From a virus, in IMG/VR virus record IMGVR_UViG_3300045988_179183: a stretch of DNA of 64,000 nucleotides, one strand, 5' to 3'. The notes below the pieces were generated by a model. The model ran no database searches, was not told where the DNA came from, and saw only the letters and a list, made by a program, of their open reading frames with translations. The position numbers and the translations under genes were made by a program. Of the stretch, positions 1-64,000 are shown in pieces. The number at the start of each line of letters is the position of its first letter. Positions within the stretch are counted from its first letter, which is position 1.

Positions 1-540
1 TTTCCATTTGTCCTTGCTTTCAAGTACTTGAACTTTTCTCTTTCTCATATCAACCCATTTCTGCCACTCAGCCTTCCACCCATACTTTACCGACGCGGGA
101 GTTACGACGAGACATGGAAATAATTGAAGTGCTTCAACTAAAACGATTGACACACCCGTTTTTCCCAATCCCGGTGAACACCCGTTTATAGCGTTAGGGT
201 GATTTGCAAGGTAATGAATACATTCAATCTGATAATCACGTAAATTTCTTTTCAGATGGAGATCATTTATCAATTCCTTTATATTTTCCAACGAAATAAT
301 CTCCTCGTATTCTGGGAGAGTGAGATTATCCAATGAAGGTTGAGGTCTCTTGTTTACAAAATCATTCTGTTCAAGGAATCGTTCTATCAGTTTACCCTTA
401 TCCAACGAGATCTCACGGTACCATTCCTTCGTTTGGGGATTATAGAAGAAACCACCGATTTGCTTGAGCATGGATACAAGTGATGGGTCATATTTGAAAC
501 CCACATAGATGTATGTCTTCTCCAAATAAAAATACCGCAT
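1..540 (-). CDS. SNF2/SF2-type helicase, N-terminal part (CDS continues beyond window start)
   Basis: Truncated, so absent from the ORF track. Manual translation from ATG (540-538): MRYFYLEKTYIYVGFKYDPSLVSMLKQIGGFFYNPQTKEWYREI...LRDYQIECIHYLANHPNAINGCSPGLGKTGVSIVLVEAL...VVTPASVKYGWKAEW. DYQ motif plus GxGKT Walker A, as in SNF2-family helicases. The first ~45 aa look HARP-like. Confidence 0.65.
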   Translation of the reverse strand, partial: MRYFYLEKTYIYVGFKYDPSLVSMLKQIGGFFYNPQTKEWYREISLDKGKLIERFLEQNDFVNKRPQPSLDNLTLPEYEEIISLENIKELINDLHLKRNLRDYQIECIHYLANHPNAINGCSPGLGKTGVSIVLVEALQLFPCLVVTPASVKYGWKAEWQKWVDMRKRKVQVLESKDKWK

Positions 541-542
541 AA

Positions 543-2498
543 CTACCCGTTAATTTTCGACAAAATACCCTCCCTGTCATCGATCGATAAAATATCAACA
601 CCGAGTTCCTTCGCTTTATTAATCTTTGAGGAATTCCCGTTCACATCCTTGACGATCAGAATATCCGTGTTTTTACTAACCCCCGATACTATTTTATGAC
701 CCCTCCCCTCTAATTCACTTTCAAGCGATTTATCCCTCACACCAGAAAAACATATTGAGTAAGATTTACCCTGGCACTCAGTTCTCTTTTTTCGAATATA
801 CGTTTTAAATTTATCCAAGGGTATCATGTCCTTGTCTAATTCAATCATGCTTGATAGAAATTTTGATGCCACAATGGCACCGATCCCTTTGATTTCCCGT
901 AGACGGTTTTCAAGGTCGAACCGGCGATGTTCCGGGGAAGGCATCTTCCTCCATATCTCATCAAACTCAACATCATCAATGTTATCGAAAATTAACTGGC
1001 ATGTTTTCTCACCGAACGCACCACCGAAAACGTTACACGCGGTTAAAAGTCTCGCGAGGGGTATCTCGGTGAACAACCCGATCTTCTCTATCTGTAAAAA
1101 GATCTTATCATAATTCGCCACGCCAAGTCCCTCTATCTTGGTCCAAGCCTCTTTTGACATTGATAATATGTCCTTGATCGTTTTATAACCGTTTTCGTAT
1201 AATTTCTTAACCGTTGGTTCACCTATCTCCTCGATACCCATCGTGACAAAGAAAAACAGGTTTCTCGCGATGATCTTTTCCTTGCAATCTCGGTTGACAC
1301 AAACAAGTTCGACAAGGTTCTTATCCCAGCGTAACGGTCTCCCACAACTCGGACATATAATCATATCATCACGCATCTTTTCATAATCCGGTGCATCGTA
1401 CATTATCGTTTTATCATGCTTCGGTATGACATCGCCGGATCTCCTAACCTTGATGTTCGCTCCCTCGCAAATACAATTATCCACGATATATGCCGCGTTA
1501 TGTCCTGTAACATTTGTCACAGTCGCACCGGCCAGCTCAACGGGTTCTATGTTAATCACCGGTTTTGAGAGACCGTCCTTGCTGATCTTCCACGTGATAC
1601 CTGTTACCTTCGTTAGCTTACTATCATTCCATTCAGGAAATTTCACTGCCACGGCATATCGTGGGTTTCCATTTGGCAATCTTCCCAACTCCTTTCTAAG
1701 ATCGACGGAACTAATCTCCATGACGATACCGTCAATGTTATAAACATCGCCCCACTCGTCGTATAGCTGCTGGAAGATATCGGGATTATCCAATATTTCA
1801 TGAACAGTGGTAACCTCGTACTTGATATCACTAACCTGTTTCAGTTCGGCCATCTGGATCGATTTATCGAGATCAAGATCACAACCGTAAATAACGTAGT
1901 CAATTTTTGTCATAATATCAGCTCGCCATTTATCACCGTTAAACTGACCGGCAACCATGTTTCGAGCCGTTTTGTACTCGCCACTTTCAAGATACGGTTT
2001 GAATTCATCCTTTCTCATGATAGCCTCTCCCCAACAGTAATGCGCGCCAATCTCTCTCAAATGGATCATACCACGGCGCCTGTACCATAAAAGTTTGAAC
2101 CTTTCCGAACTCTCCTGACCTTCATCACCATCACCTCTTGTCCAAGCCTTCCCGTAAAGATCCGTCTCCGTGAGGAGGGAAATGCCGTCATATTTAGGTG
2201 TCAAAACCAATTTTGTTTCCCCGGGGAACGTTTTTAACCACTTTAACCACGAGATAACCTCATCCATCGTTTTAACTTTTTCCAAGCTAAACATCGGTAG
2301 AGGGAGTTTACTCACTCGATCCTTACCTTTTACCGACTCGATAACGCTTCTCGTCAACAGCATATGGTCGGGTTCTATCTCCCGTAAGTCGTCGATCAAT
2401 GAATCGTACTCCGCGTCCGTCATAATGGGAGACCCCTTTCTGTATAAATTATTCGCGTTCAGTATTTTTTCAACTAAAATCTCAACATCAGTTCTCAT
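543..2498 (-). CDS. ligA: NAD-dependent DNA ligase (LigA type)
   Basis: 651 aa. Adenylation motif KxDG (LTPKYDGISL). Cys4 zinc finger (CPSCGRPLRW...LVCVNRDC). HhH region. C-terminal BRCT-like segment (ICFSGVRDKSLESELEGRGHKIVSGVSKNTDILIV). Confidence 0.9.
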   Translation of the reverse strand: MRTDVEILVEKILNANNLYRKGSPIMTDAEYDSLIDDLREIEPDHMLLTRSVIESVKGKDRVSKLPLPMFSLEKVKTMDEVISWLKWLKTFPGETKLVLTPKYDGISLLTETDLYGKAWTRGDGDEGQESSERFKLLWYRRRGMIHLREIGAHYCWGEAIMRKDEFKPYLESGEYKTARNMVAGQFNGDKWRADIMTKIDYVIYGCDLDLDKSIQMAELKQVSDIKYEVTTVHEILDNPDIFQQLYDEWGDVYNIDGIVMEISSVDLRKELGRLPNGNPRYAVAVKFPEWNDSKLTKVTGITWKISKDGLSKPVINIEPVELAGATVTNVTGHNAAYIVDNCICEGANIKVRRSGDVIPKHDKTIMYDAPDYEKMRDDMIICPSCGRPLRWDKNLVELVCVNRDCKEKIIARNLFFFVTMGIEEIGEPTVKKLYENGYKTIKDILSMSKEAWTKIEGLGVANYDKIFLQIEKIGLFTEIPLARLLTACNVFGGAFGEKTCQLIFDNIDDVEFDEIWRKMPSPEHRRFDLENRLREIKGIGAIVASKFLSSMIELDKDMIPLDKFKTYIRKKRTECQGKSYSICFSGVRDKSLESELEGRGHKIVSGVSKNTDILIVKDVNGNSSKINKAKELGVDILSIDDREGILSKING

Positions 2499-3060
2499 AA
2501 TCAGTTTTTCTATATTGTTTCAACACTTCTTGGAATTCATTCGTTTTATCATACCCGCACCCCTCCATCTCCGGGCAAAAACCTCTGTATACACAGGACG
2601 GTACGCACTTATCCGCCATCACAGGATCTATCTCCCTCACCGCGTCTATAACTTGACGCCACGCCCTTCTCGTTTCTTTCGATGCCTTCATGCAGAGACG
2701 AACCTTCGATATATTTATTAACGCTTGTGCGTTAGCAGTCATATCCATGTCATTCAGTGAACCTTGTTCGAGTTTATCCCGGGGTACAATCAAATTCCTC
2801 CGATCCTCTCTCTGGGAATGAATAAATTTCTCACATCCCTCATGATGTCTCACTAGATGAACAGTGATCCATTGTTTTATATCCTGCCACGTCCATTCGA
2901 ATTCAACCAACCGAATCGGGCTATGCTCTGCCAGTAGCATTTTCGCTTCCCATGATTTTGAAGGCTCCCTGTCTAAAGGTCGTTTGCCAACCGTTCTTCT
3001 CGCTGCATTAAGAGCCCTCCCCCATGAGGTAACCCTTTCCATTCTAATTATTTTACTCAC
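2488..3060 (-). CDS. Divergent ThyX-like (flavin-dependent thymidylate synthase family) protein
   Basis: 190 aa. EHSPIRLVEFEWTWQDIKQWITVHLVRHHEGCEKFIHSQRED resembles the ThyX core (H-SP..E / RHRxxSxxxxSxR), but with RHH and Cys in place of RHR and Ser and one extra residue of spacing. Annotated start is GTG; an ATG lies 6 codons downstream. Confidence 0.5.
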   Translation of the reverse strand: MSKIIRMERVTSWGRALNAARRTVGKRPLDREPSKSWEAKMLLAEHSPIRLVEFEWTWQDIKQWITVHLVRHHEGCEKFIHSQREDRRNLIVPRDKLEQGSLNDMDMTANAQALINISKVRLCMKASKETRRAWRQVIDAVREIDPVMADKCVPSCVYRGFCPEMEGCGYDKTNEFQEVLKQYRKTDYEN

Positions 3061-3100
3061 AATCGTATTTATTGAATCTTGTTCTTATCTTTCAACACCA

Positions 3101-3132
3101 TAAAGATACACAATATTTATCTATTCTCCAAA
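3101..3132 (-). promoter_or_regulatory. Bacteroidota-type promoter, conserved-box class (copy 1), upstream of the ThyX-like/ligase operon
   Basis: Minus strand reads TTTG-N20-TATCTTTA (plus-strand taaagata at 3101-3108, caaa at 3129-3132). Lies within the conserved box GATAAATATTGTGTATCTTTATGGTGTT. Confidence 0.6.
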
Positions 3133-3168
3133 TGTTTTCACGGAAAAGTTCATGTAAAAAGATAAAAA

Positions 3169-3188
3169 GAGGAGGAAAATTCCTCCTC
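3169..3188 (-). terminator. Rho-independent terminator after CDS 3195..3500
   Basis: 8-bp GC-rich stem gaggagga/tcctcctc with a 4-nt loop, followed on the minus strand by TTTTTAT. It sits 6 nt after the stop codon. Confidence 0.7.
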
Positions 3189-3194
3189 GCATGG

Positions 3195-3500
3195 TTACTC
3201 AACATTTAAGACCCAGATATAATTATCGTGCCCAAACTTCATTGTTACCCGTTTCACCCCCTGCGCCTGCTCCAACAAGGATTTTCCACTCGGTGAATAA
3301 AACGCTTGATGAGATAAATACTGTGTGACATCTTTCCCGGTCAACTCATTGTAGCTTTGACCGATACCTTTTGTTGAAAAACTGTCAACGATCCAGAAAC
3401 TCAACTCCCCGAAATTCTCAAGGACCATGAGCTGAACTCCCTGATGTTTGACAATACCCAAACAAACTTCCCAGATATTGTTTGTTAATAACTCCGCCAT
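3195..3500 (-). CDS. hypothetical protein
   Basis: 101-aa ORF, same strand, abuts the neighbouring CDS (1-nt gap) and is followed by a terminator. No recognisable motif. Confidence 0.6.
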   Translation of the reverse strand: MAELLTNNIWEVCLGIVKHQGVQLMVLENFGELSFWIVDSFSTKGIGQSYNELTGKDVTQYLSHQAFYSPSGKSLLEQAQGVKRVTMKFGHDNYIWVLNVE

Positions 3501-3501
3501 A

Positions 3502-3822
3502 TTAATCTAAATTTGTACCGAGAATCTTCTTTTCATAGAATCGCTTCATCTCGGCATCGTGTTTTCGAACCTTTTTATTTCTCTCCATTATCCATCTCTT
3601 TTTATCATCATTGGAGAGAGAATCGAACCGTGCGAGATTAAACCCCACACCCCCTTCATTTTTCACATTCACCATCTCAACTTCTTGGTTACAATGATCG
3701 CAAACAAGCCGCTCCTTTGGTGTGAGATGTCCATCCCGAATCACGTAACTGACCGAATTAAAATGAATTTCTTCATTGTACTTGTCGCATTTCTCATTTC
3801 GACAATAAAATTTCGTCGCCAT
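3502..3822 (-). CDS. zinc-ribbon protein, function unknown
   Basis: 106 aa. Two CxxC pairs (CRNEKC ... CDHCNQE). Basic C-terminus. Confidence 0.6.
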   Translation of the reverse strand: MATKFYCRNEKCDKYNEEIHFNSVSYVIRDGHLTPKERLVCDHCNQEVEMVNVKNEGGVGFNLARFDSLSNDDKKRWIMERNKKVRKHDAEMKRFYEKKILGTNLD

Positions 3823-3823
3823 A

Positions 3824-4357
3824 TCAAAAATTTTTACGTTTTAAGTACATCGCGATGAGCAAACTATCGCATTTATTATCATCCATCTTCGTTGATCTTT
3901 CAGTTCTTCTAAGATCAACGGTGGGGAATAATTTCTTGCAGGCCTTGATAGAGGTTGCCTTCGTATCAGTTACCTCGGTCTTCCCGGACGATGATTTCTT
4001 CTTAATCAAACCCACGCCCTCCCACATAACCTTTTGCCATTCCTTCGGCTGTGGGTTAACAATGGTGATGCCTTTTGCCGCGACGAGACCGTTCAGCACC
4101 CCGGTTATATAACCGAAGTTAAACGTACTACCTGCCGACGCACCGAATAATGCATGAACCGATTCAATACCAACGATAATATCCATACCCTCAAACCGAG
4201 TGAATATACCCTCAATAACACCCCTAATGTGCCACAGATCGAATTCCGCTTTCGGATCTTTTTGAATCGGTATAAATTCAATCTCTTCATACGGTGGCAA
4301 GATACATATAAAACCCGCTTTTCCGGGATCAATTCCAATATAAACCTTCTCTTTCAT
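3824..4357 (-). CDS. RuvC-like Holliday junction resolvase
   Basis: 177 aa. YIGIDPGKAG (first catalytic Asp), GIESVH (Glu), and C-terminal DDNKCDSLLIAMY (Asp) fit the RuvC/RNase-H-fold resolvase pattern. Sits in the recombination module. Confidence 0.65.
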   Translation of the reverse strand: MKEKVYIGIDPGKAGFICILPPYEEIEFIPIQKDPKAEFDLWHIRGVIEGIFTRFEGMDIIVGIESVHALFGASAGSTFNFGYITGVLNGLVAAKGITIVNPQPKEWQKVMWEGVGLIKKKSSSGKTEVTDTKATSIKACKKLFPTVDLRRTERSTKMDDNKCDSLLIAMYLKRKNF

Positions 4358-6354
4358 TATTCTATCCTACTTATGTCGTTTTCCTTGATAACCTTCAAAA
4401 CCTTACTTCCAACCGCTTGGTTCACAACGTGAGTCGTTATCAGTATGGGAAATGAAAATTGATTCAATGATTTCACGAGGGATTTTAAACCCAGCGCATC
4501 GATTCCTTCCGCTATCTCATCCGTGAACAAAAAATTCAAACCGTTATGTTTACTTGAATTATTGATCATTTTCTGTTGTGCGAGTACCATCGCGTATTCC
4601 AATCTACCCCTCTCACCCCCTGAAAAAGAATTGAACGGCATCGCTTCATCCCTTATGATTGTCGGTGTGATCTCCTCCTTGATTGTACCATCGGCCTTTC
4701 TTTTGAAACCGTCAATACTAACTCGCAAATCGGACCCCATATCTTTCAACATCTCATTACAATTATATTGTATCTCCTTGATACTGATATTCGCAAGGTA
4801 CATTCTGAATTCTTTATATTGAATGAGCCAAACCCTCATATTTTCAATCTCCGACTCAACCTCTTTTAAAAGGTTATCGATATCTTTTAGAGTTACCTGG
4901 GCCTCGTATAAATCTGTCCTTCTTCTCGTTATTTCCTCGTTCCATGAATCACTCGGATCTTTCTCACTTATTTTTTTAATACATTCTTCCCATTTCGTTA
5001 TCTCATCCCTGCTATCGAGTATACTTTTTTCCTCCAATTTAATACGTCTATTATTGTTTTCAATCATCGATTGATTTTTATCGATGTCTTCTTCAATTTG
5101 AAGAATATTTTTCCTTAAAGACGATAATTCACGGGAAAAAGATATCTCGATCTCCCTTTCCGATTTTAATGAGTTCGTTGATTCGCAGCTTTCGTCCTCC
5201 AATCGCGATAAATCGTTCCTTAACGATTGGATGGATTTTTCAATCTCTTTTTTCAACGAAAGAATTTCCACCTTCTTCGATTCCTCTTCGTCAACATCCG
5301 AATCCTCATCAACGAGGAATCTATGGCCGCACTTGGGGCAGGTAATAACACCCGCGAGTTTCTTGTTTATCTCACCAAGCGCCATTTCAATTTCACGTTC
5401 AGTATCAACCGCGTCCTTTACTGCTGAATTCAATTCAATCTCTCTCTCTCGATAACCCTTCAAGCTCGCTTCGATATCACCGATTTTTCTATTTATCAAT
5501 GAATGTTCATCAACTTTTCGTGAGAGCGAATCGGTGTATTCCTTTAATTTCTTATTAACGGATACCAACTCCCCTTTAATATCCTCGTTTTCAGTCGAAA
5601 GACGGTCAATCGTTTTTCTACTCAATTCGATTGAATTTTCATAATTATCTATCTCATCCCTGTACTTTGATATCGCCTCCTCTTTCGCTTTCTCAAACTT
5701 CTCAAGAGAACATTCATTAATCTGTTCTTCGAGAACCGAAATTTTTCCTTGAATAAATGATTTTTTTTCAAGAATGTCCGCCCTTTCATGTTCCTTCGTT
5801 GATATCCCGACTTTGATATCATTATCAATATCATCAAGAAAACCTACGTTACTAAATCGGGCCATCAACTGAAGTTTTTGCGAATTTGATGATGAGAAGA
5901 AAGATGCAAAACGCTCCTTGTTCACTATATAATAATTACTCAGATCCTCCTTTGTGATACCGATCCATTCGATGATTCGATTATTCCCATCGTTCACTGT
6001 GGCGAATTGAATTGGTTCATCATTGATATAGAGTTCAAGTTTGTTACCCTTTCTCGTTAAAACCCTTTTGATGTGAAGAACTTGATCTCTTACCGCGCAA
6101 TAAATCCATGATTCGATAACCGATTCATTTTGGCCCCTTCTAATTAAATCGATGTCTCGGACATTCTTTCTAGAAGTATAATCGAGCCAACATTTCTCTA
6201 TCGCGGATTGAATCGCAGTCTTCCCACTTCCATTACTCTCCTGACCCTCATCGGATCTATTCTCACCAACCAGAAGCACCGGTCCTTCCTCGAAATCATA
6301 CTCAAGTTCCTTGAACGAAAGAAAATTCGTTAACTTTAATTTTATCGGTTGCAT
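4357..6354 (-). CDS. SbcC/Rad50-like (T4 gp46-like) recombination ATPase
   Basis: 665 aa. N-terminal Walker A (ESNGSGKTAI). Long coiled-coil centre with a CxxC zinc hook (CPKCGHRF). ABC signature SFSGGERGRL. Walker B LFTDEIAEGID. Confidence 0.85.
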   Translation of the reverse strand: MQPIKLKLTNFLSFKELEYDFEEGPVLLVGENRSDEGQESNGSGKTAIQSAIEKCWLDYTSRKNVRDIDLIRRGQNESVIESWIYCAVRDQVLHIKRVLTRKGNKLELYINDEPIQFATVNDGNNRIIEWIGITKEDLSNYYIVNKERFASFFSSSNSQKLQLMARFSNVGFLDDIDNDIKVGISTKEHERADILEKKSFIQGKISVLEEQINECSLEKFEKAKEEAISKYRDEIDNYENSIELSRKTIDRLSTENEDIKGELVSVNKKLKEYTDSLSRKVDEHSLINRKIGDIEASLKGYREREIELNSAVKDAVDTEREIEMALGEINKKLAGVITCPKCGHRFLVDEDSDVDEEESKKVEILSLKKEIEKSIQSLRNDLSRLEDESCESTNSLKSEREIEISFSRELSSLRKNILQIEEDIDKNQSMIENNNRRIKLEEKSILDSRDEITKWEECIKKISEKDPSDSWNEEITRRRTDLYEAQVTLKDIDNLLKEVESEIENMRVWLIQYKEFRMYLANISIKEIQYNCNEMLKDMGSDLRVSIDGFKRKADGTIKEEITPTIIRDEAMPFNSFSGGERGRLEYAMVLAQQKMINNSSKHNGLNFLFTDEIAEGIDALGLKSLVKSLNQFSFPILITTHVVNQAVGSKVLKVIKENDISRIE

Positions 6355-6355
6355 G

Positions 6356-8356
6356 TTAATCCAATTTTATCTGTTTACGTATTTCCTCCAATAATTCCGG
6401 GTTGTCGGATAGTACTGTTTTAACATTCACCTCTCCTTGACCCAGACTCGTTCCATTATAGGAGAACCAACTTCCGTTCTTCTTGATGATACCCTGCTCG
6501 ATCGATAAATCTAATATTTCTTGCATGATATCGATCCCCTTACCGAAAGCGATTGAAATCTCCGCCTGCTTAAACGGGGGTGCTATTTTGTTTTTTTTAA
6601 CGGTGACCTTGCTCCGAATAGCGGTGACATCGTCACCCTCTTTTTTATTACCCATCCTGCAAATCTCGATACGCTGGGATGCGTAAAATTTCATCGCGTT
6701 TCCTCCGGGTGTTGTGTTCGCCGCACCCATAAATCCGATATTACTTCGGTATTGATTTATGAATATAACCAACGTCTTATTCTTCTTTGCCTTCTGCGCT
6801 ATAAGGGGTAACTCCGCGCTCATCAACCGAGCGACTAATGCGATCACGGCATCACCGACCTCACCATCTATCCTCGCCTTGGGTACTAACGCGGCGATGG
6901 AGTCAAGGATAATTATACCAATATCCGGGCAATCCAACATCCTCCTCATGATGGAAAGGGCCATCTCTGCCGAATCTGCCTGACTTAACACAAACTTTTC
7001 CGGGCTCAAATCAACCCCGAGTGCCCTCATATAATCAGGATCCATTGCTTGCTCGGTATCGATATAACCCGCCGAGCGACCCATATCCTGTACTTCCCTG
7101 CACGCGTGAATGGCGAGGGAAGTATTATGTGTTATAACATGATCCTCAAGCAAATATGAATGATCGGGTGAATCTATGCTAATACAAGTACATTCGCCTG
7201 CATCAACCTCATCTATTGCGACAACCTTTCTATGACACCCCCTTCCTGTGAGAAGAGCGGCTTTACTATGCTTTCTTTTGCAACTAAATGGATTGAACGT
7301 CACCCTCAACGAAATAGAGTAATAGGAAAAACCTTTCGTGTTATGACATAATTTAACCGGGGACGTATATCCACCTAAACTTTGAACAAGATAAATGATA
7401 TCGTTTATAAGTTGAAGTGATGCGCTTGTATATGATACAACACTTGCCGAAACGCAACCATCCGTATCCATTAATCCCGCCAACAGATCCCTTCTTTGCG
7501 AAATAGAACCGTTGAGATAGTTTTTTGGTATAAACTTATCGGACGAAGGAACTCGAATACCTAATCGATCAAGTTCAGAAATATATTCATTTTCACGACT
7601 ATAAATATCCTTTACAATTCGATATTGAGAACAATTTTTCTGATTTCTACAAACAGTTATCCTGTAACCATCATTTAATTCTAATTTAACTCGATCGATA
7701 ATATCGGAATCAGTGTTTCCTATCGCCATAGTGGGATAACAATGGAGGCATCCATCGCCAAGAAGAACCCCCAAAATATAAGGAGAGATAAAACAATCAA
7801 TAGGTTCTCTCTCTAAAGGTTTGCATAAAGGAATCTCCCATCTATAATTAGGCTTTGTTATGCCCCTCCTATAATCACTCGGAACGCGATTTCTTAAAAC
7901 GCCTTTTTCTATCATTGATTTAAGCGTTCTGGGTGCATATTTTCGAATATGAGGGTTACCCATATCTTTTGCGAACCAAATATGGTCCTCCGAGCATATT
8001 TTTTCAACACCATCAATAAACCGAACCTTATATAATCGTTTTATTCCTTGAGGATAAACACCGGTTACAGGATAAAGGTTTCCATCCGACGCGTAAACCT
8101 TATCCCCTATTCTTAAACTCTCAATAGGCGTGAGACCTTGTTCCGTAAATATCTTTGTACCATTCTTTAGGGCTTTGCCACTCGATTCATGTCCGAATAT
8201 CTCAACCAGCCTACCCAGTCCGTAACCACCACCTAGCGCTCTATCTAGAATCAACGAACCCGATGGCACTCTCTCAACATCTATGTAACTACCACATATT
8301 GCTTCCTTGCCGAACTCTTTCTCAATTCCGGCAATCATACTTTTTAAATCCATCAC
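6356..8356 (-). CDS. recA: RecA/UvsX-family recombinase interrupted by an intein
   Basis: N-extein SGSLILDRALGGGYGLGRLVEIFGHESSGK joins C-extein TSLAIHACREVQ...IIILDSIAALVP...FINQYRS, restoring the P-loop GHESSGKT. The exteins sum to 316 aa. Confidence 0.9.
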   Translation of the reverse strand: MMDLKSMIAGIEKEFGKEAICGSYIDVERVPSGSLILDRALGGGYGLGRLVEIFGHESSGKALKNGTKIFTEQGLTPIESLRIGDKVYASDGNLYPVTGVYPQGIKRLYKVRFIDGVEKICSEDHIWFAKDMGNPHIRKYAPRTLKSMIEKGVLRNRVPSDYRRGITKPNYRWEIPLCKPLEREPIDCFISPYILGVLLGDGCLHCYPTMAIGNTDSDIIDRVKLELNDGYRITVCRNQKNCSQYRIVKDIYSRENEYISELDRLGIRVPSSDKFIPKNYLNGSISQRRDLLAGLMDTDGCVSASVVSYTSASLQLINDIIYLVQSLGGYTSPVKLCHNTKGFSYYSISLRVTFNPFSCKRKHSKAALLTGRGCHRKVVAIDEVDAGECTCISIDSPDHSYLLEDHVITHNTSLAIHACREVQDMGRSAGYIDTEQAMDPDYMRALGVDLSPEKFVLSQADSAEMALSIMRRMLDCPDIGIIILDSIAALVPKARIDGEVGDAVIALVARLMSAELPLIAQKAKKNKTLVIFINQYRSNIGFMGAANTTPGGNAMKFYASQRIEICRMGNKKEGDDVTAIRSKVTVKKNKIAPPFKQAEISIAFGKGIDIMQEILDLSIEQGIIKKNGSWFSYNGTSLGQGEVNVKTVLSDNPELLEEIRKQIKLD
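7124..8173 (-). mobile_element. Intein (350 aa) with LAGLIDADG homing endonuclease in the RecA P-loop; class-3 signature
   Basis: Begins ALKNGTKIF (Ala1; codon gcc at 8173-8171). Ends VITHN followed by +1 Thr (7123-7121). LAGLIDADG blocks ILGVLLGDGC and LLAGLMDTDGC. Block B is SEDHIW (Trp at B:12). Block F is ECTCISID (Cys where class 1 has Asp). Block G is THN (Thr at G:5). Confidence 0.85.
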
Positions 8357-9411
8357 TCAACGTATTTTTTCAGGAAATTATATCCCGCGTTAAAATCATA
8401 TTTTTTCTCGTCACAGAATTTTTTAAACACATCTTTCATACTTGCCCTCGACACCGGATTATTTTCTTCCCCGTTAACGGGAGCAACATCACACTCTATA
8501 TCCTTTCTCCGCTTCTTCACAACAATACCCTTCTCCGTGAAAATTTCATCAGCAAGTGATTTAAGTTTACTTTCAGATCCGATAAATTCAATTTTCACGT
8601 TTGAATTCGATGTGTCTTGCTCTTCAGCGAGCTTAACTAGCTCTGATTTCGATATGTTATCTAGGTCAACCTTGAATGAACGGTATTCCCTGAATCGTGC
8701 CTTCTCAAAAATCACCTCGCCGTCATCACATAGCAACCAAAAGCCTTTTTCCGGATCCTCGCCGAAATTATTCTGCCTTATCGAAGATAGGTGATATATT
8801 CCCTGTGATACTTCTTGAGCGTTGTGATAGTGGCCGAGATAAACTCTCGTGAAGGTTTCTTTCAATAACTTGGGTGTGATCTTGCTTATGACTTTTGAGC
8901 CGTCATTGTTGACACTCCCCGTTAACGCGGTATGACTCAACAATACCTTGGGTGCCGATGCCGCGATACCGTTCTCGGAGATCTTTCTCCTCAACTTCTC
9001 ATACCTCTCCAACCATATTTCAGTGTCATAAAACGGTATAACACCCACCGCTAGATCTTGAATTGATATTAATTCCTCGGTTCTGTGAAGGTGAAATGCC
9101 GGGTGATGATAAAACGGATCCAAAAAACTACTATCACTTTTATAATCAGTCTTATCATGGTTTCCGGGAATACAACTCAGACCCATGTGATTCTCCCTGA
9201 TCATGTCAAGTATCGCCGTGAACGCATTCAAAACTTCCTCTCTCTGTGAAATCCTACTATCGAACACATCTCCCAAACAGAGCAATGTCTTGCAATCATG
9301 TTGTTGTGCAAGTTTGATCTGCTGATCGATAAGATCTTTCACGATAGCTATATTAGATTGTTGTAGATGCCAATCCGTTGAGATGACACCTATGACTCTA
9401 TCCTTATCCAT
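8353..9411 (-). CDS. SbcD/Mre11-like (T4 gp47-like) nuclease
   Basis: 352 aa. Calcineurin-like phosphoesterase motifs: ISTDWHL, LGDVFD, GNHD, LSHTAL, GHYH. Overlaps the RecA start by 4 nt. Confidence 0.85.
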   Translation of the reverse strand: MDKDRVIGVISTDWHLQQSNIAIVKDLIDQQIKLAQQHDCKTLLCLGDVFDSRISQREEVLNAFTAILDMIRENHMGLSCIPGNHDKTDYKSDSSFLDPFYHHPAFHLHRTEELISIQDLAVGVIPFYDTEIWLERYEKLRRKISENGIAASAPKVLLSHTALTGSVNNDGSKVISKITPKLLKETFTRVYLGHYHNAQEVSQGIYHLSSIRQNNFGEDPEKGFWLLCDDGEVIFEKARFREYRSFKVDLDNISKSELVKLAEEQDTSNSNVKIEFIGSESKLKSLADEIFTEKGIVVKKRRKDIECDVAPVNGEENNPVSRASMKDVFKKFCDEKKYDFNAGYNFLKKYVE

Positions 9412-9426
9412 ATTTCATATTGATAA

Positions 9427-9450
9427 AAGAAAGGGTGTTACCCCTTTCTT
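9427..9450 (-). terminator. Probable rho-independent terminator after the SSB-like gene
   Basis: 9-bp stem aagaaaggg/ccctttctt with a 6-nt loop, overlapping the stop codon. The minus strand continues TTTTATCA. Confidence 0.5.
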
Positions 9451-10759
9451 ATTTTTTTCGATTAAGAATGTTTCTTAAAGAAGCTTTCACATCTTTCGGA
9501 TCGTGAACCTTAACACCTGTATCCTCCTGTTTTACCTCTCTTTTTTCGGTTACCGGTGATGCATTGGGCACTTCATCCATGACTCCGGGTTCATCCCCCT
9601 CTATTTCATCAAACGGTAATTCTTCCCCCTCCATCGCGAGTTGATACCACTTAACAAGATCCTCTTTCGATAAATTCGGTAAGGTATACCCTTCGTCGGA
9701 ATAATTGGATGCTATATACTCACGAAGCATTTTTTTCATCTTCAGTGGTGTCACTTCATTCGATTCTTCTTTTTTAAATGCCTGCTCGACCTCATCCTCG
9801 GCAACTTGTTTCGGTTCCGGAACGATTTCATATAACTTACTTACAAGTTCTTCAAAATCTGGATCACGCAACACGTCGAACTCCGGGTGTTGCGCTTCGA
9901 GATTCTTCAACCCCTCTAACGCAAGATTCAAATCACGAGTTGTGTAGCAGTCAACGTATAATTCTTTCAAGGATGGCTGACCTACCAATCTTTCTAATTC
10001 CGAATCGGAGATCTTACATTTTTCAAAGAAATCTTCCCATGATTGTCCAACCGTGGGTTTTCCCGCCTCAACATCGTAATAAACTCTTTCCTTTCCGTTC
10101 TGCGTTTTAGTTCCCTTCACAATAATCAACGGGAAACCATCGTCAGGTGATGAGAACATATCCAAGGATACTTTATTGCACTCTTCCGCCAATTCGATTG
10201 ATTTCTTGTGCAATAAATTGAACCAATTTGTTCTCAATTCGAGACGATACAAATCCCTTTTTGCATCCTGCACGTAGCAGACCCAGGTTGATTGAGGAAT
10301 ACACCCAGGTTTCCAATTCTTTCCCGATCCCCCACCCTGTATCGGAAATAAGAATTTCTTCTTATCATTCTCATCCTGAAAATCTTCCGCTTTTTCAAAC
10401 ACCTTTTGGATGTAGAACTCAACGGGATCCTGAAGACCTGATTCCTTAACCGCGTCACAGTGGGTTGTTGCGATGAAAATTTTCTTATTCTTCATCACTT
10501 TCCGCCCTGTTTTCTCACCGTTTTCCCATTCGTCATCTAAAACGGGTAACTGCGTTGTACGCATCGCGACGTACGCCGCCGTTTCCGGGTCTGATGATGG
10601 TAGCACGCGGAGCCAATTTCGTCCGTCGCTGATTGTGTAAAAGGGAGCTCGTCGTCCATCGGTTTGATAAAATGTTTTATTCGTTTCCTTCTGTTTCTGT
10701 TCCTCTTTCTGAATAGTCTCAAAACTTGATGCTTTAAATCTACTTCTGTCAAATGCCAT
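9449..10759 (-). CDS. gp32-like single-stranded DNA-binding protein (tentative)
   Basis: 436 aa. SDGRNWLRVLPSSDPETAAYVAM parallels the T4 gp32 segment [21 protein letters not shown]. Strongly acidic tail (EELPFDEIEGDEPGVMDE). Lies between the DnaE and Mre11/Rad50 genes. Confidence 0.5.
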   Translation of the reverse strand: MAFDRSRFKASSFETIQKEEQKQKETNKTFYQTDGRRAPFYTISDGRNWLRVLPSSDPETAAYVAMRTTQLPVLDDEWENGEKTGRKVMKNKKIFIATTHCDAVKESGLQDPVEFYIQKVFEKAEDFQDENDKKKFLFPIQGGGSGKNWKPGCIPQSTWVCYVQDAKRDLYRLELRTNWFNLLHKKSIELAEECNKVSLDMFSSPDDGFPLIIVKGTKTQNGKERVYYDVEAGKPTVGQSWEDFFEKCKISDSELERLVGQPSLKELYVDCYTTRDLNLALEGLKNLEAQHPEFDVLRDPDFEELVSKLYEIVPEPKQVAEDEVEQAFKKEESNEVTPLKMKKMLREYIASNYSDEGYTLPNLSKEDLVKWYQLAMEGEELPFDEIEGDEPGVMDEVPNASPVTEKREVKQEDTGVKVHDPKDVKASLRNILNRKK

Positions 10760-10779
10760 AACTTTACGTTTTAAATTGT

Positions 10780-11055
10780 TTAATTAATCTTTTTACTTAA
10801 CTCTGATAATCTACTTAAAAATTCGTCCTTCAATAAATGATATTTATTTAACAATGAACTTAAATCACTAGCCGTATCAAATGACACTCTCTCAACTGCG
10901 AGAGATATCGCCCTTTCTAAAGTGACACCGTATGCTAAATCTTTCGAATATGATTCCTTGATTTTCTCGCCGCTTCTTATTTCGAACACGTCATATCTAC
11001 CAAGGGTACCCGGGCAGGGTTTGATCTCAATATTCTCAATTATTAATGAATCCAT
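10780..11055 (-). CDS. hypothetical protein
   Basis: 91-aa ORF, co-directional, 1-nt gap to the upstream CDS. Confidence 0.55.
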   Translation of the reverse strand: MDSLIIENIEIKPCPGTLGRYDVFEIRSGEKIKESYSKDLAYGVTLERAISLAVERVSFDTASDLSSLLNKYHLLKDEFLSRLSELSKKIN

Positions 11056-11056
11056 G

Positions 11057-11623
11057 CTATAATCCTTTCTTGATTAAAAATGTGTTTACTTTTGCTTCAA
11101 CTAATTCGGATAAAAATTCCTCCGGTGATACGGGTCGAACTATCGAACTTAACTTCTTACTTTTATCATTGATCGCCCAGAACCAAGAATCCAAAATATT
11201 CAACATTCTCTGATTCTCAATCATATCATCCTTCAACGCCTGAAATTCAGTGTCAGTATAGATAGCTTCATCAACTGATTTCTCCGTTAATTTGATATAA
11301 TCATCACCGAATTTAAACTTTCCTTGATTTTTATTCGCTTCGATACGGATATCCTTGCGAAAATTCGCCTCGTAAATATCACATTTCAATTTACTCCTAT
11401 TGTATAGCGCCTCTGCTTCCGCCTTCCAGATCCCCACCTTGTTCAACAATGCTGAAACGGTCACTATCTCGCCGTACAAATTTCCATGATCGATCCTGCA
11501 CAAAGCGTCAATATCTATTTCATCTTCCGAATCCTCCGATATCAGCACAACAGGCCTATTTCCTATATGAACAACAGTATTCATCTCTTCTTGTTTTCGT
11601 TTACGTCGTTTAAAGATACCCAT
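11057..11623 (-). CDS. hypothetical protein
   Basis: 188-aa ORF, co-directional. No recognisable motif. Confidence 0.6.
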   Translation of the reverse strand: MGIFKRRKRKQEEMNTVVHIGNRPVVLISEDSEDEIDIDALCRIDHGNLYGEIVTVSALLNKVGIWKAEAEALYNRSKLKCDIYEANFRKDIRIEANKNQGKFKFGDDYIKLTEKSVDEAIYTDTEFQALKDDMIENQRMLNILDSWFWAINDKSKKLSSIVRPVSPEEFLSELVEAKVNTFLIKKGL

Positions 11624-11656
11624 TCAAAAATCAAATCACAACAACCAAAATAACCG

Positions 11657-13650
11657 TTACGTTAGTATCAACACCTCCGTGTTTTCATTCGCGTAAATAG
11701 CCATTTGTTGATTTCTCTCGTCCCAGTTTGTTCGACCGTTCATAAACAGGATCGTATCCTTACAGTTTTTCAAAATATTTTCGAACGATTCATATTCATT
11801 GGACCAGAAAACAACCGTTCGAAACTGGTAATTCTGCTCAAGCGTGATGATGGCGTAATCACCCTTTCGTCCAGTTTTTATTGCGATTTCATACACATAA
11901 CCCCCAGCCGTTAAATTATAACTTTTCGTTTCCAAGGGATCGTCCACTATTTCCGAAAAATCTTTGAAAGGATACTCCGAATCACCAACCATCTCCTTGA
12001 AATAATCCAAGTATAATTTTGAGTAATTGAAAAACGCCAAACCACACAATTTCTTCTGCCTCAAATTATGCCACCACTCTAGTTTCACCTTATCGGGATT
12101 CAACTCAAACACATCTTTTTCCTTATCGATTTTTACCTTATTAACGGTTCTGTATCGTTTTATAAGTTTTATCCTGTCTATAACGTTTGATATTGATTCT
12201 AGCTTATCGAAAGCACCACATGAAATCAAATTTTCTATAACACTTTTATTAACGGCACTTCCTTTCTGTGAATGACGGTCTAAAAATTCATCAAAACCAA
12301 AGTAGGGGCCGTTCTCGGATCTTTCCTTCATGATCTCCGCTTGTGCCTTCTCGCCGACCTGTTTCACTGATGAGATTGACCACACCAAACTTTTATCAGT
12401 GAAATCTGTCTTGATCTTATCCGTCGATTCATTAATATCAGGGGGGGTCACCTTGATATTTCCTATTTCATTTATCTCGTGTAGATAAACGGGGAAATCA
12501 TCATCATCAGCGTAGGAGAACGCAACGGACCAGAAAGCTAACGGATAATTTACTTTTAACCACTGACACGCGTATCCTGTGTTTGCATACGCGACCGCGT
12601 GGGATTTATTGAACTGATAATCAGCCATATTCTCAATTTCCTTCCATGTCTCTTCCGCGTATTTTTGATCAACACCGAAATTCTCGATATAATTTTTCAA
12701 AAATCTTTCCCTGAAGGGTTGAAGTTTCTCCACGTTCTTCTTACCAATCGCACGGCGTGCGCCATCCGCGTCAACAAGATTAAACCCTCCTAACACTTGG
12801 AACATTTTCATTGTCTGCTCCTGCCATATCATGATATACCGGCTACTTTGAAGTATTTCTCCCGCCCCTTTTCTAAATGATACTTCCCTCTCACCCTTTT
12901 TACGAAGGATATACTCGTTATGGAAATTTCCCTCCATAACCCCCGGTCGATATAACCCAATACAGTTTACAAGCTCTGTTATGTTATCGGGCTTTAACAT
13001 CTTACAATATCCGGTTAACCCTTTCGCGCCAAAATGAAATACATCACCATTCCACCCCCTTTGAAAATACGAGTAAACTTTCGGATCATCAAGAGGTAAT
13101 TCATAGAGGTTGATTTCTTCACCAGTATCATCTTTGATTAATTTCAATATATCACCGAACTTACTTAACTGCAAGATTCCCAGAATATCCTCTTTCAAAA
13201 AACCCGCGGTGTCAAGTTCACCACCCTCCCACTCACTGATCAACATATCACCCTGCCGGCGAATCGGATTCCAATGATACATATCCTTTTCATCCGGGTA
13301 AATCATCATGGCACATGCGTGAATCGATTTCGCCTTAGGTTGACCCTGTATCAAGCCGACCATCTCGATGATCTCCGGGTTTCTGTTAATGAAATTCGCG
13401 ACATCTTTTTTCTGACAGGCGATTCTGAATAAATCATCAAAATCCTTCACACCATCTATTTTAGAAGTAAATGAGTTTACCTCTGCGACGGGGACACCTT
13501 TCAACCTACATAGATCCTTGACGGCGGCCTTGACTTGAAGAGTCGTGTAGGTTCCCACGGAGCAAACTTGATCGGCACCGTAACGCTCCTCCATGTATCT
13601 TTTAACTTCCGGTCTTCTCGCCATCTCGAAATCAGTATCGATGTCCCTTA
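11657..13650 (-). CDS. dnaE: DNA polymerase III alpha subunit (DnaE), downstream exon / C-terminal part
   Basis: The ORF-track protein starts at MARRPEVKRYMEERYGADQVCSVGTYTT. The frame is open a further 23 codons upstream with no ATG/GTG/TTG start and encodes ...AARLRDIDTDFE, the Pol III alpha catalytic Asp pair (E. coli PDFDVDF). Downstream motifs: FHFGAKGL, YRPGVMEG, FNKSHAVAYA. The 5' boundary near 13650 is approximate. Confidence 0.85.
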
Positions 13651-14643
13651 GTCTGGCAGCGAACCGTGCTTGATTCGCTGCCGCTTTTCTAATTTAATTG
13701 ATTTAACTATATATTCCATTTCAAATTTTGTTTTATCTGTTTTACAAATCTAGATTTTTCAATAAAAGACATCACCTTTCTCCTTATATCTGTTTCTCTT
13801 AAATACACCTCCGTATATAAAGGAACCCATTTCCTTTCGAATAGCTTGCCTTTCTGAAGAAAAGTAAGTAATGTATCATGATTACCACTCGGTGATAATG
13901 TTTTTTGTGCGTCATAAGCAGATAGAAATTTATGTACCTCTAAAGTATAAATATTTATCATCACAATCGGTTTCGCATTCGGATTAAGACTCCCTTTCGC
14001 AACACCCCGGTCTTTTCGGATTACTGAGATATGATCCTTCATTTCCTGGGACCATTTATTCCCATAATTACCATTTTTCCCACCCACTCGTCTCGGCGGC
14101 TTAATACCGCCAATTTTTAAATTTAGTGTTCGTCGATCTCTCACCCACTGATGATCAACTACACGTTTTTCCTGAATCAATGCATCATCTACGGTATTAA
14201 AATACAACAAATTCACTCTCTTAAACGCACCAACCCCGTACAATCTCACGCAATTACCTAATGGCATTGGTAAAGGGTCCTTGTAATCTTTTAAACCGGT
14301 GGAGTAATCCGTCTTGATTCCGCCACCAATATAAGAATCTTCCACTGTTTTTGATGAATGAACCCCAACATATACTTTTCCGTTTACCATACAGGTTGTT
14401 TTATACAAAATATTATAAAGGTTATTGTCACCCTTAAACGGATTCTTTTGTCCGTTCGAGCATTTTGCTAATATCTCCTGATCCGACACTAACGATTCTA
14501 TCTCCATCTTTTAAATCTTGAGCTTTTACATCTAATTTTTCTCCCGATCTAAAAATACACACTTTATCATCAAAATCCAACTCTATATCTAAATTATTAT
14601 CGAATGTGATTTTTACAACGTCCACTTCAACTTGTTGACCGAT
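13625..14643 (-). mobile_element. Intervening sequence in dnaE, probably a group I intron carrying a GIY-YIG homing endonuclease (boundaries approximate)
   Basis: Separates ...LLFERFLNKGR (codons ending ~14644) from ...RDIDTDFE (13627-13650), which are adjacent motifs in DnaE. Contains a free-standing GIY-YIG ORF. A 9-bp stem ggcagcgaa/ttcgctgcc (13655-13663/13674-13682) lies just 5' of exon 2. Confidence 0.6.
13707..14507 (-). CDS. GIY-YIG homing endonuclease
   Basis: 266 aa. N-terminal NLYNILYKTTCMVNGKVYVGVHSS...YIGGG fits the GIY-(10-11 aa)-YIG module. Basic C-terminal region with repeated GxxNxNxK-like motifs (GGKNGNYGNKW, GSLNPNAKP), typical of the NUMOD-type DNA-binding tails of intron endonucleases. 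Confidence 0.8.
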   Translation of the reverse strand: MEIESLVSDQEILAKCSNGQKNPFKGDNNLYNILYKTTCMVNGKVYVGVHSSKTVEDSYIGGGIKTDYSTGLKDYKDPLPMPLGNCVRLYGVGAFKRVNLLYFNTVDDALIQEKRVVDHQWVRDRRTLNLKIGGIKPPRRVGGKNGNYGNKWSQEMKDHISVIRKDRGVAKGSLNPNAKPIVMINIYTLEVHKFLSAYDAQKTLSPSGNHDTLLTFLQKGKLFERKWVPLYTEVYLRETDIRRKVMSFIEKSRFVKQIKQNLKWNI

Positions 14644-16056
14644 ACGACCTTTATTCAGAAAACGTTCGAATAGCAAATCGTAATCAAACGGGTTAATGTG
14701 CGTCAGACCCAATAAATAGGCGACGAGGGAGCCACAAGCTGATCCACGGCCGAACCCTACGAGTATACCTTGACGTTTACACCATTGGGTGATATCCCAA
14801 AGTATCAAGAAATAATCAACAACATCTCCGTATTTAATTACATCTATCTCAGTTTCAAGTCTATCAAGATACTTCTCTTGTTCATCAACATCACTTATCC
14901 CCATGCTATTAAACCCATCCGCGACCAAGGATATAAGCATATCAACTTTTGATCCATCATATTTCTTGAACTCCTCCTCGGTCATTTTATATTTAGGAAG
15001 ATGACGTTGTGATAGATCGACCTTGAAATTACTACACCTTTCAGCGATATCATTTGTGTTCTCGATCGCGAATCCGATGATATCAAGCATAATATCTTGG
15101 TCATTATCAGAGAATAACTCCCTAATCTCCATCAAATATTCTTCGTTACATTTGAAGTATTGATTTTTTGAAAAATCGTTACTTATACCCGCGGATGAAT
15201 TCAACGCTTTTTTCAGATAGAAATATTCTTGGTCCAAATAATACGCATCACAGATATTTGTGGGCAACATGGAACTTGAGAAATATTCCTGAAGATTCAA
15301 AAGATATACCCTATCTCTTTCATTTGAATCAAACTTAACTGAATCAAGTTGATAGTATGTGTTCATCAATTCTTTCGGCACATCTTTAAATTGCAGGCTC
15401 TTCGGGTCAATCACGATAATTAATCCCTCTCTCAATGACAGAAACTTTCCTTCATCGATCCTCACATTATTATCAACGTTAATTTCCTTGTTGATAGAAA
15501 GAAGGTTCATCCACCCTGTTTCATCCACGACGTAAACCTTCACATCGTACAGAAGATCTTTCTTTTGATTGAACACGGTAACGGTTTCACCGATCACCGG
15601 TTTCAAACCGTGTTTCTGGCATTCCAACTGAAATTTAAGCACACCCGCAAGTGTGTTTTTCTCACAGATACCCAAAATACTCACACCGAAAAAATTCGCT
15701 TTTCGACACCAATCTCCATAATCTCCGGTTCCGTTCAATAATTCAAACGGACCTCTCACTCCCAGAAATGATTCGGTCGGTAAATCACTATCAACCTTAC
15801 CGATATATTTCAAGAGTTTCAACTTCACTTTCGATTCATTACCCTTTCTCAAAGTGTAATACAGACGGCCGAACTTATAGATGTAATTATTCGCAGTGAT
15901 GGGTGTTCCTATGTAATTAAACCCTCGATCAAACAGAAGTCCGTCGACATTGGGCCCTGATAATTCATATGTATCACCATCCATTGTGATAATACCCAGG
16001 TCGGAAATATCATATATAAATCCATTGCGATCGAGATACGATAACAGTTCTTTCAT
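14644..16056 (-). CDS. dnaE: DNA polymerase III alpha subunit (DnaE), upstream exon / N-terminal PHP-domain part
   Basis: ORF 14434..16056. DnaE-like sequence (FLGVRGPFELLNGTG, GICEKNTLAGV, VGFGRGSACGSLVAYLLGLTHINPFDYDLLFERFLN) ends at ~14644. The remaining 69 codons are read-through into the intervening sequence. Confidence 0.85.
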
Positions 16057-16104
16057 ATTTTAAATATAATGGGAACCCTTTTACGGGGCCCCGTAAATTC
16101 AAAT

Positions 16105-16701
16105 TTATATCTCGCCCTGGCTGGAATCACAACTCGATGCCTCAATTGCCTTAACACACTTGTAAATATACACGTTGCTTTTTCCAAGAATGGTTGCTAT
16201 TTCAGCTTTTTTCTTTCCCTCAGAGAGAAGTTGTTTGATTTGAGGTAATAGTGGGTTACTGAGAGAGATCACACCGTTTCTCTTCCCGGTCACTGACTGT
16301 TTCTTCGCCTTCTTCTCAGCCGGTTTTTCATCCACACTTTTATCCGTTTCAACTGTGTGCTTCCTGAAATCATCCGGGTTGAAATTTTCACGGAATGAAA
16401 GGATCGCATCCAACTCACTCTCTTCAAGATCCTTCATATCGCGATCATCAACAATCGCGTCAACCCTGGCGTATAAATCGCATGCGCCAAACGCCGCCAG
16501 TTGATCGTAAAATTCGGTTGCCTGATCGCACTTGCTCTTTACATCCTGACCCAGTTGATCCGCAACCGAATTCTTTCGAGCCTCATATTCTTCCAATGTC
16601 TCAACTAATTTTAAATTAGACATTGTGATATAATTTTTAATTCCACGAATTGATGCTTCTTTACGAAGTTCCTCACGGGTCATTTCACTAAACTTTTTCA
16701 T
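16105..16701 (-). CDS. putative DNA-binding protein (SAP/Rho-N-like N-terminus, C-terminal HTH)
   Basis: 198 aa. MTREELRKEASIRGIKNYITMSNLKLVETLEE resembles SAP/Rho_N helices. C-terminal KKAEIATILGKSNVYIYKCVKAI is HTH-like. Confidence 0.45.
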   Translation of the reverse strand: MKKFSEMTREELRKEASIRGIKNYITMSNLKLVETLEEYEARKNSVADQLGQDVKSKCDQATEFYDQLAAFGACDLYARVDAIVDDRDMKDLEESELDAILSFRENFNPDDFRKHTVETDKSVDEKPAEKKAKKQSVTGKRNGVISLSNPLLPQIKQLLSEGKKKAEIATILGKSNVYIYKCVKAIEASSCDSSQGEI

Positions 16702-16745
16702 AATCTCTTGTTTTTAAGTTGTTACTGTTTCATTGTTTCAATGTC

Positions 16746-16776
16746 TAAAGATACACAATGTTTATTTATTTACCAA
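16746..16776 (-). promoter_or_regulatory. Bacteroidota-type promoter, conserved-box class (copy 2)
   Basis: Minus strand reads TTGG-N19-TATCTTTA within AATAAACATTGTGTATCTTTAGAC. It lies 45 nt upstream of the CDS start at 16701. Confidence 0.55.
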
Positions 16777-17569
16777 CGAATCCAGCAAAAAATCGGTACT
16801 TTTCAATATTAAATTTTATGTCATTCCATTGAGATTGTTGTACATCGATACCCACCATCTTATGAAGCATCACGGGAATTTTTTCTTCAAGTCCGCTATC
16901 CGTATATCTTACACCGTGTAAACCATGAATAACTGGATTAGATGTATCGATACTTCTGATAAAGTGATACTTATCCTCGTTATATTGGCAAACTTCTTGC
17001 GGTAATACTGTGCCCAGTAAATGCAACGGCTTTTCACAATCCATAACACCGTGATTGATGAGCTGGTCAATGAACATTTTTCTTCCTCTACAATATGCCT
17101 TCGATGTATTCTCATCAGCCGCGAGACTTAAATAAATGGGTAAGTTGAAAGGTAGCGCAACCATATCACAGCATTCGACCATGCATTTATAGCATTCGAC
17201 AAGTTCATTCCAACTTATCCCCTGAACAACACCGATTGAATAGCTGCACGATATTTTCTCCCACGTTCTCGCCATTCTCATCGTTTCTTTCGCATTTCTC
17301 AAAACATCGGGTAAAACGTAATAAGTTGGCTTCAGTGCCTTAATCCATGAACGAAATCTATTTGCGTCAAATGCCGACCCCAATTCGAACACTGAATTGT
17401 CAAGAATTACCTCGCGTCCCTTGTTAACAAGCGCATCCATGAAAAATTCGAAATAATCGCCACCTATATCGGGATCTTCAAACAAGTGAACAAGTGCGTA
17501 ATCATAATCAGTCATCGATTGAACCTTGTTCATAATCGATAACGGTGCTTCATGCGCTATCTTAATCAT
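16766..17569 (-). CDS. Divergent TGT/DpdA-like TIM-barrel protein (second transglycosylase paralog, tentative)
   Basis: 267 aa. VILDNSVFELG matches TGT DSGGFQ, IGVVQGISWNE matches GGLAxGE, PLHLLGTVLPQE matches hLLGxGxP, and IRSIDTSNPVIHGL matches DmFDcVxPTRxArxG. The same motif order is seen in the adjacent bona fide DpdA (20477..21373). Overlaps the QueC stop by 8 nt. Confidence 0.45.
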   Translation of the reverse strand: MIKIAHEAPLSIMNKVQSMTDYDYALVHLFEDPDIGGDYFEFFMDALVNKGREVILDNSVFELGSAFDANRFRSWIKALKPTYYVLPDVLRNAKETMRMARTWEKISCSYSIGVVQGISWNELVECYKCMVECCDMVALPFNLPIYLSLAADENTSKAYCRGRKMFIDQLINHGVMDCEKPLHLLGTVLPQEVCQYNEDKYHFIRSIDTSNPVIHGLHGVRYTDSGLEEKIPVMLHKMVGIDVQQSQWNDIKFNIEKYRFFAGFVGK

Positions 17570-19292
17570 TGTGTTGATATTTTATGGGATCCGTCATTCC
17601 GTTTAATTCAAACGCTTCGAGCCGCTCGGTACAATTATGCACCAAATATCCCTCACAAATAAATGAACCAGCACTAGTCTTAATATCATATACATGTGCC
17701 TCCTTAACTGGTTCATCTATTTTATTTACCACCACTTGGTCTAAAAGCCTTATTGAATTATATGTGCCTAACTTTTCAAGCATCGACGCACGTTTTCCCG
17801 CACCGTACTTTAATGTAATTATGTACGGTCTTGTTACTCTCCAAGTTTGCATAAGGGTACCGCCCTCTTTAAAACCGGGCGTAACGGATTGCGACCTGTC
17901 ACACTTAATCCCCAACAATGATAATGCTTTATCGATTTGAATACACTTTTCTTTATTCACAATCACTGCTTGGCTTATAGAAAAACCGAATGATCCATTT
18001 GATTTATTATGACAAGCACACCCATCAGCTATCAACATTCCGTTTAAATACCCGCGCAAATACTCAGGGTGTTCATTAAATTTTGTCTTCTCAAGAAACA
18101 CAGGACCATAACCGCCACCAGCACGGTGCATGTTGGTATCCTCCCTGTAAGTGATTTTTACATCACATGGCTTGATATATTTATCATAAAGAGACCAAAA
18201 TTCTTCCAATACATCGAACTCCTTTTGAAATGTATGAACACCCCGTGTGTCAATGGATCCATCACCATCAGCAAATCCACGTAAATAACCCAGGGCGAAT
18301 TTTTCATCATCAACCTCTTTTCTTGTATTTGATACTGGCCAAAATTTCACCATATAAGTAGCATCCTTTCTCTTCATCTCCTCGTACTTTCTATATCTTG
18401 GCCTTAACTTCATATTTGAAGCATACACATAATGATCCTTCGTTAAAAGAAGACCCGCCATATCATATACCGGTTGAATACCATTATCAAACTTATCCAA
18501 TACCTTCGCCACACAAATTTTCTTCGTGTTTTCATCCACGGACCACACTTCGTCTCCAATACAAATATCCTTAATTTGCTTCCATGTATTATCACTCATC
18601 AGTACTTTCTGCGATTCTTCTATACACGACCCACACCTTCCACACGATCTTCCTTCTGGATCGGGATTATAGCACGTGTGAGTGTTACCCAGAACCAAAT
18701 TAATTTCATAATCATTGAACCCGAGGATCGTCATCGCACGTAACCCTTCGGCAAGTACACCGCCCTTATCCATGTGATTGAACGGAGCTTCGTATCCCAC
18801 TCTTTCACTACCCCAATTCGATACTTTAAACGCGTGCTCACAAGCGATTCGAGATTCCTCGGATGTATCAGGATAACAGCAATGATCGCCGCTATGTAGG
18901 CCTAAAAACACATCAACATTACTCTCCGTTTTATTCGCCCATGAAAGTGCCTTCCCATAAATGATAGCGGAAAAGATCACGTTTCTATTTTCAATAACCG
19001 TTGATTTCATATTTTCGGACGCGTAATGACCTTCCGGTATAGGTTCACCACCTACATGAAGGGACGAATTACTGTCACTGAAACAATCCCTCAGATCGAT
19101 AATCTGGTGTGATAACTTAAACCTCTTACCTTGCAAGAACTCAATATTTCTTTTCACCTTCTCCAATTCAACCTGATGCTTCTGACCGTATTGAAAAGAA
19201 TAAGCCTTAACTTCGTAATCATGAGCAAGTAAATACATGAGCAAGCACGTACTATCCAATCCGCCCGATAAACTTAAAATCGCCTTTTTCAT
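17562..19292 (-). CDS. queC: 7-cyano-7-deazaguanine (preQ0) synthase QueC, interrupted by an intein
   Basis: MKKAILSLSGGLDSTCLLMYL (PP-loop SGGxDS), SFQYGQKH. Zinc motif CGRCGS + CTERLEAFELNG is restored after intein removal. The start is more likely ATG at 19292 than the ORF-track start at 19349, being 1 nt after the upstream stop. The exteins sum to ~245 aa. Confidence 0.88.
   Translation of the reverse strand: MKKAILSLSGGLDSTCLLMYLLAHDYEVKAYSFQYGQKHQVELEKVKRNIEFLQGKRFKLSHQIIDLRDCFSDSNSSLHVGGEPIPEGHYASENMKSTVIENRNVIFSAIIYGKALSWANKTESNVDVFLGLHSGDHCCYPDTSEESRIACEHAFKVSNWGSERVGYEAPFNHMDKGGVLAEGLRAMTILGFNDYEINLVLGNTHTCYNPDPEGRSCGRCGSCIEESQKVLMSDNTWKQIKDICIGDEVWSVDENTKKICVAKVLDKFDNGIQPVYDMAGLLLTKDHYVYASNMKLRPRYRKYEEMKRKDATYMVKFWPVSNTRKEVDDEKFALGYLRGFADGDGSIDTRGVHTFQKEFDVLEEFWSLYDKYIKPCDVKITYREDTNMHRAGGGYGPVFLEKTKFNEHPEYLRGYLNGMLIADGCACHNKSNGSFGFSISQAVIVNKEKCIQIDKALSLLGIKCDRSQSVTPGFKEGGTLMQTWRVTRPYIITLKYGAGKRASMLEKLGTYNSIRLLDQVVVNKIDEPVKEAHVYDIKTSAGSFICEGYLVHNCTERLEAFELNGMTDPIKYQHND
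17634..18626 (-). mobile_element. Class-1 intein (331 aa) with LAGLIDADG endonuclease inside the QueC Cys-cluster
   Basis: Starts CIEESQKVLMSDNTWKQIKDICIGDEVWS (Cys1 codon 18626-18624). Block B LLLTKDHYVY. LAGLIDADG blocks LGYLRGFADGDGS and LRGYLNGMLIADGC. Block F HVYDIKTSAGSFI. Ends GYLVHN with +1 Cys (17633-17631). Confidence 0.85.
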
Positions 19293-19293
19293 T

Positions 19294-19878
19294 TTATAAT
19301 CTGTAATTAAATTCCATAATATCCAATACCTGGGAAACTCTTTCGTCAATACTTCCGCTCACATAGTGTATCCCTCGTGGTGCGAAGTCTTGTAACATAC
19401 GCGCGTTTTTCTCAAATAAACGATCGATTTCCTTTTGAAATACTTCATCAGTTGACCGAACTCCGTCGTCCACGATTTTAAACTCCGGCCTCAGTACAAT
19501 GTGATGGCTGTAAAGGGGCTCTATATGAAATAGAAGTTGGGTGACCGTGTCAACCATTTCATCCCAGAGAGGCCTATCCTCGCTCGATGACCTGTCCCGG
19601 TTATACTCCGTGTAGCATAGAACATCTAATAAACATCTATCGGAAATAATATGATCATGCGCTGACATCGCTGACTCGATAATTTCTTTCACATACGAAG
19701 TTGCGATCCAAAGTTGATCATAAATACCCGCTTCCTTATTAATCTTTATGCCGCGATCATTACCTTTCCTTGAAGGAGATCCCATAAAGAGAGATCCCTT
19801 CAAACACTCCTCCTTTTTCAACGCCTCAATTAACGTTGTCTTACCTGTGCATTGAGCACCTGAAATTGATATAATCAT
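19294..19878 (-). CDS. P-loop NTPase / nucleotide-kinase-like protein
   Basis: 194 aa. N-terminal Walker A ISISGAQCTGKTTLIEAL. Its size and layout resemble small (d)NMP kinases or NadR-type kinases. Confidence 0.55.
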   Translation of the reverse strand: MIISISGAQCTGKTTLIEALKKEECLKGSLFMGSPSRKGNDRGIKINKEAGIYDQLWIATSYVKEIIESAMSAHDHIISDRCLLDVLCYTEYNRDRSSSEDRPLWDEMVDTVTQLLFHIEPLYSHHIVLRPEFKIVDDGVRSTDEVFQKEIDRLFEKNARMLQDFAPRGIHYVSGSIDERVSQVLDIMEFNYRL

Positions 19879-19908
19879 TTTTAAACAATTAATTTATTTC
19901 TAACACCA

Positions 19909-19943
19909 TAAAGATACACAAAGTGTATCGAATTATCAACAAA
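19909..19943 (-). promoter_or_regulatory. Bacteroidota-type promoter, conserved-box class (copy 3)
   Basis: Minus strand reads (T)TTG...CACTTTGTGTATCTTTATGGTGTTA. The -7 box TATCTTTA corresponds to plus 19909-19916, 30 nt upstream of the CDS start at 19878. Confidence 0.55.
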
Positions 19944-19966
19944 AACAGAGATTATTTTCTCTGTTT
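19943..19966 (-). terminator. Rho-independent terminator at the end of the dCTP-deaminase-like gene
   Basis: 8-bp stem aaacagag/ctctgttt with an 8-nt loop spanning the stop codon. The minus strand continues TTTTTGTTG. Overlaps the -33 region of the next promoter. Confidence 0.5.
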
Positions 19967-20452
19967 GTCGTTTTGATATTGGCCGTTATATAAATCTTCC
20001 TCGTTTACATCCGTGCAATCATAACAGTAGAACTGGGCCACGCGGGCGTTCTTCTCGATCGTGATTGTGTGAAACACTTCCATGAACGTACCCATCGAAT
20101 CAGTGTGAAAACCCGCGTCGAAAATCGATGAATAAATCCAAGCACCGCACCGGGCAACTGAACTTCGCTGTACTATCCGACCCATTTTGTTTTTGGGTAT
20201 GTTACAACCTTCAATGAAATCAACCATGTAATACCCCGGAGGTAGATGCCAAACTTCGTTTCCATTTATATCAGGAAAACATCGAACTTCTTCGTATGAG
20301 GGTAACATTGTTTTGCCCTCGCGGGGTATGAATCCATGACCTTTCACAACACTTACCTTTCTCAACCGAATATCACATCCGTGCTGGGTTAGATTCTCTT
20401 CTAAATGATTAACGATAACACCTTCTCCGTGTAATTCCTTTCCGTTTAACAT
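19952..20452 (-). CDS. dCTP deaminase/dUTPase-superfamily protein
   Basis: 166 aa. RSSVARCGAWIYSSIFDAGFHTDSMGTFMEVFHT matches the Dcd/dUTPase pattern RSSxaRxG...xDxGfxG... Confidence 0.6.
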   Translation of the reverse strand: MLNGKELHGEGVIVNHLEENLTQHGCDIRLRKVSVVKGHGFIPREGKTMLPSYEEVRCFPDINGNEVWHLPPGYYMVDFIEGCNIPKNKMGRIVQRSSVARCGAWIYSSIFDAGFHTDSMGTFMEVFHTITIEKNARVAQFYCYDCTDVNEEDLYNGQYQNDKQRK

Positions 20453-20476
20453 AATCTCTAATTTATTAAAATTTAA

Positions 20477-21373
20477 CTATTCAATTATTTCATCATTCTG
20501 TTTTTCATACAAGAACTCTCTCGCTCTCGCGTCAGCGAACGCGTACAAAACTATATCTCGACTCAGATAATGATACGGTATCCTGCCAGATAGATCGGGG
20601 CCGGCACTCCCATACGCATCTTGCCCCGGTACGAGGGTTCCCTCTGCCACTTTCTTCAAAAAATTATTACGTGCCTTCTCAATATTGATGGCGTACCTGA
20701 AAATAGAGAAATCGACCGAATCCGGCATGACAAACCGGGTTGTTTCAACGTTTGAACATCCCAGGAGATGAACGTATTTCCCTTTATCGCGAGCGTACTT
20801 CATCATCTTTCCCAGTTCATCCCTGTACACATGCCATTCCCTACCCTGAGCCAGACCTCCTATCGAAAGGATGGGGTAGAGGGGCGAGTCACAGAGATCC
20901 TTCCAGTATTGAAAACCCTGATGCATTTTAAATACCGGTGCGGGATAGTACCCTGTTATTTCCTTGATCTCGTCTCTCAGATAATTTTTAGGTGATAACA
21001 GGTTATCATCTTTTCTAAAATACTCGTTATCAAGTTCAAAACACATTTTAAACGGATACATTTTAAGAAACCGAAGAAACTTTTTCTTCATTTTCTCGCA
21101 TTCATTCCAAAAATCAGGGTTGTTTTCACCCAGTTTCTTCTGTTTTTTGAATAATGTGAAACCACCGGAATCCAACCATATTCGATCGCCTCCAACAACG
21201 GTTTGAATAAATTTAATATACCCGGCGGTCATATCAACGGTTGAAATTAGATAGTCGTTATCATGTGCAAGCAAAAGTTTTTCCAAGACCTTATCGGACC
21301 TACAACTACACACCAGACCACCACCCAATCCCATCACAAGCCTTTTTTTAGGTTTTTCAAACATATCAATCAA
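20477..21373 (-). CDS. dpdA: DpdA-type DNA (7-deazaguanine) transglycosylase, TGT family
   Basis: 298 aa. IWLDSGGFTLF (TGT DSGGFQ motif), ILSIGGLAQGRE, VHLLGCSNVE, DSVDFSIFRY. Embedded in the folE/queD/queE/queC cluster. Confidence 0.75.
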   Translation of the reverse strand: MIDMFEKPKKRLVMGLGGGLVCSCRSDKVLEKLLLAHDNDYLISTVDMTAGYIKFIQTVVGGDRIWLDSGGFTLFKKQKKLGENNPDFWNECEKMKKKFLRFLKMYPFKMCFELDNEYFRKDDNLLSPKNYLRDEIKEITGYYPAPVFKMHQGFQYWKDLCDSPLYPILSIGGLAQGREWHVYRDELGKMMKYARDKGKYVHLLGCSNVETTRFVMPDSVDFSIFRYAINIEKARNNFLKKVAEGTLVPGQDAYGSAGPDLSGRIPYHYLSRDIVLYAFADARAREFLYEKQNDEIIE

Positions 21374-21803
21374 TACCAGCTATTAATTTATCAAGTTCAT
21401 CTTTGTTATCTTGAAGGGTTGTGATACCGATTTCTTTCATCGCATCCTTGTTGCCTGATTTTTCAACAAGACGTTGAAGGCCTGTATAATTCCATGAGGA
21501 ATACTCACCAACTTTATTATCAGCGACCAAAAAACCAACCTTTTCCTCGTCCGTTAAACCACTAACGACTAAAACATCAAACTCTTCAACGCCAAGTAGC
21601 TGTAACGCTTTGAATCTCGTGTTTCCCGCAAGTATCGTTCCTTCTTCATCAACAACAATAGGATTGATATATCCATATTCTTGGATGCTTTTTGCAACAA
21701 TTTTCGCGGATTTCGAATTTTTTCGAGGATTCAATGGGTGGCAGCGTATGTCACCCACGCTCACCCATTTAATTTCCTTCCGTATTTTCTTTATCGCCGA
21801 CAT
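21366..21803 (-). CDS. ParB N-terminal (ParB/Srx) domain protein
   Basis: 145 aa. VSVGDIRCHPLNPRKNS ... VVDEEGTILAGNTRFKAL is the ParB-box pattern (GxxR). Overlaps the DpdA start by 8 nt and begins 3 nt after the FolE stop. Confidence 0.7.
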   Translation of the reverse strand: MSAIKKIRKEIKWVSVGDIRCHPLNPRKNSKSAKIVAKSIQEYGYINPIVVDEEGTILAGNTRFKALQLLGVEEFDVLVVSGLTDEEKVGFLVADNKVGEYSSWNYTGLQRLVEKSGNKDAMKEIGITTLQDNKDELDKLIAGID

Positions 21804-21806
21804 ATT

Positions 21807-22448
21807 TTATTTTCTCCCGAGTTTATAAATCTGTATCGCTCTTAAAAACTCATCTCGGCTATTCATCTCATTTGTTAAAAACGCCCCCGAACAATAGTGG
21901 GTTGTCATCGTACTATTATCTTCCGCGCCCCGCATACTCACGCACATATGTTCCGCCTCAATATAAACTGCGATACCCAGCACTGTGTCGCCGAATATGT
22001 TAACCAAATAATCATGAATCTGACGAGTTAATTGTTCTTGTAATTGAGGCCGTTTGGCGAACCAGTGAACTATTCTGTTTAGTTTCGAAAGACCAATAAC
22101 TTGGCCACTTTCCTTGCTGATATACGCCAAACTACAGAATCCTGTGAACGGAAGTAAATGGTGTGAACACAATGAATTCACCTCGATCCCATGTTCAATT
22201 ACCATACCTGAGTATCCTGAACTTGGGAATACCGCCAATTTCGGAGGTGCAGAATACGCACCTGACGTGATTTCATTGACAAACATTTTCGCAACCCTGT
22301 ACGGTGTTTTTATCATGTTAGGGTCATTCTTCCAATCATACCCCAGGGCCTCCAAGAACTTACCGTACGCCTCGGTGGCCCTTGCCAACATCTCGTTTCT
22401 ATCATCATCGGAAAGAACGACGTTCCCTCCTGCCATTATTTTTTTCAT
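21807..22448 (-). CDS. folE: GTP cyclohydrolase I (FolE)
   Basis: 213 aa. SLCSHHLLPFTG (CxHH zinc site), RPQLQEQLTRQI, EAEHMCVSMRG. All are hallmark GCYH-IA motifs. Confidence 0.9.
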   Translation of the reverse strand: MKKIMAGGNVVLSDDDRNEMLARATEAYGKFLEALGYDWKNDPNMIKTPYRVAKMFVNEITSGAYSAPPKLAVFPSSGYSGMVIEHGIEVNSLCSHHLLPFTGFCSLAYISKESGQVIGLSKLNRIVHWFAKRPQLQEQLTRQIHDYLVNIFGDTVLGIAVYIEAEHMCVSMRGAEDNSTMTTHYCSGAFLTNEMNSRDEFLRAIQIYKLGRK

Positions 22449-22473
22449 ATTTCGTGTTTTATCTCGTTTTTAA

Positions 22474-23238
22474 CTAAGCATCTCTCTTATCTCCGAAGAT
22501 TATTATATGTAAGCGGTCAGAGTAGAAGTAGCCCAAATCTATACATCTCTGTGCCAACCATTTTCTTTTCTCTGCCAGTTTCTCCTCGGTATCCCCCTCC
22601 GGCATCAGATAGACTATTACAGGCCAGAAGGGGTCCAGTTTAGATACCTCCTTCTTAATTTTCCGAACTTGTCTCTCGACTTCCTTTATATCATCCTCCG
22701 AGGACACCACATATTTCAACTGCGAGAATTTCGATTCCATGATCCATGACACTATAGCGGGGATATTCTCCCTCGTTTTCGCGTGTTTCTCCGCGAATTC
22801 GCCCGAACTCGGAATTGAACTCTTCAATTTAGGTGAGATTGATACGACGTCTACGTACGTATCCTCATCCAGTACATCACCTCTCGCGATGGTTCCGTTC
22901 GTTTCCATGCTCACACTCAACTTATGTCTCCGACCTATCTCGATCAACGATCTCAACAATTCGGGATGAAGGGTCGGTTCTCCCCCGGTAATAAGCATGC
23001 ATTTTATCTGAGGGTTCATGATTATGATATCGACGACATCGTTCAATGAATATTTACCCTTTTCCGGGTTCCACGAGCTGTAGGCCGTGTCACATATACT
23101 CCCTTTAAAAGTACATCTCAGGTTACACCCAGATGTTCTTATAAGAATATGGGGGACCCCCACCTTCATACCCTCTCCCTGTATACAGGTGTGCAAATCA
23201 ATAATCGGTTGAATTTCTGAATAATCCATTTTTAACAT
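22474..23238 (-). CDS. queE: 7-carboxy-7-deazaguanine synthase QueE (radical SAM)
   Basis: 254 aa. IQGEGMKVGVPHILIRTSGCNLRCTFKGSICDTAYS, LITGGEPTL. Confidence 0.85.
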   Translation of the reverse strand: MLKMDYSEIQPIIDLHTCIQGEGMKVGVPHILIRTSGCNLRCTFKGSICDTAYSSWNPEKGKYSLNDVVDIIIMNPQIKCMLITGGEPTLHPELLRSLIEIGRRHKLSVSMETNGTIARGDVLDEDTYVDVVSISPKLKSSIPSSGEFAEKHAKTRENIPAIVSWIMESKFSQLKYVVSSEDDIKEVERQVRKIKKEVSKLDPFWPVIVYLMPEGDTEEKLAEKRKWLAQRCIDLGYFYSDRLHIIIFGDKRDA

Positions 23239-23465
23239 AAATAAGCGTTATACAATTCTATAAACTCGGCGAGATCCAGTTCTGAGAATCTCCGTTCTTT
23301 CGCAATCTCTTTAATAAGATCAAGTTGATTTTCATAAAGCTCGTCCGCCATCTCACCATACCCGCTCACCCTTAAATCAATCACAGGCAATGAAAGTTCA
23401 AATGCCAGACTTTCATCAAACCCATAGCGATCAACAAGATCATTTAGTTCCTTTTTCGTTATCAT
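23232..23465 (-). CDS. small acidic hypothetical protein within the deazaguanine operon
   Basis: 77 aa. Overlaps the QueD stop (4 nt) and the QueE start (7 nt), implying co-translation. No motif. Confidence 0.55.
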   Translation of the reverse strand: MITKKELNDLVDRYGFDESLAFELSLPVIDLRVSGYGEMADELYENQLDLIKEIAKERRFSELDLAEFIELYNAYLC

Positions 23466-24037
23466 AACTTCACTTGTAGTTCAACCTTTGGGTTCACGAA
23501 TTTAATCCCTCGAAAAAGTTTATGATAAATCTCAGTTTTTGCCAGTGAAGGGCTAACTTCTATTTCTTCGGGATACATTTCCAAGTATCTATCATAATCA
23601 TTTCGATCCGATTCGGCATAACCAGTATCTGTTTCATGAACTCGCACTGATTGCACAACCACGTTACCCTCACCATTGTTAAATTCTGTTTTTTCCAATA
23701 TCGATTCAAAACAAGCGAAAAACATGGATGAGAGTAATTCAGCGGAGGGATTGCAAGGTAAAATTATCCACCTATCATTCATCGCCTGTATAAAATTTTT
23801 GTAAACCTCGTTATCCTTCGCCCACAATAAATGAGTATGATCGAATAAATCAACGACTTCTTTAAAATTACCAAGAAGACCGAAATCGACGACCATCCCT
23901 GCGTTATCCAAACGATCCGAGGTCAAAAATAACTCAACTTTATAGCTGTGTCCGTGAATTGAATGTGAACATCTGTCCGATGTACAATTTCTCACAATAT
24001 GGCTTCCCTCAAACTTAAACAATTTTCTAATTATCAT
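23462..24037 (-). CDS. queD: 6-carboxy-5,6,7,8-tetrahydropterin synthase QueD (PTPS family)
   Basis: 191 aa. FKFEGSHIV...CSHSIHGHSYKVELFL (PTPS zinc-His motif), VVDFGLL, VRVHETDTGYAE. Confidence 0.85.
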   Translation of the reverse strand: MIIRKLFKFEGSHIVRNCTSDRCSHSIHGHSYKVELFLTSDRLDNAGMVVDFGLLGNFKEVVDLFDHTHLLWAKDNEVYKNFIQAMNDRWIILPCNPSAELLSSMFFACFESILEKTEFNNGEGNVVVQSVRVHETDTGYAESDRNDYDRYLEMYPEEIEVSPSLAKTEIYHKLFRGIKFVNPKVELQVKL

Positions 24038-24064
24038 ACTATCAATATTTTTAAATCAACACCA

Positions 24065-24096
24065 TAAAGATACACAATGTTTATCAGATAAACAAA
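24065..24096 (-). promoter_or_regulatory. Bacteroidota-type promoter, conserved-box class (copy 4), upstream of queD
   Basis: Minus strand reads TTTG-N20-TATCTTTA within GATAAACATTGTGTATCTTTATGGTGTTGA. It lies 28 nt upstream of the queD ATG. Confidence 0.6.
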
Positions 24097-24554
24097 TCTT
24101 CAACCAACAATTCTACGTCTATATAGCGTAATGGTATACTTTCTCCTTTCGGTGTTGTGACGATTATTTTTTCCCAATTAGGATTATTCTCCTTCACAAC
24201 ACACACTTCACCCTGATACCTTACCTTTCTCCCTGATTTAAATGCGTAAAATCTATCATATATCACCGGACTGTTTTTTAAAGGGTCATATTTCAAACTC
24301 GGCATCCCGTACGGTTGAAGGAACACATCCTTCAACATGCGATGGTATTCTTGACTATCCTTGAAAATACTACGCAGTTGGTATTGATGCGAGATTTTCA
24401 TTATCTTAGCCTTTTTCTTCTCGCAAATATCATTACACATTTTAATAAAACAAGGTTCCTCGTACACCAAGGCCCTGAATAAATATGAGAAATATTCCAA
24501 CTCCAATTGTTCAAAATATTCCCTTACCGTTAATTTTCCGTTCTGAGGTATCAT
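24084..24554 (-). CDS. hypothetical protein
   Basis: 156-aa ORF downstream of the primase gene (overlaps it). No motif. Confidence 0.6.
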   Translation of the reverse strand: MIPQNGKLTVREYFEQLELEYFSYLFRALVYEEPCFIKMCNDICEKKKAKIMKISHQYQLRSIFKDSQEYHRMLKDVFLQPYGMPSLKYDPLKNSPVIYDRFYAFKSGRKVRYQGEVCVVKENNPNWEKIIVTTPKGESIPLRYIDVELLVEDLFI

Positions 24555-25566
24555 ATATCGTTTTATCTAGGTTATTTAAATAAAAATTCAAAGGATCCTG
24601 CATATCGATCAGAACTCGTTGTAAATATTGCATCGTCATATTTCCGGGATCAACATCTTTATCCTTTATCCGACAAACTTTCACATTGAAAAATTTACTC
24701 AAATGGAGTGCTGTTTCCTTGCTTTCCCTTAAAGCGTCCTCATCGTACATTAAGATCACCGTTTTGACGTTCGTTTTTCTTAATTGATTCAATTGACCCG
24801 GACTTATCTTCTTGCCAAATGTGAAGCAACATGCGATTTCTTGGTTAAATCCCAGGTTAATCAGATAATCAACGTTCACCTTATCAAACAAACCCTCAAC
24901 CAATATCACCGTTTCTGTTTCCGGCCCGATAAAATTATACCCACCCAGAATATGAGAAAAACCATCCTGACTGTTCATGTATCGTAGAACCATTTTGCCA
25001 ATACCTTCCTTGAATAACGTTCTATTATTATCATGCCACGTTTTATTGTATCGTGACCTTGCCAGCCACGCGACAACCCTATCTCCTTCCTTAATCTTGA
25101 AGATAATGTAATTATGCTTGGCTAACGTCTCCTCCAAAACTGATTTAGTGTATGATGGTTCAAATTCTTCATAGTGTTCCTTTAAAAAATGCCTGCTCTC
25201 CAGATACGGATCGTTGACCAAAGGTTTCAACCCAATGGGGAGTCTTGTGTTTGATTGAACATTCTCTTCAATATCATCCTCTTCTTTGATTAAAGGTGTT
25301 AATTTAGTATTTTTTTTCGACATTTGGTAATCATTTCTTATCAAATCTTTTCGGTCCATTTTGATAAGATAATTACGAATACTTGTTTTCGTTCCGCATT
25401 TAAAACAATGGAATACTGCCGAATGTCCATCGTCCGTGAAAATTAATGCATTCTTCCCATCTTTCCCACAAAACGGGCACGGTTCTTTCGAACTTAACCA
25501 ACCTTTTTGGCCGAAGGGCTTGAGGTTTAATTCGGCGATTATCTCATCCTTATCAATAATCATCAC
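24511..25566 (-). CDS. DNA primase (zinc-finger + TOPRIM)
   Basis: 351 aa. CPFCGKDGK...HCFKCGTK zinc finger. TOPRIM VILVEGLFDKV and VILMYDEDALR (DxD). Confidence 0.75.
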   Translation of the reverse strand: MMIIDKDEIIAELNLKPFGQKGWLSSKEPCPFCGKDGKNALIFTDDGHSAVFHCFKCGTKTSIRNYLIKMDRKDLIRNDYQMSKKNTKLTPLIKEEDDIEENVQSNTRLPIGLKPLVNDPYLESRHFLKEHYEEFEPSYTKSVLEETLAKHNYIIFKIKEGDRVVAWLARSRYNKTWHDNNRTLFKEGIGKMVLRYMNSQDGFSHILGGYNFIGPETETVILVEGLFDKVNVDYLINLGFNQEIACCFTFGKKISPGQLNQLRKTNVKTVILMYDEDALRESKETALHLSKFFNVKVCRIKDKDVDPGNMTMQYLQRVLIDMQDPLNFYLNNLDKTIYDTSERKINGKGIF

Positions 25567-26981
25567 ACAACCCTCCCTTTCTGTTCGTTTGAATTAGATC
25601 TTGTTCGTTTTCTCCCACCACCATGTGTGTGTGTAATTTTTAAATCATAGAATTCCTCTAGGGTTCTCTTTCTATCATAGAACCGTCCGGCGTTATAATT
25701 CGTTGCCACTTTAAAAACAGGATCGATATTTTCATAATCACGGACCTTATCCTTGAAAATCCTACAAGTTTTATGTTTCACCTCCTCTAATGTTTGATTA
25801 ATAGAAAATACCCAACTAAAAGGTTGAACAACAGTTCTATCACCTTCCGCGTAGCTTCGATCTATAACTTTTTCTTCGTCATTCCAAACTTCAAAAGGAA
25901 CATCACCCGTCTGAATCGCGGTTACACAGGACATACTGAATTCCTCACACATATTTTTCAATCTTTTTCCACACTCCTGAAACTTATATTTTGGTCGGGG
26001 GTCATTATCAAAACTCGGTATACCCGTTCTTATCAGGTTAAATGAATCTATGATTAAAATCCTAGGAAACTTACCCACTAATTTCTTATATTCGAGGCAT
26101 ATCGTCCTCACATCAAGAATGGTCGCATCACCAAATTTCTTGAAACTGTAAATTTTAATATCATTCGCATAGGATTCTATATCCTTCAATGTCTTATGTA
26201 AATCATCAAGCTCATCCTGGGTGAAATTATCCTCCTTCAAATCGGTATACGTCTTAAAGGTCCACATCTGGGAATATTTCATATGTATTTTCTCTTTCGC
26301 CTCCTCACATTGGATATGAAGAACGTCTGCCCCGGTAAGTGCGGATGTTAACCCCCTCCATCGTAACACTGTTGACTTTCCCACCCCGGATCTGGCCAAC
26401 CATAACTCAGTGTCGCCCACATCAATTCCCCCGTATTTATCATCAAGTGCATCTATTCCGAATGCAACAGGAGGCTGCTGCTCTGTTTTTTCGGCCCAAT
26501 CTTTCCGGCATTTATCAAAATCACTAAACACCCCTAAAAACATCTCCGACTGAGCCCTTAATGAAAATTCCAAAATCCTCGTACTTTCCTCCTTGCTTAA
26601 CCTCATCGCCTCTTCTTTTTTTCCTTCACCATAAAGATCAACGATGGCCTTGTTAAGGAGAAGAAATTCACTGTCACGAATATAGCTTTCAAGTTGATTT
26701 AAAAGGACTTCGTCATCAACAATTTGAGATTCCTTTATCTGATCAACCGCGAGTTGAACAGACTCCATGTCACTATATTTTTGGGAGATAACCCCCAGTG
26801 AAGGTATTTTATCATATTGGTGAAACTGTTCTTTCGCATCCTTCAAAATAAATTTATACCCCACTTCCTCTTTAGGAATAAATTTAAAATCAAGGTGTCT
26901 GTCAACAATAAACATCATTTCCTTGCTTAGAAACATTTTCCGAAACAGTTCACCTAAAAAATTTGCGTTTATTTTTTCCAT
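25563..26981 (-). CDS. DnaB-like replicative helicase
   Basis: Walker A WLARSGVGKSTVL, Walker B ILIIDSFNLI, RecA-fold C-terminal half. The likely start is MEKINANF at 26981 (1 nt after the TerL stop) rather than the ORF-track start at 27005. Confidence 0.7.
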   Translation of the reverse strand: MEKINANFLGELFRKMFLSKEMMFIVDRHLDFKFIPKEEVGYKFILKDAKEQFHQYDKIPSLGVISQKYSDMESVQLAVDQIKESQIVDDEVLLNQLESYIRDSEFLLLNKAIVDLYGEGKKEEAMRLSKEESTRILEFSLRAQSEMFLGVFSDFDKCRKDWAEKTEQQPPVAFGIDALDDKYGGIDVGDTELWLARSGVGKSTVLRWRGLTSALTGADVLHIQCEEAKEKIHMKYSQMWTFKTYTDLKEDNFTQDELDDLHKTLKDIESYANDIKIYSFKKFGDATILDVRTICLEYKKLVGKFPRILIIDSFNLIRTGIPSFDNDPRPKYKFQECGKRLKNMCEEFSMSCVTAIQTGDVPFEVWNDEEKVIDRSYAEGDRTVVQPFSWVFSINQTLEEVKHKTCRIFKDKVRDYENIDPVFKVATNYNAGRFYDRKRTLEEFYDLKITHTHGGGRKRTRSNSNEQKGRVV

Positions 26982-26982
26982 A

Positions 26983-29900
26983 TCAATCCAAATCAACAAA
27001 ATCAATCATTGCCTGTACGTTGTTTTCCCTCAAATCTTGTATTGCCATGAACGATGACATACATATATCATCATGTCCACAAACTGATTCAAGAGTCCCT
27101 TTCTTTGAGTTAAACGCGATTGAATTAAATTCACCAAACATCGTATCAACCAACTTTCGTGTGTTTTCATCTCCGTAAGGCACCCTCAAACGTGCACTTT
27201 CAAAAAACGCTGATAGTGAGGGTAGACCTGATTTCAGATCCTTTTTATTCCCTTCAGTTGTGATAAATTCCTCGACATTAACTAATCCCCTCTCTTTCGC
27301 CATACCCGCAAGAATTCTTTGAAATCCATTCGACTCACACACGGATTTGTTCGGTTTATATCTCGCGTTAAATTCAATAAGTTTATTCACTTGAAGATCA
27401 TGGCTCGCACCCTGCTCTCTAAATATATTTATAAGATATATCAATCCGTGTGCATCCATACCCCATACAGTGTATACTGTATAATCGGCACCCACATTAC
27501 CCGATATCGCAAAATCACATCCCACGACAACCCTGACTAACTTTATGGGGTAACTTTCTATATCATTTGCGAAACTGATATGTTCCATCCCACGTATCGA
27601 TCTTTTCAGAAATTCATACGGGAAAATCGTTGACGTGTCCGCGATCGGCACAACTAGATATTCTCGGTTGAAAACTAACGTTCCAAGTGATTTCCGTTCC
27701 TCCGTTAACCTTTTAAACGTAAGACGATCAGGTGCTAACAGTTGACCATTTGGGAAAACCGCCGGGTATTCAAATACCTTGAATCGGCCATCTTTTTTTA
27801 AATCCCCGTAAATATCCGTTGCCGAATACGGTGTGTTGTGTGATATTATCCCATTCGAAATAAACCGATGAGAAATTGGGATTTTGAAATCAACGGTGTA
27901 AGACTCACTCTCAATTATCGATTTTATCGGTGCGAAATGATACTTCAAATTCATATTACTCAAAATAATCTGAACATCAGGATCATTTTGAGGTAAAGAT
28001 AAAATCCATTTTTTTATCGGTCCGTTCATTCTTTTAAAAGAATGAACTTTCGTATAAAAATCCCCCGATCTCATACCGTAAAATTTCATCTTATCATTAC
28101 CCAACGGATATTTTGATCGAATCTTTCTTAATATCACCGATTGAAACGGTATTCCTTTATCAATGCAAGAGGATTCTCTCCTAGTTTCTCGCGGAACCTT
28201 CCCTTTTCCTGAATAAGTGAACCCGATTTTCTCCATGAATAGTTTCACGCTCGAATTTTTGCTTATAACCAAATTGTATCCTGTTCGGTTTGATTTAACT
28301 AATTCGGTTGATTGGCATTTTTTCTTCTCAATACGTGAATCAATCCCCATGTTAAGAAGAAGTATTTGAATCTGCTGGATTAAACGAAAGCTCGTTGAAA
28401 AATAGCTTACATTTATTCCTTTATCTGAACGATGTCCGTGATAGCAGCATCCATCGCCATCAAAACACCCTCGAAGAAACCATATAACATCCTCCTCGGA
28501 CGCACTCATGATTTTATCAGGAATTGTCTTGGTATGCGAATACATCCCTTTTCGATACCCTAAACTCAACCACGTGGAGATTTTCTCCTTGCTATTAAAC
28601 GACATCCCTATGTGATTTTTCTTAGGGTGATACCCCCTCTCATTAATCAGAAAATTTCTTATACCGGGATTCTTTTTTGTTATCGTGACCCTATTTCCAT
28701 AACCACTTAAATCCAACGTACCGTCCGCTATACAAAGCCCGATTTCATAAAGCTCCTCCCCTTCTATACCAAGAGAACGACCCCAAATATTTGACCCCAT
28801 CTTAAACGCGACAAAATCTCCTTCATACAAATCTTTCGCGTTAACCCATTCGAATAAGCCCGTTTCCGAATTACATCTAAGTAAAGGATGAATGAAACTT
28901 GTTTCAATCTCCAATCCGTTTGAAAGGGTTATGATTTTTGTGGGGGTTTTTCCGTTTACGTAATAGTCTGTCGCGTTAACAAATCCCTCACCATCATGAA
29001 TGTTCATATCAAGAGGGAAAAACCCCTTCTCTCTTTCAATATTAACAGGAGATAATTTGCCAATTTCAGTTAAACCGTTTTCGGTAAACACGTACGTATC
29101 TGGTCTCACACAACCGAGTACACATAAATAGCCGAACGGTTCCACGATCGGAGTGATTGACCCGTAAAAAACTTCATGAAGCTTCTCCCTTTGCTCTTGT
29201 GAATACAACGAACTTTCATCAGGCAGGTCGTCGCATACGACGGCACCAACGTGAAGACCTCGAATCATGGAATCTTTCGATCTCAAATGGAGGATTGAAT
29301 CTGTTTCAGTCGTGATTGATGTCGCGGCTAACTTAGCTTTTCCGTTGCGATTCAATTTCTCCCGAAGAATATCATTTTGCTCTATCTCGGAAATAATCAT
29401 CGCGATGTGTTTCTTGCCGAGTGTTTCATTATTCGTAATCATACACGTTTCCTTACGATTCTTATTGTCGATACTATCCCTAAGAAACGTGGTTGGTCGG
29501 TCATAAGAATATAACCTCCATAAAATGAATGCAAAACACCCCTCGTAACTATTATGTACAACGGTCCCATCTTTCAAGAGAAAAAGGTGATCTCCGTCAC
29601 AAGAAAAACCAACATAATCGCCATCACCGATACATTCAACCTTGAGAGAGGTTGATAAATTATCCTGCACCGTGATTTTTGAAGGTATCTTCTTTCTTTC
29701 TATTTTCACAGGAATTTCATCAACATCTCCCGAAATTGTTATCCTGTAATGAGTATAATCATGAAGGATGTTTTCACCCTTTAATGTTTTCACCTTTACA
29801 TCTGCCGTCCGAGTTATAATCGAATTACATCTGAATCCCAATGATTGAGCAAGTCTTTGCGTTTGCTCTATTAAATTCCTGTCCTTAAACCCAATTTCAA

Positions 29901-30996
29901 AAGCATATTTACTTCGAGGATTTCCTTTTTTATACTGGGATGAACCGTCAGTATCAATTAACCCGGCTAAAAGTTTCAACCGTTGTTCCCTTGATCCAAG
30001 AAGATAAATTTCAGGTATATGCTTATTACCAAGAACCCCTAAATCTTTAAGAGCGGTTTTTAGGCGGTTTTTGAATAACCTTTCTTTTTCAATAATTCGA
30101 TATGAATATTTATTTGAATTATGTTTTGACAAAATAAAACCGTTTTTCTCACAAAATTCATTTAAATATTCAATTATTTCATGATCAATAGTTGTCACTA
30201 CGGGTTCCGTGTATAAACCATCACCCAACCACAACCCCAATAAATACGGATCAACAGGAAGGTCTTTTTCAGGAAGGTCCCACCCCTTCGTTCTATACCC
30301 CATTATTTTTCTCTGAGTGTACCCTGGCATAGAGGGGATCTCCTCAACGGGAATATTAAAGGTTTTCCAGCGCATATCTTTCCCAATACGTTTTTCATAT
30401 CGAGATGGAACCTTCTTTTTGCAACAAACAATATGACCCTCGTTTACAACGTAATCAATACCCCATGTTTGTTTCACTTTCCACATTCTCGATCTACCTT
30501 TGTGTAAAGATAAAACGGTTCTTGGTTTTGAATCGGGCCCCATAACTTGATCTCCGATCGAAACATCCTTTATCTTGCGAATCGTTCCATCAGCCATCAC
30601 TATTTCTGTCTCGGGAGATAAACACTTTCCCGATGAGCGGCTCGCTAAAATGCAGTTATACAAATATAACTGGAATAGGTTACCCCATTCAAGGTTTCTC
30701 CATCCCTGTCGAAACGTTGGAAGACAAACAGTTTTAAAATAATTATAACTCTGCTTACGTAGCGAGAGGTCCATGCTCTTCTCCACGTTGGCGAGATATT
30801 CCAGTTTTTCCATGTCAAGAGTTCTATCCATGTGGGTAACGATGCATGTTTGTTCTCTCATCACGGATAGAAGCCGATCCAAATCATTTTCATAACCTGA
30901 AAGTAACTCTTGGATCGCCTTCGGTGGTAAACTCGATATTATCTCCCTGACGTAGTTATCTATATAGCTTTCTTGTACGGGAGATAATAACATCAT
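26983..30996 (-). CDS. terL: Terminase large subunit (TerL) interrupted by two inteins
   Basis: The exteins (124+146+283 aa = 553 aa) carry Walker A ILASRSSGK|S, Walker B GAVVCDDLPDES, the coupling motif VLG|TPYS, and the RNase-H-like nuclease motif VVVGCDFAISGNVGADYTVYTVWG ... HDDICMS. Confidence 0.85.
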   Translation of the reverse strand: MMLLSPVQESYIDNYVREIISSLPPKAIQELLSGYENDLDRLLSVMREQTCIVTHMDRTLDMEKLEYLANVEKSMDLSLRKQSYNYFKTVCLPTFRQGWRNLEWGNLFQLYLYNCILASRSSGKCLSPETEIVMADGTIRKIKDVSIGDQVMGPDSKPRTVLSLHKGRSRMWKVKQTWGIDYVVNEGHIVCCKKKVPSRYEKRIGKDMRWKTFNIPVEEIPSMPGYTQRKIMGYRTKGWDLPEKDLPVDPYLLGLWLGDGLYTEPVVTTIDHEIIEYLNEFCEKNGFILSKHNSNKYSYRIIEKERLFKNRLKTALKDLGVLGNKHIPEIYLLGSREQRLKLLAGLIDTDGSSQYKKGNPRSKYAFEIGFKDRNLIEQTQRLAQSLGFRCNSIITRTADVKVKTLKGENILHDYTHYRITISGDVDEIPVKIERKKIPSKITVQDNLSTSLKVECIGDGDYVGFSCDGDHLFLLKDGTVVHNSYEGCFAFILWRLYSYDRPTTFLRDSIDNKNRKETCMITNNETLGKKHIAMIISEIEQNDILREKLNRNGKAKLAATSITTETDSILHLRSKDSMIRGLHVGAVVCDDLPDESSLYSQEQREKLHEVFYGSITPIVEPFGYLCVLGCVRPDTYVFTENGLTEIGKLSPVNIEREKGFFPLDMNIHDGEGFVNATDYYVNGKTPTKIITLSNGLEIETSFIHPLLRCNSETGLFEWVNAKDLYEGDFVAFKMGSNIWGRSLGIEGEELYEIGLCIADGTLDLSGYGNRVTITKKNPGIRNFLINERGYHPKKNHIGMSFNSKEKISTWLSLGYRKGMYSHTKTIPDKIMSASEEDVIWFLRGCFDGDGCCYHGHRSDKGINVSYFSTSFRLIQQIQILLLNMGIDSRIEKKKCQSTELVKSNRTGYNLVISKNSSVKLFMEKIGFTYSGKGKVPRETRRESSCIDKGIPFQSVILRKIRSKYPLGNDKMKFYGMRSGDFYTKVHSFKRMNGPIKKWILSLPQNDPDVQIILSNMNLKYHFAPIKSIIESESYTVDFKIPISHRFISNGIISHNTPYSATDIYGDLKKDGRFKVFEYPAVFPNGQLLAPDRLTFKRLTEERKSLGTLVFNREYLVVPIADTSTIFPYEFLKRSIRGMEHISFANDIESYPIKLVRVVVGCDFAISGNVGADYTVYTVWGMDAHGLIYLINIFREQGASHDLQVNKLIEFNARYKPNKSVCESNGFQRILAGMAKERGLVNVEEFITTEGNKKDLKSGLPSLSAFFESARLRVPYGDENTRKLVDTMFGEFNSIAFNSKKGTLESVCGHDDICMSSFMAIQDLRENNVQAMIDFVDLD
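27835..29112 (-). mobile_element. TerL intein 2 (426 aa, LAGLIDADG) in the ATPase coupling motif
   Basis: Starts CVRPDTYVFTENGLTEIGKL (Cys codon 29112-29110). Block B IETSFIHPLL. LAGLIDADG blocks IGLCIADGTL and FLRGCFDGDGC. Ends SNGIISHN with +1 Thr (27834-27832). Confidence 0.88.
29551..30624 (-). mobile_element. TerL intein 1 (358 aa, LAGLIDADG) in the Walker A P-loop
   Basis: Starts CLSPETEIVMADGTIRKIKDVSIGDQV (Cys codon 30624-30622). LAGLIDADG blocks LLGLWLGDGL and LLAGLIDTDGS. Ends LKDGTVVHN with +1 Ser (29550-29548). Confidence 0.88.
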
Positions 30997-31655
30997 GATG
31001 GTATCTGAAATTTAAATTGTTCCCTGAAAGATCCCTCACCGTTTGATTGGGATGCTACACCTTCTCCTCTCAATTTTTTGATATACGTGATAAAAAGCTG
31101 AGCGTTCGATCTTGTATCATAGATCGCCCTGTGGGCCCCCACCAAGGCTATATCGTTATTACTACAACATGTCGCAAGCTTATAATCCTGCTGTTCAAGA
31201 GATGAGTAATAAGCTAATTTCTGCGTGTCCTCAACCCATTTCACATATTTCCACACATCATCACCGTAATATTTGAATAATTCGATCGTGAAAGGGTGGT
31301 CAAACCCCGTGAAATTATGTCCGCATACAATTGCTCCCTGACGCGGATTCTTATATTTCACATACAAATCTTTTATCTCCTTGTAAATGATTTTCGGATC
31401 TTTTCCTTGTTCGTCCAACATATCAAGTGTGAGACCGTTCACCTCCAGCGCTTTAGGTGCGTAGACAAGACCATCTTTGTAATGAGGCTTAAATAATGAT
31501 TGGTACTCTTCAATCACCTCCAACTTTTCCATATCAACGACAACGCACGCCACCTCGCATAACGCTATATCAATGAACGGTTGATGGTCTTTATCGGGTA
31601 ATCCCCCGGTCTCATAATCTTGAACGATTACATATTTTACACTACTTTTCGCCAT
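30993..31655 (-). CDS. DnaQ-like 3'-5' exonuclease (DEDDh)
   Basis: 220 aa. ExoI VIVQDYETGG, ExoII VCGHNFTGFDHPF, ExoIII GAHRAIYDTRSNAQLF. Confidence 0.8.
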   Translation of the reverse strand: MAKSSVKYVIVQDYETGGLPDKDHQPFIDIALCEVACVVVDMEKLEVIEEYQSLFKPHYKDGLVYAPKALEVNGLTLDMLDEQGKDPKIIYKEIKDLYVKYKNPRQGAIVCGHNFTGFDHPFTIELFKYYGDDVWKYVKWVEDTQKLAYYSSLEQQDYKLATCCSNNDIALVGAHRAIYDTRSNAQLFITYIKKLRGEGVASQSNGEGSFREQFKFQIPS

Positions 31656-31899
31656 TTTCTTTCAATAAATTATACGTTTTTATTCTTGGATCTTTTTTTG
31701 AGATCACCTTTTCAATCCTATTTCCTCCCAAATACTTAGGTAGACGGCCCCTATTGCAATACGCTTTCACATCGTGAATAGTGAATTCCTTCGCTACACC
31801 CGACCCTTCCGTGGAAACGGGGGTTTTCATTTTATTCTCATTTAACCAATCTCTCAATGTTGAAAGAGTAACTCCCTCCAAAACAAACTTATTATCCAT
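31642..31899 (-). CDS. hypothetical protein (possible small HTH protein)
   Basis: 85-aa ORF overlapping both neighbours. LSTLRDWLNENKMK is weakly HTH-like. Confidence 0.5.
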   Translation of the reverse strand: MDNKFVLEGVTLSTLRDWLNENKMKTPVSTEGSGVAKEFTIHDVKAYCNRGRLPKYLGGNRIEKVISKKDPRIKTYNLLKENGEK

Positions 31900-32410
31900 T
31901 CTTTCTTCTTACTATTAAATCAAAATCATCATCACGGTCGTGTTCATCCGTATACGATAATACGGTGTTGTAAATTAACGGTCGACGCGTGACGTCCAAA
32001 CTCCCCCTATTCAACAATATGGCCGGATTCCCATTTTCATCCTCGGTTTTCTCCCACGAGAAAATCTCAGATACCTTGATACAGGTATAATTAAAATCTC
32101 TAAACAAAAGAGCCGTCCCTTTAGTTGACACCGAAACCCCACCCACTAATTTTTTAGTGGGTATGTTTAACGATAATCTCGTTAATTTCTCTTCAATATC
32201 CTTATCACTCACTGTCTTGTACTTCCTAAAAACATGGAAAACTTCTTCTTTTCCACATTTTTTAAGAATTTCCAGCAATAACATGATTATTCTGATATCA
32301 CTATTGGATATCGGATTGATATATCGATCACCGAACATTTCGCGGTGGAGATCCGTCATATTCTTGATAACTTCCTCATTCATGATGTAAAAATACGATT
32401 TTAAATTCAA
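31892..32410 (-). CDS. hypothetical protein
   Basis: 172-aa co-directional ORF. No motif. Confidence 0.6.
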   Translation of the reverse strand: MNLKSYFYIMNEEVIKNMTDLHREMFGDRYINPISNSDIRIIMLLLEILKKCGKEEVFHVFRKYKTVSDKDIEEKLTRLSLNIPTKKLVGGVSVSTKGTALLFRDFNYTCIKVSEIFSWEKTEDENGNPAILLNRGSLDVTRRPLIYNTVLSYTDEHDRDDDFDLIVRRKNG

Positions 32411-32420
32411 TAAACAAAGT

Positions 32421-32876
32421 TTATTCCTTTTTTCTTTTTAAAAAAGCCTCACGTGATCTGAAATCATGGGTGTAATGACAATCAATACACCATAACTTGA
32501 TATTATCCTCGTTCAATCTTTCCTCCGTGTGAGCACCCTTACCCTTCACATGTGCAAAAAATTGTACTCGAGGTTCTTCTCCTAGATAACAACCACAATG
32601 TTCGCAATAATGAGGCCTCAATTTCCATATTTTAAGAAACAAATCCTTCTCACCCGTTGCCTTACGAGGTTTTCGTTTTATGGGGGTGGGTTTCAACCGT
32701 CCGGGTGTGAATGATGATGGCACGCTCACGCGGCCTAATCTCTCCCTGTTACAATAATCGCATAATCCGTACTTCTTATTCACTATATAGGTCTCCCTCC
32801 CGCATTTATGACAAACACCTCTACTCTTTAGCATATATTTCGTTCCAATTACAGGTTGTGATTGGTAATCCCTCAC
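32421..32876 (-). CDS. HNH/NinG-like zinc-binding nuclease
   Basis: 151 aa. CHKCGRE...CDYCNRE, then CEHCGCYL...FAHVKGKGAHTEERLNEDNIKLWCIDCH (HNH His...Asn...CxxCH pattern). Basic linker KRKPRK. Confidence 0.55.
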   Translation of the reverse strand: MRDYQSQPVIGTKYMLKSRGVCHKCGRETYIVNKKYGLCDYCNRERLGRVSVPSSFTPGRLKPTPIKRKPRKATGEKDLFLKIWKLRPHYCEHCGCYLGEEPRVQFFAHVKGKGAHTEERLNEDNIKLWCIDCHYTHDFRSREAFLKRKKE

Positions 32877-32929
32877 TAATCATTCCACCAAAAGTAATTT
32901 CAATCTGATTTAATATATACTCCTCCATG

Positions 32930-33430
32930 TTAACAACAATGTTTTTTATATTTACAATTCTTACAAAACGGGTTTGCCTCATCGTAAAGAACACCCCCGA
33001 AATCCAAACAATTCAAATACCCCCGTGATGTGTTCCAATACATTTTACGCTGTTTGTTTTTATAATCCTCCGACAGCTTCAACGAATAACTTTCTCTAAG
33101 AGGGTTTTTTATCGTTTTGGACTCCTTGTATTGCTGGAGGTAATATATTTGCTCCTCCGTCCTTTCATTATAGCGTAAATACATTTTTTCACTATAAATC
33201 CAATTCAATTCGATGTGGCGTCGTGTTAGGAGACCCTCATAGCACCAAAAAGCGTACACGGAATAATTCCATATAAAACTATCACCGCTGCTAATGGGTA
33301 TCAACTTTGTGAACTTCGAGAGCATCCTTAGATTTCTCGAAGTTCTGGGTAAACGATATTCGGGTTGCAAGTACTTTCTTTGGTATAAATACTCAAAAAC
33401 GCGAATTATCTTATATACAGGAACCATCAC
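32930..33430 (-). CDS. hypothetical protein with Cys-rich C-terminus
   Basis: 166 aa. Ends FCKNCKYKKHCC. Confidence 0.55.
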   Translation of the reverse strand: MMVPVYKIIRVFEYLYQRKYLQPEYRLPRTSRNLRMLSKFTKLIPISSGDSFIWNYSVYAFWCYEGLLTRRHIELNWIYSEKMYLRYNERTEEQIYYLQQYKESKTIKNPLRESYSLKLSEDYKNKQRKMYWNTSRGYLNCLDFGGVLYDEANPFCKNCKYKKHCC

Positions 33431-34036
33431 CTATTTTTTGAACCGACCTAATTCGGCTCTCAGAGATTCAATGTTCGTACAAGGATCGTTAGATTCAAGA
33501 CCCCTCACTTTCAAATAGGCCTCGTATGCTTCAGGAAAATTATCCTTCAATGAATTTTCTGTTGTTATCCCTGATAGTGCGCAATCGATCTGATTTTTTA
33601 GACTAAAAATCTTGTGGGTTAATCGAGCCCATGCTAAAACAAGCTCGAACACTTTGTTTAAAACAGCCTCATCTTTCGCTATAAGACTGATGATATTTGC
33701 CTTTGATTTTCTCTCAAAATCATACCTATATGGTATATCAGAAAAGTCAATCGATTCGACATACATCCCCTCGATTTTTTTACGTTCAGGTAATCTCGAC
33801 CAATCACCTTTAATATTGAAAAAATCACGAGGACCGTACCACTCAGAATCTTTCGAAATTAAACCGGGATATTTTTCATGAAACTTAATCACCTCGTCGG
33901 GAGCTTTACCTTGTATAAAAGACGAAATCTCATCTTTTATGTTTTTACGAATTTCATTCACTTCTTTCCGAGTCGGTTCAAGAAGTTTGTTCCTAATAGC
34001 CTCTCTCTCGGCCTTATTTAATCTTTTCACTGCCAT
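33431..34036 (-). CDS. hypothetical protein
   Basis: 201-aa ORF, first gene after a conserved-box promoter. Confidence 0.6.
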   Translation of the reverse strand: MAVKRLNKAEREAIRNKLLEPTRKEVNEIRKNIKDEISSFIQGKAPDEVIKFHEKYPGLISKDSEWYGPRDFFNIKGDWSRLPERKKIEGMYVESIDFSDIPYRYDFERKSKANIISLIAKDEAVLNKVFELVLAWARLTHKIFSLKNQIDCALSGITTENSLKDNFPEAYEAYLKVRGLESNDPCTNIESLRAELGRFKK

Positions 34037-34069
34037 AATTAATTGGTATTAATATTAATTTTAACAGGA

Positions 34070-34100
34070 TAAAGATACACAATGTTTATCTATTTGCCAA
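34070..34100 (-). promoter_or_regulatory. Bacteroidota-type promoter, conserved-box class (copy 5)
   Basis: Minus strand reads TTGG-N19-TATCTTTA within GATAAACATTGTGTATCTTTATCCTGTT. It lies 34 nt upstream of the CDS start at 34036. Confidence 0.6.
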
Positions 34101-34104
34101 CAAT

Positions 34105-34128
34105 AAAAGGAGGAATTTTCCTCCTTTT
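34105..34128 (-). terminator. Rho-independent terminator ending the structural (late) transcription unit
   Basis: Near-perfect hairpin aaaaggagga-attt-tcctcctttt. The minus strand continues TTTTATTG. It lies 8 nt after the stop at 34136. Confidence 0.7.
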
Positions 34129-34135
34129 ATATCTT

Positions 34136-34699
34136 TTAATTCCACTCAACATTTAATTGCCAACTCTCATCGGTTTCTTTCTTCACACTCTCAAACCAAT
34201 ACAATTTATTCTCCATCGGTTTTGCCACATCCCTATAATCTTTCATCACATTATCGGTATCTATCTGCCTGCACACCCATATACCGATAGATCCATTGGG
34301 AGGTATCGCCCCTATATTAAGTTTATTCTCGGAATCAGTCGTTTGAAAATCTCCGACAAAAGGTTTTGAATAGATATCCGGGATTCTTTCCATGACGGGT
34401 CTCCCCTCCTTATCAACATTCATGGCAACGGGAGCGATCAGGAGAGTTCCTTGATTTAATTCACCCGCTGTTGTCATATATAATGTCACATCCGTCGCCT
34501 CCTGATCCGAATCATTAACGAGGACGAGGGCCCGGTATTCAGTTTTAGCTTTCGATGCCCCGTACACGGAGATTTCACCGAATAAATTATCAAACTCATC
34601 ATTTCTCACGGTTAACTCTGATATATAACCGCCGATCGATCCACTCGGTCTATTAGGCCCTTGACCCGAATTCAAACTCGTTGTATAACACAATTTCAT
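34136..34699 (-). CDS. hypothetical structural protein (tail-fibre module)
   Basis: ORF 34136..34747. The internal start MKLCYTT at 34699 avoids a 38-nt overlap. Last gene of the tail-fibre cluster. Confidence 0.55.
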   Translation of the reverse strand: MKLCYTTSLNSGQGPNRPSGSIGGYISELTVRNDEFDNLFGEISVYGASKAKTEYRALVLVNDSDQEATDVTLYMTTAGELNQGTLLIAPVAMNVDKEGRPVMERIPDIYSKPFVGDFQTTDSENKLNIGAIPPNGSIGIWVCRQIDTDNVMKDYRDVAKPMENKLYWFESVKKETDESWQLNVEWN

Positions 34700-34709
34700 T
34701 TTTCTTCTC

Positions 34710-35519
34710 TTAAATGGTCCAATACTTACGTAACGTATCCTGATCACTAACCGTGATCACTCCGTTATTATTAACAACTTTTGCTAAAAGGAATTCGATA
34801 TCCTGAACATACGCTGGAGGGCCGCCATTAACCGATTCAGTCAATAACTTCGACGCGTTATATCTATCATATGAATACAATCCCTCTTTCTGTTCGTCTG
34901 AGAAATTAGTACCGATGGGTAATGTACCGAGAACAACCATTTTTAGATTCTGCTCGGCAACCAAACTATTATATGAATTAATAATCGCGGAAGTTCCGTT
35001 CACGACATCAACAACTTCGTATATGCCGTTATTCAAAGGATCTGACCCGTCTTCTTTCTCAAACTTAATACTGATCGGTGCCTGACTTCCCTGCCCTCTT
35101 AGAACGTTTAAGAAATCAGTGTTTAGCCCGTTCAAATTTCCATTCACATCGACCGATACGTACCCATCCTCCCAGTGAACGATATCATACGCTAGAAAGA
35201 CATAATAAGGTATCCCGTTGTTGGGAACTTCTAGATATCGTATTTCAGGTACTGTGATTAACTGTTTGTTCTTCGTAACGATATACCCCGGGGTTATTTT
35301 AATCGTGCCGGGATTCGAATCAGCTGTCACTCTTAGCTCTGTCGAACTCGATCCCCCCGCTGATGATACTATCCCCCATGATTTCGTTATCCCCATCAAC
35401 AGGGTCTTGCAGAAACCCAGTTCGGAGAGAAACTCCTGACTTTTTTGTAGCTCCTCCTTTGAAAGAAACGTTCTTCTGTTATAATTTAATTTACTCATAT
35501 ATCCTTTTGTTTTAATCAA
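34710..35519 (-). CDS. hypothetical structural protein (tail-fibre module)
   Basis: 269-aa ORF overlapping the LRR-protein stop by 8 nt. Confidence 0.6.
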   Translation of the reverse strand: MIKTKGYMSKLNYNRRTFLSKEELQKSQEFLSELGFCKTLLMGITKSWGIVSSAGGSSSTELRVTADSNPGTIKITPGYIVTKNKQLITVPEIRYLEVPNNGIPYYVFLAYDIVHWEDGYVSVDVNGNLNGLNTDFLNVLRGQGSQAPISIKFEKEDGSDPLNNGIYEVVDVVNGTSAIINSYNSLVAEQNLKMVVLGTLPIGTNFSDEQKEGLYSYDRYNASKLLTESVNGGPPAYVQDIEFLLAKVVNNNGVITVSDQDTLRKYWTI

Positions 35520-38500
35520 CTAAAATCAAATTCCAACCTTTTGCTAGCACCAAATCACGAGAAGGCCCACCCTCTTTTAAATAAAGATCACTGTTTGAAT
35601 AATAATACTTACCATCAGTTGTTGAATTTAAGTAACGTAAAAATCCGTTGTAATTACTCAAAAGTTCGGATGCGACACGAGCGTTCTCGGCATGAATTTC
35701 TTTATATGAAGGTGTCTCCGATGAGACTACCATGGTGTCGGCTGAACATCCTGCAAAATTCAGGTATGTTATCCTCGTTGAAGTGAAAACTTCTATCCGC
35801 TCCAACTGTTTACAATTCTCAACAGACATCCATCTTAAATTAGCACAGTATTTTACTGTACCACCGACAGATTTTTGAACCTCCGTTCGAACCGCAGTTG
35901 AACCGCTAATATCAATCACTTCAAGCCCCTCCATATGATAAAGAGGAACCCAACCTTCATACGCGTCTTGTGGTGAGAATTGCGTTAAATTTCTCAAATA
36001 CAACTCTTTCAGTTTACTTGATTGCAATAACGCGTAATAAACTTGCGCACCCGGAAGATTCACAGAATCGGATAAATCAAGATACTCCAACGAAGTGGGA
36101 ACTGCGATAAGCAGGGTTTTCAATGAGTTATTCTTACTCAGATCTAATTTGACAAGATTCCGTGTTACAATCCCGAACGCGGGTATTGATGTGTTCGATG
36201 ATAGCCAAGTTTGAACGTTCATTATCGAATTCCACCAACCGAGTCCATCAATGGTCATATCGGGGTTATTATTTAGGTTGACATTCAATAAATTCGAATT
36301 ATTCGTCAAATCTATAAGTTTCAACTGATTATTGCTCGCATTGAAATCCTCTAGCTTATTACCCGCTGCCAACGCTTTTCCAAATGTTATCGAAGGTTGA
36401 CCTGATGATTGATTTTTTCCCAGTTGATTATACGAGCAATTGAATTTTCTCACATAATCGATTGTAGATAAATCCAACGTTGTTAATTCGTTGTATGAAC
36501 AATTAACAAGTTCAAGTTTAGGAAAACGGAGCGCACCGACATTTTTATAGTAATTGATCAACCGCTGAACATCACTATCGGAAAAGTATCTATCAGTTAT
36601 GATAACATCCTGCGCTCTTCCTTTAAACAACTTCCACCCTGATTGATATCCCCGGCCGAATGATATATGCTCGGTTCCGGTAAATCCAAGTAATCCATCA
36701 TACGATAACGTGTCGCCTCCGGGTGTTGTTGATGCCGTGTATTTAACACCGTCAACATATATCTCGGTTAACCATGGGCCACCATTCCACTTAAATCTGA
36801 ACATGACATGTTGCCATCGATTAGGAGTTAGCTGGATCGCTTGACAGGTTTGACGCCCCGATCTCGTATAAAGGTCGACCGTTAATTTATTTTGGAACGT
36901 ATTTTGCCCCCATCCAATCGCCCATCCAAATTGTCCTGTATTTAACCCGAAAAACACACCACCACATAGCCCCTGATAAGAAGTGACATCCGTTGGATAA
37001 ATCATAAAACTACCTGAAACTTCTGACGTTACATTCGAACTCATTGTTAAAGGTAACTCAGCGTAAGTGCTTCCCATTTGGAGAGCGGATCTACCTTCTT
37101 CGTAACCTTCGACATAGCGCGGTTGCCCGACAATTGATGAAAATTCGAGTAAACTCTTATTCATTTTATTCATGTTTCCGTTAAGCAGATACGCTATGTC
37201 GATCGGGGTGGTCATTGAATTAACCACATCCTCGACATTCTCCGCCGTTGAACCACCCTCCGGCGTGAATGTTAGATTGGTGAGATTGTTATTATCGCAA
37301 TTCAATGTCGTTAAATTCACCGTGTTCGTTAGATTCAATGTAGTCAGTAGGTTTTCACTGATATTTAATACCTGCAATGACTCACCTATTGCGTTTGGAT
37401 CAAACGAGGTCAATAAGTTCTGATTCAGGTTCAAATTCACGATATTTTTACATCCCGTATAATTAAATGTGTGAATTTGATTGTTATATAGATAAACGAA
37501 TTTCAACGCGTTATCCGTCGATATATTAACCGTCTCCAAGGCATTATTATACCCGTTTAAGGTTTCAAGTACAGGGTTGTTCGAAACATCCAGTGTTTCC
37601 ATCAACGCATTATTCGTCGCGGTTGCCGTTTTTAAAACAGGGCAATCATGTAACTCGACAAATTTAAGCTGAGGTTTATTACTGATGGTAAACTGGGTGA
37701 AGTTATTATAACTAGCATCGACATTGACAAGATTATTACTTGTCACAATACTTGCAGCCGAACTATCCGTCAGTAAATTGTGTGAACAGTTCAATCCCCG
37801 TACGCCGGGGTGGGAACTGAGGTTAAGTGATGTTAATTGATTATTATCAACATCAATATTCTTCAACTCAGTGTTATTCGTTAATGTTATCGATGTCAAT
37901 TGATTGTTGGATAAACTCAAATTCGCAAGTTTCGTACAATACGGGGCTGAGAACGTTGTTAATCTATTGTTATCCATCGATAGAGTTGCGAGGTTGCTGT
38001 TTGTACTCAAATCGATCATGGTTGAAATCGATGTATTATCAGTTCTTAAACTCTGTAATTTACCGTCATTCAGAACATTCACGCTCGTCAAAATCGAGTT
38101 ATCACCACAATCAGCTGTCAATAAACTACCGCACCCGGATATATCAACTGAGGGTAATTTCGAGTTATTCGTCACATTTGCCACCGTCATCGCCGGACAC
38201 TTACTCGCTGTCAACGTCGTTAGAAGATCCATCCCCGTGACTGTTAACGAGGTCATCACGGGCATATCGGCTATTAATAGAGTGGTAAGTTTCGGGTAAC
38301 CCGCCCCCGTGAAATTACCCGTGGAGAGGTTATTCTTTCCTATATTCAAATCGACTAAGATGTTCGATGATGGGATTGTGAACGTGGTTAATTTATTATT
38401 ATATACCGTGATCAATTTCAGACTCGTTGCGTTACCCAAGTTCAAAGATGTCATTTGATTATTATCGGCATTCATGTTGATAAGCGCAACATTCGCGGCA

Positions 38501-40767
38501 ACGTTAAGAGAAGTCAACTTGTTATCGTTCAAAAGTAAGTTTTTTAACGATACGAGGTTACTCAAATCAAGCGACGAAAAGTTATTTCTCCCCAAATCCA
38601 AGTAATTCACATTCGGATTCGCGGTTAGGGATAGATTGGATAATTTATTATTCTTCAATGAAATCGATGTTACCTTTGTTAACGATGATATATCTATCTG
38701 GGTTAACAAATTATTATCCATGTTAAGAACATCGATATTCGGCATATTAGTAAAACTGACAGATATAATTTCATTATCGGGTACGTTCAATGTCGTTATA
38801 TCCCCGTCATTGATCACGATAACGTGTTGGGCCTGATTATCAGTATATCGGTGTGTTAGAATATCGGTTGTCGTCACACCATCCCCCCAATCAACAACCA
38901 ACTTCCCATCATACTGAGTTCCCTCGAAAGAAAACGCACGTTTTGACGTGACAAAATTCATCAACGATTTTTTGAACACGACGTTTGCGACTATGTTTTT
39001 GCTCATCGAAACCAGATATTGATTCGAAACTGGCTTCATCTCCCCGTCTATCTCGACCGAATCTATCTGATACCCAACACTAGGTGTGATTCTGATAGTC
39101 GCGATATCCCCGGCTCTGTACGTCCCGGCACCCACAACAACACCTCCGGCTGTTGGAACCCAGTTAACTGTAAGAACGAAGAACATAATATCAACACCCG
39201 TTAAATAAGTTGGTAGCAGAACATTGTTCTTGTAACTTAAAAGGTATTGCTCCGTGAAGTTCTTAATATATGATTCCTCCCTCCCGGAATTATTATAAAA
39301 GTATGTTGCAATCGGTAGTATCGAACTCAAGTATCCCCGCTCGATCGATAATTGTAGCGGTTTTACCTTGATATCTCGTATTAGAAGTGCCTTATCGCCG
39401 CTCTGATATGTTTGTGTTATAACGGGCGTGAAATATCGCATATCCTTGTGGGATAACAAGGGTGTCCCGTTTAGGAAGTTAAGTCTCACATTCGGGTTCG
39501 GATATTCATCCGCTCTTAATATAACCGCACGGAACCAATATTCAACACCGATCTGATTTATCACCCGTGGTGTATCCTTGTCGTAAAATGAATTCTGAGG
39601 CTGCCCGGTCTGAGCGTTGGAAAAATCCAAGGGTGAGAGATTTTTATCGTAACCCTTCACACCGAAATTCAAATGATCGGGTGCGGTTACCTCACCGGAA
39701 ATGGCGATGACCCTGAAATAAATCTCATAGGGTATGGAAGGCGAGATCTTCAACAATTTTTCTTTATCAACAGGTGCTTCAATACCGTTCGTCCCCGCGG
39801 ATGTTGCCAACCTCAACCATTCATAGAGTCCGTGTTGAAAAACATCAACTGAACCAACGACAGGATACTTCGATATATCCTTAATCGATTCGGTGTACTC
39901 ATATGCCTTCATCGCGTTAACGATCTGCTCCGTTCCGATCCACATGGGCGAGGAGAAATCACAACACCAGCCCAGATCCTGTCTCACTAAGTTAAAAAAC
40001 ATGAATTCCTCGTCCGGGTTATAATTAATCAGTCTCAAAAATTCCCCGTTCACCGTCCCGTCCATGTCTATGATGTTACGCGTTCCCCTTTTTCGAAATT
40101 CATCTATGTAATGCGAGAAGAGATAATTTCTCTGTAATTGAGTTTCCTCCCCGGAAAGGGCCAACCCCCTTCCCTCCAGAAATAAATTGAATAGAATGTT
40201 ATTTCCCGGTATATCCTCAAACTGTCGTGCCATGTAAACGATCAGAGCGAAAAAATGCGTTATCGATAGCCAATAATCGATGAAATCCTTACTATTCTCC
40301 GTGTAATCTCTTTGTACATATTTAGGAAGTATTCCTAATTCATATAATTTTTCGAGCACGTTAAAAGCCCAGCCCAGAACATTGATATCATTAACATCGA
40401 AAAATTGCTTGAAATCCGTTTTCGAATATATCGTATCATCGCCTTGACGAACCTCGCCTTCAAGCTGAACCCAGTTAAAATAGAGCTCTCCATTCTGTCC
40501 TTCGTGTTCATACGTGTATTCGAATAAAAACGATTCCTTTTCCTTGATTGGAACGTTTTGTAGGTTCGCGGCTGTCAAATTTTGCCAATCACTCCAATTT
40601 GTTCCTATATCTTTTGAATAGCGGAATTTCTTCTGATAATACATATCGGCTGTTTCACCGGATGTGTTATCTATGAAACCGTACAACAAAACTAAACCCA
40701 AAACGGGTACATCAGTACTGATATGGAGCACATCGCCATTCTCCGTTGTTTTATTCTCAATGATCAT
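35512..40767 (-). CDS. Giant tail-associated adhesin with leucine-rich repeats and a LamG/ConA-like lectin domain
   Basis: 1751 aa.
- Two LRR blocks of ~22-24-aa LxxLxLxxNxLtxLdl repeats (nt ~37290-38810 and ~35800-36540), e.g. NNKLSNLSLTANPNVNYLDLGRNNFSSLDLSNLVSLKNLLLNDNKLTSLNV.
- A LamG-like domain (~36545-37140): FFGLNTGQFGWAIGWG...WQHVMFRF...IYVDGVKY...FKGRAQDVIITDRYFSDSDVQRL.
- A Listeria-Bacteroides-repeat-like segment: GAGTYRAGDIATIRITPSVGYQIDSVEIDG. Confidence 0.75.
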   Translation of the reverse strand: MIIENKTTENGDVLHISTDVPVLGLVLLYGFIDNTSGETADMYYQKKFRYSKDIGTNWSDWQNLTAANLQNVPIKEKESFLFEYTYEHEGQNGELYFNWVQLEGEVRQGDDTIYSKTDFKQFFDVNDINVLGWAFNVLEKLYELGILPKYVQRDYTENSKDFIDYWLSITHFFALIVYMARQFEDIPGNNILFNLFLEGRGLALSGEETQLQRNYLFSHYIDEFRKRGTRNIIDMDGTVNGEFLRLINYNPDEEFMFFNLVRQDLGWCCDFSSPMWIGTEQIVNAMKAYEYTESIKDISKYPVVGSVDVFQHGLYEWLRLATSAGTNGIEAPVDKEKLLKISPSIPYEIYFRVIAISGEVTAPDHLNFGVKGYDKNLSPLDFSNAQTGQPQNSFYDKDTPRVINQIGVEYWFRAVILRADEYPNPNVRLNFLNGTPLLSHKDMRYFTPVITQTYQSGDKALLIRDIKVKPLQLSIERGYLSSILPIATYFYNNSGREESYIKNFTEQYLLSYKNNVLLPTYLTGVDIMFFVLTVNWVPTAGGVVVGAGTYRAGDIATIRITPSVGYQIDSVEIDGEMKPVSNQYLVSMSKNIVANVVFKKSLMNFVTSKRAFSFEGTQYDGKLVVDWGDGVTTTDILTHRYTDNQAQHVIVINDGDITTLNVPDNEIISVSFTNMPNIDVLNMDNNLLTQIDISSLTKVTSISLKNNKLSNLSLTANPNVNYLDLGRNNFSSLDLSNLVSLKNLLLNDNKLTSLNVAANVALINMNADNNQMTSLNLGNATSLKLITVYNNKLTTFTIPSSNILVDLNIGKNNLSTGNFTGAGYPKLTTLLIADMPVMTSLTVTGMDLLTTLTASKCPAMTVANVTNNSKLPSVDISGCGSLLTADCGDNSILTSVNVLNDGKLQSLRTDNTSISTMIDLSTNSNLATLSMDNNRLTTFSAPYCTKLANLSLSNNQLTSITLTNNTELKNIDVDNNQLTSLNLSSHPGVRGLNCSHNLLTDSSAASIVTSNNLVNVDASYNNFTQFTISNKPQLKFVELHDCPVLKTATATNNALMETLDVSNNPVLETLNGYNNALETVNISTDNALKFVYLYNNQIHTFNYTGCKNIVNLNLNQNLLTSFDPNAIGESLQVLNISENLLTTLNLTNTVNLTTLNCDNNNLTNLTFTPEGGSTAENVEDVVNSMTTPIDIAYLLNGNMNKMNKSLLEFSSIVGQPRYVEGYEEGRSALQMGSTYAELPLTMSSNVTSEVSGSFMIYPTDVTSYQGLCGGVFFGLNTGQFGWAIGWGQNTFQNKLTVDLYTRSGRQTCQAIQLTPNRWQHVMFRFKWNGGPWLTEIYVDGVKYTASTTPGGDTLSYDGLLGFTGTEHISFGRGYQSGWKLFKGRAQDVIITDRYFSDSDVQRLINYYKNVGALRFPKLELVNCSYNELTTLDLSTIDYVRKFNCSYNQLGKNQSSGQPSITFGKALAAGNKLEDFNASNNQLKLIDLTNNSNLLNVNLNNNPDMTIDGLGWWNSIMNVQTWLSSNTSIPAFGIVTRNLVKLDLSKNNSLKTLLIAVPTSLEYLDLSDSVNLPGAQVYYALLQSSKLKELYLRNLTQFSPQDAYEGWVPLYHMEGLEVIDISGSTAVRTEVQKSVGGTVKYCANLRWMSVENCKQLERIEVFTSTRITYLNFAGCSADTMVVSSETPSYKEIHAENARVASELLSNYNGFLRYLNSTTDGKYYYSNSDLYLKEGGPSRDLVLAKGWNLILVD

Positions 40768-40787
40768 AAATACTTTCGTTTATTCCG

Positions 40788-40818
40788 TAAAGATAAAAAA
40801 AATAATCCTTTAAACAAA
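40788..40818 (-). promoter_or_regulatory. Bacteroidota-type promoter (late/structural class) for the LRR adhesin gene
   Basis: Minus strand reads TTTG-N19-TATCTTTA (plus taaagata 40788-40795, caaa 40815-40818). The -33 TTTG lies in the loop of the preceding terminator hairpin. Confidence 0.5.
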
Positions 40819-40826
40819 GGATTATT
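40801..40826 (-). terminator. Rho-independent terminator after the LamG-domain gene
   Basis: 11-bp stem aataatccttt/aaaggattatt with a 4-nt loop, followed on the minus strand by TTTTTT(TT). Confidence 0.7.
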
Positions 40827-40859
40827 CATCTTGTGTATCTATCTCGTTAATAAACAGGA

Positions 40860-42104
40860 TCAGGTTGTTTTCGTCACGATAAACTTTTGAGTGACTCCCT
40901 GAAATGTAAATTCAAAAACTATATCACCTAACGGGAAAACATTATTAACCGGTAAATACGCTCCACTGCCGTCAAGATTATTCTTGATCTCTTTCATCGA
41001 CCCGGTTATATTATACGGGATTGTAATTCCACTGACGGTCACGGTCGCCTTGAGTGAGTACCCACCCAGCGACCCCTCAACGCCAACATCAGGAGACATC
41101 GACCGGTTAAAATACAAACCATTTATTGCACTCGTTATGATTTTATTCGTTTCCGACGCTGCGGTCATATTAGGCTTGATATTATCTTCCGTGGTACCCG
41201 TTCCACCCGTACAAACGAAAGGCTTCGTTGCTCCCCATGAATCGATAGAAGGTGATTTCGATGTACTCGGCAACATATTACCCTTATACACCCGGTATAA
41301 AAGATTCAGTTCCACGGGTGTGAGTGCCCGTGAAAAGTAGGCATATTCTTGAAGATACCCTTGCCACCAATCTAAGGGAGGTACCGTCGTGCGGAACGCC
41401 CGACCCAACCAGATATTACCATCCCAGGTGTAATCTCGGCCATCATATTGAACCGGGCCCCCTAGAGGATATTGATCGGGTGTCATCAACCCGTATTTCT
41501 CCCCGTTCAAGTAAAATTCAATGGTGTTAGATGATACATCGAGAATCATTATCAGGTGATTCCACCCGTTCACGATCCAATTATCAACATCCGCCTTACA
41601 TACCTGATTTGATGAACCGTTATAAATTTGGAACCTCATCGGCGTGGATGACGGGGTTCCGTTCGCGACATCTAGACCGAGAGCGTATCCCAGACCGGAG
41701 GTTCCCGGACCGTTTAAAACACCACCCATGATCCCGTCATACGTGGTGTTTGACGTACCCATACTGAACGCACAGATGGATATGGTAAACGCGTTCGTAC
41801 CTTTCACTACCGTGGGCAATCGAATGGCCGCACCCCCGTCGATTAAATCAAGGCAAGTCGCCCCGTTAAAGCCGGCTGTGTAATATTCTATATTCCCTAT
41901 CGTTGCACCGGGATCATTACCGTTCCCGGAATAGTCGGTTATATCCCCTCCCAGGGGTAAATAGATAGAAGGTTTCAGGTTAAGTATCGTGTTAATACCG
42001 GCAACCGGCCATAACTTCACACCCTCGAACCACGCTTCTTTCAAGTTCTTACCTTCAAAGGCCCCCGCCTTCAGATCACCCAGTGTTCCCAGTGTTATTC
42101 CCAT
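40860..42104 (-). CDS. LamG/concanavalin-A-like lectin domain tail protein
   Basis: 414 aa. GNGNDPGATIGNIEYYTAGFNGATCLDL...NAFTISICAF...WNHLIMILDVSSNTIEFYLNGEKYG...WQGYLQEYAYFSRALTPVELNLLY fits the Laminin_G_3 pattern. Confidence 0.65.
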   Translation of the reverse strand: MGITLGTLGDLKAGAFEGKNLKEAWFEGVKLWPVAGINTILNLKPSIYLPLGGDITDYSGNGNDPGATIGNIEYYTAGFNGATCLDLIDGGAAIRLPTVVKGTNAFTISICAFSMGTSNTTYDGIMGGVLNGPGTSGLGYALGLDVANGTPSSTPMRFQIYNGSSNQVCKADVDNWIVNGWNHLIMILDVSSNTIEFYLNGEKYGLMTPDQYPLGGPVQYDGRDYTWDGNIWLGRAFRTTVPPLDWWQGYLQEYAYFSRALTPVELNLLYRVYKGNMLPSTSKSPSIDSWGATKPFVCTGGTGTTEDNIKPNMTAASETNKIITSAINGLYFNRSMSPDVGVEGSLGGYSLKATVTVSGITIPYNITGSMKEIKNNLDGSGAYLPVNNVFPLGDIVFEFTFQGVTQKFIVTKTT

Positions 42105-42108
42105 AATC

Positions 42109-45100
42109 TTATCCGAAAACTAAATATAAAACCCCACTTGCCTGTGTAGCCGGTAACGCGTCAACCGGCTGAATATCTGTGACCTTCTTGGTTGAAGTCG
42201 ATTTCACGAAATTCTGGGAATTAACCCACGCCTGAGTCGCGTAACCATTTAATGCAGAACTAGTAATAAATCCACTATCATTAGTCAAATGACTGGTATT
42301 TGTTGGTATATTAACTGTTGCTGCAGCACCATTAGGATCAAATGTTTTAGCAGAGAAAGTTCCAGCTTGGAATGTTAGATTATATATAGTTTGATGTGAT
42401 GTTAGATAACCCTTATTATTTACCCATGTTTGGGTGGCCACTAAATCTCCATTCATGTATAAACTACCCCAATATCCATTAGCATAAGAAGTACTAGAAC
42501 CAGCTCTCCATACCCAAGTAGAAGGAGCATAAGTACAACCAGAAGGAATTCTATAATTAACTATCACTTCATTGGAAGCAGAAGTGGCAATAGTATTTCC
42601 TAAACAAAATTCATTTCCTCTAGTTCTAATAGTAGTATAACTACCAGTAGTATTGTATAATGATAGGGAAGCAAATTGACCATTAGCCCAACTCTGTGTT
42701 GCATATCCATCTAAAGAACTAGATGTTAAATATGTAGCTCCTTTAGTAACAGTTAATGTATGGCCATTAGCTGTTATTGCAGTTACAGCATTACCAGAAC
42801 CACTATTAGATATAGAGATACTTGGTATAGATGGTATTTGATCTGTAGTAGCTATTGTTTTTCCAAATAAAAATCCTTTAGCTGTGCTTAAGTCTAATTG
42901 AAATGTTGAAGTATTAGACAAAGTAATCCTAAAAGTATTACCAGTATTTAATAATTCCATACTAAGTAGTCTTTCAGCTGCAGTGGTAGTATCTATAGCT
43001 GCACCAGATCTTCTAGCTACTAATAAAGGAGTTTGACCCCCATCCCCTGGAACTTGAACACTTAATGCTCCAGCTCCTCCATTCCAATTATTTCCTGTTC
43101 CTCCAACTACATCAATTACAGCATTATTTTTTCTGCTGTTCATGGTCAGAGCACCTGTTAATGTTCCTCCAGACAAAGGTAAATATCCTGAAACAGTAGG
43201 AATATCTGTAATTAAAGCTAATCTAGTACTGCCAGAAGTTGTTCCAACTCTAGCATATCCATCATTATCTATAAATAAATATTTGTTAGAATTATAATTA
43301 TATATATAAGCACCTAGACTATCCATGAATCCTATTGCAGCTGAAGCAGTTCCCCTTCTAAGAACTCTCATAAAAGTTTCAGATCCATTAGTGTCATTAT
43401 TATTAATTACAAGAGTTGTGCTTCCAACTGTATTTATAGTTAAATTGCCTGATAATGTTCCTCCAGTTAGAGGAAGATAATTACCTATATCAGATGTAGT
43501 AGCTAATTTAATCCACTTTCCAAATGATGTCCATTTAGTTCTATAATAAAGTTCTGTCCTATTAGCACCTGCCCATAATTGGATTCCTTCATCATCTCCT
43601 TGAACACTAAATAATAATCCACTACTTGTTGGAGTTCCAGCAACACCCTGAGTTTCAGCATAAAATATTTGATTAGTAGGTACACTATTTGGATTATTAT
43701 TATAAGATGCTGATAATATATTAACATCTTTATTTGTTAATAACCTATTCCATTCTCCATATGTTGTCTCATTATAAGCCATATGCCTATAATAAAGACC
43801 ATTTTTACTAGCTTCTGCACCACCTGGAAACCATAATTGATTTGCCCAATGAGCATTTCTTGAATTTACTTGTAATACAGTTCCATAATTAGTGGGACCT
43901 CCTGCACTAGATACATCATAAGCATCTAATACTTGTAAATACCCACTATAATTTCTATTTGGAGTTAAATCATTTGTCCAAATACTACTTCTAAATCCTA
44001 TTCCATTTTCAATATATATAATTCCTCTAGAATAAATTCCATTAGCAGGTACTAAATTTAAAGCATCACTGGTATAACTTGGTCCTACATACAATCCTCC
44101 AGTAGCTACTTTATGAACTCCACCAGCAGAATTTAGAAACTGAAATGCATTAGTGGAGGCGATCATATATGGACCCGTTACACCGAATACCAATTTGTTG
44201 GTATATACCGATGCGATATATCCTGCCAGAAAAGCCCAACTCGATGATCCTAATTGCGATACACCACCCGATGCAAGACTCTTTTCGACATTGGGAAGGA
44301 AACCATTACCATTTGCTCTCAACCATGGATACGTTGTGCCGTCAACTCTGATGATCGCCGGGTAATTGTTCTCATCGAAAGATAACCCAGCAATATTCTC
44401 ATCTGCGGTCACGACTCTCTTCCAGTTGGATGAATCACCGTACCCAAGGTTATTGGCGGTCCTGAACCACATCCTGCCTGTTCCGTTATCCACGTTATGG
44501 ATTATATCGAATGCGAGCTGAGTTTTCAGTGCCGCCTCATTATAGGATGAAGTGTAAGGTCCATCTATCTGTAATACATTGCCATAACCCATACCAGTAG
44601 GTGCATTGACAATCTTCCCTGGGGTGTAATAATTGAATAGGAGTTTCGGTTTATCCACCCCGATCATAGAATTCGCATCGTACCCATCGTTATTAACAGC
44701 GTGGGAAACAAATCCGTAAGTCCATGTGATGTTTTGGGGGAGGAACTCCGTGTAATTCGATGAATCAAGAATCGTGTAATCAGTTGCCCCCTTGGTGTGA
44801 ATCAAATTGACATTACCACTTCTAATTTTAGTGGTACCTGAAGCACGACCTAAATGTGCCAACGTTGAACTCTGAGACCAAACCAACGCATTACCGTTCG
44901 GGTCATCCAATGACCATGTGATTGGAACTACTAATGAAGCGGGTTTGAATTTATATTGTGCTGTACTAGAATTAACATCTCCTATACCTATATAAGCATA
45001 TCCAAGATTAGTATTATTAACTGAATTGTATCCTCCAAATATAGACTTTGAAGTGGCATCACTATTAGCTTGAAATGTAAGATTTCTTGCCCATGCACTT

Positions 45101-47106
45101 CCTGCAGGTGTACTTATATTTACTAACAAATGTTCATTATTTGTAACTTCAAAAGAACCCACATTAAATTTACCTACTTGAAATGTGTTATTACCAGTAA
45201 ATGTATTATTCCCTGATTTCGTTGCGGGATCAGATAAATTATATTTATCCCAGATTTCATAATAAGTTCCACCATGTCCAATAGCCCATTTATCTCCTGC
45301 ATATCCAAATACCCCTAACTGAGAGGCTTGTGAATTTATAGCTTGTATAATACAATAATTATCAGCATCAGTGGACTGTAATCTCAATTTAATATCCACT
45401 GATTGTTTTATTGTAAGTTGTCCAGTTAAGGTACCTCCAACAAGTGGAAGGTACTTACCGTCACCCAGATCCTCTAATTGTTGCCATACGGGTGCGCCGG
45501 TACCGCTTGAGACAAGGTAATATCCTTTTGTTCCGACCGTTGTCGGGGCGAAGATCGACGTTGTCGGTGCGTTCGTCGCGCTTAAAAAAGTCCATCCTGT
45601 TCCATTAACACTCAAATTTCGATCGTATATCGTCGTGGGTGTCCCAATGGCACCACCGTTATAAACTGTGGGTTTACTAAGATTATAGGAATCCCATATT
45701 TTATATGGGGTGGTATGTCTATAATGTATTAAATCCTTATTCGAACTATAAATATTAAGATCTAATGCCGTGTTGCCAAAGCTTAATGTTTCTATGTTGT
45801 TAGTATTGTTGATAATTAAAAGTGTGGCAATCCCTTGTGATATTGATGCCAATAAGGGCTTGTTACCAAGATTTATACTACCAGTCATTGTGCCACCAGA
45901 AAGTGGTAAATAATTAGCTAAATCAGTTGTGCTCGCCGGGGTTGGTAGGTTATAAGCATCCCATATTTTATAACTAGTATCCGACCTATGATGTAAGAGA
46001 TCGCTAGCATTTGAAATAATTCTAGTTGAAAGAGCTGCTGATCCTATATCAAGTCGATTATTAAAAGATCTTAATATGTAGGTGTCACCAGTGCCATCAG
46101 CATTTCCTATTATACCTGATTCTGCAGGAAATCTAATACTACCCTTCATTGTACCACCGGCAAGGGGGAGGTAATTGGTTAGTTTATTATTGAAATCATC
46201 ACTTAACGTTTTTAACGCGTCCGTGACAGCTTTCTGAGACATGACTTTATCCGTCGCCGCACCCGATACTTGAAGAACTGATGCTTTGTCAAACTTCAAA
46301 TTAAGGGCATCCGTCGTTGCCTTCTGAGACATCGGATCAATTGTTGATTCCCCGGTTCCTTGCTGACTCACCAACCGATTGATGATATCATTATAATTAT
46401 GTTTATGCGCCGGTGTGAGCGGAGTGAGTGGTGAGGGATCTCCCGGAACGATTGATCCATTTGATAGAGCCTGTAACCATGAATATTGTCCCGGCAACAT
46501 AACCCCGGCTAATTGATCTGTCGCACCTTGAATCGTTGTCTCCTTTCCGGCAGAGCTGTGAATCGTCACCTCCGTCTCCGAATATGACGTGGTTAAGTTA
46601 ACCGTGATATTTATCTTTCCCAGGGATTCCCAGGACCGGGTGACCTCATCCCAGACAATCTTCTCCGAATCCTCGAATGTCTTCCCGCTATACGGATCTG
46701 TTACCGTCCCCCCGACGGGTGAAGTGATGATAACGTACATATCACCCGCTTCCAACGTTGATGGATTAGGAAAATCCGCGCTCACCCGGATCACCCCCTT
46801 GAAATCAAGAGGATTACCCACGGCACTTTTAACGAAATCCTTTACGGTTATCTTGTAATTGACGTTATTCGAATTAATCAACATGTAATCACCATCATCC
46901 GCTAGTTGCCGGGGTGGTAATGTAACCAGCCACCCGTCGACATACGCTCGAACCCATTTATGGGTTGCAAGTTCCGACCATGCCGACCCGTCGTAGGCAC
47001 GAAACACAAACGGAACAACCGTGTTATCCAACCATATCAGGTTGGTATTGCGGGGAGCGGAACTCCCTATATATATGGCCGCGACCTGTCCTAAATTTCT
47101 AATCAT
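42109..47106 (-). CDS. Long tail fibre protein with repeated YLPLSGGTxTG motifs and reiterated distal modules
   Basis: 1665 aa. Five copies of the phage-fibre repeat (NYLPLAGGTMKGSI, NYLPLSGGTMTGSI, KYLPLVGGTLTGQL, NYLPLTGGTLSGNL, GYLPLSGGTLTGAL). Recurrent YGxVLQ...W.R/K modules. Repeated GYATQxW motifs near the C-terminus. Confidence 0.8.
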   Translation of the reverse strand: MIRNLGQVAAIYIGSSAPRNTNLIWLDNTVVPFVFRAYDGSAWSELATHKWVRAYVDGWLVTLPPRQLADDGDYMLINSNNVNYKITVKDFVKSAVGNPLDFKGVIRVSADFPNPSTLEAGDMYVIITSPVGGTVTDPYSGKTFEDSEKIVWDEVTRSWESLGKINITVNLTTSYSETEVTIHSSAGKETTIQGATDQLAGVMLPGQYSWLQALSNGSIVPGDPSPLTPLTPAHKHNYNDIINRLVSQQGTGESTIDPMSQKATTDALNLKFDKASVLQVSGAATDKVMSQKAVTDALKTLSDDFNNKLTNYLPLAGGTMKGSIRFPAESGIIGNADGTGDTYILRSFNNRLDIGSAALSTRIISNASDLLHHRSDTSYKIWDAYNLPTPASTTDLANYLPLSGGTMTGSINLGNKPLLASISQGIATLLIINNTNNIETLSFGNTALDLNIYSSNKDLIHYRHTTPYKIWDSYNLSKPTVYNGGAIGTPTTIYDRNLSVNGTGWTFLSATNAPTTSIFAPTTVGTKGYYLVSSGTGAPVWQQLEDLGDGKYLPLVGGTLTGQLTIKQSVDIKLRLQSTDADNYCIIQAINSQASQLGVFGYAGDKWAIGHGGTYYEIWDKYNLSDPATKSGNNTFTGNNTFQVGKFNVGSFEVTNNEHLLVNISTPAGSAWARNLTFQANSDATSKSIFGGYNSVNNTNLGYAYIGIGDVNSSTAQYKFKPASLVVPITWSLDDPNGNALVWSQSSTLAHLGRASGTTKIRSGNVNLIHTKGATDYTILDSSNYTEFLPQNITWTYGFVSHAVNNDGYDANSMIGVDKPKLLFNYYTPGKIVNAPTGMGYGNVLQIDGPYTSSYNEAALKTQLAFDIIHNVDNGTGRMWFRTANNLGYGDSSNWKRVVTADENIAGLSFDENNYPAIIRVDGTTYPWLRANGNGFLPNVEKSLASGGVSQLGSSSWAFLAGYIASVYTNKLVFGVTGPYMIASTNAFQFLNSAGGVHKVATGGLYVGPSYTSDALNLVPANGIYSRGIIYIENGIGFRSSIWTNDLTPNRNYSGYLQVLDAYDVSSAGGPTNYGTVLQVNSRNAHWANQLWFPGGAEASKNGLYYRHMAYNETTYGEWNRLLTNKDVNILSASYNNNPNSVPTNQIFYAETQGVAGTPTSSGLLFSVQGDDEGIQLWAGANRTELYYRTKWTSFGKWIKLATTSDIGNYLPLTGGTLSGNLTINTVGSTTLVINNNDTNGSETFMRVLRRGTASAAIGFMDSLGAYIYNYNSNKYLFIDNDGYARVGTTSGSTRLALITDIPTVSGYLPLSGGTLTGALTMNSRKNNAVIDVVGGTGNNWNGGAGALSVQVPGDGGQTPLLVARRSGAAIDTTTAAERLLSMELLNTGNTFRITLSNTSTFQLDLSTAKGFLFGKTIATTDQIPSIPSISISNSGSGNAVTAITANGHTLTVTKGATYLTSSSLDGYATQSWANGQFASLSLYNTTGSYTTIRTRGNEFCLGNTIATSASNEVIVNYRIPSGCTYAPSTWVWRAGSSTSYANGYWGSLYMNGDLVATQTWVNNKGYLTSHQTIYNLTFQAGTFSAKTFDPNGAAATVNIPTNTSHLTNDSGFITSSALNGYATQAWVNSQNFVKSTSTKKVTDIQPVDALPATQASGVLYLVFG
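42242..44159 (-). other. CpG-free compositional island inside the tail-fibre gene (encodes ~aa 983-1621)
   Basis: A visual scan of every line, including the 10-mer and line junctions, found no CG dinucleotide between the CpG at 42240/41 and the one at 44160/61. Flanking fibre sequence and the rest of the window are CpG-rich. GpC is not depleted. Confidence 0.85.
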
Positions 47107-47461
47107 TCACAGTTTGAATTAATTGTCCATCTAACCTATCTATCTTGTATTGATCGGGATTGTTCGATTCAACGATCAAATCACCGCTTCCATCAACATA
47201 AAATGTATCCTCGACCCCTCCCTTAACTCTCATCACCAAATCACCGATACCGATCTTCTCGCCCTCCATTGTCCTGTCAAACTGGGATATGAAAAAGAAC
47301 AAAAATTCTCCCGCCCCATCCTTGTCATAATAGGTTAATATCTCAATATAAGGTCTGTATATATTGAAGACGGTCGATGTATTCAGTTTCTTAGTCTCCG
47401 GCATAATCACTGGGATAAAATATCGGTGACAGTACTCCGTTTGAATCAAATATTGGATCAC
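47099..47461 (-). CDS. hypothetical baseplate/fibre-attachment protein
   Basis: 120-aa ORF (alternative start at 47404) between the baseplate-J-like gene and the tail fibre gene. Overlaps the fibre start by 8 nt. Confidence 0.5.
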   Translation of the reverse strand: MIQYLIQTEYCHRYFIPVIMPETKKLNTSTVFNIYRPYIEILTYYDKDGAGEFLFFFISQFDRTMEGEKIGIGDLVMRVKGGVEDTFYVDGSGDLIVESNNPDQYKIDRLDGQLIQTVND

Positions 47462-48575
47462 CTTTTAAATCTCTCATCACAAACCCCCTAATACGAGGAA
47501 GCTCATTTATGGGAACAAGCTCGTCGGCAGAAGGATAAAATGTTGAATCTTGGACATACTTAACACCCTCCGTATCCTTCACTATACCTAATAAATCATC
47601 CCACTCTACCTTCGATCCCGGTACCCAGTATCTAAAATCGAGATACTTTGTCATCGCGATTTGAATATTCCGACGTACATCATCGGGATCATAGTTATCT
47701 GCTATCTCAACCCTGAAATCAACACCCCGGCTTCCACCCACACTATACCATTTCACATTCGTAAGAACTATCTCAACTGTATCGCCATATTTATTTCTAT
47801 CACTTAGCGGGAAATATGGTGCAGCTTGTTCTAGTAAATTTGCCAACTCAGTATCGGTAAACTCAACGCCATTCTGAGTCGAAAGTGCTAATTGTAATTT
47901 CGCATTCTCATTTACACCGAAATTAAAAAACATCAGCACTCTATCGTCTATATTTTGGAAAACTTGTGTGAAATATTCCCTTGTACCAATTGATAATATA
48001 TTCAAATTATTTCTAATCCGAATCCTGAATGTTTCATCATCTTCTGAATCTCTCCCTCCCACCGCGTAATATTCGTTTGAACACGCCTTATGACCGACAG
48101 GTTCGGGAACCACATTCGTAATCGTATTAGGGGCTACATTCGTCTGAGATCCTGTTCCAGCGCTCCTCACTTTCACATACGTATAGCCGTTATCACCCAC
48201 TGTTGCATCAAACTCGGTCATAAAACGAACACCGTTTATATTCACGAATTCCGTTTTACCGGCTTCGTAAAAAGTTCCCTGTTCGGCGATAACCTTAACA
48301 TAGGTCGAAGATCCCAGCGCACCCTTTCGCGGACTAACACCGAATAGCTGGGCCGCGACATCGAGATCACTCCCGGAAGCTGTATCCGGGAATATACGTG
48401 CCGCCACGATCGCGACGTCCTTTAAACACTTCTGCCCGACTTTCGCAACACCGAAAGCCGTGGCATTCACAACCGAGTTATCGCTGATATCCGACACTTT
48501 ATCAGTTTTATTCAGGAACAACTCGATGAACAAACTTTTCAGAAGGGATATTGTATGTTTAACGCCTATTATCAT
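47391..48575 (-). CDS. Baseplate J-like (wedge) protein
   Basis: 394 aa. LFGVSPRKGALGSSTYVKVIAEQGTFYEAGKTEFVNINGVRFMT...VKVRSAGTGSQTNVAPNTITNV fits the Baseplate_J pattern. Lies just upstream of the fibre genes. Confidence 0.55.
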   Translation of the reverse strand: MIIGVKHTISLLKSLFIELFLNKTDKVSDISDNSVVNATAFGVAKVGQKCLKDVAIVAARIFPDTASGSDLDVAAQLFGVSPRKGALGSSTYVKVIAEQGTFYEAGKTEFVNINGVRFMTEFDATVGDNGYTYVKVRSAGTGSQTNVAPNTITNVVPEPVGHKACSNEYYAVGGRDSEDDETFRIRIRNNLNILSIGTREYFTQVFQNIDDRVLMFFNFGVNENAKLQLALSTQNGVEFTDTELANLLEQAAPYFPLSDRNKYGDTVEIVLTNVKWYSVGGSRGVDFRVEIADNYDPDDVRRNIQIAMTKYLDFRYWVPGSKVEWDDLLGIVKDTEGVKYVQDSTFYPSADELVPINELPRIRGFVMRDLKGDPIFDSNGVLSPIFYPSDYAGD

Positions 48576-49486
48576 ACGTTTATATTTGTAATAAAACTAT
48601 CACTGTTAACCGTTCTTATCTTTATCTTCATGATTATGTAATCATCTTCACGAGTTAAAGATAATAAATTTACTTCTATAAACCGATCGTCTTTCGCGAA
48701 CATCGTCGATAAATTTCTGAATAGCGTGGGGTACTGTATCGCTGAAACATTGGTTCCCACGAATTCATTCGATATACCATCTTCTGGAAATTCAGGAATA
48801 TCTCCCTTGAGAGTATTCATTATCGTGTCTATAGTTTGATTTATCGCATCCTTGTATTCAACTATCGCTAAATCATTATCCTTGAAATAAAAACGCTTAT
48901 CGATATCTTTTCCGAGAATTCTTTCGCCCACCAAACTATCAACGACGGTCTGTATCCCAAAATTAGCCGTGCTACTTAAACTGATCTTAAATATCGGCCC
49001 GCCATTTCTAGGAGAATATTTCTCCTCTATAATGAAATTATCAATCGCTATATTTTCCCAGTCATTCTGCGGATCATTACTACCCACACTTGATGCGACT
49101 TGTTCAAAATTTTCGAAATCCGCTAACGCTCTTTCAAGGTAAAATTTCCCGTCATACCTTCCCACTCTCGAACTTCTCATCCATTTACTGGTATTGTTGA
49201 TCGTGAGTAATTGACCCCAAGTATCCTCGAACGTATCTAAAAGATCCCACATATCAGTGGTCTTCATCTGCCCTGAAAAATTATAAAACGCGGCATCTAT
49301 CTTTTCCGCTCTAAAAAGAAGATCGTCAAGTACCTTGAAACTATTGGCCGGCAGATTTCCACCTTCATAATACGATAAAATGGATGGATATCCTTGATTG
49401 ATAAAATCAACGACATCCTGAAAAAATTGAGCTATATCAATTCTCGTTATATTGTAATATTTTTCCGCACTCGTTGTTTCCATCAC
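48572..49486 (-). CDS. baseplate component (hypothetical)
   Basis: 304-aa ORF with 4-nt overlaps on both sides, in the baseplate block. Confidence 0.5.
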   Translation of the reverse strand: MMETTSAEKYYNITRIDIAQFFQDVVDFINQGYPSILSYYEGGNLPANSFKVLDDLLFRAEKIDAAFYNFSGQMKTTDMWDLLDTFEDTWGQLLTINNTSKWMRSSRVGRYDGKFYLERALADFENFEQVASSVGSNDPQNDWENIAIDNFIIEEKYSPRNGGPIFKISLSSTANFGIQTVVDSLVGERILGKDIDKRFYFKDNDLAIVEYKDAINQTIDTIMNTLKGDIPEFPEDGISNEFVGTNVSAIQYPTLFRNLSTMFAKDDRFIEVNLLSLTREDDYIIMKIKIRTVNSDSFITNINV

Positions 49487-50274
49487 GGTAAAGTATCAGT
49501 TGCCCACTTTTGAATTAATGAACCCAATTGATTCGAAAGAACATTAACACCTTTTTGAATGATCCCTGTTTGCAGTGAATTCTTCAATGAACCCTCATAG
49601 GCTTTCTTTGATAGCACCAGACTCAAAGGCGCTATGGCTGTTAATGTCAAATTATAATTCCATAACGTATTTGAATTATCCGCGTCAGTATTTAACGTCA
49701 ACCCGTTACTGGGAACCGTGACAAGGTAGCTCTCACCTAAAGCCATGTTATAAAAATACAGCCGGAAGGGTAATCCCTGATCATCTATCCCGTTTGATTT
49801 CGCTATAATCGCACGGAGTAAATTCATGGCACCGAAACCACTCTTCACACCAACATCAAAATTGGGATAATTAACTATCAAACTTTTCGATTTCGCCTGA
49901 TATAAGTCATAAACACCCCTCGACGTGGAATATGCAACCGCGCTTCCAGTAGGACCTTTCGTTGAAAGTATCAATTTAAAAAACCTTCCAAAATTACCCT
50001 TTATAGTAATCTGTTGAGGTACGAACGCTGTGCTACTTAACACCGTAATCCCAGTATTCGATTGCTTTATATTCGTTCTTTTAGGTTCTGTTTTCTGAAT
50101 TGATGCGGGTAAGACCGGGAATGAAAAATAATCTATCGTCCTACCCGATCCATCCGTTAATTCGAGTGCCACCATGTAATACTCAAAGTCATGAGGTGAT
50201 AAGCTGCTCAAAGCCGCCTGCCCTATTGACCTAACAAGGTTCGTATACTGTCTATTAACTGAATCTATTGACAT
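49483..50274 (-). CDS. baseplate component (hypothetical)
   Basis: 263-aa ORF in the baseplate block. Confidence 0.5.
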   Translation of the reverse strand: MSIDSVNRQYTNLVRSIGQAALSSLSPHDFEYYMVALELTDGSGRTIDYFSFPVLPASIQKTEPKRTNIKQSNTGITVLSSTAFVPQQITIKGNFGRFFKLILSTKGPTGSAVAYSTSRGVYDLYQAKSKSLIVNYPNFDVGVKSGFGAMNLLRAIIAKSNGIDDQGLPFRLYFYNMALGESYLVTVPSNGLTLNTDADNSNTLWNYNLTLTAIAPLSLVLSKKAYEGSLKNSLQTGIIQKGVNVLSNQLGSLIQKWATDTLP

Positions 50275-50314
50275 GATTTCACTCTATTTTACAGTTAAAA
50301 TTACGCAAAATATT

Positions 50315-51298
50315 TCAATCCGTAAAGGATATCTCAGAATTTAATTTACTTAAATCGGGGGCTTGTATACCGGCGACCGCGTTAACACCTGCTGTGAATG
50401 CTGTTCCACCGCCACCCCCTGGGCTCCCTTGTGCTGCCGGTGTGACTGCCGCGGAACCAGTTGACCAAGCCCGTTTCAAAGTATCTATATTCGAATTTAT
50501 CTTTTCCAAAATACCCTTCAACGTATCACCTAAAGGGATCGGTTCACTACCTCCCTTAACTTTCATTTTTATTGAAGGATCAATTATTATATTCTCCTTA
50601 TCGATAAAAATTTTTGACGTATCACCGCTTTCGGGATCAACGACTTCAATATTAACATCCATCGATGACGTGACATTCGTTGATGTGGGTGTTAACAACG
50701 CGGTCGTCGTTTTCTCATTTTCAACATCAATCACGGTCGCTTCAATCTGCTTGAAAGATTTCACGGAAACATTCCCATTCACAACTTCCATCTTATCACC
50801 GTTCGTGTTGAGTTCAATCCCGGATCCCTCGTCACCGTTAACAACAACCTTTAATTTCCGGGGGCCTATCCCGTCAACATTCACAAGTAAAGTTTGGTCA
50901 TTGAGTGATGCTTGTATTAGAAACGATCCGTTATCATCCTGAAAGATTTTTCGATAATCACCCTCTTTGAATGTCACACCACTATTCGTACTTGGAATCG
51001 TCGCTATCACTAGTGGTTTTTCACCGAATTCAGGTTTAACCAAAATAATCGGAGTACCCAGCTCATTCTCTGACTCCGGGATTTTTAGGTATTGATAAAC
51101 CTGTTCGGTAACTAGGCAATTATGTATAACCGCGTTATTTCGATCTATCATGACTGAAACCCTGAGGTTTTTATCACAGGTATCAATAAAATTATCTCTT
51201 TCAACACCAGCGGGTAATATCACGTACCCGATCTCAATCGAATAACCTCCGTTAAGAACGGGAATTCCTGTCACACCTTTATTAAATTTCATTGTCAT
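50315..51298 (-). CDS. baseplate/central spike-like component (hypothetical)
   Basis: 327 aa. Beta-rich, with a Gly-rich C-terminal region (AAQGSPGGGGGTAFTAG). Called on position only. Confidence 0.4.
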   Translation of the reverse strand: MTMKFNKGVTGIPVLNGGYSIEIGYVILPAGVERDNFIDTCDKNLRVSVMIDRNNAVIHNCLVTEQVYQYLKIPESENELGTPIILVKPEFGEKPLVIATIPSTNSGVTFKEGDYRKIFQDDNGSFLIQASLNDQTLLVNVDGIGPRKLKVVVNGDEGSGIELNTNGDKMEVVNGNVSVKSFKQIEATVIDVENEKTTTALLTPTSTNVTSSMDVNIEVVDPESGDTSKIFIDKENIIIDPSIKMKVKGGSEPIPLGDTLKGILEKINSNIDTLKRAWSTGSAAVTPAAQGSPGGGGGTAFTAGVNAVAGIQAPDLSKLNSEISFTD

Positions 51299-51299
51299 G

Positions 51300-53531
51300 T
51301 TATAAATATCTTCTTTTTAGCATGTACTCAAAAACATCTTCGTTTATATTGAAATCAGATTTTATCATCGATAACGAATTAAACGCGTTTCCCGTTCTCC
51401 GATTCTCCAATATCGATTTACGTAGTTCTTCAGTGTTCACAATATTAAAATACGAGTATCGAACGGGAACTGTTTTGTTTTGATCGATTACTGTCGTCCT
51501 TGCCTTTTCAAATCCCAAACCAACCGTGTTTGTTCGCGGGTTCCGGGCCATCCTCACTTCACCAGTATCAACACCCTTAATCAAATCCCATCTCATCCCT
51601 CTTTCGACTTGAATTGTTGTTACTCTGTCAATATTTGAACCTATCGTAAGGCTATTATCGACGCCGGTAACGTAATACAATTCATCTGTTACGTCAAGTC
51701 TGATAAATGTTCCAACCTTTATCCTTCTATCACCATTAATCTGAATGGTTCCCTTTCTTGTGAAGGGTAGATACACGAATGATTCGATCAAAAACAGAAG
51801 GTCATTTAATATCGCTTGTGATATGAAATCAATATCGCCTATCTGCTCCTGCCCCTTTAACGCACCCGTGTACAAATAGATGTCTGATATTTGAAGACGT
51901 TTATTCCCGAACACTTCCGCTATCTGTGGTAGGAAGACGACTGGGATGTTTGCGGCTGTTGTTTTACCCTCCTCCCCGGTCGATGTATCCGATGGTGTTA
52001 CCTGATACCACGCGTATGATGTTGTATCATATCCAAGGGTTAGATTTAACAAATCCTTGTTTTCTATCGTGATATAGTTCGCCGAATCATTTATAACACT
52101 TCTAATCGACTCACCAGTAAAAGGTGGCTGTCTGACGGTAAAATTAAACATATCAATCCATGTATCACCGAATATTTCGACGAACGGTGGCTGACATATC
52201 CTGTTAAATAATTCGAGAAGCGTTCCGTCCGCGCCACCCAGATCCCCGGATAAAACCCGGTCGTTAATATGTTCATCAAAAAAGAACTTTATGATCGACC
52301 AAACTCCCTTTAAATTTCGATTTTCATCATCTATTCCCTCAACCTTGTTCAATTTACTCAATCGCTCCCCATAACTACTAAAAACATTACTTGATATTAT
52401 CCCAAGATTTGATAATCTATTCACGACAAATCCCAGGTATTCCTTTATACTTTTCAGGCTGTAATTAAGAAAATATTGCTCAAATTGACCTGTTAGAATG
52501 TTTCTTTTAAACACACCCGAATTCTCATCACCCATCCACATGAAACGATTATCGCTCGCCGACATAAATCGATACGAATAAAAATAAGACCCATCCTCTG
52601 ATAAAAGTTTCATAAAATCACGTCCTTTGATTGAAATTGATTTATCAGTGTATGAGAAATTCGTCGTTACATCGACGGAATCAACCAACCCCATCATATC
52701 CCAAACGCGGTACCATGATGGGTTCTCATTTGGATCGGTAATCGGGTTGGCGAGGGTGCTTAATTTCAGCACTTGACCACTTTCATATCCAACATCATCC
52801 TTCTCAACTTGTAGCCTTTCAAATCTTATAAAAACAAGATCATTATACTGTATATATTTCTCAAAATAATCAGCGATCAATTCATCTCGATTCCCCGTGA
52901 AATTAAACGTATTAACGGAACCTTTCTGGTTAACTGCGGTCGGATATTCAACATCAAACTCCAAACTTTTAGCAGGGTTGAGTGTTATCGAAAACGCTCC
53001 CATTGCCATGTTCTTCGATGTGTTACATGCCACAACGAGAGGTGATACATCTATCAACTCATCTAATACTTTACTATAAATCCACACACGAACATTTAAA
53101 TTCACAATCTGTGCGTCAATAGATACCCGGTCGATGTGTGATATAAGTGATTCAAGTTTATAATAACCGTCACTACTTTGCAGTATTTTCTGATATTCAT
53201 TAAAATACGCGTTGAAATTATCCTGTTTCAGATATTGATTCTTCCCGTAAATCAATTGTTTTTCAACCATCGTTTTATTCAAAGGAACTCGTACGAAAAT
53301 CCCCGCTTTTATCATGGTAGGATCAGCACCGTTCATCCACTTCAACTGTTCCTCTGGAGTGTAAGTTTTTACGATTTTCTGTCGATTTGTTAAATTCGAT
53401 GACCCCGTGAAATCAAGAAAATCTTTCACTGTTAAGGGTGCTCCACCCGTTAAACCGTTATCATCATTGAATTTTGATACAAAAGCACTAACTTCTATAT
53501 CCTCTCCTATCGTTACAACCATGCTTTTCAT
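51300..53531 (-). CDS. large baseplate hub / distal tail protein (hypothetical)
   Basis: 743-aa ORF immediately downstream of the tape measure gene (4-nt overlap). Called on position only. Confidence 0.4.
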   Translation of the reverse strand: MKSMVVTIGEDIEVSAFVSKFNDDNGLTGGAPLTVKDFLDFTGSSNLTNRQKIVKTYTPEEQLKWMNGADPTMIKAGIFVRVPLNKTMVEKQLIYGKNQYLKQDNFNAYFNEYQKILQSSDGYYKLESLISHIDRVSIDAQIVNLNVRVWIYSKVLDELIDVSPLVVACNTSKNMAMGAFSITLNPAKSLEFDVEYPTAVNQKGSVNTFNFTGNRDELIADYFEKYIQYNDLVFIRFERLQVEKDDVGYESGQVLKLSTLANPITDPNENPSWYRVWDMMGLVDSVDVTTNFSYTDKSISIKGRDFMKLLSEDGSYFYSYRFMSASDNRFMWMGDENSGVFKRNILTGQFEQYFLNYSLKSIKEYLGFVVNRLSNLGIISSNVFSSYGERLSKLNKVEGIDDENRNLKGVWSIIKFFFDEHINDRVLSGDLGGADGTLLELFNRICQPPFVEIFGDTWIDMFNFTVRQPPFTGESIRSVINDSANYITIENKDLLNLTLGYDTTSYAWYQVTPSDTSTGEEGKTTAANIPVVFLPQIAEVFGNKRLQISDIYLYTGALKGQEQIGDIDFISQAILNDLLFLIESFVYLPFTRKGTIQINGDRRIKVGTFIRLDVTDELYYVTGVDNSLTIGSNIDRVTTIQVERGMRWDLIKGVDTGEVRMARNPRTNTVGLGFEKARTTVIDQNKTVPVRYSYFNIVNTEELRKSILENRRTGNAFNSLSMIKSDFNINEDVFEYMLKRRYL

Positions 53532-55609
53532 CTTCCAAATAAACTAAGAATTGAACCTATTAATGATGTAGGATCCAACATCGCCGAAGCACGAGCGGCT
53601 GCCGATAATCTTTCACCCACCCCTCTGTTTTCATCCTTCATCAGAGACATTAAATCGTTTATCTGTTTTGCCCTACGTTCCGGATCATCGTATAAAAAGT
53701 TAAGTAACTCATTCATTTTACCCACTATTGCATCTTTTAATGAGTCAATACCTCTTGTGATCTGTTCCTGTGTTGTTGTTAGTTCTCGTGCACGAGAATC
53801 TGAACTCGGACCTCCCCCGGTTTTTATTTTACTGATTGCTTCGTCTAAGTTACCCGATGTATATGCTCTGTAAAGTGCTTCAGTATCAGCATGAGATAAT
53901 CCTGTTAATCCTTTAAGCAAATATTTCGTGCTCACTTCATTACCACCAGATAGACTAGACGCTTGTGATAGATATTGGTTTAAAAATTGTGTGTTATTTA
54001 ATGGATTCTCAGCCATCATTGCAAGATCCCATGTATTTGCATTCGGGTTAACCATTGCCGCTGCCCTGTATGCAAGCCCCCTTGCTAACGGATTCTGATT
54101 ACTTCCGATATTCTGCAATCCGCCAACAATCCTATTTAACTGAGCACCCTGAATACCGCTTTGAGTTAAACCGCCGATAACCCCTGCAATGGCATTTTGA
54201 TTAAAATCACCCCTTGAACTTAATACACTCTGTGCCGCACTTTGATACGCACCCAAAATTTCAGGTAATAACGCTAAATTTCCAAAACCATTCCTTGTAA
54301 TTCGCGCAAGTGCGTTGATGGCGCCGGTCGCTGTTCCTCCTTGACCAAATCTACCCAAGGATAGCATTTGATCATATTGTCCATTATCAATCGCGAGCGC
54401 TCTTTGTTGCGCAAAATTAGAAAGTGCTTGCCGGGGTGAATAAAGTCTCCCGGTTGCTCTTTCATATGCGATCATGCGGGATGTTAATTCTCCCGATTTC
54501 AAACCCAATGCGATTGACTTTTCATCCCATTGAGTTACCATATCTCTTGCACGATCAAGCGATGTATCATGCATGACCGCCAAATCTCTTGCGCCAATCG
54601 CTTGATCGGAATATCTATTCCAACCCCACATGCTGGCCCCAATAATCGCCCCCGCAGTCAACCCTGCGGGTCCAAATCTTGAAATCATTCTGCCTATACC
54701 ACCGCCAGCACCCGCAGCGGTAAGGGCCCCCGTTGTAAATAAATTACCCCAAATACCGCCTCCGCCTGACTCGCCAAGCGCAAATTGATCTTTTAATATA
54801 TTAGCGGCCTCCTGTCTCCGTATTATATCCCGTGCGTCACCGGTTCTTTTTCCTTCAAGTCTCGCAATCCATTTAGCGGCATCATCTTTCGATGTAATTC
54901 CAAGCCGTCTTACAAGCTCTTCCGCCGAATTTTTGGCGTCATTCTTCGTGTTATCCGCTATCTCACGGAGTAACTTAATAAGTAAGGCGTCTCCCTGGCG
55001 ATCCGCCTGTATAGACCTCAATCCACTACGATACTGTTCCCTACTCAAATACCCCTGATCATATCGTGATCTTAATTGAAATGCACGTTGAGTTTGATCA
55101 ATTCTACTTTGCCGCTCAAATTGCTTGATTTTTTCGTTAATATTCGAGCCAATATCACCCCCAGCCCCCAGAGCGCTCGATGCCATTTCGGAATAAAGTT
55201 CACGCGCTCTTTTACTGGGTGACATGTCACTTTCAAGCATCTCGCGGAGACTCCTTACCTGTGCGGTGTAATAGGATCTGTTCGCCTCGAGTCCTTTGAG
55301 GTTCGATTTATATTCCCTCGCAGAAATTGCACCGCCCTTAAATTCAGCCTCTAATTCTTGTCTCCTTAAAGCGTTCGCTTTTTGATTTCTTGTTTCAAGT
55401 AAACGAATCTGTTCCGATATATGTCGGTTAACATCACGTAAATCCTTCGCTTGTTCACGGGCGTTTTTAGCGAATTTATCGTATAATTCAGCAGCACTCT
55501 GTCTCAGTTCTTTTACCCTTGAATCATCGACCTGAATTTTAACCCTGGCATTATTGTCCATTTTGTGCCTCCTGCATCTTTTGTAAAAACTCTCGTGCTT
55601 CTGCTGCAC
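53528..55609 (-). CDS. Tail tape measure protein
   Basis: 693 aa. Long helical, Arg/Gln-rich N-terminal region. Gly/Ala-rich hydrophobic segment (GGGIWGNLFTTGALTAAGAGGGIGRMI...). Follows the tube gene and two chaperone-sized ORFs. The true start may be MDNNARV at 55561. Confidence 0.7.
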   Translation of the reverse strand: MQQKHESFYKRCRRHKMDNNARVKIQVDDSRVKELRQSAAELYDKFAKNAREQAKDLRDVNRHISEQIRLLETRNQKANALRRQELEAEFKGGAISAREYKSNLKGLEANRSYYTAQVRSLREMLESDMSPSKRARELYSEMASSALGAGGDIGSNINEKIKQFERQSRIDQTQRAFQLRSRYDQGYLSREQYRSGLRSIQADRQGDALLIKLLREIADNTKNDAKNSAEELVRRLGITSKDDAAKWIARLEGKRTGDARDIIRRQEAANILKDQFALGESGGGGIWGNLFTTGALTAAGAGGGIGRMISRFGPAGLTAGAIIGASMWGWNRYSDQAIGARDLAVMHDTSLDRARDMVTQWDEKSIALGLKSGELTSRMIAYERATGRLYSPRQALSNFAQQRALAIDNGQYDQMLSLGRFGQGGTATGAINALARITRNGFGNLALLPEILGAYQSAAQSVLSSRGDFNQNAIAGVIGGLTQSGIQGAQLNRIVGGLQNIGSNQNPLARGLAYRAAAMVNPNANTWDLAMMAENPLNNTQFLNQYLSQASSLSGGNEVSTKYLLKGLTGLSHADTEALYRAYTSGNLDEAISKIKTGGGPSSDSRARELTTTQEQITRGIDSLKDAIVGKMNELLNFLYDDPERRAKQINDLMSLMKDENRGVGERLSAAARASAMLDPTSLIGSILSLFGR

Positions 55610-55853
55610 GATCCTCGGGTGTTCGATCTATCTTCCTTGATTTCAGAAAATCGCATTCATTTGGTTTATACTCATCGGTATCCTGAATCTCATTAAACAA
55701 TCGATCTTCCTCCCATTCTAACCGCATATTTAAAAAAGAAGATTCCCTATGTTGTTGCGACATGAAGGGAATCTTATGTTTTTCTCTATACCACCTGTCG
55801 ATCGGAAATTTGAGATTCCATTTTACCATGAACTCTCTAAACTCATTCGACAT
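55551..55853 (-). CDS. tail assembly chaperone-sized protein (hypothetical)
   Basis: 100-aa ORF with its own ATG, between the tube and tape measure genes. Confidence 0.45.
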   Translation of the reverse strand: MSNEFREFMVKWNLKFPIDRWYREKHKIPFMSQQHRESSFLNMRLEWEEDRLFNEIQDTDEYKPNECDFLKSRKIDRTPEDRAAEAREFLQKMQEAQNGQ

Positions 55854-55858
55854 GGCCG

Positions 55859-56203
55859 TTAAATTTTCATCAACTTCTCAATTTCATCTGCGAGGGGTTT
55901 CACATCCCGGTTAAAGGCCTCCTTGATCACCGCGAAATCTTTCAAACCCAAATCTCTGATTTCACACTTCAAATCTTCCATGAATTTAGGACACAACACC
56001 CTCAATGTCGCCTCGATATCAATGATATCTAACGCATTCATCGCACTGTTTGTTGCTGACGTAACCAAACTCGCGTACATCCCGTTGGATAACATCTGTT
56101 TGTAAACTTCAATATCCCGGTACTGTCCGACTGTGGGTAGATTGATCTCGTACTCGTTCTGAACAGTCGATGTCTTAACTTTAAATAAAATTTTTTCCTT
56201 CAT
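55859..56203 (-). CDS. tail assembly chaperone-sized protein (hypothetical)
   Basis: 114-aa ORF directly after the tube gene. Confidence 0.45.
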   Translation of the reverse strand: MKEKILFKVKTSTVQNEYEINLPTVGQYRDIEVYKQMLSNGMYASLVTSATNSAMNALDIIDIEATLRVLCPKFMEDLKCEIRDLGLKDFAVIKEAFNRDVKPLADEIEKLMKI

Positions 56204-56215
56204 ATCTGATTTTTA

Positions 56216-56701
56216 TTAACTCATTGTCATGGGAGTCTTGTATCGACCTGAAATATCCGTTGTTGCAATACCACCTGTTGCGACACTCCATGACATATTT
56301 TCCATGACGCAATCGCGTGCCCTCATGATGGTGTTTCCCGTTGTGTCCGTTTCTGTAACAAGACGGTTTGTCTCATCAACACCCGTTGCCTGTTTACGAT
56401 ACACAACAATAGAGAAAGTTAACGACATCAATGAGATGGTATTGATAACTTCGTCAACGGATCCGTATCTATTCAACATTTTCTTAAACCAAGGAGTATC
56501 AAATCCTATAAAGAAATAGTTGCTACTGAAACTACAATCAACAGCAGTCGGTACAAATTCATTGACCAATAAGTCACCGAGACCCCTAACCGGAGTTAAG
56601 GTGGTCTGTTCGGTGAACTGAACCTGTTGCATTTGACCAACAAGTTCATTATCTATATAAACTGCGGCTTGAGGTGCCCCGAAAGATTTAATCGAATCCA
56701 T
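56216..56701 (-). CDS. Tail tube protein (positional call)
   Basis: 161-aa ORF 4 nt downstream of the sheath-sized gene. Size and order match myovirus tube proteins. Confidence 0.55.
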   Translation of the reverse strand: MDSIKSFGAPQAAVYIDNELVGQMQQVQFTEQTTLTPVRGLGDLLVNEFVPTAVDCSFSSNYFFIGFDTPWFKKMLNRYGSVDEVINTISLMSLTFSIVVYRKQATGVDETNRLVTETDTTGNTIMRARDCVMENMSWSVATGGIATTDISGRYKTPMTMS

Positions 56702-56705
56702 TTAT

Positions 56706-58367
56706 TTAGTTTTTAAATACAAATCCGGTGAAGAATATCTTATTAATCTCATTATTAACAACAATACCGTACGTTACCCAGTAATAATCATCTTTCTTCG
56801 TCACAGTTACGTTACGATAAGAGAGAATCAGATTATCGGTATTCGAATTGGCGGTTCTTGTTAAGAGATAATTCTCCGTCCAATTTTTCAAAATACCCAC
56901 ACTTAATGTGTTCGCATTTACACCGTTCTCGGCACCCAGCAAATCGATCTCACTGTTCACAATCAATTCTTTGTTAATCTGATCAACGATTCTCATGAAT
57001 TGAATTGAGAATGATTCCCCGTTTCCTGTGAACAACACTTGATTATCCTGCAATGTGTTTATACCCTGAAGTACAACAAATTTCTGAAGACTTTCGTTAT
57101 AAACAGTGACGAGCACACCCGCATCAAGAGCTTTTTTCTTATCTGTTTCAGTTAATTGGTGTTTTAGCTTTGAAACCCCTATACTCTTATTTGTAACGGG
57201 AATTTGAGGTGCCTTACCTGCCGTGCGACCGATAATACTACATAAATTATACATCACACCCCACCAACGGTATCCAATTCCCAGTGCGGTAGAAGGCATA
57301 CCCACGCCGCCATGAACGACACAAACATGAGATGAATTGAATCCTTGCGCTGCCTCTAATGATGTCGAAAAATCTCCCTGATCTTCTCCCACGCCGATAA
57401 ATACTTGTTTTTTAAATTTCGCCACGTTATTAACATGAGCAATTAATGCGTTATTCATCGCGCTATTATAGTTTTGTGTACCGTACTGATCCGTGAAAAC
57501 AAAACTTTCATCCAAATTCACGATAGCAGAGAGAACATTATCAAAATATTCACTATTATACGTTTCACTACCGCCTGTTGCCGCACTGTATTTTGTAAGT
57601 ACCGTTATATCCTGCTTATTGATTGCGCCAGTACCTGTCGCTGTCGATGAACTATCCAACATAAACAATTGATTGAACGCTGAACTTGATCTGGCCCAAC
57701 TGATCAATTCATTCATGTTATTAAATTCAGGTGATTCAATAATCAATCGAGGTGCCGCCGATGCCGCGGGAACTTCGTTAAATGGTACACCATCGGGTGC
57801 CAATCCCGTAAATGTTCCTCTCCAAATTTGAAAAACATACTTCGAAGGGTCAAGTGTTCCCGAAACAATTGAAAACGCGTACCCCGTCGTAAGTTCGTCG
57901 GTTGCAGCTTCTCCCGCGGAATTTAAACCATTTGCATTGAGACCCTCATCTAATGTGATTATCTTAAATACCCCACCATTAGATCCGCCCCCGGTCGCGG
58001 TAAATGTCATTGTTGCTGGTGTTGTTGAGGCTGCTCTCACGAACATAAGCTCGGAGATACCAACAGCCGCGGGGTTACTAGCATCCGGAAAAAAGAGTGC
58101 GTTTGCCAGTTGCCAGTACCATCCACCTTTAACAAAGGACCTAAAATCTTCAATATTATCGAACCTATAGATGGCATTTTTCCCGTTGGCATTTTTCCCG
58201 TTAATTCCCGCTCCGCCACCCCATTTTGCACCAAGCACACCGGTATCAATTATCAGACACTTACCATAGTCAAGTGCACGGGGATCGTTTTGCTCCCCGG
58301 CTGCAATCGTTGCGTAAGCGCCCGGCAAAGTGATTTTTTTATTATTAAAATATACTGATATTGCCAT
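56706..58367 (-). CDS. Contractile tail sheath protein (positional/size call)
   Basis: 553-aa ORF with its own promoter-like box, followed by tube, chaperone and tape measure genes in canonical myovirus order. Confidence 0.6.
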   Translation of the reverse strand: MAISVYFNNKKITLPGAYATIAAGEQNDPRALDYGKCLIIDTGVLGAKWGGGAGINGKNANGKNAIYRFDNIEDFRSFVKGGWYWQLANALFFPDASNPAAVGISELMFVRAASTTPATMTFTATGGGSNGGVFKIITLDEGLNANGLNSAGEAATDELTTGYAFSIVSGTLDPSKYVFQIWRGTFTGLAPDGVPFNEVPAASAAPRLIIESPEFNNMNELISWARSSSAFNQLFMLDSSSTATGTGAINKQDITVLTKYSAATGGSETYNSEYFDNVLSAIVNLDESFVFTDQYGTQNYNSAMNNALIAHVNNVAKFKKQVFIGVGEDQGDFSTSLEAAQGFNSSHVCVVHGGVGMPSTALGIGYRWWGVMYNLCSIIGRTAGKAPQIPVTNKSIGVSKLKHQLTETDKKKALDAGVLVTVYNESLQKFVVLQGINTLQDNQVLFTGNGESFSIQFMRIVDQINKELIVNSEIDLLGAENGVNANTLSVGILKNWTENYLLTRTANSNTDNLILSYRNVTVTKKDDYYWVTYGIVVNNEINKIFFTGFVFKN

Positions 58368-58400
58368 TGTATACTATTTTTAAATCTAATCTTCGTGTCA

Positions 58401-58408
58401 TAAAGATA
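58401..58408 (-). promoter_or_regulatory. -7 box (TATCTTTA) upstream of the sheath gene; -33 element weak
   Basis: Plus-strand taaagata at 58401-58408, 34 nt upstream of the ATG at 58367. No clear TTTG at the expected spacing. Confidence 0.35.
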
Positions 58409-58416
58409 AAAACTTT

Positions 58417-58635
58417 TTAGCAGTTACGGAAATTAAAACCGTTTTTTAATAGAAAATTTTTCCACTCATCGATCGTTCTACCGGGTGATTCGGGTAACAT
58501 GTTATATAATGTCATCCTCGTTATACCCGAGATATGAAAATGATTGCACATTTGAGATAGGGTGTACAATCTTTGATTCTCTTGTTGGGGCGCCATGTTT
58601 TCATGGGCTACATTTCCTGTTCTTTTCTTCGCCAT
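58417..58635 (-). CDS. hypothetical protein
   Basis: 72-aa ORF between the neck genes and the sheath gene. Confidence 0.45.
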   Translation of the reverse strand: MAKKRTGNVAHENMAPQQENQRLYTLSQMCNHFHISGITRMTLYNMLPESPGRTIDEWKNFLLKNGFNFRNC

Positions 58636-59399
58636 ACTGTTTTCTCAACCAATAAATTCTGATCTTCCTCGCTTAACACTGGGCCATCATTCTCCTGTAA
58701 TATCGCCTTGCGAGTTTTTTCTTCTTCCTTCTCCTCCCGTATCTGTGTACGTGTTTCAATTTTCGCCTCAAAACGTATACTGTCAAGATACATCTTTCTC
58801 TCTATCGATGGAATGAAATTTGATCTCTGAAGATCTAATCCCACCGTTCTTATAAATGTGGGGTAAGGATTTAATTCCGAATTAACCAACATCTCCCTAA
58901 GTGAAAAGCTCACTTTTTCATAGTCGCGTGCAAATGTATTATACGCACCCACCAATAAGCCGTACAAAGTATCAGAGATTGTCAGTGTCTCCTTGTAGTT
59001 TAAACCCACGCACATCAAATCATAATTAAAACGCTTCGAATCTCTGAAAACTTGCATCTGAGCCCCACCTGATAAGGAAATTACCTCGCTATCAGTTGCT
59101 CCGATTATATTTGTATCACCATCCACCCGGGACGGTTCACGAAGCACGATCACAGGCAAAATGGTGGTATCTTTCGGAAATTCAAGTTCAACGGTTAACA
59201 TGTTTCTCGATGATTCTCTTCGAAGAAAAATCTCTTTTGCCATTAAATAAAATTCCTCGACATCACCATCTCTTTCGCCTAAATGAATGAACTGATATAA
59301 CCACGAATCTTCTTCGTTATCAAATTTATCAAAATCTTGCTTCACCCATTCTAAAAGTGCTTGCACTATACCCTTTAAGTTATATATCGGACTTATCAT
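58608..59399 (-). CDS. head-tail/neck module protein (hypothetical)
   Basis: 263-aa ORF in an overlapping gene chain between the capsid and sheath genes. Confidence 0.5.
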   Translation of the reverse strand: MISPIYNLKGIVQALLEWVKQDFDKFDNEEDSWLYQFIHLGERDGDVEEFYLMAKEIFLRRESSRNMLTVELEFPKDTTILPVIVLREPSRVDGDTNIIGATDSEVISLSGGAQMQVFRDSKRFNYDLMCVGLNYKETLTISDTLYGLLVGAYNTFARDYEKVSFSLREMLVNSELNPYPTFIRTVGLDLQRSNFIPSIERKMYLDSIRFEAKIETRTQIREEKEEEKTRKAILQENDGPVLSEEDQNLLVEKTVWRRKEQEM

Positions 59400-60169
59400 A
59401 ACCCAAAAAAATTATCAATCGCCATCGCGACTGTCGTTTGTATATTCATATTTGAAAGAGCTTGGCCCATAAAATCATGTCTCTCGAAACCCTTATTCCA
59501 CCATGATAGAGGATCACTCTTATCACTAACACGACGGAAAACATAATACCCACCTCTTTTCTCCTTGTTCGTCGACGATATATCTTTCCGAATCAAACCC
59601 GCATAAACCGATACCTTGTGTTTATATTCTTCGACGCGCTTATTCATCCTCTCTATGGTAGCTCTTTGATTCGTGCCATTAAAAGGTATCGGAAGATCCG
59701 TCTGACGTAAAGGTATCGTCGATTGTTTTGCCAACCTCTCTATCTGTTTAGGTAAAATTCCCGCGAACGCACCCGATTCTGCCAACGCCTCACTTGATGC
59801 GTATCTGAATGGAATCGTCATATACCAACCACCGCCCTTTTTCATTTTCTTTTTAGGAGATTGGCTGAATCCGATCTTCTCATCAAAAGGTTCATGACCA
59901 ACCTCCAACATTAAAGGTACCGGGTTTCCTTTTGAGTAATTTAATGTGAAAATGGCTTCGGTTGATGATATCCTATCGAATGACATTGCTCTTAAATAAT
60001 CAACTCTCGTTGATCTAAGATTCTTATTCACAACATTCGTCCATTCTTCTGAATACCTTTGAACCAATCTATCAAGAACAAATGATGATAACGCGGACAT
60101 TCTATCGGCTGTAAGTGCAAGTGATGCACCTACCTCGCTTAAATCAATATACACTGGGAGTGGTATCAT
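59396..60169 (-). CDS. head-tail/neck module protein (hypothetical)
   Basis: 257-aa ORF with 4-nt overlaps on both sides. Confidence 0.5.
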   Translation of the reverse strand: MIPLPVYIDLSEVGASLALTADRMSALSSFVLDRLVQRYSEEWTNVVNKNLRSTRVDYLRAMSFDRISSTEAIFTLNYSKGNPVPLMLEVGHEPFDEKIGFSQSPKKKMKKGGGWYMTIPFRYASSEALAESGAFAGILPKQIERLAKQSTIPLRQTDLPIPFNGTNQRATIERMNKRVEEYKHKVSVYAGLIRKDISSTNKEKRGGYYVFRRVSDKSDPLSWWNKGFERHDFMGQALSNMNIQTTVAMAIDNFFGL

Positions 60170-60930
60170 AACTCACTACCTTTTATGGTTTGATTCGATT
60201 CATTCACAACAAAATTCGCTCTTCTCGCGATTGCTTGCACGGGGAGGTCTATCTTTTGTAAATTCCCGTTTTCATCCGTTTTATTGCTCGCTCTAATTTC
60301 ATGAGGTAAATCAATAACGTTATACTGCACATAATGCTTATAATACACGGAAACAATATCACCCTCTTTTAATCCTGCATTAGCGTTGAAGAATAGGGTA
60401 TATTCATTATTCTCGGGATCGGTGTAATAGGAGTCGGGTGTTAGATTTTGAAGTTGGCCATTCCCATCTATCACGCTTAATTGAAATAATTTAAAGGGTT
60501 GGAATGTTAACCATACAAATAACATCCCATTGAAAGCTCGAACAACACGGTTCTCAGAAAATATCCCAAACTTTTCTTTAAATGTTAATTTATCAAAAAA
60601 ACTGAAGTTCAACCCCTCATCATACGTTGAAACCGCAATGGTACCAGCATTATCCATCGTCCACTCTCGGTATTTCGTATTAACATTAACACCTGTAATT
60701 AAACATATTACCTCGGTTGGATCAATATAATAATAACCAGTTCCCCCACAATAAGGACACGATGGATTCGGGTGGCCCGCATCCATTCCACAAGGACACG
60801 CAACAGCCCGTTCCTGATATATCCTATACCCTTTTTGAGTAATTGCCGCATCAAACGCACCCTTATCAAATTCAGGTGACGGATATCCCGTCGTATTAGG
60901 CGACTGCTGTAACGTGTAATTTTTGCTCAT
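60166..60930 (-). CDS. head-tail/neck module protein (hypothetical) with a Cys4 cluster
   Basis: 254 aa. CPCGMDAGHPNPSCPYCGG zinc-ribbon-like motif. Confidence 0.5.
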   Translation of the reverse strand: MSKNYTLQQSPNTTGYPSPEFDKGAFDAAITQKGYRIYQERAVACPCGMDAGHPNPSCPYCGGTGYYYIDPTEVICLITGVNVNTKYREWTMDNAGTIAVSTYDEGLNFSFFDKLTFKEKFGIFSENRVVRAFNGMLFVWLTFQPFKLFQLSVIDGNGQLQNLTPDSYYTDPENNEYTLFFNANAGLKEGDIVSVYYKHYVQYNVIDLPHEIRASNKTDENGNLQKIDLPVQAIARRANFVVNESNQTIKGSEL

Positions 60931-61724
60931 AATACCTCAAATTGTAGCCCCTTGTAAATACCCTCGATCCGTTTCACTGTTTCGGTAATTTCTTTCCCAT
61001 AATTGATTAACCTCGCGTTATACCCCGCTGATGTTGCGGATGCCGTTGTTGAAATTGATTGACTCAAACCATCAATCGAAAGACTCTGACTCGCAACACC
61101 CGCAGTTCCGAGAATCAAATCACCCGCTATATTTAGCGGCCCGAAAGTTGCAAGTTTACCGATAATCCCGATTAAATCCCACGGTAAATTATCAAGATCA
61201 AATCCCGTTATGTACTGATAGTTCCAGTAATCGGGTATGTTACGAAATCTTTGAATTCCAAGTTGTGTCACAATACCCGTTAAAATAATATCCTGATTCG
61301 CCGCCATTCCACCTGACCCCGTCGGAACTATACTTATACGTCTTCCCCCAATTTGATCAGGATCCTTCGCATATGATAACCATTCAACGGGATATCTTAC
61401 TTGTTCAATCGTTTTTAAAAGACCAATCAATGCAAGAGGTCTTTGAACTATATACTTCGTATTGATTATCGGGAATTGCTGGCTATAACTGTCCCAGTAA
61501 TAAGAAGATGATTCGGTTATCAACTGTTTGATAATTTTCACGGAGAACCAATTTTCAACCGTTTTCTGAGCTTCCCTCACATAATATGTATAGGCTTCAT
61601 CAGAGAATTTAGTGCCATTCGTCGCATTAATCTCAATACCATACAGATACAGGGTTATCACCTCCGCCGGTGAAAATAATAACCCCGTATTCTTCTTATA
61701 TTTTATAGACAGTGTGAGTTTCAT
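60927..61724 (-). CDS. head-tail/neck module protein (hypothetical)
   Basis: 265-aa ORF with a 4-nt overlap to the next gene. Confidence 0.5.
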   Translation of the reverse strand: MKLTLSIKYKKNTGLLFSPAEVITLYLYGIEINATNGTKFSDEAYTYYVREAQKTVENWFSVKIIKQLITESSSYYWDSYSQQFPIINTKYIVQRPLALIGLLKTIEQVRYPVEWLSYAKDPDQIGGRRISIVPTGSGGMAANQDIILTGIVTQLGIQRFRNIPDYWNYQYITGFDLDNLPWDLIGIIGKLATFGPLNIAGDLILGTAGVASQSLSIDGLSQSISTTASATSAGYNARLINYGKEITETVKRIEGIYKGLQFEVL

Positions 61725-62311
61725 TACTTCACAGACATAAGTAATTCGATGATATCATCCTTCGTTCTGAATTTTCCGTCAACCATCAATTGATCCTCGC
61801 TAATTCCAAGTTGTTTAGCCATATCAATTAACTCATCTTTTTTCTTCTCTTTCAACCGTTTTAGAATTTCATCGTCTTCTGTCTCTGTATCGGGTTCAGT
61901 TTTCCCGGGTTTAGTATCAGACCCTTCTTTTTCAACTTCGGCTGATTTATTAAGAATTTCACCCAGCAACGTTGGATCGATGTGTTTTTTTAATTTCTCA
62001 CAAATTCCTTTCCATAAAACAAGCTCCTCGTTGAGTTTCTGGATCTTTAAATTCAGGCCCATAATTTCATTCTTCAAAAAGCCCGTTTCTGCCTTGTATC
62101 CCGCCACTCGTTTTGAGAGTTCATTTTCAAGCATCAGTTCTGATTTTGTTTTATTTGACGGAACGCCCCCTTCAATATAAATGGGTAGGCCTGATGATAT
62201 AGCTTTCTCACCTAACTCGTCGGTTACATCGGCAATGCCATTAACAAATTCGATATCTTCATCAAAGATTCTAATCGTTTGATTTCTATACACTTGAGAT
62301 TCTATCTTCAT
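61724..62311 (-). CDS. hypothetical head-associated protein (coiled-coil, acidic/lysine-rich C-terminal half)
   Basis: 195-aa ORF, first gene after the capsid-gene terminator and its own promoter. Confidence 0.5.
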   Translation of the reverse strand: MKIESQVYRNQTIRIFDEDIEFVNGIADVTDELGEKAISSGLPIYIEGGVPSNKTKSELMLENELSKRVAGYKAETGFLKNEIMGLNLKIQKLNEELVLWKGICEKLKKHIDPTLLGEILNKSAEVEKEGSDTKPGKTEPDTETEDDEILKRLKEKKKDELIDMAKQLGISEDQLMVDGKFRTKDDIIELLMSVK

Positions 62312-62346
62312 ACTTTAAAAATTTATTGTTAACATAGATTCAGCTA

Positions 62347-62377
62347 TAAAGGTAGAAAAAAACTTTCCATTATCAAA
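62347..62377 (-). promoter_or_regulatory. Bacteroidota-type promoter (late/structural class)
   Basis: Minus strand reads TTTG-N19-TACCTTTA (plus taaaggta 62347-62354, caaa 62374-62377). Confidence 0.5.
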
Positions 62378-62383
62378 ATAAAA

Positions 62384-62405
62384 GGGAGTGATTTTAATCA
62401 CTCCC
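62384..62405 (-). terminator. Rho-independent terminator after the major capsid gene
   Basis: 9-bp stem gggagtgat/atcactccc with a 4-nt loop, followed on the minus strand by TTTTATTTTG. Confidence 0.75.
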
Positions 62406-62435
62406 CCTTATAACTACCAATATTTAGCAACGAGA

Positions 62436-63956
62436 TTATGCTTTCGGTCTCCCGATGTTGCAAATTCTCACGAATTTACCGGGAGCGTATAATACCGGCG
62501 TACCGTAGTTCAAAATGGAGAAACGTCTACTTGGAGAAGTGATCGCGTATTCCATTTTCATAGTATCGGCTAATTGCAAGTATTGGATCAAAGAATCATC
62601 CATCTTGAATACCAATGCCGAATGAGTGCCTGCGATAGAGCGGTTTCTATCACGAACCGCACCAGCGGCGGCTCCATCATACCCAGAAGCTAACGCTGCT
62701 GCCGGGATTTGGAAAATCGGATAATAGTTCGCCGTGTTCGGATTTGCCGGGTTTGCCTCCGTACGATAAATCACAAATGCTTGTGTCGGGTACGTTGAAT
62801 TGATCGCGGCGGTAAATTTCAAATCTACCGAATCAGTTGCAGTCACAGCTTGAGCCGCATCGTTCAATTTCGTTAACGCACTCTCACCGTAGCGGTTTTT
62901 AGCTGCGACGGCGTATAAATACGTACCCGCATGATTCGTGAATTTCGTTTTTGAATCAGCTGCAACAATTTTAACAGCGGCTGATACGTCTTTAACAGGT
63001 GCTGCCGGTGCCTTATCGTTTGTTGCCGGTGAATTAAATAAACGAGCCGGTTTGCTATCAAAGAACGGATCCGCCATGAAATCAATGTCACCGAACTGGG
63101 TTGCAACACTGGTAACCTGCAAACCTGCTCTCGCGTTCATCATGCTGCCTGACACTCCATTAACATTCAGAACCTTGTTTTCAGTATGATCATTCACATA
63201 ATCAGTGAATACAATCGGGTTTGCGATAATCTTATCCGCGAAACCGTAACGCAAGTTGACAATCGTGTTTGTTGCTTCCTGCATCAAGAAATCCGTTAAG
63301 ATACTACCATCGGCATTAACAACTGCCGGGTCAGCGTAGTAAGTGTCAAGGATACCTTCAGATGTCTTTCCGGCCATTCCGCCATAAACATCGAGAATAC
63401 CTTCAACGTGCTGTTGCCAGATTCCTGAGAATTCTTCCTCGATGCAGCTACTGTCGAAATTGGTCAATGCAACATCCAAGCTTTGTAACAATAACAAAGT
63501 TTTGTTACGAACTTCGAGTTCAAACATTGAATCACCCTCTGCTGCAATCCGCACCAACGTTGCGGGATGTGTAACCTGACCGCTCACACCCAAGAATTTC
63601 GTGATGATCGGTTTGCGTCTGTATTGTGAATCAGTGAATTGAGGAGTTTCTCCCTCAAGATTAGCAATACCGACATTGTTACCGTATTTCACCAACTGAT
63701 TGTATTGATGTACGGTATTATAAATTTTTTTCTTTCCGATGTTTTTCCAGAATACCAACTGTTTTTCAGTATATTCCAACACCTTGATAACGCCATCCAA
63801 AGACTCCACTTTCAAGCCACCTCCGTTATTCAGAGTGTTGGCATATTGCATACCAGTCATAAGACCGGCTTCCATCGCCTTCAGAATATCCGCAGTTAAG
63901 AACTCTCCGCGATCGATCCCCGGAGCAACTTCATTTAAACCAATTTGTTCTAACAT
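62436..63956 (-). CDS. Major capsid protein (positional call)
   Basis: 506-aa ORF followed by the strongest terminator in the window, which is typical for a highly expressed capsid gene. It precedes the head-tail gene chain. No motif-level proof. Confidence 0.5.
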   Translation of the reverse strand: MLEQIGLNEVAPGIDRGEFLTADILKAMEAGLMTGMQYANTLNNGGGLKVESLDGVIKVLEYTEKQLVFWKNIGKKKIYNTVHQYNQLVKYGNNVGIANLEGETPQFTDSQYRRKPIITKFLGVSGQVTHPATLVRIAAEGDSMFELEVRNKTLLLLQSLDVALTNFDSSCIEEEFSGIWQQHVEGILDVYGGMAGKTSEGILDTYYADPAVVNADGSILTDFLMQEATNTIVNLRYGFADKIIANPIVFTDYVNDHTENKVLNVNGVSGSMMNARAGLQVTSVATQFGDIDFMADPFFDSKPARLFNSPATNDKAPAAPVKDVSAAVKIVAADSKTKFTNHAGTYLYAVAAKNRYGESALTKLNDAAQAVTATDSVDLKFTAAINSTYPTQAFVIYRTEANPANPNTANYYPIFQIPAAALASGYDGAAAGAVRDRNRSIAGTHSALVFKMDDSLIQYLQLADTMKMEYAITSPSRRFSILNYGTPVLYAPGKFVRICNIGRPKA

Positions 63957-64000
63957 ATTTTATTTATTTATTCTGATTCAATTTAATTACTCAACAACTT

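Follow-up and report, generated by a model that had tools for sequence, protein, structure and literature searches.

The 64,000-nucleotide stretch of viral DNA analysed here (IMG/VR record IMGVR_UViG_3300045988_179183, hereafter the window) carries a recA gene that is interrupted by an exact, in-frame insertion of 1050 nt (Table 1). The insertion falls between Lys61 and the Thr of the RecA Walker A motif (GHESSGK/T, with the slash at the junction) and makes up residues 62-411 of the 666-aa product of the open reading frame. Its junction codons are AAA (Lys) at position -1, GCC (Ala) at the first position, AAT (Asn) at the last and ACT (Thr) at +1, and the RecA proteins of relatives begin with MDLKSM at the position of the recA ATG. 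An earlier note on this DNA had proposed an insertion at 7124-8173 that splits GHESSGK/T and begins with Ala (gcc), a placement that turned out to be exact to the base; the strings on which it relied (SEDHIW, ECTCISID and VITHN/T) were all found and supply His64, Trp66, Cys330, Thr348, His349 and Asn350.

Excision of the insertion in silico yields a 316-aa RecA that matches the Pfam RecA family from end to end (E 2.3e-80), whereas in the unspliced precursor this match is broken into two pieces. The intein-less allele that the earlier note had suggested looking for in related phages exists within the same species: the intein is precisely missing from L001 and L009-L014, and these natural alleles read GHESSGKTSLAIH with neither a gap nor an additional residue at the junction. 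Because they join cleanly, they independently confirm the intein boundaries. Over the parts compared, which run from the P-loop to the C-terminus and for L001 cover a fragment, the mature RecA encoded by the empty alleles L001, P0399 and L009-L014 is 99-100% identical to that of the intein-plus gene. A frameshift, a gene fusion and the insertion of an unrelated domain were ruled out by the reading frame, the intein fold and the precise absence of the element from sister alleles. The insertion is removable in frame, adopts a HINT fold with blocks A, B, F and G, possesses the block B His and the C-terminal His-Asn, and is followed by a nucleophile at +1, as is characteristic of inteins.

The carrier of this recA gene is a prevalent human-gut phage of ~100 kb. 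Its host is probably a member of the Bacteroidota, as the earlier note had also supposed, and this assignment is plausible given that a RecA with identical exteins is labelled Barnesiella intestinihominis in RefSeq and that the nearest cultured relatives of its TerL are Bacteroides phages. A tRNA scan for host clues found none. In a blastn search of the recA region against GenBank phages there was no match; no phage isolate or deposited record comes close, and the best RecA protein match is 49% identical. An exact look-up of the 665-aa precursor found no record of it; a 660-aa form (P0287) was recovered by homology search, and the same allele is already in IMG, where it is annotated plainly as RecA. 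The TerL and QueC genes nearby also contain inteins, and the annotations of all three, including the 665-aa "RecA", should say so.

Table 1. Features of the intein-containing recA locus, in window coordinates; amino acid numbers of intein features count from Ala1.
Feature	Position	Strand	Remarks
recA open reading frame	6356..8356	-	666 aa; includes GTG at 8356, one codon 5' of the ATG
recA precursor gene	6356..8353	-	665 aa from ATG at 8353; N-extein, intein and C-extein
N-extein part	8174..8353	-	60 aa; ends GHESSGK, the first part of Walker A
Presumed homing site, upstream half (12 nt)	8174..8185	-	TCG AGT GGC AAA, against AGT AGC GGY AAG in intein-less alleles
Intein	7124..8173	-	350 aa, Ala1 to Thr-His-Asn350
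HINT N-terminal lobe, blocks A and B	7814..8173	-	aa 1-120, inner boundary approximate; gp41-1 match E 3e-11; beta strands in AlphaFold model
Ala1 (GCC)	8171..8173	-	no N-terminal nucleophile
Block B His64-Ile65-Trp66 (B:10 to B:12)	7976..7984	-	Trp66 is the W of WCT
LAGLIDADG homing-endonuclease domain	7253..7813	-	aa 121-307, boundaries approximate; Pfam LAGLIDADG_3 E 6.8e-9
First motif, YILGVLLGDG	7751..7780	-	aa 132-141; catalytic Asp in GDG; nearly invariant in alignment A2
Lys213	7535..7537	-	aligned with the Lys of PI-SceI 'VKNIP'
Second motif, LLAGLMDTDG	7457..7486	-	aa 230-239; catalytic Asp in DTDG; D241 and D243 of alignment A2 invariant
HINT C-terminal lobe, blocks F and G	7124..7252	-	aa 308-350
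Cys330 (TGT), block F position 4	7184..7186	-	predicted class-3 nucleophile and branch point
Thr348-His349-Asn350, block G positions 5-7	7124..7132	-	Thr is the T of WCT; Asn predicted to cyclise, releasing the intein
C-extein part	6356..7123	-	255 aa and stop; Thr+1 completes Walker A as GKT
Thr+1 codon (ACT)	7121..7123	-	first C-extein residue
Presumed homing site, downstream half (12 nt)	7112..7123	-	ACT TCC CTC GCC, against ACY AGT CTR GCC in intein-less alleles

The class-3 signature and its counterparts in known inteins

Class-3 inteins, as defined by Tori et al. 2010 (PMC2807308), lack an N-terminal nucleophile and possess a Trp two residues past the block B His, a Cys at block F position 4 and a Thr before the C-terminal His-Asn, which together form the WCT triplet. 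The recA intein has Ala rather than Cys, Ser or Thr at position 1, which sets it apart from class 1, and it combines Trp at B:12, Cys at F:4 and Thr at G:5 with Thr at +1; the presence of the full triplet sets it apart from the KlbA-type inteins of class 2. The +1 residue of class-3 inteins is Thr or Ser and rarely Cys, and it is Thr or Ser in 188 of 193 homologous intein copies that we compared. Across these copies the block B His (B10) and the terminal Asn (G7) are invariant, 184 have Trp(B12), 191 have Cys(F4) and 186 have Thr(G5), and the complete triplet is present in 180 of the 193 (93%), 163 of which are without an N-terminal nucleophile. The block B Trp is likewise invariant in alignment A1.

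A single-sequence search of the PDB reached the class-3 DnaB structures at E ~0.3, and it took a profile built from the splicing lobes to connect them firmly: the family profile matches MchDnaB1 (6rix) at E 1e-19 and MsmDnaB1 (6bs8) at E 1e-18. In the profile alignments to both, HLW is matched by HQW, the block F Cys by the Cys of VRCVEVD, and THN by THN, so that the comparison with known class-3 inteins proposed in the earlier note places Trp, Cys and Thr at equivalent positions. An AlphaFold2 model of the intein (pLDDT 92, pTM 0.91) combines a HINT fold with a LAGLIDADG endonuclease domain; among its Foldseek matches are TliVMA and PI-SceI, two inteins that carry endonucleases (E 1e-17), as well as gp41-1 and, with a target TM-score of 0.84, the class-3 Msm DnaB intein. 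The alignment of the triplet, its near-invariance in the 193 copies and the AlphaFold model together make the class-3 reading well supported by sequence, and the class-3 assignment of the earlier note stands on the published sequence features and on the match to the two mycobacterial inteins.

Several characterized inteins resemble this element in part. MP-Be DnaB of mycobacteriophage Bethlehem, the class-3 prototype, is also phage-encoded and comparable in length (its terminal Asn lies at position 341, against 350 aa here), and it likewise interrupts a RecA-fold ATPase, the DnaB family being related to RecA-like ATPases. The two share the absent N-terminal nucleophile, the block B His-x-Trp, the Cys at F:4 and a Thr-His-Asn end with Thr+1 after it (PMC2807308), and the same mechanism is predicted for both; this likeness is drawn from described features, and residue equivalence was aligned on MchDnaB1 and MsmDnaB1. 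The MP-Be host protein is an actinobacteriophage replicative helicase, whereas the protein interrupted here is RecA, in a gut phage that probably infects Bacteroidota. MchDnaB1 and MsmDnaB1 (6rix, 6riy, 6bs8) share the HINT fold (Foldseek target TM-scores 0.79-0.84) and a location in the P-loop region of a RecA-fold ATPase, and each residue of their His-x-Trp, their block F Cys and their Thr-His-Asn has its counterpart in the alignment, a link that is strong by family profile; unlike the recA intein, they are mini-inteins without an endonuclease and are chromosomal in mycobacteria. The closest solved sequence is gp41-1 (6qaz; E 3.3e-11, ~40% identity over the first ~65 residues, profile E 2e-25), which shares a phage-like origin and the Thr-His-Asn end but belongs to class 1, is split in nature, begins with Cys1, lacks an endonuclease and has Asp at F:4 (Asp107 in the wild type, aligned with Cys330). 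A special link to gp41-1 was set aside, since this class-1 intein scores as high against the whole class-3 profile as the class-3 structures do, and its resemblance to class-3 inteins has already been noted in the literature.

Inteins within RecA itself are known from other settings. Those of Mycobacterium tuberculosis and M. leprae also occupy a bacterial-type RecA, and PI-MtuI is likewise a LAGLIDADG endonuclease; unlike the phage intein they are chromosomal and actinobacterial. They belong to class 1 and lie at other, non-P-loop sites of RecA. The RadA intein of Pyrococcus horikoshii, a class-1 mini-intein on an archaeal chromosome, resembles the present one in that it lies in the ATP-binding region of the archaeal RecA homologue. 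Splicing of this RadA intein is required for recombinase activity and has been shown to be conditional (PMC4760082). Nearest in kind are other metagenomic RecA inteins at the junction of GK with T or S, which share the pattern A/Q1, H-x-W, C and THN followed by T/S in the same register and possess LAGLIDADG domains. One of them (P0288) is 70% identical and belongs to the same phage group; the others are just ~30% identical, their RecA proteins are distant from the phage RecA studied here, and none of these carriers is described as containing an intein in its source record.

The endonuclease domain and the recoded insertion site

The earlier note had described the LAGLIDADG endonuclease as intact, which agrees with our analysis insofar as the domain has both catalytic Asp residues and a Lys equivalent to that of PI-SceI, all of them in place in the AlphaFold model; cleavage activity is predicted from these features. 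The domain has two motifs that each end in a catalytic acidic residue within a two-lobed alpha/beta structure, aligns to PI-SceI residues 208-454 and is matched by Foldseek to TliVMA, PI-SceI and I-DmoI. Comparison with the orthologous intein of L006, which is 70% identical and retains all catalytic residues, gave dN/dS values of ~0.07-0.15 in the HINT and endonuclease parts (~0.15 in the endonuclease), values that are rough because dS has reached saturation between these two lineages of the intein.

Comparisons between strains set the intein apart from the gene that carries it. A comparison of the window with L007 shows a single difference in the 1050 nt of the intein (99.9% identity) against 50 in the 948 nt of the exteins (5%; Fisher 9e-16), with the short flanks of the intein identical, and six cluster members have inteins of identical protein sequence on slightly different exteins. 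Base composition differs as well, the intein having a GC content of 37.5% and a GC3 of 28% against 46% and 53% in the C-extein. Some of this similarity of inteins across strains could be due to ordinary mosaic recombination; upstream of recA, too, the window and L007 are only ~1% diverged, a figure that rises to 5-7% downstream.

The sequence immediately around the insertion point is recoded. The joined flanks of the intein-plus allele read TCGAGTGGCAAA followed by ACTTCCCTCGCC (in a shorter form, GAATCGAGTGGCAAA followed by ACTTCCCTCGCC), and the common site of the empty alleles reads GAAAGTAGCGGTAAG followed by ACCAGTCTAGCC, with a GGC/ACT/CTG variant also present. In one pair of intein-plus and intein-less alleles, differences occupy 11 of the 24 positions within 12 nt on either side of the insertion point compared to 38 of 886 elsewhere (p 5e-9), and in a second pair 7 of 24 at the site compared to 5 of 924 (p 2e-9); the window and L001, which carries an indel, were aligned by MAFFT. 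Six further genomes differ from the intein-plus flanks at 9-11 of the 24 positions. Wherever they were translated or read by codon these local differences are synonymous, and they include switches of Ser codons between the AGY and TCN families. As judged from sequence, the population data appear to fit a recent and ongoing spread of the intein, and it is this evidence of recent mobility, comprising a near-identical intein on diverged exteins and heavy synonymous recoding within the 24 nt around the insertion point, that is new here.

Predicted splicing and competing explanations

On the combined evidence we consider it very probable that the recA element is a class-3 intein of full length that contains a LAGLIDADG homing endonuclease, splices by the class-3 route and spreads by homing. 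By analogy with the established class-3 pathway (Tori 2010; Brace 2010), the thiol of Cys330 would attack the Lys(-1)-Ala1 peptide bond and form a block F branched thioester bearing the N-extein, and transesterification would then move the N-extein to the hydroxyl of Thr+1 to give a block G branched ester. Cyclisation of Asn350 would release the intein and an O-to-N acyl shift would create a native Lys-Thr bond, leaving a normal RecA of 315 aa. The P-loop GHESSGKT is whole only after splicing, and therefore the precursor should be ATPase-dead. The excised intein would cut intein-less recA site-specifically during co-infection and would subsequently be copied into it by repair.

The WCT signature alone is no proof of activity, because an engineered gp41-1 onto which Ala1 and the triplet had been grafted (6riz) showed almost no splicing (PMC7664689). 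This failed graft, together with a class-3-like intein of Arthrobacter that is a documented pseudogene (PMC3196547) and the presence of the intein-less allele on ~267 contigs compared to ~33 with the intein (15 cluster members listed), speaks for an intein that is splicing-dead or badly impaired, in which case the recA allele would be a tolerated loss of function and recombination would be supplied by host RecA or by co-infecting intein-less phages. We regard this as quite improbable, given that each catalytic residue is intact, that the same reading frame is open in many independent assemblies and that the L006 orthologue keeps its catalytic residues with dN/dS at ~0.1 despite being merely 70% identical; the Arthrobacter pseudogene, moreover, is without the block F Cys that the recA intein has. 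Least likely of all, and in our view scarcely credible, is splicing by another route, for example one in which Thr+1 attacks the N-terminal junction directly, in the manner of class-2 KlbA inteins, and Cys330 has only a structural role. Although Ala1 by itself is common to class-2 inteins too and the mechanism proposed here is a prediction, class-2 inteins by definition lack the WCT triplet (PMC2807308) and have so far been found only in KlbA genes (PMC3196547), whereas the recA intein has the whole WCT triplet together with Thr+1, groups among WCT inteins and aligns with proven class-3 members.

A weightier alternative, which we nonetheless judge unlikely, concerns the endonuclease: the splicing domain would work while the endonuclease is inactive, and the presence, absence and recoded flanks of the intein would stem from ordinary homologous recombination among phage strains and occasional precise loss. 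The genomes are clearly mosaic, as the change in window-L007 divergence across recA attests, and every empty allele sampled has 7-11 changes among the 24 flanking positions relative to the intein-plus gene, so that these alleles may not be substrates. Against this stand the conserved catalytic Asp, Asp and Lys, the purifying selection on the domain, and the combination of a near-identical intein with identical short flanks on 5%-diverged exteins, the classic pattern left by homing and accompanying co-conversion. The recoding, too, is confined to a stretch like the recognition site of a LAGLIDADG enzyme, which is usually ~24 nt in size. For the origin of that recoding we offer a tentative suggestion, somewhat doubtful as it stands: rather than drift, it might be the selected outcome of an ongoing contest between endonuclease and recA, in which case the abundant empty alleles would be cleavage-resistant and the intein-plus flanks would derive from a donor.

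Extent of the family and implications

The earlier note had expected this intein to extend the host range of class 3, an expectation that is not supported: class-3 splicing has been shown outside Actinobacteria for the Deinococcus Snf2 and Burkholderia IcmO inteins (PMC3196547 among the sources), ~17,500 database proteins match the recA intein, and its relatives in public metagenomes number in the thousands. Class-3 inteins are also found at the same RecA position, between GK and T or S, in several other RecA lineages (P0288, the P0295/P0304 family, P0170, P0308, P0330, P0347 and P0324 are examples; the junctions of the 757-aa family and of P0308 were read by eye). A 2020 paper that mentions metagenomes describes a naturally split class-3 intein, and Tori and Perler 2011, as represented in PMC3196547, treated class-3 inteins as a single clade and proposed a phage origin for the class. 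The recA intein is hence an ordinary member of a very large known family, and the claim to novelty is weak.

What the intein offers instead is material and context. It is a natural, full-length class-3 intein that is probably active, judging by its conserved residues, and it has a splicing domain that resembles gp41-1 to an unusual degree. Engineered class-3 chemistry failed in gp41-1, and a comparison of the two could reveal compensating residues. The mycobacterial DnaB class-3 intein is reportedly sensitive to redox state or zinc, and thiol-dependent class-3 chemistry could make RecA maturation redox- or zinc-sensitive in this phage by analogy. Hundreds of public assemblies contain intein-plus and intein-less versions of this phage, which opens the way to a population study of homing and target-site escape; if the recoded flanks do reflect a contest between endonuclease and recA, a common gut phage would be a natural system for following the intein homing cycle at population scale. 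More broadly, the class-3 family is plentiful in gut phages, with the RecA P-loop as one of its regular landing sites, and this abundance fits the proposed phage origin of the class.

Boundaries and class of the RecA intein

The 350 residues of the recA precursor that lie outside RecA follow GHESSGK and precede TSLAIH, with junction codons AAA (Lys-1), GCC (Ala1), AAT (Asn350) and ACT (Thr+1), in exact agreement with the coordinates 7124-8173 and the alanine codon (gcc) read in the earlier note. Pfam splits its RecA match in two pieces on the precursor and gives a single unbroken match (E 2.3e-80) on RecA minus these residues; the inserted part yields a LAGLIDADG_3 match and weak Hint-domain matches. 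The observation of a RecA P-loop intein is confirmed.

Features of the recA region and of other genes discussed in the text
Feature	Position	Strand	Remarks
recA precursor ORF	6356..8356	-	666 aa; 665 aa from ATG at 8353, the start used by relatives
RecA intein	8173..7124	-	350 residues
SbcD-like phosphoesterase gene	8353..9411		one side of recA
SbcC-like ATPase gene	4357..6354		665 aa; other side of recA
DnaE (DNA polymerase III alpha) gene	11657..16056	-	two ORFs
DnaE ORF	14434..16056		
DnaE ORF	11657..13624		
ORF between DnaE ORFs	13707..14507		266 aa; resembles GIY-YIG-type homing endonuclease (KVYVGV...SYIGGG)
QueC (7-deazaguanine pathway) gene	17562..19349	-	595 aa, owing to class-1 intein
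TerL gene	26983..30996	-	1337 aa; two class-1 (Cys1) inteins with LAGLIDADG domains

Class-3 inteins lack an N-terminal Cys, Ser or Thr, possess Trp at B:12, Cys at F:4 and Thr at G:5 (the WCT triplet), and usually have Thr or Ser at +1 (PMC2807308). The earlier note had assigned the RecA intein to this class, and all four criteria plus Thr+1 are present, the signature residues being His64, Trp66, Cys330, Thr348, His349 and Asn350. Using 40 aligned relatives as input, we obtained a confident AlphaFold2 model (pLDDT 92, pTM 0.91), for which Foldseek returned the endonuclease-bearing inteins TliVMA and PI-SceI at full length (E about 1e-17) and, for the splicing lobes, gp41-1, the class-3 Msm DnaB intein (target TM-score 0.84) and MchDnaB1 (0.79). 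Equivalence of the signature positions was assessed by searching a profile of the splicing lobes of 24 family members against PDB sequences. This profile matched MchDnaB1 (6rix, E 1e-19) and MsmDnaB1 (6bs8, E 1e-18), placing H-L-W over H-Q-W, the block F Cys over Cys and T-H-N over T-H-N, such that Trp, Cys and Thr occupy equivalent positions; wild-type gp41-1 has the class-1 Asp in the column of the block F Cys. Together, sequence and modelled fold support assignment to class 3, in which case Cys330 would be an obligate nucleophile and splicing would proceed through a block F branched intermediate. The signature is necessary but not sufficient, because gp41-1 with grafted Ala1/WCT failed to splice (PMC7664689).

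The endonuclease, which had been described as intact, is so by sequence: the motifs YILGVLLGDG and LLAGLMDTDG are both present and align with PI-SceI blocks C and E, two catalytic Asp included, and Lys213 aligns to the Lys of PI-SceI 'VKNIP'. Among 40 relatives, these motif and catalytic columns show little or no variation. The orthologous intein in L006, a sister phage lineage, has 70% amino acid identity; compared with it, the endonuclease domain has a dN/dS of about 0.15 and the N-terminal splicing lobe one of about 0.07, both rough values since synonymous sites are saturated.

Comparison with other class-3 and RecA inteins

A HMMER scan against 1.84 billion representative proteins gave 17,533 matches with E<=1e-3, of which 2,479 had E<=1e-30. 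Among 193 full-length related intein copies in the best 150 proteins, His (B10) and Asn (G7) are found in all 193, Cys (F4) in 191, Thr (G5) in 186, Trp (B12) in 184 and Thr or Ser at +1 in 188; the full WCT triplet occurs in 180/193, and in 163/193 it is combined with the lack of an N-terminal nucleophile. The first residue is most often Ala (101 copies), and the P-loop Gly-Lys precedes most copies. On these counts and the profile matches, the RecA intein belongs by sequence to a very large group of class-3 inteins and carries the full class-3 signature.

Splicing of class-3 inteins has been shown for mycobacteriophage MP-Be DnaB (PMC2807308) and Catera gp206 and, beyond mycobacteriophages, for Deinococcus Snf2, Burkholderia IcmO, and Msm and Mle DnaB. 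A naturally split member is described in work that refers to metagenomes, and it has been proposed that class 3 forms a single clade that arose in phages. The site between P-loop Lys and Thr is termed a "classic" intein site (PMC5050341), inteins of unstated class are reported from gut Bacteroidetes phages (PMC7886860), and a 2015 survey listed bacterial RecA inteins from Actinobacteria, Cyanobacteria and Proteobacteria only. In the literature searched, RecA was nowhere described as carrying a class-3 intein. The same allele is nevertheless already in databases (P0287, plus P0401/P0402 in IMG), as is a sister allele whose intein is 70% identical (P0288), and class-3 inteins occupy the register between GK and T or S in at least six other RecA-family lineages, including a 757-aa family with 633 members in its 90%-identity cluster. 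The host-range extension that had been anticipated is thus minor, since the class is abundant and known from several phyla and metagenomes; the RecA intein adds to the known class-3 inteins.

Class-1 inteins lie in the RecA P-loop at two other registers (P0066/P0067 and P0394), namely GGES/C...HN/CGKT and GESG/C...HN/SGKT (slashes, splice junctions). Class-1 inteins at other P-loop registers and later sites occur in the phage or bacterial RecA proteins P0066/P0067, P0394, P0321 and P0322; P0321 has a class-3 P-loop intein and a second intein.

The phage, its probable host and its other interrupted genes

In human-gut metagenomes the phage occurs as an element of ~96-103 kb, and all relatives share the gene order SbcD-like/recA/SbcC-like. 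It is very common: P0399, an intein-less RecA, is indexed in 386 assembly-collection blocks, of which 81 contain 50-200-kb contigs. RefSeq lists P0399 under Barnesiella intestinihominis as a RecA (WP_418448714.1); the entry hints either at this host or at a phage contig assigned to the wrong organism. Among cultured phages, the spliced TerL is nearest to the Bacteroides thetaiotaomicron phages DAC16-23 (34% identity, E 1e-95), others reaching 23% or less. Given this label and the TerL affinity, a Bacteroidota host, as the earlier note had proposed, is probable. A scan of the whole 64-kb window (1..64000) with ARAGORN yielded no tRNA gene.

Other genes of this phage are also interrupted. One TerL intein follows the P-loop (ASRSSGK/CLSPE...TVVHN/SYEG, aa 125-482), the second lies at YLCVLG/CVRPD...IISHN/TPYS (aa 629-1054), and removal of both leaves 553 aa. 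The QueC intein (GRCGS/CIEES...YLVHN/CTER) spans about aa 250-572; in the related phage L002, QueC has 245 aa and no intein. The C-terminal DnaE ORF has 962 aa in L002, with an intein giving a weak HNH match, and 683 aa without an intein in the relative L004.

Intein-less alleles and evidence for recent mobility

The earlier note had proposed looking for an intein-less allele in related phages, and such alleles were found. A search with the spliced RecA recovered many 310-315-aa RecA proteins, 88-91% identical, on ~100-kb contigs, as well as fragment P0045 (locus L001), which is 99% identical and reads GHESSGKTSLAIH; the L001 DNA is missing exactly the 1050 nt of the intein. Long (660/665-aa) and short (310/315-aa) forms share the 90%-identity cluster of the window's protein. 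One short member, P0399, is 100% identical to the mature RecA from the P-loop onward, and the six ~100-kb genomes with P0399 that were examined (L009-L014) all have an empty site. Because natural alleles without the insertion exist, the insertion is an intein with correctly placed boundaries. In one intein-less lineage (L004/L005, P0019), GKST replaces GKTS after the P-loop Lys, exchanging the residue that would be intein +1, and the upstream flank GAA TCG AGT GGT AAA is similar to the intein-plus flank. Another protein, P0043 (238 aa, 19 members), is a RecA C-terminal fragment with an unrelated start, MEFSSEEQAMDP..., 100% identical to the window's RecA over the BLAST-aligned part (73% of query); this form could stem from faulty assembly or gene calling, or be a rearranged allele.

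Between the window and L007, both intein-plus, 1/1050 nt differ in the intein and 50/948 in the recA exteins (Fisher 9e-16), and the first differences on either side of the intein are met 28 nt upstream and 33 nt downstream. In six more members of the cluster, identical intein proteins are set in exteins that vary by up to 1.1%. The intein is compositionally foreign to recA (GC 37.5%, GC3 28%; C-extein 46%, 53%). Ordinary mosaic recombination also plays a part in this phage, because window-L007 divergence (~2500..11500) is about 1% upstream of recA (8300-10500), 0.1% in the intein and 5-7% downstream (7100 down to about 3300), a pattern suggestive of a recombination breakpoint at or close to recA.

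Differences between intein-plus and intein-less alleles concentrate at the insertion point. Within 12 nt on each side, 11/24 positions differ between the window and L001 (38/886 elsewhere; Fisher p 5e-9), 7/24 between L006 and L008 of the sister lineage (5/924; p 2e-9) and 9-11/24 between the window and L009-L014 (42-51/909, about 5%; p 1.5e-8 to 5.5e-6). Wherever codons were read, the protein remains GHESSGK/TSL (or /TTF): intein-plus alleles read TCG AGT GGC AAA / ACT TCC CTC and empty alleles AGT AGC GGY AAG / ACY AGT CTR, with Ser codons from different codon families. This recoding may reflect short donor flanks co-converted at intein arrival, or empty alleles may have been selected for cleavage resistance; the flank data are compatible with both and do not separate them. 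The most useful additional result is this population evidence for recent homing, together with a recoded target site.

Follow-up and report, generated by a model that had tools for sequence, protein, structure and literature searches.

The gene island described here raises the question of which modified base an uncultured phage builds into its DNA, and at which stage of DNA synthesis guanine is exchanged for it. The analyzed stretch of DNA, referred to as the window, is 64 kb in length. The presence of a 7-deazaguanine DNA-modification island in this window, which was the first observation made on it, is confirmed. The island (16766-24037) is embedded among DnaE, primase-like and helicase genes, and comprises genes for QueD, a 77-aa ORF, QueE, FolE, a ParB-like protein, a 298-aa TGT-fold protein, a dUTPase-like protein, an AAA_28 kinase, QueC and a 267-aa TGT-fold protein. 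All ten ORFs (10/10) were recovered at their coordinates on the minus strand, in line with the single co-directional block of FolE, QueD, QueE, QueC and TGT-like genes in the original prediction, and the motifs listed there (CSHH, EAEHMC, HGHSYKV, IQGEG..CNLRC..CDT, SGGLDS, CGRCGS|C and DSGGF) were all found in the translations.

The island is probably transcribed as two units, each behind a phage promoter-like box. The first would run from QueD to the dUTPase-like gene, and the second from the kinase through QueC to the 267-aa gene. The box TTGTGTATCTTTA occurs in five exact copies in the window, all intergenic and on the minus strand. With two mismatches allowed, 11 copies were observed against 2.7 expected, a number reached in 0 of 100 shuffles, and the extended consensus is TTG-N20-TATCTTTATGGTGTT. 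Exact copies are located upstream of QueD (24065..24077, minus strand) and upstream of the kinase (19909..19921, minus strand), which agrees with the two conserved-box promoters proposed before. A third exact copy (16746..16758, minus strand) is located just downstream of the 267-aa gene, ahead of a 198-aa ORF and DnaE, and marks the island boundary. Between the two units, at the end of the dUTPase-like gene, lies a putative terminator hairpin (19943..19966, minus strand), a consensus match only, with a 9-bp stem followed by a T-run. Within the second unit, the genes are tightly joined: the kinase stop codon (TAA, 19296-19294) is separated by 1 nt from the QueC start codon (ATG at 19292), as had been noted, and the QueC stop region overlaps the start of the 267-aa gene by 8 nt.

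Based on homology, FolE, QueD, QueE and QueC would convert GTP to preQ0. FolE (GTP cyclohydrolase I, 213 aa; 21807..22448, minus strand) matches PF01227 (1.3e-48) and NF006824 (4e-48) and carries the CSHH and EAEHMC motifs. The QueD-like 6-carboxytetrahydropterin synthase is a long form of 191 aa (23462..24037, minus strand), with the HGH motif and matches to PF01242 (3.5e-22), phrog_2389 (9.8e-21) and TIGR03367 (1.3e-18; 67 bits, under the 89-bit cut-off). QueE, a radical-SAM 7-carboxy-7-deazaguanine synthase (254 aa; 22474..23238, minus strand), matches the QueE-like phrog_2076 (1.1e-44) and Radical_SAM (5.4e-11), as well as several QueE NCBIfam models at approximately 1e-18, all under their cut-offs, and has the cluster motif CNLRCx6C. 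QueC (7-cyano-7-deazaguanine synthase; 17562..19292, minus strand) matches PF06508 (4.6e-36) and has the SGGLDS motif and the zinc motif C-x9-CGRCGS|C. These profile matches support the preQ0-level island that had been proposed. The 77-aa ORF between QueD and QueE (23232..23465, minus strand) has homologs only within the window's own clade and no matches in Pfam, NCBIfam or PHROGs.

The QueC precursor of 576 aa contains a LAGLIDADG intein of 331 aa (17634..18626, minus strand; LAGLIDADG_3 3.3e-06 and Intein_splicing 5.2e-05 in Pfam), which was not mentioned in the original prediction. The intein starts with CIEES, ends with LVHN followed by Cys+1, and contains a TKDH block B and two LAGLIDADG motifs. 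It is inserted just before the last zinc-ligand Cys; the zinc site would assemble only once the intein has been spliced out, leaving a mature QueC predicted at 245 aa. Among the related loci, the intein is present in L006, L007, L008, L011 and L013 and missing from L009, L010, L012, L014, L015 and L016. Relatives whose DpdA3 is 94-97% identical to that of the window are without it, and the splice junction is spanned by the alignment with the intein-free QueC alleles of L009 and L016.

Two TGT-fold proteins are encoded in the island and could insert the base into DNA. The 267-aa protein (16766..17569, minus strand) is by sequence a clear orthologue-level match to DpdA3: full-length identity is 43% with the DpdA3 of Flavobacterium phage immuto_2-6A (annotated as DpdA), identity with gp056 of phage CP220 is 37.5%, and the protein matches phrog_19058 (2e-46). 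It has no match to Pfam or NCBIfam TGT models. Its AF2 model (pLDDT 93.4) resembles TGT in Foldseek (6rkq, 2.7e-6; ArcTGT 1iq8, TMq 0.70), and the residues D57-N58, D88 and D208-T-S-x-P do not vary among 34 sequences, at least 90% of which also have N211. Previously, this gene was regarded as a possible tailoring gene and the 298-aa protein as the DpdA; these two roles had been swapped, with the 298-aa protein standing outside the described subfamilies.

The 298-aa protein (TGT298; 20477..21373, minus strand), a candidate DNA transglycosylase, can be placed in the TGT/DpdA superfamily by remote methods only, and is a member of an uncharacterized TGT-fold family belonging to no described DpdA subfamily. 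The earlier assignment of this gene therefore holds at the level of the superfamily, through phrog_887 (1.6e-10), Foldseek and hhalign, but not at the level of a described subfamily, and there is no Pfam or NCBIfam match, TGT models included. HMMER-level searches gave no link to TGT either. The AF2 model (pLDDT 91.6) has bacterial TGT as top PDB matches (E approximately 2e-4), and among its BFVD matches are phage proteins that bear the name queuine tRNA-ribosyltransferase (best E 1.2e-7). With hhalign, 134 collinear columns were aligned to DpdA1 of phage 9g (E 0.0025). D68-S-G-G, D115 and D221 are invariant across 33 homologs of this closed family of approximately 200 clusters.

Directly upstream of TGT298, a ParB/Srx-fold protein of 145 aa is encoded (21366..21803, minus strand; ParB_N PF02195 4.3e-08, phrog_620 1.3e-33), in which NPR and GxTRxKA (GxxRxxA) are invariant among 28 distinct homologs. 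This gene had gone unmentioned before. Of 27 diverse IMG/VR loci, 18 have a ParB homolog that adjoins the TGT298-family gene or lies at most 1 kb upstream of it; among the other nine, eight are copies of a second paralogue and one is a locus cut off at that end. The pairing is also found in Campylobacter phage CC_R7, and the pair co-occurs with DpdA3, QueC, QueD and QueE, never with QueF, in lineages that are only 43-55% identical. Bacterial DpdA requires the ParB-fold ATPase DpdB (PMC10164549), and the pairing recalls this system by analogy. TGT298 and its partner may act on DNA post-replication, like bacterial DpdA and DpdB.

No QueF, DpdN formyltransferase, MazG-like enzyme, PRTase or Ntn-amidotransferase was detected in the 64-kb window using HMMs built from DpdA3-linked homologs and Pfam searches of ORFs of at least 120 aa below 34.1 kb and of the terminase. 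This bears out the earlier remark on missing QueF, amidotransferase and formyltransferase genes. PRTase and MazG-like genes, missing here, are present in most DpdA3 islands, a point against the DpdA3-type explanation favored below. A DpdL-type second QueD paralogue was also not found in the window. The window is probably 64 kb of a larger genome, and a QueF or other tailoring gene could be located outside it. Since QueF, DpdN, the second QueD paralogue and the amidotransferase are missing, dPreQ0 remains the expected base, as first proposed, with dADG now kept as an alternative. All three DpdA3 phages tested so far replace dG completely, with dADG in CP220, dDG in phiST and fdPreQ1 in immuto_2-6A (PMC10516641, Table 1 and Discussion). 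By analogy, dPreQ0, or possibly dADG, is expected to take the place of nearly all dG, rather than of only a part of it. The modified base would shield the phage DNA from restriction.

Tailoring, a role previously suggested for the kinase, is probably the function of neither the kinase nor the dUTPase-like protein; both are conserved companions of DpdA3. The P-loop nucleotide kinase (194 aa; 19294..19878, minus strand) belongs to AAA_28 (PF13521 4.5e-13; phrog_2107 9.9e-28) and reaches only 17.7 bits against dTMP kinase TIGR00041 (cut-off 83). Among 74 diverse DpdA3 loci, 54 have a homolog of the kinase, as do 37 of the 43 loci with full flanks, typically within approximately 1.2 kb of DpdA3 and through several gene orders; in immuto_2-6A, CP220 and CC_R7 the two genes adjoin. 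The DCD-family protein (166 aa; 19952..20452, minus strand; PF22769 1.6e-13) had been described as dCTP-deaminase-like, yet an archaeal-type dUTPase fits better (NF002598 3.7e-27; best PDB match 9w59, 'probable dUTPase', 9e-15), with only 39.8 bits against dCTP deaminase TIGR02274 (cut-off 92.8). Its best match among cultured phages is a gene of Chryseobacterium phage MA9V-3 that forms part of the 7-deazaguanine cluster there. DCD-like homologs occur in 20 of the 74 loci and a MazG-like gene in 38, never both, so that together these pyrophosphatases cover 58; many of these loci are related marine or freshwater phages, and the counts are therefore not independent.

Taken together, a DpdA3-type 7-deazaguanine DNA-hypermodification system with a two-unit island is the best overall explanation, and we consider it likely. 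DpdA3, translationally coupled to QueC and a dedicated kinase, would work with the dUTPase-like pyrophosphatase, resulting in replacement of most or all dG. In our preferred reading, the pyrophosphatase would hydrolyze dGTP to dGMP, DpdA3 would then swap the guanine of this mononucleotide for preQ0, and the kinase would re-phosphorylate the product for use by the phage DnaE polymerase. The idea that some such step takes place in the nucleotide pool has close to an even chance of being right, and the exact chemistry just given a slightly smaller one; a pre-replicative, nucleotide-level route for part of the swap is plausible but unproven. Such a step is suggested by the kinase in 37/43 loci and by the mutual exclusion of MazG-like and DCD-like genes, as well as by a classical dUTPase fused to DpdA3 in P0148, by a DCD-like gene that in L061 and L063 overlaps the stop codon of DpdA3, and, in CP220, by an HD-domain gene that immediately precedes DpdA3 and the kinase. 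In addition, the median pI is 5.35 for the DpdA3 family, which is acidic, and 8.0 for the basic TGT298 family, and the DpdA1 cluster of 9g has no adjoining kinase or NTPase. To our knowledge, no TGT-superfamily enzyme uses a mononucleotide as substrate, which counts against a nucleotide-level step. Cui et al. detected free ADG nucleoside in CP220-infected cells and could not make DpdA3 modify plasmid DNA in E. coli, both of which point to such a step, while the published view that DpdA3 acts post-replication counts against it (PMC10516641).

A purely post-replicative route is a serious competitor, though we would put it somewhat below even odds. Here, both TGT-fold proteins would be DNA transglycosylases, perhaps differing in sequence context or efficiency, and the kinase and the dUTPase-like enzyme would have housekeeping roles in nucleotide metabolism, in dTMP/dNMP phosphorylation and dUTP removal, and just happen to be encoded in the replication module. 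The TGT fold and three invariant Asp in both proteins are consistent with this, as are the polynucleotide substrates of every characterized TGT and DpdA (PMC10164549) and the deposition of the closest PDB relative of the DCD-like protein as a probable dUTPase. Homologs of the kinase are also found in 89 Streptomyces phage records, and the one examined, Karimac, has no DpdA3 within 7 kb. However, this route leaves unexplained the dUTPase-DpdA3 fusion, the MazG-like/DCD-like exclusion, the HD-domain gene of CP220 and the 1-nt and 8-nt coupling of kinase, QueC and DpdA3. Exchange of 100% of G on packaged-length DNA would also be kinetically demanding, and the unmodified plasmids in E. coli argue against it.

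A reading along the lines of the original prediction, with the 298-aa DSGGF protein as the only DpdA, partial and post-replicative insertion of preQ0 as in CAjan, and further tailoring by the products of the 267-aa, kinase and 77-aa genes, is improbable. The DSGGF motif, the weak phrog_887 match and the complete preQ0 pathway fit, but the 267-aa protein is an orthologue-level match to the candidate inserting enzyme of 100%-replacement phages and not a tailoring enzyme (PMC10516641), and most DpdA3 islands lack any member of the 298-aa family. An auxiliary metabolic island feeding queuosine or archaeosine modification of host or phage tRNA instead of DNA is more improbable still: FolE, QueD, QueE and QueC form the tRNA queuosine precursor pathway and tRNA is the classical target of TGT-fold proteins, but the window contains no tRNA genes, neither TGT-like protein matches tRNA TGT models, the island sits among replication genes, and the DpdA3 homologs belong to phages whose DNA modification has been proven chemically (PMC10516641).

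Among known systems, one close to the DpdA3-type island is that of immuto_2-6A, which shares FolE, QueD, QueE and QueC, a homologous AAA_28 'thymidylate kinase' near DpdA3, and a 43% identical DpdA3. Immuto_2-6A also has QueF, DpdN, a PRTase and, immediately before DpdA3, a gene for a 174-aa 'hydrolase', all four missing from the window. Of the two, only the window has the ParB-TGT298 pair, the DCD-type dUTPase-like gene and the QueC intein. In the Campylobacter Firehammervirus CP220 (100% dADG), the HD-domain gene, DpdA3 and the kinase lie in a row; this phage is said to halt synthesis at CDG and, unlike the window, has no canonical QueC (PMC10516641). CC_R7, also a Firehammervirus, is the only cultured phage with the ParB-TGT298 pair (TGT298 47% identical). 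It has QueC, a DpdA3-like gene, a kinase and a polymerase in a row, with the pair approximately 75 kb from the DpdA3-like gene. Both Campylobacter phages differ in GC content and hosts, and their genes are scattered over the genome.

The bacterial Dpd system of Salmonella Montevideo (Gedara et al. 2023, PMC10164549) shares a TGT-fold enzyme with three invariant Asp, a ParB-superfamily NTP-binding partner, and preQ0 as the inserted base. The window's partner differs from DpdB in having 145 aa, only a ParB N-domain without the C-terminal helical domain, and GxxRxxA instead of DGQQR. TGT298 shows no HMMER-level similarity to bacterial DpdA, the window has no DpdC-K genes, and bacterial DpdA modifies <0.1% of G (PMC10164549). 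The DpdA1 phages 9g and CAjan have a FolE, QueD, QueE, QueC-type pathway beside replication genes, and replace 25-32% of G by dG+ or dPreQ0, i.e., partially; 9g, unlike the window, has a single transglycosylase. Pre-replicative pathways are well known from T4, with dCTPase gp56, dCMP hydroxymethylase gp42 and dNMP kinase gp1, and from the Z-genome phage S-2L, with DatZ, MazZ and PurZ. The base-converting enzymes are not homologous and DpdA3 action on a nucleotide is hypothetical. The comparison is one of working logic only: a canonical-dNTP hydrolase, an enzyme that remodels the base of the monophosphate, a dedicated kinase and a phage polymerase.

The stretch 16766-24037 holds ten co-directional ORFs, all on the minus strand, which form a genuine and complete 7-deazaguanine island. 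The original prediction had read it as a block of FolE, QueD, QueE, QueC and TGT-like genes, and this was borne out, with most ORFs identified by profile searches. The block comprises QueD (23462-24037; PF01242, 3.5e-22), a 77-aa ORF (23232-23465) that gave no match in profile searches, QueE (22474-23238; phrog_2076, 1.1e-44), FolE (21807-22448; PF01227, 1.3e-48), a ParB N-domain protein (21366-21803; PF02195, 4.3e-08), a 298-aa protein with a DSGGF motif (20477-21373), here called TGT298, a DCD/dUTPase-like gene (19952-20452; PF22769, 1.6e-13), an AAA_28 kinase (19294-19878; 4.5e-13), QueC (17562-19292; PF06508, 4.6e-36) and a 267-aa protein (16766-17569); TGT298 and the 267-aa protein had no Pfam or NCBIfam match. 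Homology shows the route from GTP to preQ0 through the predicted FolE, QueD, QueE and QueC. As had been noted, 1 nt separates the stop codon of the kinase from the QueC ATG, and the QueC stop overlaps the ATG of the 267-aa gene by 8 nt. None of 50,697 phage records matched the island in a megablast search.

The two conserved-box promoters expected in the island were also found, and a third copy of the box lies just past it. The 13-mer TTGTGTATCTTTA occurs in five exact copies in the window, all intergenic and on the minus strand, at 3101, 16746 (just past the island), 19909 (upstream of the kinase), 24065 (upstream of QueD) and 34070. When two mismatches were allowed, 11 matches were obtained against 2.7 expected, and none of 100 shuffles gave 11. 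The extended consensus is TTG-N20-TATCTTTATGGTGTT, with a core that can also be given as TTG, about 20 nt and TATCTTTA. Because a sigma-70 promoter scan of the sequence showed no enrichment (23 found, 25.9 expected), the phage-specific box was relied on. Together with a terminator-like hairpin between the dUTPase-like gene and the kinase, the boxes divide the island into two transcription units, one running from QueD to the dUTPase-like gene and one holding the kinase, QueC and the 267-aa gene.

Bacteroidota promoters have the form -33 TTTG and -7 TAnnTTTG, which the extended box resembles in both spacing and sequence. For several genes of the island, the closest cultured relatives are phages of Flavobacterium and Chryseobacterium, and several related contigs carry HMP-style sample numbers. 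These three clues suggest a Bacteroidota host, possibly human-associated, and this is only a lead. Across the window (1-64000), only two ORFs of at least 150 aa are not on the minus strand, and both of these overlap longer ORFs that are; the plus-strand GC skew is negative throughout (-0.05 to -0.29).

The 267-aa protein had been left as an unassigned, possible tailoring gene. This was not upheld, as its homology to DpdA3 extends over the full length, and on sequence it is DpdA3. It is 43% identical, over 98% coverage, to YP_010114477 of the Flavobacterium phage immuto_2-6A, annotated as a DpdA DNA-guanine transglycosylase, and 37.5% identical to gp056 of the Campylobacter phage CP220; both belong to the DpdA3 set of Cui et al. 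2023 (PMC10516641). In tblastn it matched 19 phage records, all of them Flavobacterium 'immuto' and Campylobacter phages, and it also matched phrog_19058 (2e-46). The family alignment has no large gaps and 29 invariant columns, including D57-N58, D88 and D208-T-S-x-P, and N211 is conserved in at least 90% of the members. By motif order, D57, D88 and D208 probably correspond to the catalytic Asp residues of TGT. The AF2 model (pLDDT 93.4) has a TGT-like TIM-barrel fold bearing these conserved acidic residues, and Foldseek matched it to TGT 6rkq (E 2.7e-6) and ArcTGT 1iq8 (TMq 0.70); an hhalign comparison with the DpdA1 of phage 9g gave no match. The family is large: IMG/VR contains at least 563 loci, and the protein collection has more than 1,798 clusters. 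Its linkage to FolE, QueD and QueE in one co-directional block is also seen in 51 to 62 of 73 other diverse loci, the number varying with the gene.

TGT298 had been taken as a TGT-family DpdA. Membership of the superfamily holds on remote evidence, and placement in a described DpdA subfamily does not, since none of the curated models matches. Pfam and NCBIfam gave no TGT or DpdA match at E <= 0.01, the family profile found only chance matches among PDB sequences, with no TGT or DpdA chain, and the TGT298 alignment, used as a search profile, brought back only its own closed family of about 200 clusters, which has no Pfam domain or Pfam-annotated relatives. The sole cultured relative is in Campylobacter phage CC_R7 (47% identity). 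Placement in the TGT/DpdA superfamily is suggested by a match to phrog_887 (1.6e-10), a collinear hhalign match to 9g DpdA1 (E 0.0025) and a structural model (pLDDT 91.6) for which bacterial TGTs are the top PDB structures (E about 2e-4, TM about 0.5); its BFVD matches include several phage proteins named queuine tRNA-ribosyltransferase (best E 1.2e-7). D68-S-G-G, D115 and D221 are invariant and follow the order of the invariant Asp trio of TGT and DpdA (PMC10164549). TGT298 and DpdA3 were also considered as close paralogues, which was rejected, as the two families share only an HLLGC strand in hhalign.

In IMG/VR loci, the TGT298 gene is nearly always adjoined by a homologue of the ParB-like protein, a member of ParB_N in which NPR and GxTRxKA are invariant, and the pair is also present in CC_R7. 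Bacterial DpdA is unable to insert preQ0 without DpdB, a ParB-fold ATPase (PMC10164549), and for this reason the pair is read as a candidate DpdA/DpdB-like module that would act on DNA. The ParB-like partner differs from bacterial DpdB in that it is much smaller, lacks the DGQQR motif and the C-terminal domain and is not an orthologue (PMC10164549). The pair co-occurs with DpdA3, QueC, QueD and QueE in lineages whose protein is 43-55% identical to that of the window, and never with QueF in those lineages. As the pair stands beside DpdA3 in such distant QueF-less lineages, the design with two TGT-fold enzymes is, judged by these comparisons, a recurrent QueF-less variant. Two further arrangements of TGT298 were observed. 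On some large contigs of 146-164 kb (L121-L128, the same contigs as L112, L114, L116 and L117), another TGT298 paralogue stands about 15 kb away from the first, with neither ParB nor a 7-deazaguanine gene nearby, which makes three TGT-fold genes per genome. In L098 and L099, whose TGT298 is 85% identical, the gene order is different, a DpdN-like formyltransferase match is present and no QueF is found within 10 kb.

QueC is defined by an SGGxDS PP-loop and a C-x8/9-CxxCxxC zinc motif (PMC13329287). In the QueC of the island, SGGLDS is present, and C-x9-CGRCGS followed by C is restored once an intein of 331 extra residues (17634-18626, minus strand) between CGRCGS and the last zinc-motif Cys is removed. 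This insertion is also why the protein scores 114 bits against TIGR00364, below the cut-off of 150. The intein is laid out as CIEES, TKDH, LGYLRGFADGDG, LNGMLIADG and LVHN followed by C, and it has two LAGLIDADG motifs. With Cys1, a block B TxxH, a terminal HN followed by Cys+1 and an intein-free allele, it has the features of a class 1 LAGLIDADG intein. Five loci with DpdA3 proteins 94-97% identical (L009, L010, L012, L014 and L015), together with L016, carry an uninterrupted QueC of 245-264 aa, and the QueC of L009 and L016 aligns across the splice junction; the intein is shared by L006, L007, L008, L011 and L013. As the zinc motif is interrupted, QueC activity should depend on splicing.

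Other inteins were observed in the window. The RecA ORF (6356-8356, minus strand, 666 aa) has an intein, with Hint_2 and LAGLIDADG_3 between its N-terminal part and the RecA core. The terminase large subunit (26983-30996, minus strand, 1337 aa) apparently has two, one of the Hom_end_hint/Hom_end type at about aa 121-480 and one of the LAGLIDADG_3/Intein_splicing type at about aa 683-1054. DnaE (PolIII alpha; 11657-16056, minus strand) is split into an N part (14434-16056), with PHP and the start of the NTPase domain, and a remainder (11657-13624), and between these lies a 266-aa ORF (13707-14507) with a GIY..YVG-like motif and no Pfam match. No split-intein halves were evident at the DnaE C piece.

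The base produced depends on which tailoring genes are present. HMMs built from the families that accompany DpdA3 elsewhere found no QueF, DpdN, MazG-like protein, PRTase or other DpdA3-companion family over the whole 64-kb window, in agreement with the original prediction for QueF. Pfam searches of ORFs of at least 120 aa below 34.1 kb and of the terminase identified only replication, recombination and packaging genes, and the ORFs at 34.1-64 kb were covered by the companion HMMs alone. Since no tailoring gene is found in the window, the base made from the genes within it would be preQ0, unless QueC releases ADG. A reading of the QueD-like gene as a DpdL-type decarboxylase is unlikely, because it is the sole PTPS-fold gene and sits at the QueD position. 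The best cultured 'phage' match of this long-form QueD is a 198-aa PTPS protein (49.5% identity) on CAKLQF020000009.1, named 'Acinetobacter phage MD-2021a'; this record is a bacterial chromosome contig (rpsA, lpxK, type II secretion) and so provides no phage context for the QueD-like protein. A tRNA scan found no tRNA genes in the window.

The neighbourhood of DpdA3 was compared in 74 diverse loci, which are phylogenetically related and do not include the near-identical clade of the window. FolE and the formyltransferase DpdN each lie beside DpdA3 in 63 of the 74 loci, QueF in 59, the kinase in 54 (37 of the 43 with full flanks), QueE in 51, QueD in 43, a MazG-like (PRA-PH) protein in 38, QueC in 35, a PRTase in 33 and a DCD-like protein in 20. 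The MazG-like and DCD-like pyrophosphatase types replace each other: no locus carries both, and jointly they are found in 58 of the 74. In one fusion protein (L005 1150-2376), an N-terminal classical trimeric dUTPase (PF00692) is joined to DpdA3 (aa 149-407), with QueF, formyltransferase, AAA_28 kinase, QueC and DnaE as neighbours. In both L061 and L063, the DpdA3 stop codon lies in an overlap with the DCD-like gene, and in CP220 an HD-domain protein, DpdA3 and the kinase stand in a row, which adds a fourth fold at the pyrophosphatase position. The kinase keeps near DpdA3 across many gene orders. Across about 120 related loci, these patterns indicate that DpdA3 systems include a nucleotide kinase and a dNTP pyrophosphatase whose type can be exchanged.

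Neither of these two genes carries its expected label. The 19952-20452 gene had been called dCTP-deaminase-like, a name that its TIGR02274 score does not sustain (39.8 bits against a cut-off of 92.8); the archaeal-type dUTPase NF002598 (94.9 bits, cut-off 130) is nearer to the protein than dCTP deaminases are, and the protein also matches the 'probable dUTPase' PDB 9w59 (9e-15). The PHROG/GenBank label of dTMP kinase for 19294-19878 was rejected, with 17.7 bits for TIGR00041 (cut-off 83) and E 0.056 for the best PDB thymidylate kinase; only AAA_28 passes, and by these scores the gene does not encode a true dTMP kinase. An exclusive association of the kinase family with DpdA3 phages was likewise rejected, as homologues occur in 89 Streptomyces phage records. 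In Karimac (L086, 6204-7615), the homologue directly follows a 264-aa 'methyltransferase' gene, near MazG-like and DnaE-like genes and without DpdA3, and the Streptomyces-phage kinase may be part of another nucleotide or DNA modification module. In ten DCD-type DpdA3 islands (L017, L019-L021, L024, L025, L027, L061, L063 and L079), a conserved protein of about 212 aa, starting with MC[SG]IFG, was observed near QueC. It has no Pfam match but resembles an Ntn class-II glutamine amidotransferase, and it may be a marker of archaeosine-type (dG+) DpdA3 systems.

To our knowledge, a canonical base is rarely replaced in full; for 7-deazaguanines, three phages are the only ones in which this has been shown, and DpdA3, to which it is credited, has never been shown to work. 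No dG was detectable in the three DpdA3 phages tested, which carry dADG (CP220), dDG (phiST) and fdPreQ1 (immuto_2-6A) (PMC10516641). By analogy, we infer that dG replacement would be almost complete here too. The gene context points to a step at the nucleotide level, and it is possible, at somewhat short of an even chance, that DpdA3 systems, this island included, are pre-replicative. The dUTPase-like enzyme would convert dGTP to dGMP, a task that would fall elsewhere to a MazG-like or HD-domain protein or to a domain fused to DpdA3. On the free nucleotide, the minimal DpdA3 would then swap guanine for the 7-deazaguanine base, the dedicated kinase would re-phosphorylate the product and return it to the dNTP pool, and the phage DnaE, encoded next door, would incorporate it. 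DpdA3 proteins are acidic (median pI 5.35) versus mildly basic TGT298 proteins (8.0). In the QueF-less lineages, the pair of ParB and TGT298 would add a DpdA/DpdB-like post-replicative layer.

A purely post-replicative insertion is the alternative, proposed by the authors who described the DpdA3 family (Cui et al., PMC10516641), and we give it a probability a little under one half. Several points speak against the nucleotide-level scheme: the compared loci are phylogenetically related, the kinase family is also present in Streptomyces phages, where the record examined has no nearby DpdA3, and use of a mononucleotide would be unprecedented, as we know of no TGT-family enzyme that does so. DpdA3 contrasts with the DpdA1 of phage 9g, which has been shown to act after replication and is adjoined neither by the kinase nor by any of the pyrophosphatase types. 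Cui et al. observed free ADG nucleoside in CP220-infected cells and obtained no DpdA3 activity on plasmids in E. coli (PMC10516641); both observations fit the nucleotide-level scheme. In the literature searched, no pre-replicative 7-deazaguanine route and no later work on DpdA3 was found.

The comparative data thus offer a concrete and testable alternative to the post-replicative model. If the pre-replicative reading is true, it accounts for 100% replacement, and DpdA3 would be the first enzyme of the TGT superfamily to work on a mononucleotide. DNA with 7-deazaguanines would resist many restriction enzymes, and it would affect the sequencing and recovery of these abundant uncultured phages. 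In addition, the QueC intein would tie a DNA-modification pathway to protein splicing.

The scheme proposed for DpdA3 follows the same pre-replicative logic as the hydroxymethyl-C of T4 and the Z-genome of S-2L. In the DpdA3 series, the island fills the place with QueC only and without QueF, that of a preQ0-level system, and its second TGT-fold enzyme with a ParB-type partner mirrors the bacterial DpdA/DpdB. The island is a variant of the known DpdA3 kind, and new in its preQ0 level, its two TGT-fold enzymes, one of them with a ParB-type partner, and the intein in QueC.

Follow-up and report, generated by a model that had tools for sequence, protein, structure and literature searches.

A DpdA3-subfamily transglycosylase shares a phage deazaguanine island with a second TGT-fold protein and a ParB_N-domain partner

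Why would a phage carry two proteins with the fold of tRNA-guanine transglycosylases (TGTs) in a single gene island? The locus that raises this question lies in a 64,000-nt viral sequence (IMG/VR record IMGVR_UViG_3300045988_179183; hereafter the window), in which FolE, QueE, QueD and QueC are encoded on one strand and within 7 kb, together with a 267-aa protein (Table 1). A first-pass annotation, made from the sequence alone, had taken this protein for a second, highly divergent relative of a neighbouring TGT/DpdA-like protein, here termed DpdAx. Our analysis strongly supports placing the 267-aa protein in the DpdA3 subfamily of the TGT/DpdA transglycosylase superfamily. It is no orphan: the subfamily was published in 2023, predicted by HHpred and linked to 100% guanine replacement (Cui et al., PMC10516641). 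Among 185,579 species genomes the family gave only 12 matches, all on contigs of metagenome-assembled genomes (MAGs), whereas IMG/VR has at least 556 loci. A megablast search with 15 kb of the island found no match among 50,697 phage records; among isolates the phage has no close relative that has been sequenced.

Table 1. Features of the deazaguanine island in the window
Feature	Position	Strand	Evidence
Terminator-like GC-rich hairpin, then T-run	16072..16092	-	consensus scan only
Clade-specific ORF after DpdA3	16105-16701		
DpdA3-subfamily predicted 7-deazaguanine transglycosylase, 267 aa	16766..17569	-	PHROG 19058, AF2, Foldseek
Candidate catalytic residues of DpdA3	D57 and F61 (LDNSVFE), D88 (LPD), Q116 (VVQG), L184/L185 (HLLG), D208 (SIDTS)		
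QueC, 7-cyano-7-deazaguanine synthase, intein-interrupted	17562..19349	-	Pfam QueC 4.6e-36
P-loop nucleotide kinase (thymidylate kinase elsewhere)	19294..19878	-	Pfam AAA_28 4.5e-13; phrog_2107 thymidylate kinase 1e-27
dUTPase/dCTP-deaminase-fold (d)NTP enzyme	19952..20452	-	Pfam DCD 1.6e-13
DpdAx, second TGT-fold protein, 295-298 aa	20477..21373	-	phrog_887 queuine tRNA-ribosyltransferase 1.6e-10
ParB_N-domain protein, 145 aa	21366..21803	-	Pfam ParB_N 4.3e-8; phrog_620 1.3e-33
FolE, GTP cyclohydrolase I, first preQ0 step	21807..22448	-	Pfam GTP_cyclohydroI on 97%-identical relative
QueE, radical-SAM 7-carboxy-7-deazaguanine synthase	22474..23238	-	Pfam Radical_SAM/Fer4_12 on relative L085
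QueD, 6-carboxytetrahydropterin synthase (PTPS family)	23462..24037	-	Pfam PTPS on relative L085

The DpdA3 open reading frame begins with ATG, and its translation contains REVILDNSVFELG, SIGVVQGIS, KPLHLLGTVLPQE and RSIDTSNPVIHG, that is, all four motif strings quoted in the first-pass annotation; the DSGGF and GGLAQG motifs that it ascribed to the neighbour are likewise found in DpdAx, within LDSGGF and IGGLAQG. The 8-nt overlap that it reported between QueC and DpdA3 (ATGATTAA) is also there, with the QueC stop codon at 17562-17564 and the DpdA3 ATG at 17567-17569, and Campylobacter phage CC_R7 has a comparable overlap between QueC and a DpdA3-like gene (9007 versus 9001). Translational coupling of the two genes within a preQ0-making operon (FolE, QueD, QueE, QueC) is strongly supported, and with it the earlier proposal of co-expression with preQ0 synthesis. 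The intein in QueC carries a LAGLIDADG homing endonuclease (Pfam LAGLIDADG_3 and Intein_splicing) and the true QueC start is likely the ATG at 19292; three relatives (L008, L009 and L011) have intein-free alleles, and coupling of DpdA3 to an intein-containing QueC distinguishes the window from the analysed DpdA3 phages. DpdA3 had also been placed at the end of the island. It is indeed the last deazaguanine gene, but the clade-specific ORF and the terminator-like hairpin, which probably marks the end of the transcription unit, lie beyond it.

We assign the protein to DpdA3 because of its identity to immuto DpdA (43%) and CP220 gp056 (38%) and its superposition on the phiST founder of the subfamily. 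By tblastn, the match to Flavobacterium phage immuto DpdA shows 43.3% identity over 98% of the length, and Firehammervirus proteins reach 37.5-38.6%, also over 98%; PHROG 19058 is matched at E = 2e-46. The AlphaFold (AF2) model (pLDDT 95.4) is a (beta/alpha)8 barrel of eight strand-helix units, and Foldseek matches it to the phiST founder M4SLA5 at E = 4e-17 (TM 0.83/0.85). In the PDB, its four best Foldseek matches are all TGTs (E = 3e-8 to 6e-6, TMq 0.60-0.68; 7nq4, 1q66 and 4hqv), with motifs that correspond strand by strand. A profile of 135 DpdA3 sequences, built from representatives at 50% identity, aligned by hhalign with the DpdAx family (E = 2.2e-4, probability 45%), pairing HLLGC and xxDxS, and with Escherichia coli TGT (E = 0.003) in register from beta4 to beta8. 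The latter alignment pairs IGVVQG with FGIIQG, KPLHLLG with KPRYLMG and D208 with the nucleophile D264.

Similarity to the neighbour thus holds at the level of profiles and structures, not of pairwise sequence. BLASTP between DpdA3 and DpdAx gave nothing significant (E = 1.4), hmmscan found no Pfam family for DpdA3 at E <= 1, PF01702 included, and NCBIfam and PADLOC were also empty. When PDB sequences were searched, the single sequence and two profiles (A1 and A2) returned chance matches only, and it appears that neither DpdA3 nor DpdAx has a deposited structure. Such negatives would suit an unrelated TIM-barrel enzyme, a hydrolase or aldolase with TGT-like motifs by chance, as would hhalign probabilities of 10-45% (3-16% with shallow alignments of 45-49 sequences) and other TIM barrels that follow in the Foldseek list from E = 1e-4. 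Against this, the TGTs lead all other matches by three to four orders of magnitude, matches in BFVD are mostly annotated as phage TGT or DpdA, and the alignments are in register at the catalytic residues. The family is, moreover, linked near-obligately to FolE, QueC, QueD and QueE, and the published HHpred result for the phiST member is 98.8% to PF01702. The ranking of the structural matches and the linked genes lead us to reject chance likeness, which we consider extremely unlikely. The AlphaFold and Foldseek comparison that had been suggested as a check therefore bears out the claim of a second, highly divergent protein of TGT/DpdA fold.

A TGT fold need not mean a tRNA substrate. Both proteins lack the zinc-binding subdomain (CxCxxC...H), with no CxCxxC motif in either, and the C-terminal region of TGTs, and at 267 and 298 aa they compare with 375 aa for the tRNA enzyme. 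DpdA3, some 110 residues shorter than tRNA TGT, ends about 60 residues past the nucleophile strand as a bare (beta/alpha)8 barrel with no extra domain, and the CDCYTC of E. coli TGT lies after residue 300. That one of the two enzymes is a true TGT acting on host or phage tRNA and reprogramming translation would agree with the fold itself and with one JGI record that labels a homologue queuine/archaeosine tRNA-ribosyltransferase. The missing regions tell against it, as do the genes of replication and nucleotide metabolism among which the two genes sit, and the modified DNA chemically proven in DpdA3 phages (PMC10516641). We therefore reject a tRNA TGT proper (EC 2.4.2.29) for DpdA3, which lacks the zinc subdomain and the C-terminal tRNA-binding region, and hold a tRNA target for either enzyme to be highly unlikely.

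The catalytic apparatus of DpdA3 appears complete. Across 49 DpdA3 sequences D57, F61, D88, Q116 and D208 do not vary, and divergent members keep the catalytic positions, with Q or H at position 116. D57 is the candidate general acid/base Asp, followed four residues on by F61; D88 and Q116 are the candidate base-recognising Asp and Gln, and D208 is the candidate nucleophile. These candidates match the residue roles in bacterial DpdA (PMC10164549), and hhalign aligns D57 and F61 with the LDSGGF motif of DpdAx; D88 is taken as equivalent because of its location at the end of strand 4 and a low-confidence alignment. The ordered landmarks noted in the first-pass annotation do map onto TGT strands, with the counterparts of D57, Q116 and D208 invariant, and the conservation of catalytic Asp residues on which it had asked for a check extends to D57, D88 and D208. 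One of its equivalences was mistaken: IGVVQG corresponds to FGIIQG of TGT and FKMHQG of DpdAx on strand 5, whereas GGLAQG belongs to strand 6. Because the genes of the preQ0 pathway are present and no QueF, amidotransferase, DpdL, DpdM or DpdN was found with the preQ0 operon, DpdA3 is predicted to exchange guanine for preQ0, through a predicted covalent Asp-deoxyribosyl intermediate.

The same conservation bears on the suggestion that DpdA3 serves DpdAx as a non-catalytic or regulatory partner, the two assembling into a heteromer like that of QTRT2 and QTRT1. Two TGT-fold genes do share one operon, DpdAx is nearly always found together with a DpdA3, and eukaryotic TGT, in which two paralogous TGT-fold subunits likewise coexist, is a precedent (PMC10164549). 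However, every DpdA3 that adjoins DpdAx also keeps the catalytic positions; both paralogues in the window retain the catalytic residues, unlike QTRT2. Furthermore, DpdAx is absent from 72 of the 80 best DpdA3 loci and from CP220 and immuto, and phages with DpdA3 only are fully modified (PMC10516641). We reject a non-catalytic paralogue on the retained residues, and the partnership, one of the options listed at first, is very unlikely.

DpdAx is itself a separate, unannotated TGT-fold family distinct from DpdA3. Its family alignment displays motifs of the orthodox DpdA type (LDSGGF, ELDNEY, HQG, IGGLAQ, HLLGC and PDSVDF), its AF2 model (pLDDT 93) matches TGT in Foldseek at E = 1.7e-4, and its start is likely at 21364. 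It is this neighbour, first called DpdA, that is the less orthodox of the two, with no match in Pfam, NCBIfam or PADLOC. Among 50,697 phage records we found a single DpdAx homologue, in CC_R7, a cultured phage that has both this gene and a DpdA3-like one. Immediately upstream of DpdAx lies the ParB_N gene, whose product has an NTP-binding GxxRxxA motif (AGNTRFKA) and matches only MTase-linked ParB_N in PADLOC; the two genes adjoin in 37 of 47 loci, CC_R7 included. The ParB_N protein resembles a DpdB-like partner of DpdAx, and the pair mirrors bacterial DpdA and the ParB-like ATPase DpdB that it needs for insertion into DNA (PMC10164549). The protein in the window consists of the NTPase domain only, whereas DpdB has about 400 aa and a C-terminal domain.

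The bacterial system of Salmonella Montevideo (PMC10164549) has a catalytic layout in common with the window: acid/base Asp, Phe at +4, base-binding Asp, His or Gln, and nucleophile Asp. Unlike bacterial Dpd, however, neither transglycosylase of the window is matched by the PADLOC Dpd models, the DpdC-K restriction module is missing, and most phage DpdA3 proteins are without a ParB partner. The phage enzymes DpdA1 and DpdA2 (Enterobacteria phage 9g and Vibrio phage nt-1) likewise have a TGT fold and sit beside FolE, QueD, QueE and QueC; their structural match to the window DpdA3 is weak (E = 1e-5 to 1e-4, TM about 0.5), and they have no BLAST-level similarity to DpdA3 or DpdAx. The closest relatives, phiST CGPG_00065, CP220 gp056 and vB_FspM_immuto DpdA, resemble the window protein in length and in the invariant motifs, and share its linkage to deazaguanine synthesis genes and a thymidylate-kinase-like gene. 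The pathway in the window ends at QueC, so that preQ0 is predicted, whereas the analysed DpdA3 phages carry ADG, DG or formyl-preQ1. The second TGT-fold gene and ParB_N are absent from CP220 and immuto (tblastn) and from phiST (according to PMC10516641).

The genes around DpdA3 suggest on what it acts. Of the viral loci, 55 include 4.5 kb or more on either side of DpdA3; in these, a thymidylate-kinase-like kinase is the commonest partner (49 of 55; 64 of the 83-84 loci overall). An NTPase of the DCD/dUTPase-fold or the MazG-like kind occurs in 45 (18 and 27, respectively) and no locus has both, although this exclusivity may just mean one dUTPase per phage, which weakens this line of evidence without removing it. 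Kinase and NTPase occur together in 41 of the 55, loci that are phylogenetically non-independent, many being immuto-like marine phages. Most often the genes run MazG, DpdA3, formyltransferase, kinase, QueF and PolA, and FolE lies within 10 kb of DpdA3 in 66 of 83 family loci. At seven loci (L002, L024, L033, L047, L073, L076 and L080), the kinase adjoins DpdA3 yet Que genes are absent within 10 kb, and the kinase also adjoins DpdA3 in lineages as distant as CP220 and CC_R7. Fusions of dUTPase with DpdA3 and of DpdA3 with formyltransferase were seen. By contrast, none of 18 control loci of the 9g-type DpdA1, whose set amounts to about one lineage of small siphoviruses, has kinase or NTPase partners; modification by DpdA1 and DpdA2 is partial, at most 30% (PMC10516641). 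In the window, the DCD-fold protein has as its closest PDB relative 9w59 ('probable dUTPase', E = 9e-15), and we infer that it is a dNTP pyrophosphatase supplying or clearing guanine nucleotide. We also considered whether two recent PDB entries, 9wd2 and 9w59, stem from a study of this pathway; neither the CP220 kinase nor the immuto kinase matched any PDB entry, and this speaks against an origin of 9wd2 in CP220 or immuto.

We lean, with a little less than even confidence, towards a model in which base exchange by DpdA3 takes place on deoxynucleotides, ahead of replication, and DpdAx with ParB_N acts on DNA. The dUTPase-fold NTPase (elsewhere MazG-like or HD) would turn dGTP into dGMP, DpdA3 would exchange the base on this monophosphate and not on DNA, the adjacent kinase would re-phosphorylate the deaza-monophosphate, and the phage's own polymerase would incorporate it. 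Such a route would yield total replacement of G, which all DpdA3 phages analysed to date show. In this clade, work on the DNA itself would fall to DpdAx and its NTPase-like partner, in the manner of DpdA/DpdB: they would convert guanines missed by the nucleotide route, or deal with a particular sequence context. Pre-replicative base replacement has precedents in T4 (dCTPase, dCMP hydroxymethylase and gp1 kinase) and in S-2L and phiVC8 (MazZ, PurZ and DatZ). A triad of like logic, with a putative (d)NTP pyrophosphatase, a base-altering enzyme and a dNMP kinase, is encoded around DpdA3, next to the phage polymerase, although the T4, S-2L and phiVC8 pathways modify the base in place and the proposed route would exchange it whole. 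To our knowledge, DpdA3 phages are the only ones that replace every guanine with a 7-deazaguanine.

The proposed exchange on the nucleotide pool is favoured by the kinase and NTPase counts, by kinase linkage without nearby Que genes and across distant lineages, by the fusions, by the DpdA1 control loci and by the presence in the island of a separate DpdA-like and ParB_N pair. DpdA3 proteins are, furthermore, acidic (median pI 5.4; 5 of 252 basic) and DpdAx proteins basic (median pI 8.05; 69 of 113 basic), although little weight can be put on net charge: E. coli TGT has a pI of 6.0 and yet binds tRNA. On the other side, kinases, dUTPases and MazG are common housekeeping genes in large phages, and we know of no TGT-superfamily enzyme that uses a mononucleotide; all characterised members take tRNA or DNA and flip a base out of it. 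The non-independence of the loci, the narrowness of the control set and the basis of the D88 equivalence in secondary structure and a low-confidence alignment count against it too. Published chemistry is consistent with it: CP220, phiST and immuto, the three DpdA3 lineages analysed, all show 100% replacement, the ADG nucleoside was observed in infected cells' cytoplasm, and DpdA3 expressed in E. coli left plasmid DNA unmodified (PMC10516641).

The discoverers of DpdA3 nevertheless read it as a post-replicative DNA enzyme, inferring this from the presence of a DpdA in every deazaguanine phage (PMC10516641). DpdA3 would then be a highly efficient DNA transglycosylase converting every duplex guanine to preQ0, and DpdAx with ParB_N a second DNA enzyme for another context, base or form of DNA, or a back-up. 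In favour of this, the enzymes homologous to it act on polynucleotides without exception, and its catalytic residues have roles identical to those of the DNA-acting bacterial DpdA. Yet replacement by the DNA-level DpdAs that have been characterised lies at 0.1-30% of G instead of 100%, and modification of plasmid DNA could not be shown for DpdA3 (PMC10516641). Tight linkage to, and fusion with, nucleotide-metabolism enzymes across lineages also tells against post-replicative action, as does the acidic, minimal barrel; DpdA3 would moreover be redundant with DpdAx and ParB_N, which look like a DNA-level DpdA/DpdB module. We judge this possible, though somewhat short of an even chance. If it is true, the island adds a new member of a known family and an extra paralogue, of modest interest.

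The co-occurrence in one island of DpdA3 with a different DpdA-like enzyme and a ParB-like partner looks new. The first-pass annotation did not recognise the arrangement as described, and our literature search, with the supplementary tables of Cui et al. outside its coverage, likewise found no paper describing it. A DpdA-like family that lacks annotation and is accompanied by a ParB_N protein comes to light in the island; it occurs almost only beside DpdA3, and CC_R7, as a cultured phage carrying both enzymes, offers an experimental handle. The context statistics (kinase, interchangeable NTPases and fusions) point to exchange at the nucleotide level and so bear on how complete replacement arises. 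In its boldest form, which we hold plausible but clearly below even, DpdA3 would be the first TGT-fold enzyme acting on a free deoxynucleotide (dGMP to dPreQ0-MP) and would found a pre-replicative route of NTPase, DpdA3, dedicated kinase and polymerase; in the clade of the window and in CC_R7, an undescribed DpdA subfamily with a mini-ParB NTPase would correct leftover guanines on DNA. Fully deazaguanine-substituted DNA, or deaza-dNTPs, made by an enzymatic route would be of practical use, and so would an understanding of how restriction and CRISPR are evaded.

Translation of the minus strand returned the open reading frame first drawn for the target protein (ATG start, 267 amino acids), and the four strings quoted from it in the first-pass annotation (VILDNSVFELG, IGVVQG, LHLLGTVLPQE and SIDTSNPVIHG) are all present. 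The gene forms the 3′ end of a same-strand block that begins with QueD. Because the octamer ATGATTAA is common to the QueC stop codon (TAA, 17562–17564) and the target start codon (ATG, 17567–17569), the previously noted 8-nt overlap is real. Translational coupling of the target to QueC is strongly supported. The operon encodes the complete preQ0 pathway and no step past preQ0; the inserted base is therefore predicted to be preQ0. The 198-amino-acid ORF directly 3′ of the target, found in the window's own clade only, has no match in Pfam or PHROGs; by eye, its N terminus resembles a SAP/HeH-type DNA-binding motif and its C terminus a helix–turn–helix.

Features of the deazaguanine island and the adjoining polymerase genes
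Feature	Position	Strand
QueD	23462-24037	-
QueE	22474-23238	-
FolE	21807-22448	-
ParB_N protein	21366-21803	-
DpdA-like protein (DpdAx), 298 aa	20477-21373	-
dUTPase/DCD-fold protein	19952-20452	-
AAA_28 kinase	19294-19878	-
QueC with intein	17562-19349	-
Target (DpdA3)	16766-17569	-
Clade-specific ORF, downstream of target	16105-16701	-
Terminator-like hairpin, beyond ORF 16105-16701	16092-16072	
DnaE-type polymerase, upstream half	14434-16056	-
266-aa ORF between polymerase halves, overlapping upstream half; no Pfam match	13707-14507	-
DnaE-type polymerase, downstream half	11657-13624	-

QueC (595 amino acids, versus about 245) carries an intein with a LAGLIDADG homing endonuclease, which is a presence/absence polymorphism among near-identical relatives (long form in L005, L007 and L010; intein-free in L008, L009 and L011); its upstream TTG start is probably spurious, an ATG at 19292 agreeing with relatives. 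The DnaE-type DNA polymerase III alpha gene (11657–16056, minus strand) is split within the NTPase/palm domain, and the ORF between its halves possibly represents an intron ORF or a free-standing homing endonuclease. In a 1,337-amino-acid ORF with a terminase RNaseH-like C terminus (26983–30996, minus strand), domain signatures point to two inteins or homing endonucleases, one at about residues 125–424 (Hom_end_hint/Hom_end) and one at about residues 683–1054 (Intein_splicing/LAGLIDADG_3).

The resemblance of the target to tRNA-guanine transglycosylases (TGTs), proposed in the first-pass annotation, is absent at the BLASTP level but holds at the level of profiles and structure. Pairwise comparison with DpdAx, the second TGT-fold protein of the island, gave no more than chance similarity (E = 1.4), and Pfam, NCBIfam, PADLOC and PDB sequence searches returned no match. 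The AlphaFold2 model (49 homologues as input; pLDDT 95.4) contains eight strand–helix units, and its best four Foldseek matches in the PDB are TGTs (E 3e-8 to 6e-6, TMq 0.60–0.68), with generic TIM barrels ranking below them from E 1e-4. A profile of 135 diverse family members scored weakly against Escherichia coli TGT (E 0.003) but stayed in register across strands 4–8, pairing IGVVQG with FGIIQG, KPLHLLG with KPRYLMG, and D208 (SIDTS) with the TGT nucleophile D264 (DMFDC). In the match of this profile to the DpdAx family (E 2.2e-4, probability 45%), HLLGC and xVDxS were aligned, and an extended alignment placed LDNSVFEL opposite LDSGGFTL of DpdAx. By these alignments, three of the four motif equivalences first suggested are right; IGVVQG is not the counterpart of GGLAQG, but of the strand-5 Q/H-G motif (FKMHQG in DpdAx). 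The target was rejected as a tRNA TGT, as the zinc subdomain is missing and its chain is some 110 residues shorter than that of TGT.

In bacterial DpdA, the essential residues are Asp95 (acid/base) with Phe99 after it, Asp130 and His181 (base recognition), Leu236 and the nucleophile Asp256 (PMC10164549). The candidate counterparts D57/F61, D88, Q116, L184–L185 and D208, of which D88 is putatively assigned by position rather than by confident alignment, are located at the C-terminal tips of strands 3, 4, 5, 7 and 8. They are invariant in an alignment of 49 sequences and are kept (Q or H at position 116) by the most divergent members, among them all that coexist with DpdAx.

Searching 50,697 phage records with tblastn yielded 19 matches, including Flavobacterium phage vB_FspM_immuto (annotated 'DNA guanine transglycosylase, DpdA'; 43% identity), hypothetical proteins of Campylobacter Firehammervirus (for example, CP220 gp056; 38%) and, more remotely, a protein of Campylobacter phage CC_R7 (27%). 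In these phages, Cui et al. (2023) defined the DpdA3 subfamily from Cellulophaga phage phiST CGPG_00065, a protein with a 98.8% HHpred match to PF01702 (PMC10516641). The target model superposes on the phiST protein (E 4e-17, TM 0.83/0.85). Together, the sequence matches and the modelled structure identify the target as a member of DpdA3. The family is very large and well conserved (1,798 clusters at 90% identity and 3,402 representatives at 50% identity, E ≤ 1e-3; at least 556 IMG/VR loci), and is virus-restricted, since 185,579 species genomes gave only 12 matches, every one on MAG contigs. Our literature search found DpdA3 named in no paper other than that of Cui et al., in which attempts to demonstrate its activity in E. 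coli failed (PMC10516641). The target thus adds a member to a family that is known though biochemically unvalidated, and the earlier impression that the arrangement had not been described stands, as far as searched, for the two-enzyme combination but not for the target itself.

DpdAx belongs to a different family. Its motifs are orthodox (LDSGGF, ELDNEY, HQG, IGGLAQ, HLLGC and PDSVDF), its predicted fold (pLDDT 93) matches TGT best but weakly (E 1.7e-4), and Pfam, NCBIfam and PADLOC gave no match. This family comprises only 195 clusters. In 37 of 47 loci, CC_R7 included, the gene directly preceding DpdAx encodes a ParB_N protein, and that of the window retains the GxxRxxA NTP motif (AGNTRFKA). 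The pair mirrors bacterial DpdA and DpdB, a ParB-like ATPase required for insertion into DNA (PMC10164549). A DpdA3-family gene lies within 10 kb in 33 of 46 IMG/VR DpdAx loci, and the remainder are mostly second DpdAx copies on contigs having DpdA3; conversely, of the 80 best DpdA3 loci, only 8 carry DpdAx, all from the window's own clade. The two-enzyme arrangement is therefore recurrent and asymmetric, DpdAx depending on DpdA3 and not the reverse. Some relatives carry three TGT-fold genes, with DpdA3 accompanied by a tandem DpdAx pair after the ParB_N gene (L099–L102, L104) or by two copies about 9–15 kb apart on one contig (L110; pairs L116/L121, L112/L123 and L117/L127); both copies keep the catalytic motifs in the aligned representatives (tandem L101; dispersed L116/L121 and L110). 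With DpdA3, a mini-ParB and a member of a separate, unannotated DpdA-like family together, the island represents a new version of the deazaguanine systems already known.

Among isolated phages, the only relative of DpdAx is in CC_R7 (47% identity); tblastn found none in CP220 or other phage records. CC_R7 (PQ092953; L003, L004) is reported as a close relative of CP220 within Firehammervirus, yet its DpdA3-like gene is far more divergent from that of the window than CP220's. The gene order there is QueC, DpdA3-like, kinase, DNA polymerase, with the ParB_N–DpdAx pair about 74 kb away. The DpdA3-like, QueC, ParB_N and DpdAx genes are labelled hypothetical or 'DNA binding protein', and the CC_R7 paper mentions neither transglycosylase gene.

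Guanine is completely replaced in CP220 (by ADG), phiST (DG) and immuto (formyl-preQ1), and Cui et al. proposed that DpdA3 acts post-replicatively (PMC10516641). The neighbourhoods of DpdA3 bear on this proposal. Among 55 loci with full flanks, 49 encode a thymidylate-kinase-like AAA_28 kinase, 45 a DCD/dUTPase-fold or a MazG-like NTP pyrophosphatase (never both), and 41 both kinase and NTPase; the most frequent order is MazG, DpdA3, formyltransferase, kinase, QueF, PolA. For the DCD-like protein of the window, the nearest structure is that of a 'probable dUTPase' (9w59, E 9e-15). The kinase adjoins DpdA3 even in loci with no Que gene within 10 kb and in the remote lineages of CP220 (HD-phosphohydrolase/P-loop protein, DpdA3, kinase) and CC_R7. 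Natural fusions join dUTPase to DpdA3 and DpdA3 to formyltransferase. No such partners occur in 18 loci of DpdA1 (phage 9g type), for which modification is 30% or less (PMC10516641). Median pI is 5.4 (acidic) for DpdA3 and 8.05 (basic) for DpdAx.

The fusion proteins (P0028, 408 amino acids; P0287 and P0368, 447; P0244, 475) carry an N-terminal trimeric-type dUTPase or, C-terminally, a PurN-like formyltransferase (DpdN); a NUMOD3 homing-endonuclease motif is present in one. In 30 of 83 loci, QueE and FolE are separated by a gene for a small type-I phosphoribosyltransferase (Pfam Pribosyltran; for example, L001:5843-6235), which could recycle guanine freed by exchange or ribosylate deazaguanine as in toyocamycin synthesis. 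Among DpdA3 loci L005–L084 (for example, L083:7142-7720), 19 have a gene for a DNA/RNA non-specific endonuclease (Endonuclease_NS) some 2.8 kb upstream of DpdA3, and 21 have a class-II glutamine-amidotransferase-like ORF after QueC.

Because of this gene context, the 100% replacement and the ADG nucleoside reported in cytoplasm (PMC10516641), we favour a pre-replicative route in which DpdA3 may act on nucleotides, a possibility whose chance we put just short of even. The NTPase would yield dGMP, DpdA3 would swap its guanine for preQ0, the kinase and host NDK would produce the triphosphate, and the phage polymerase would incorporate it. DpdAx with ParB_N would then be a DpdA/DpdB-like enzyme on DNA, serving a special context or guanines left unconverted. 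The same logic underlies base replacement in T4 (dCTPase, hydroxymethylase, gp1) and S-2L (MazZ, PurZ). However, the partners are common housekeeping genes, the compared loci are phylogenetically related, the DpdA1 control is narrow, and mononucleotides are not a known substrate of any TGT-fold enzyme. The published view of post-replicative action on DNA is plausible, with a probability distinctly under even. The gene-context evidence makes the mechanism of total guanine replacement directly testable.
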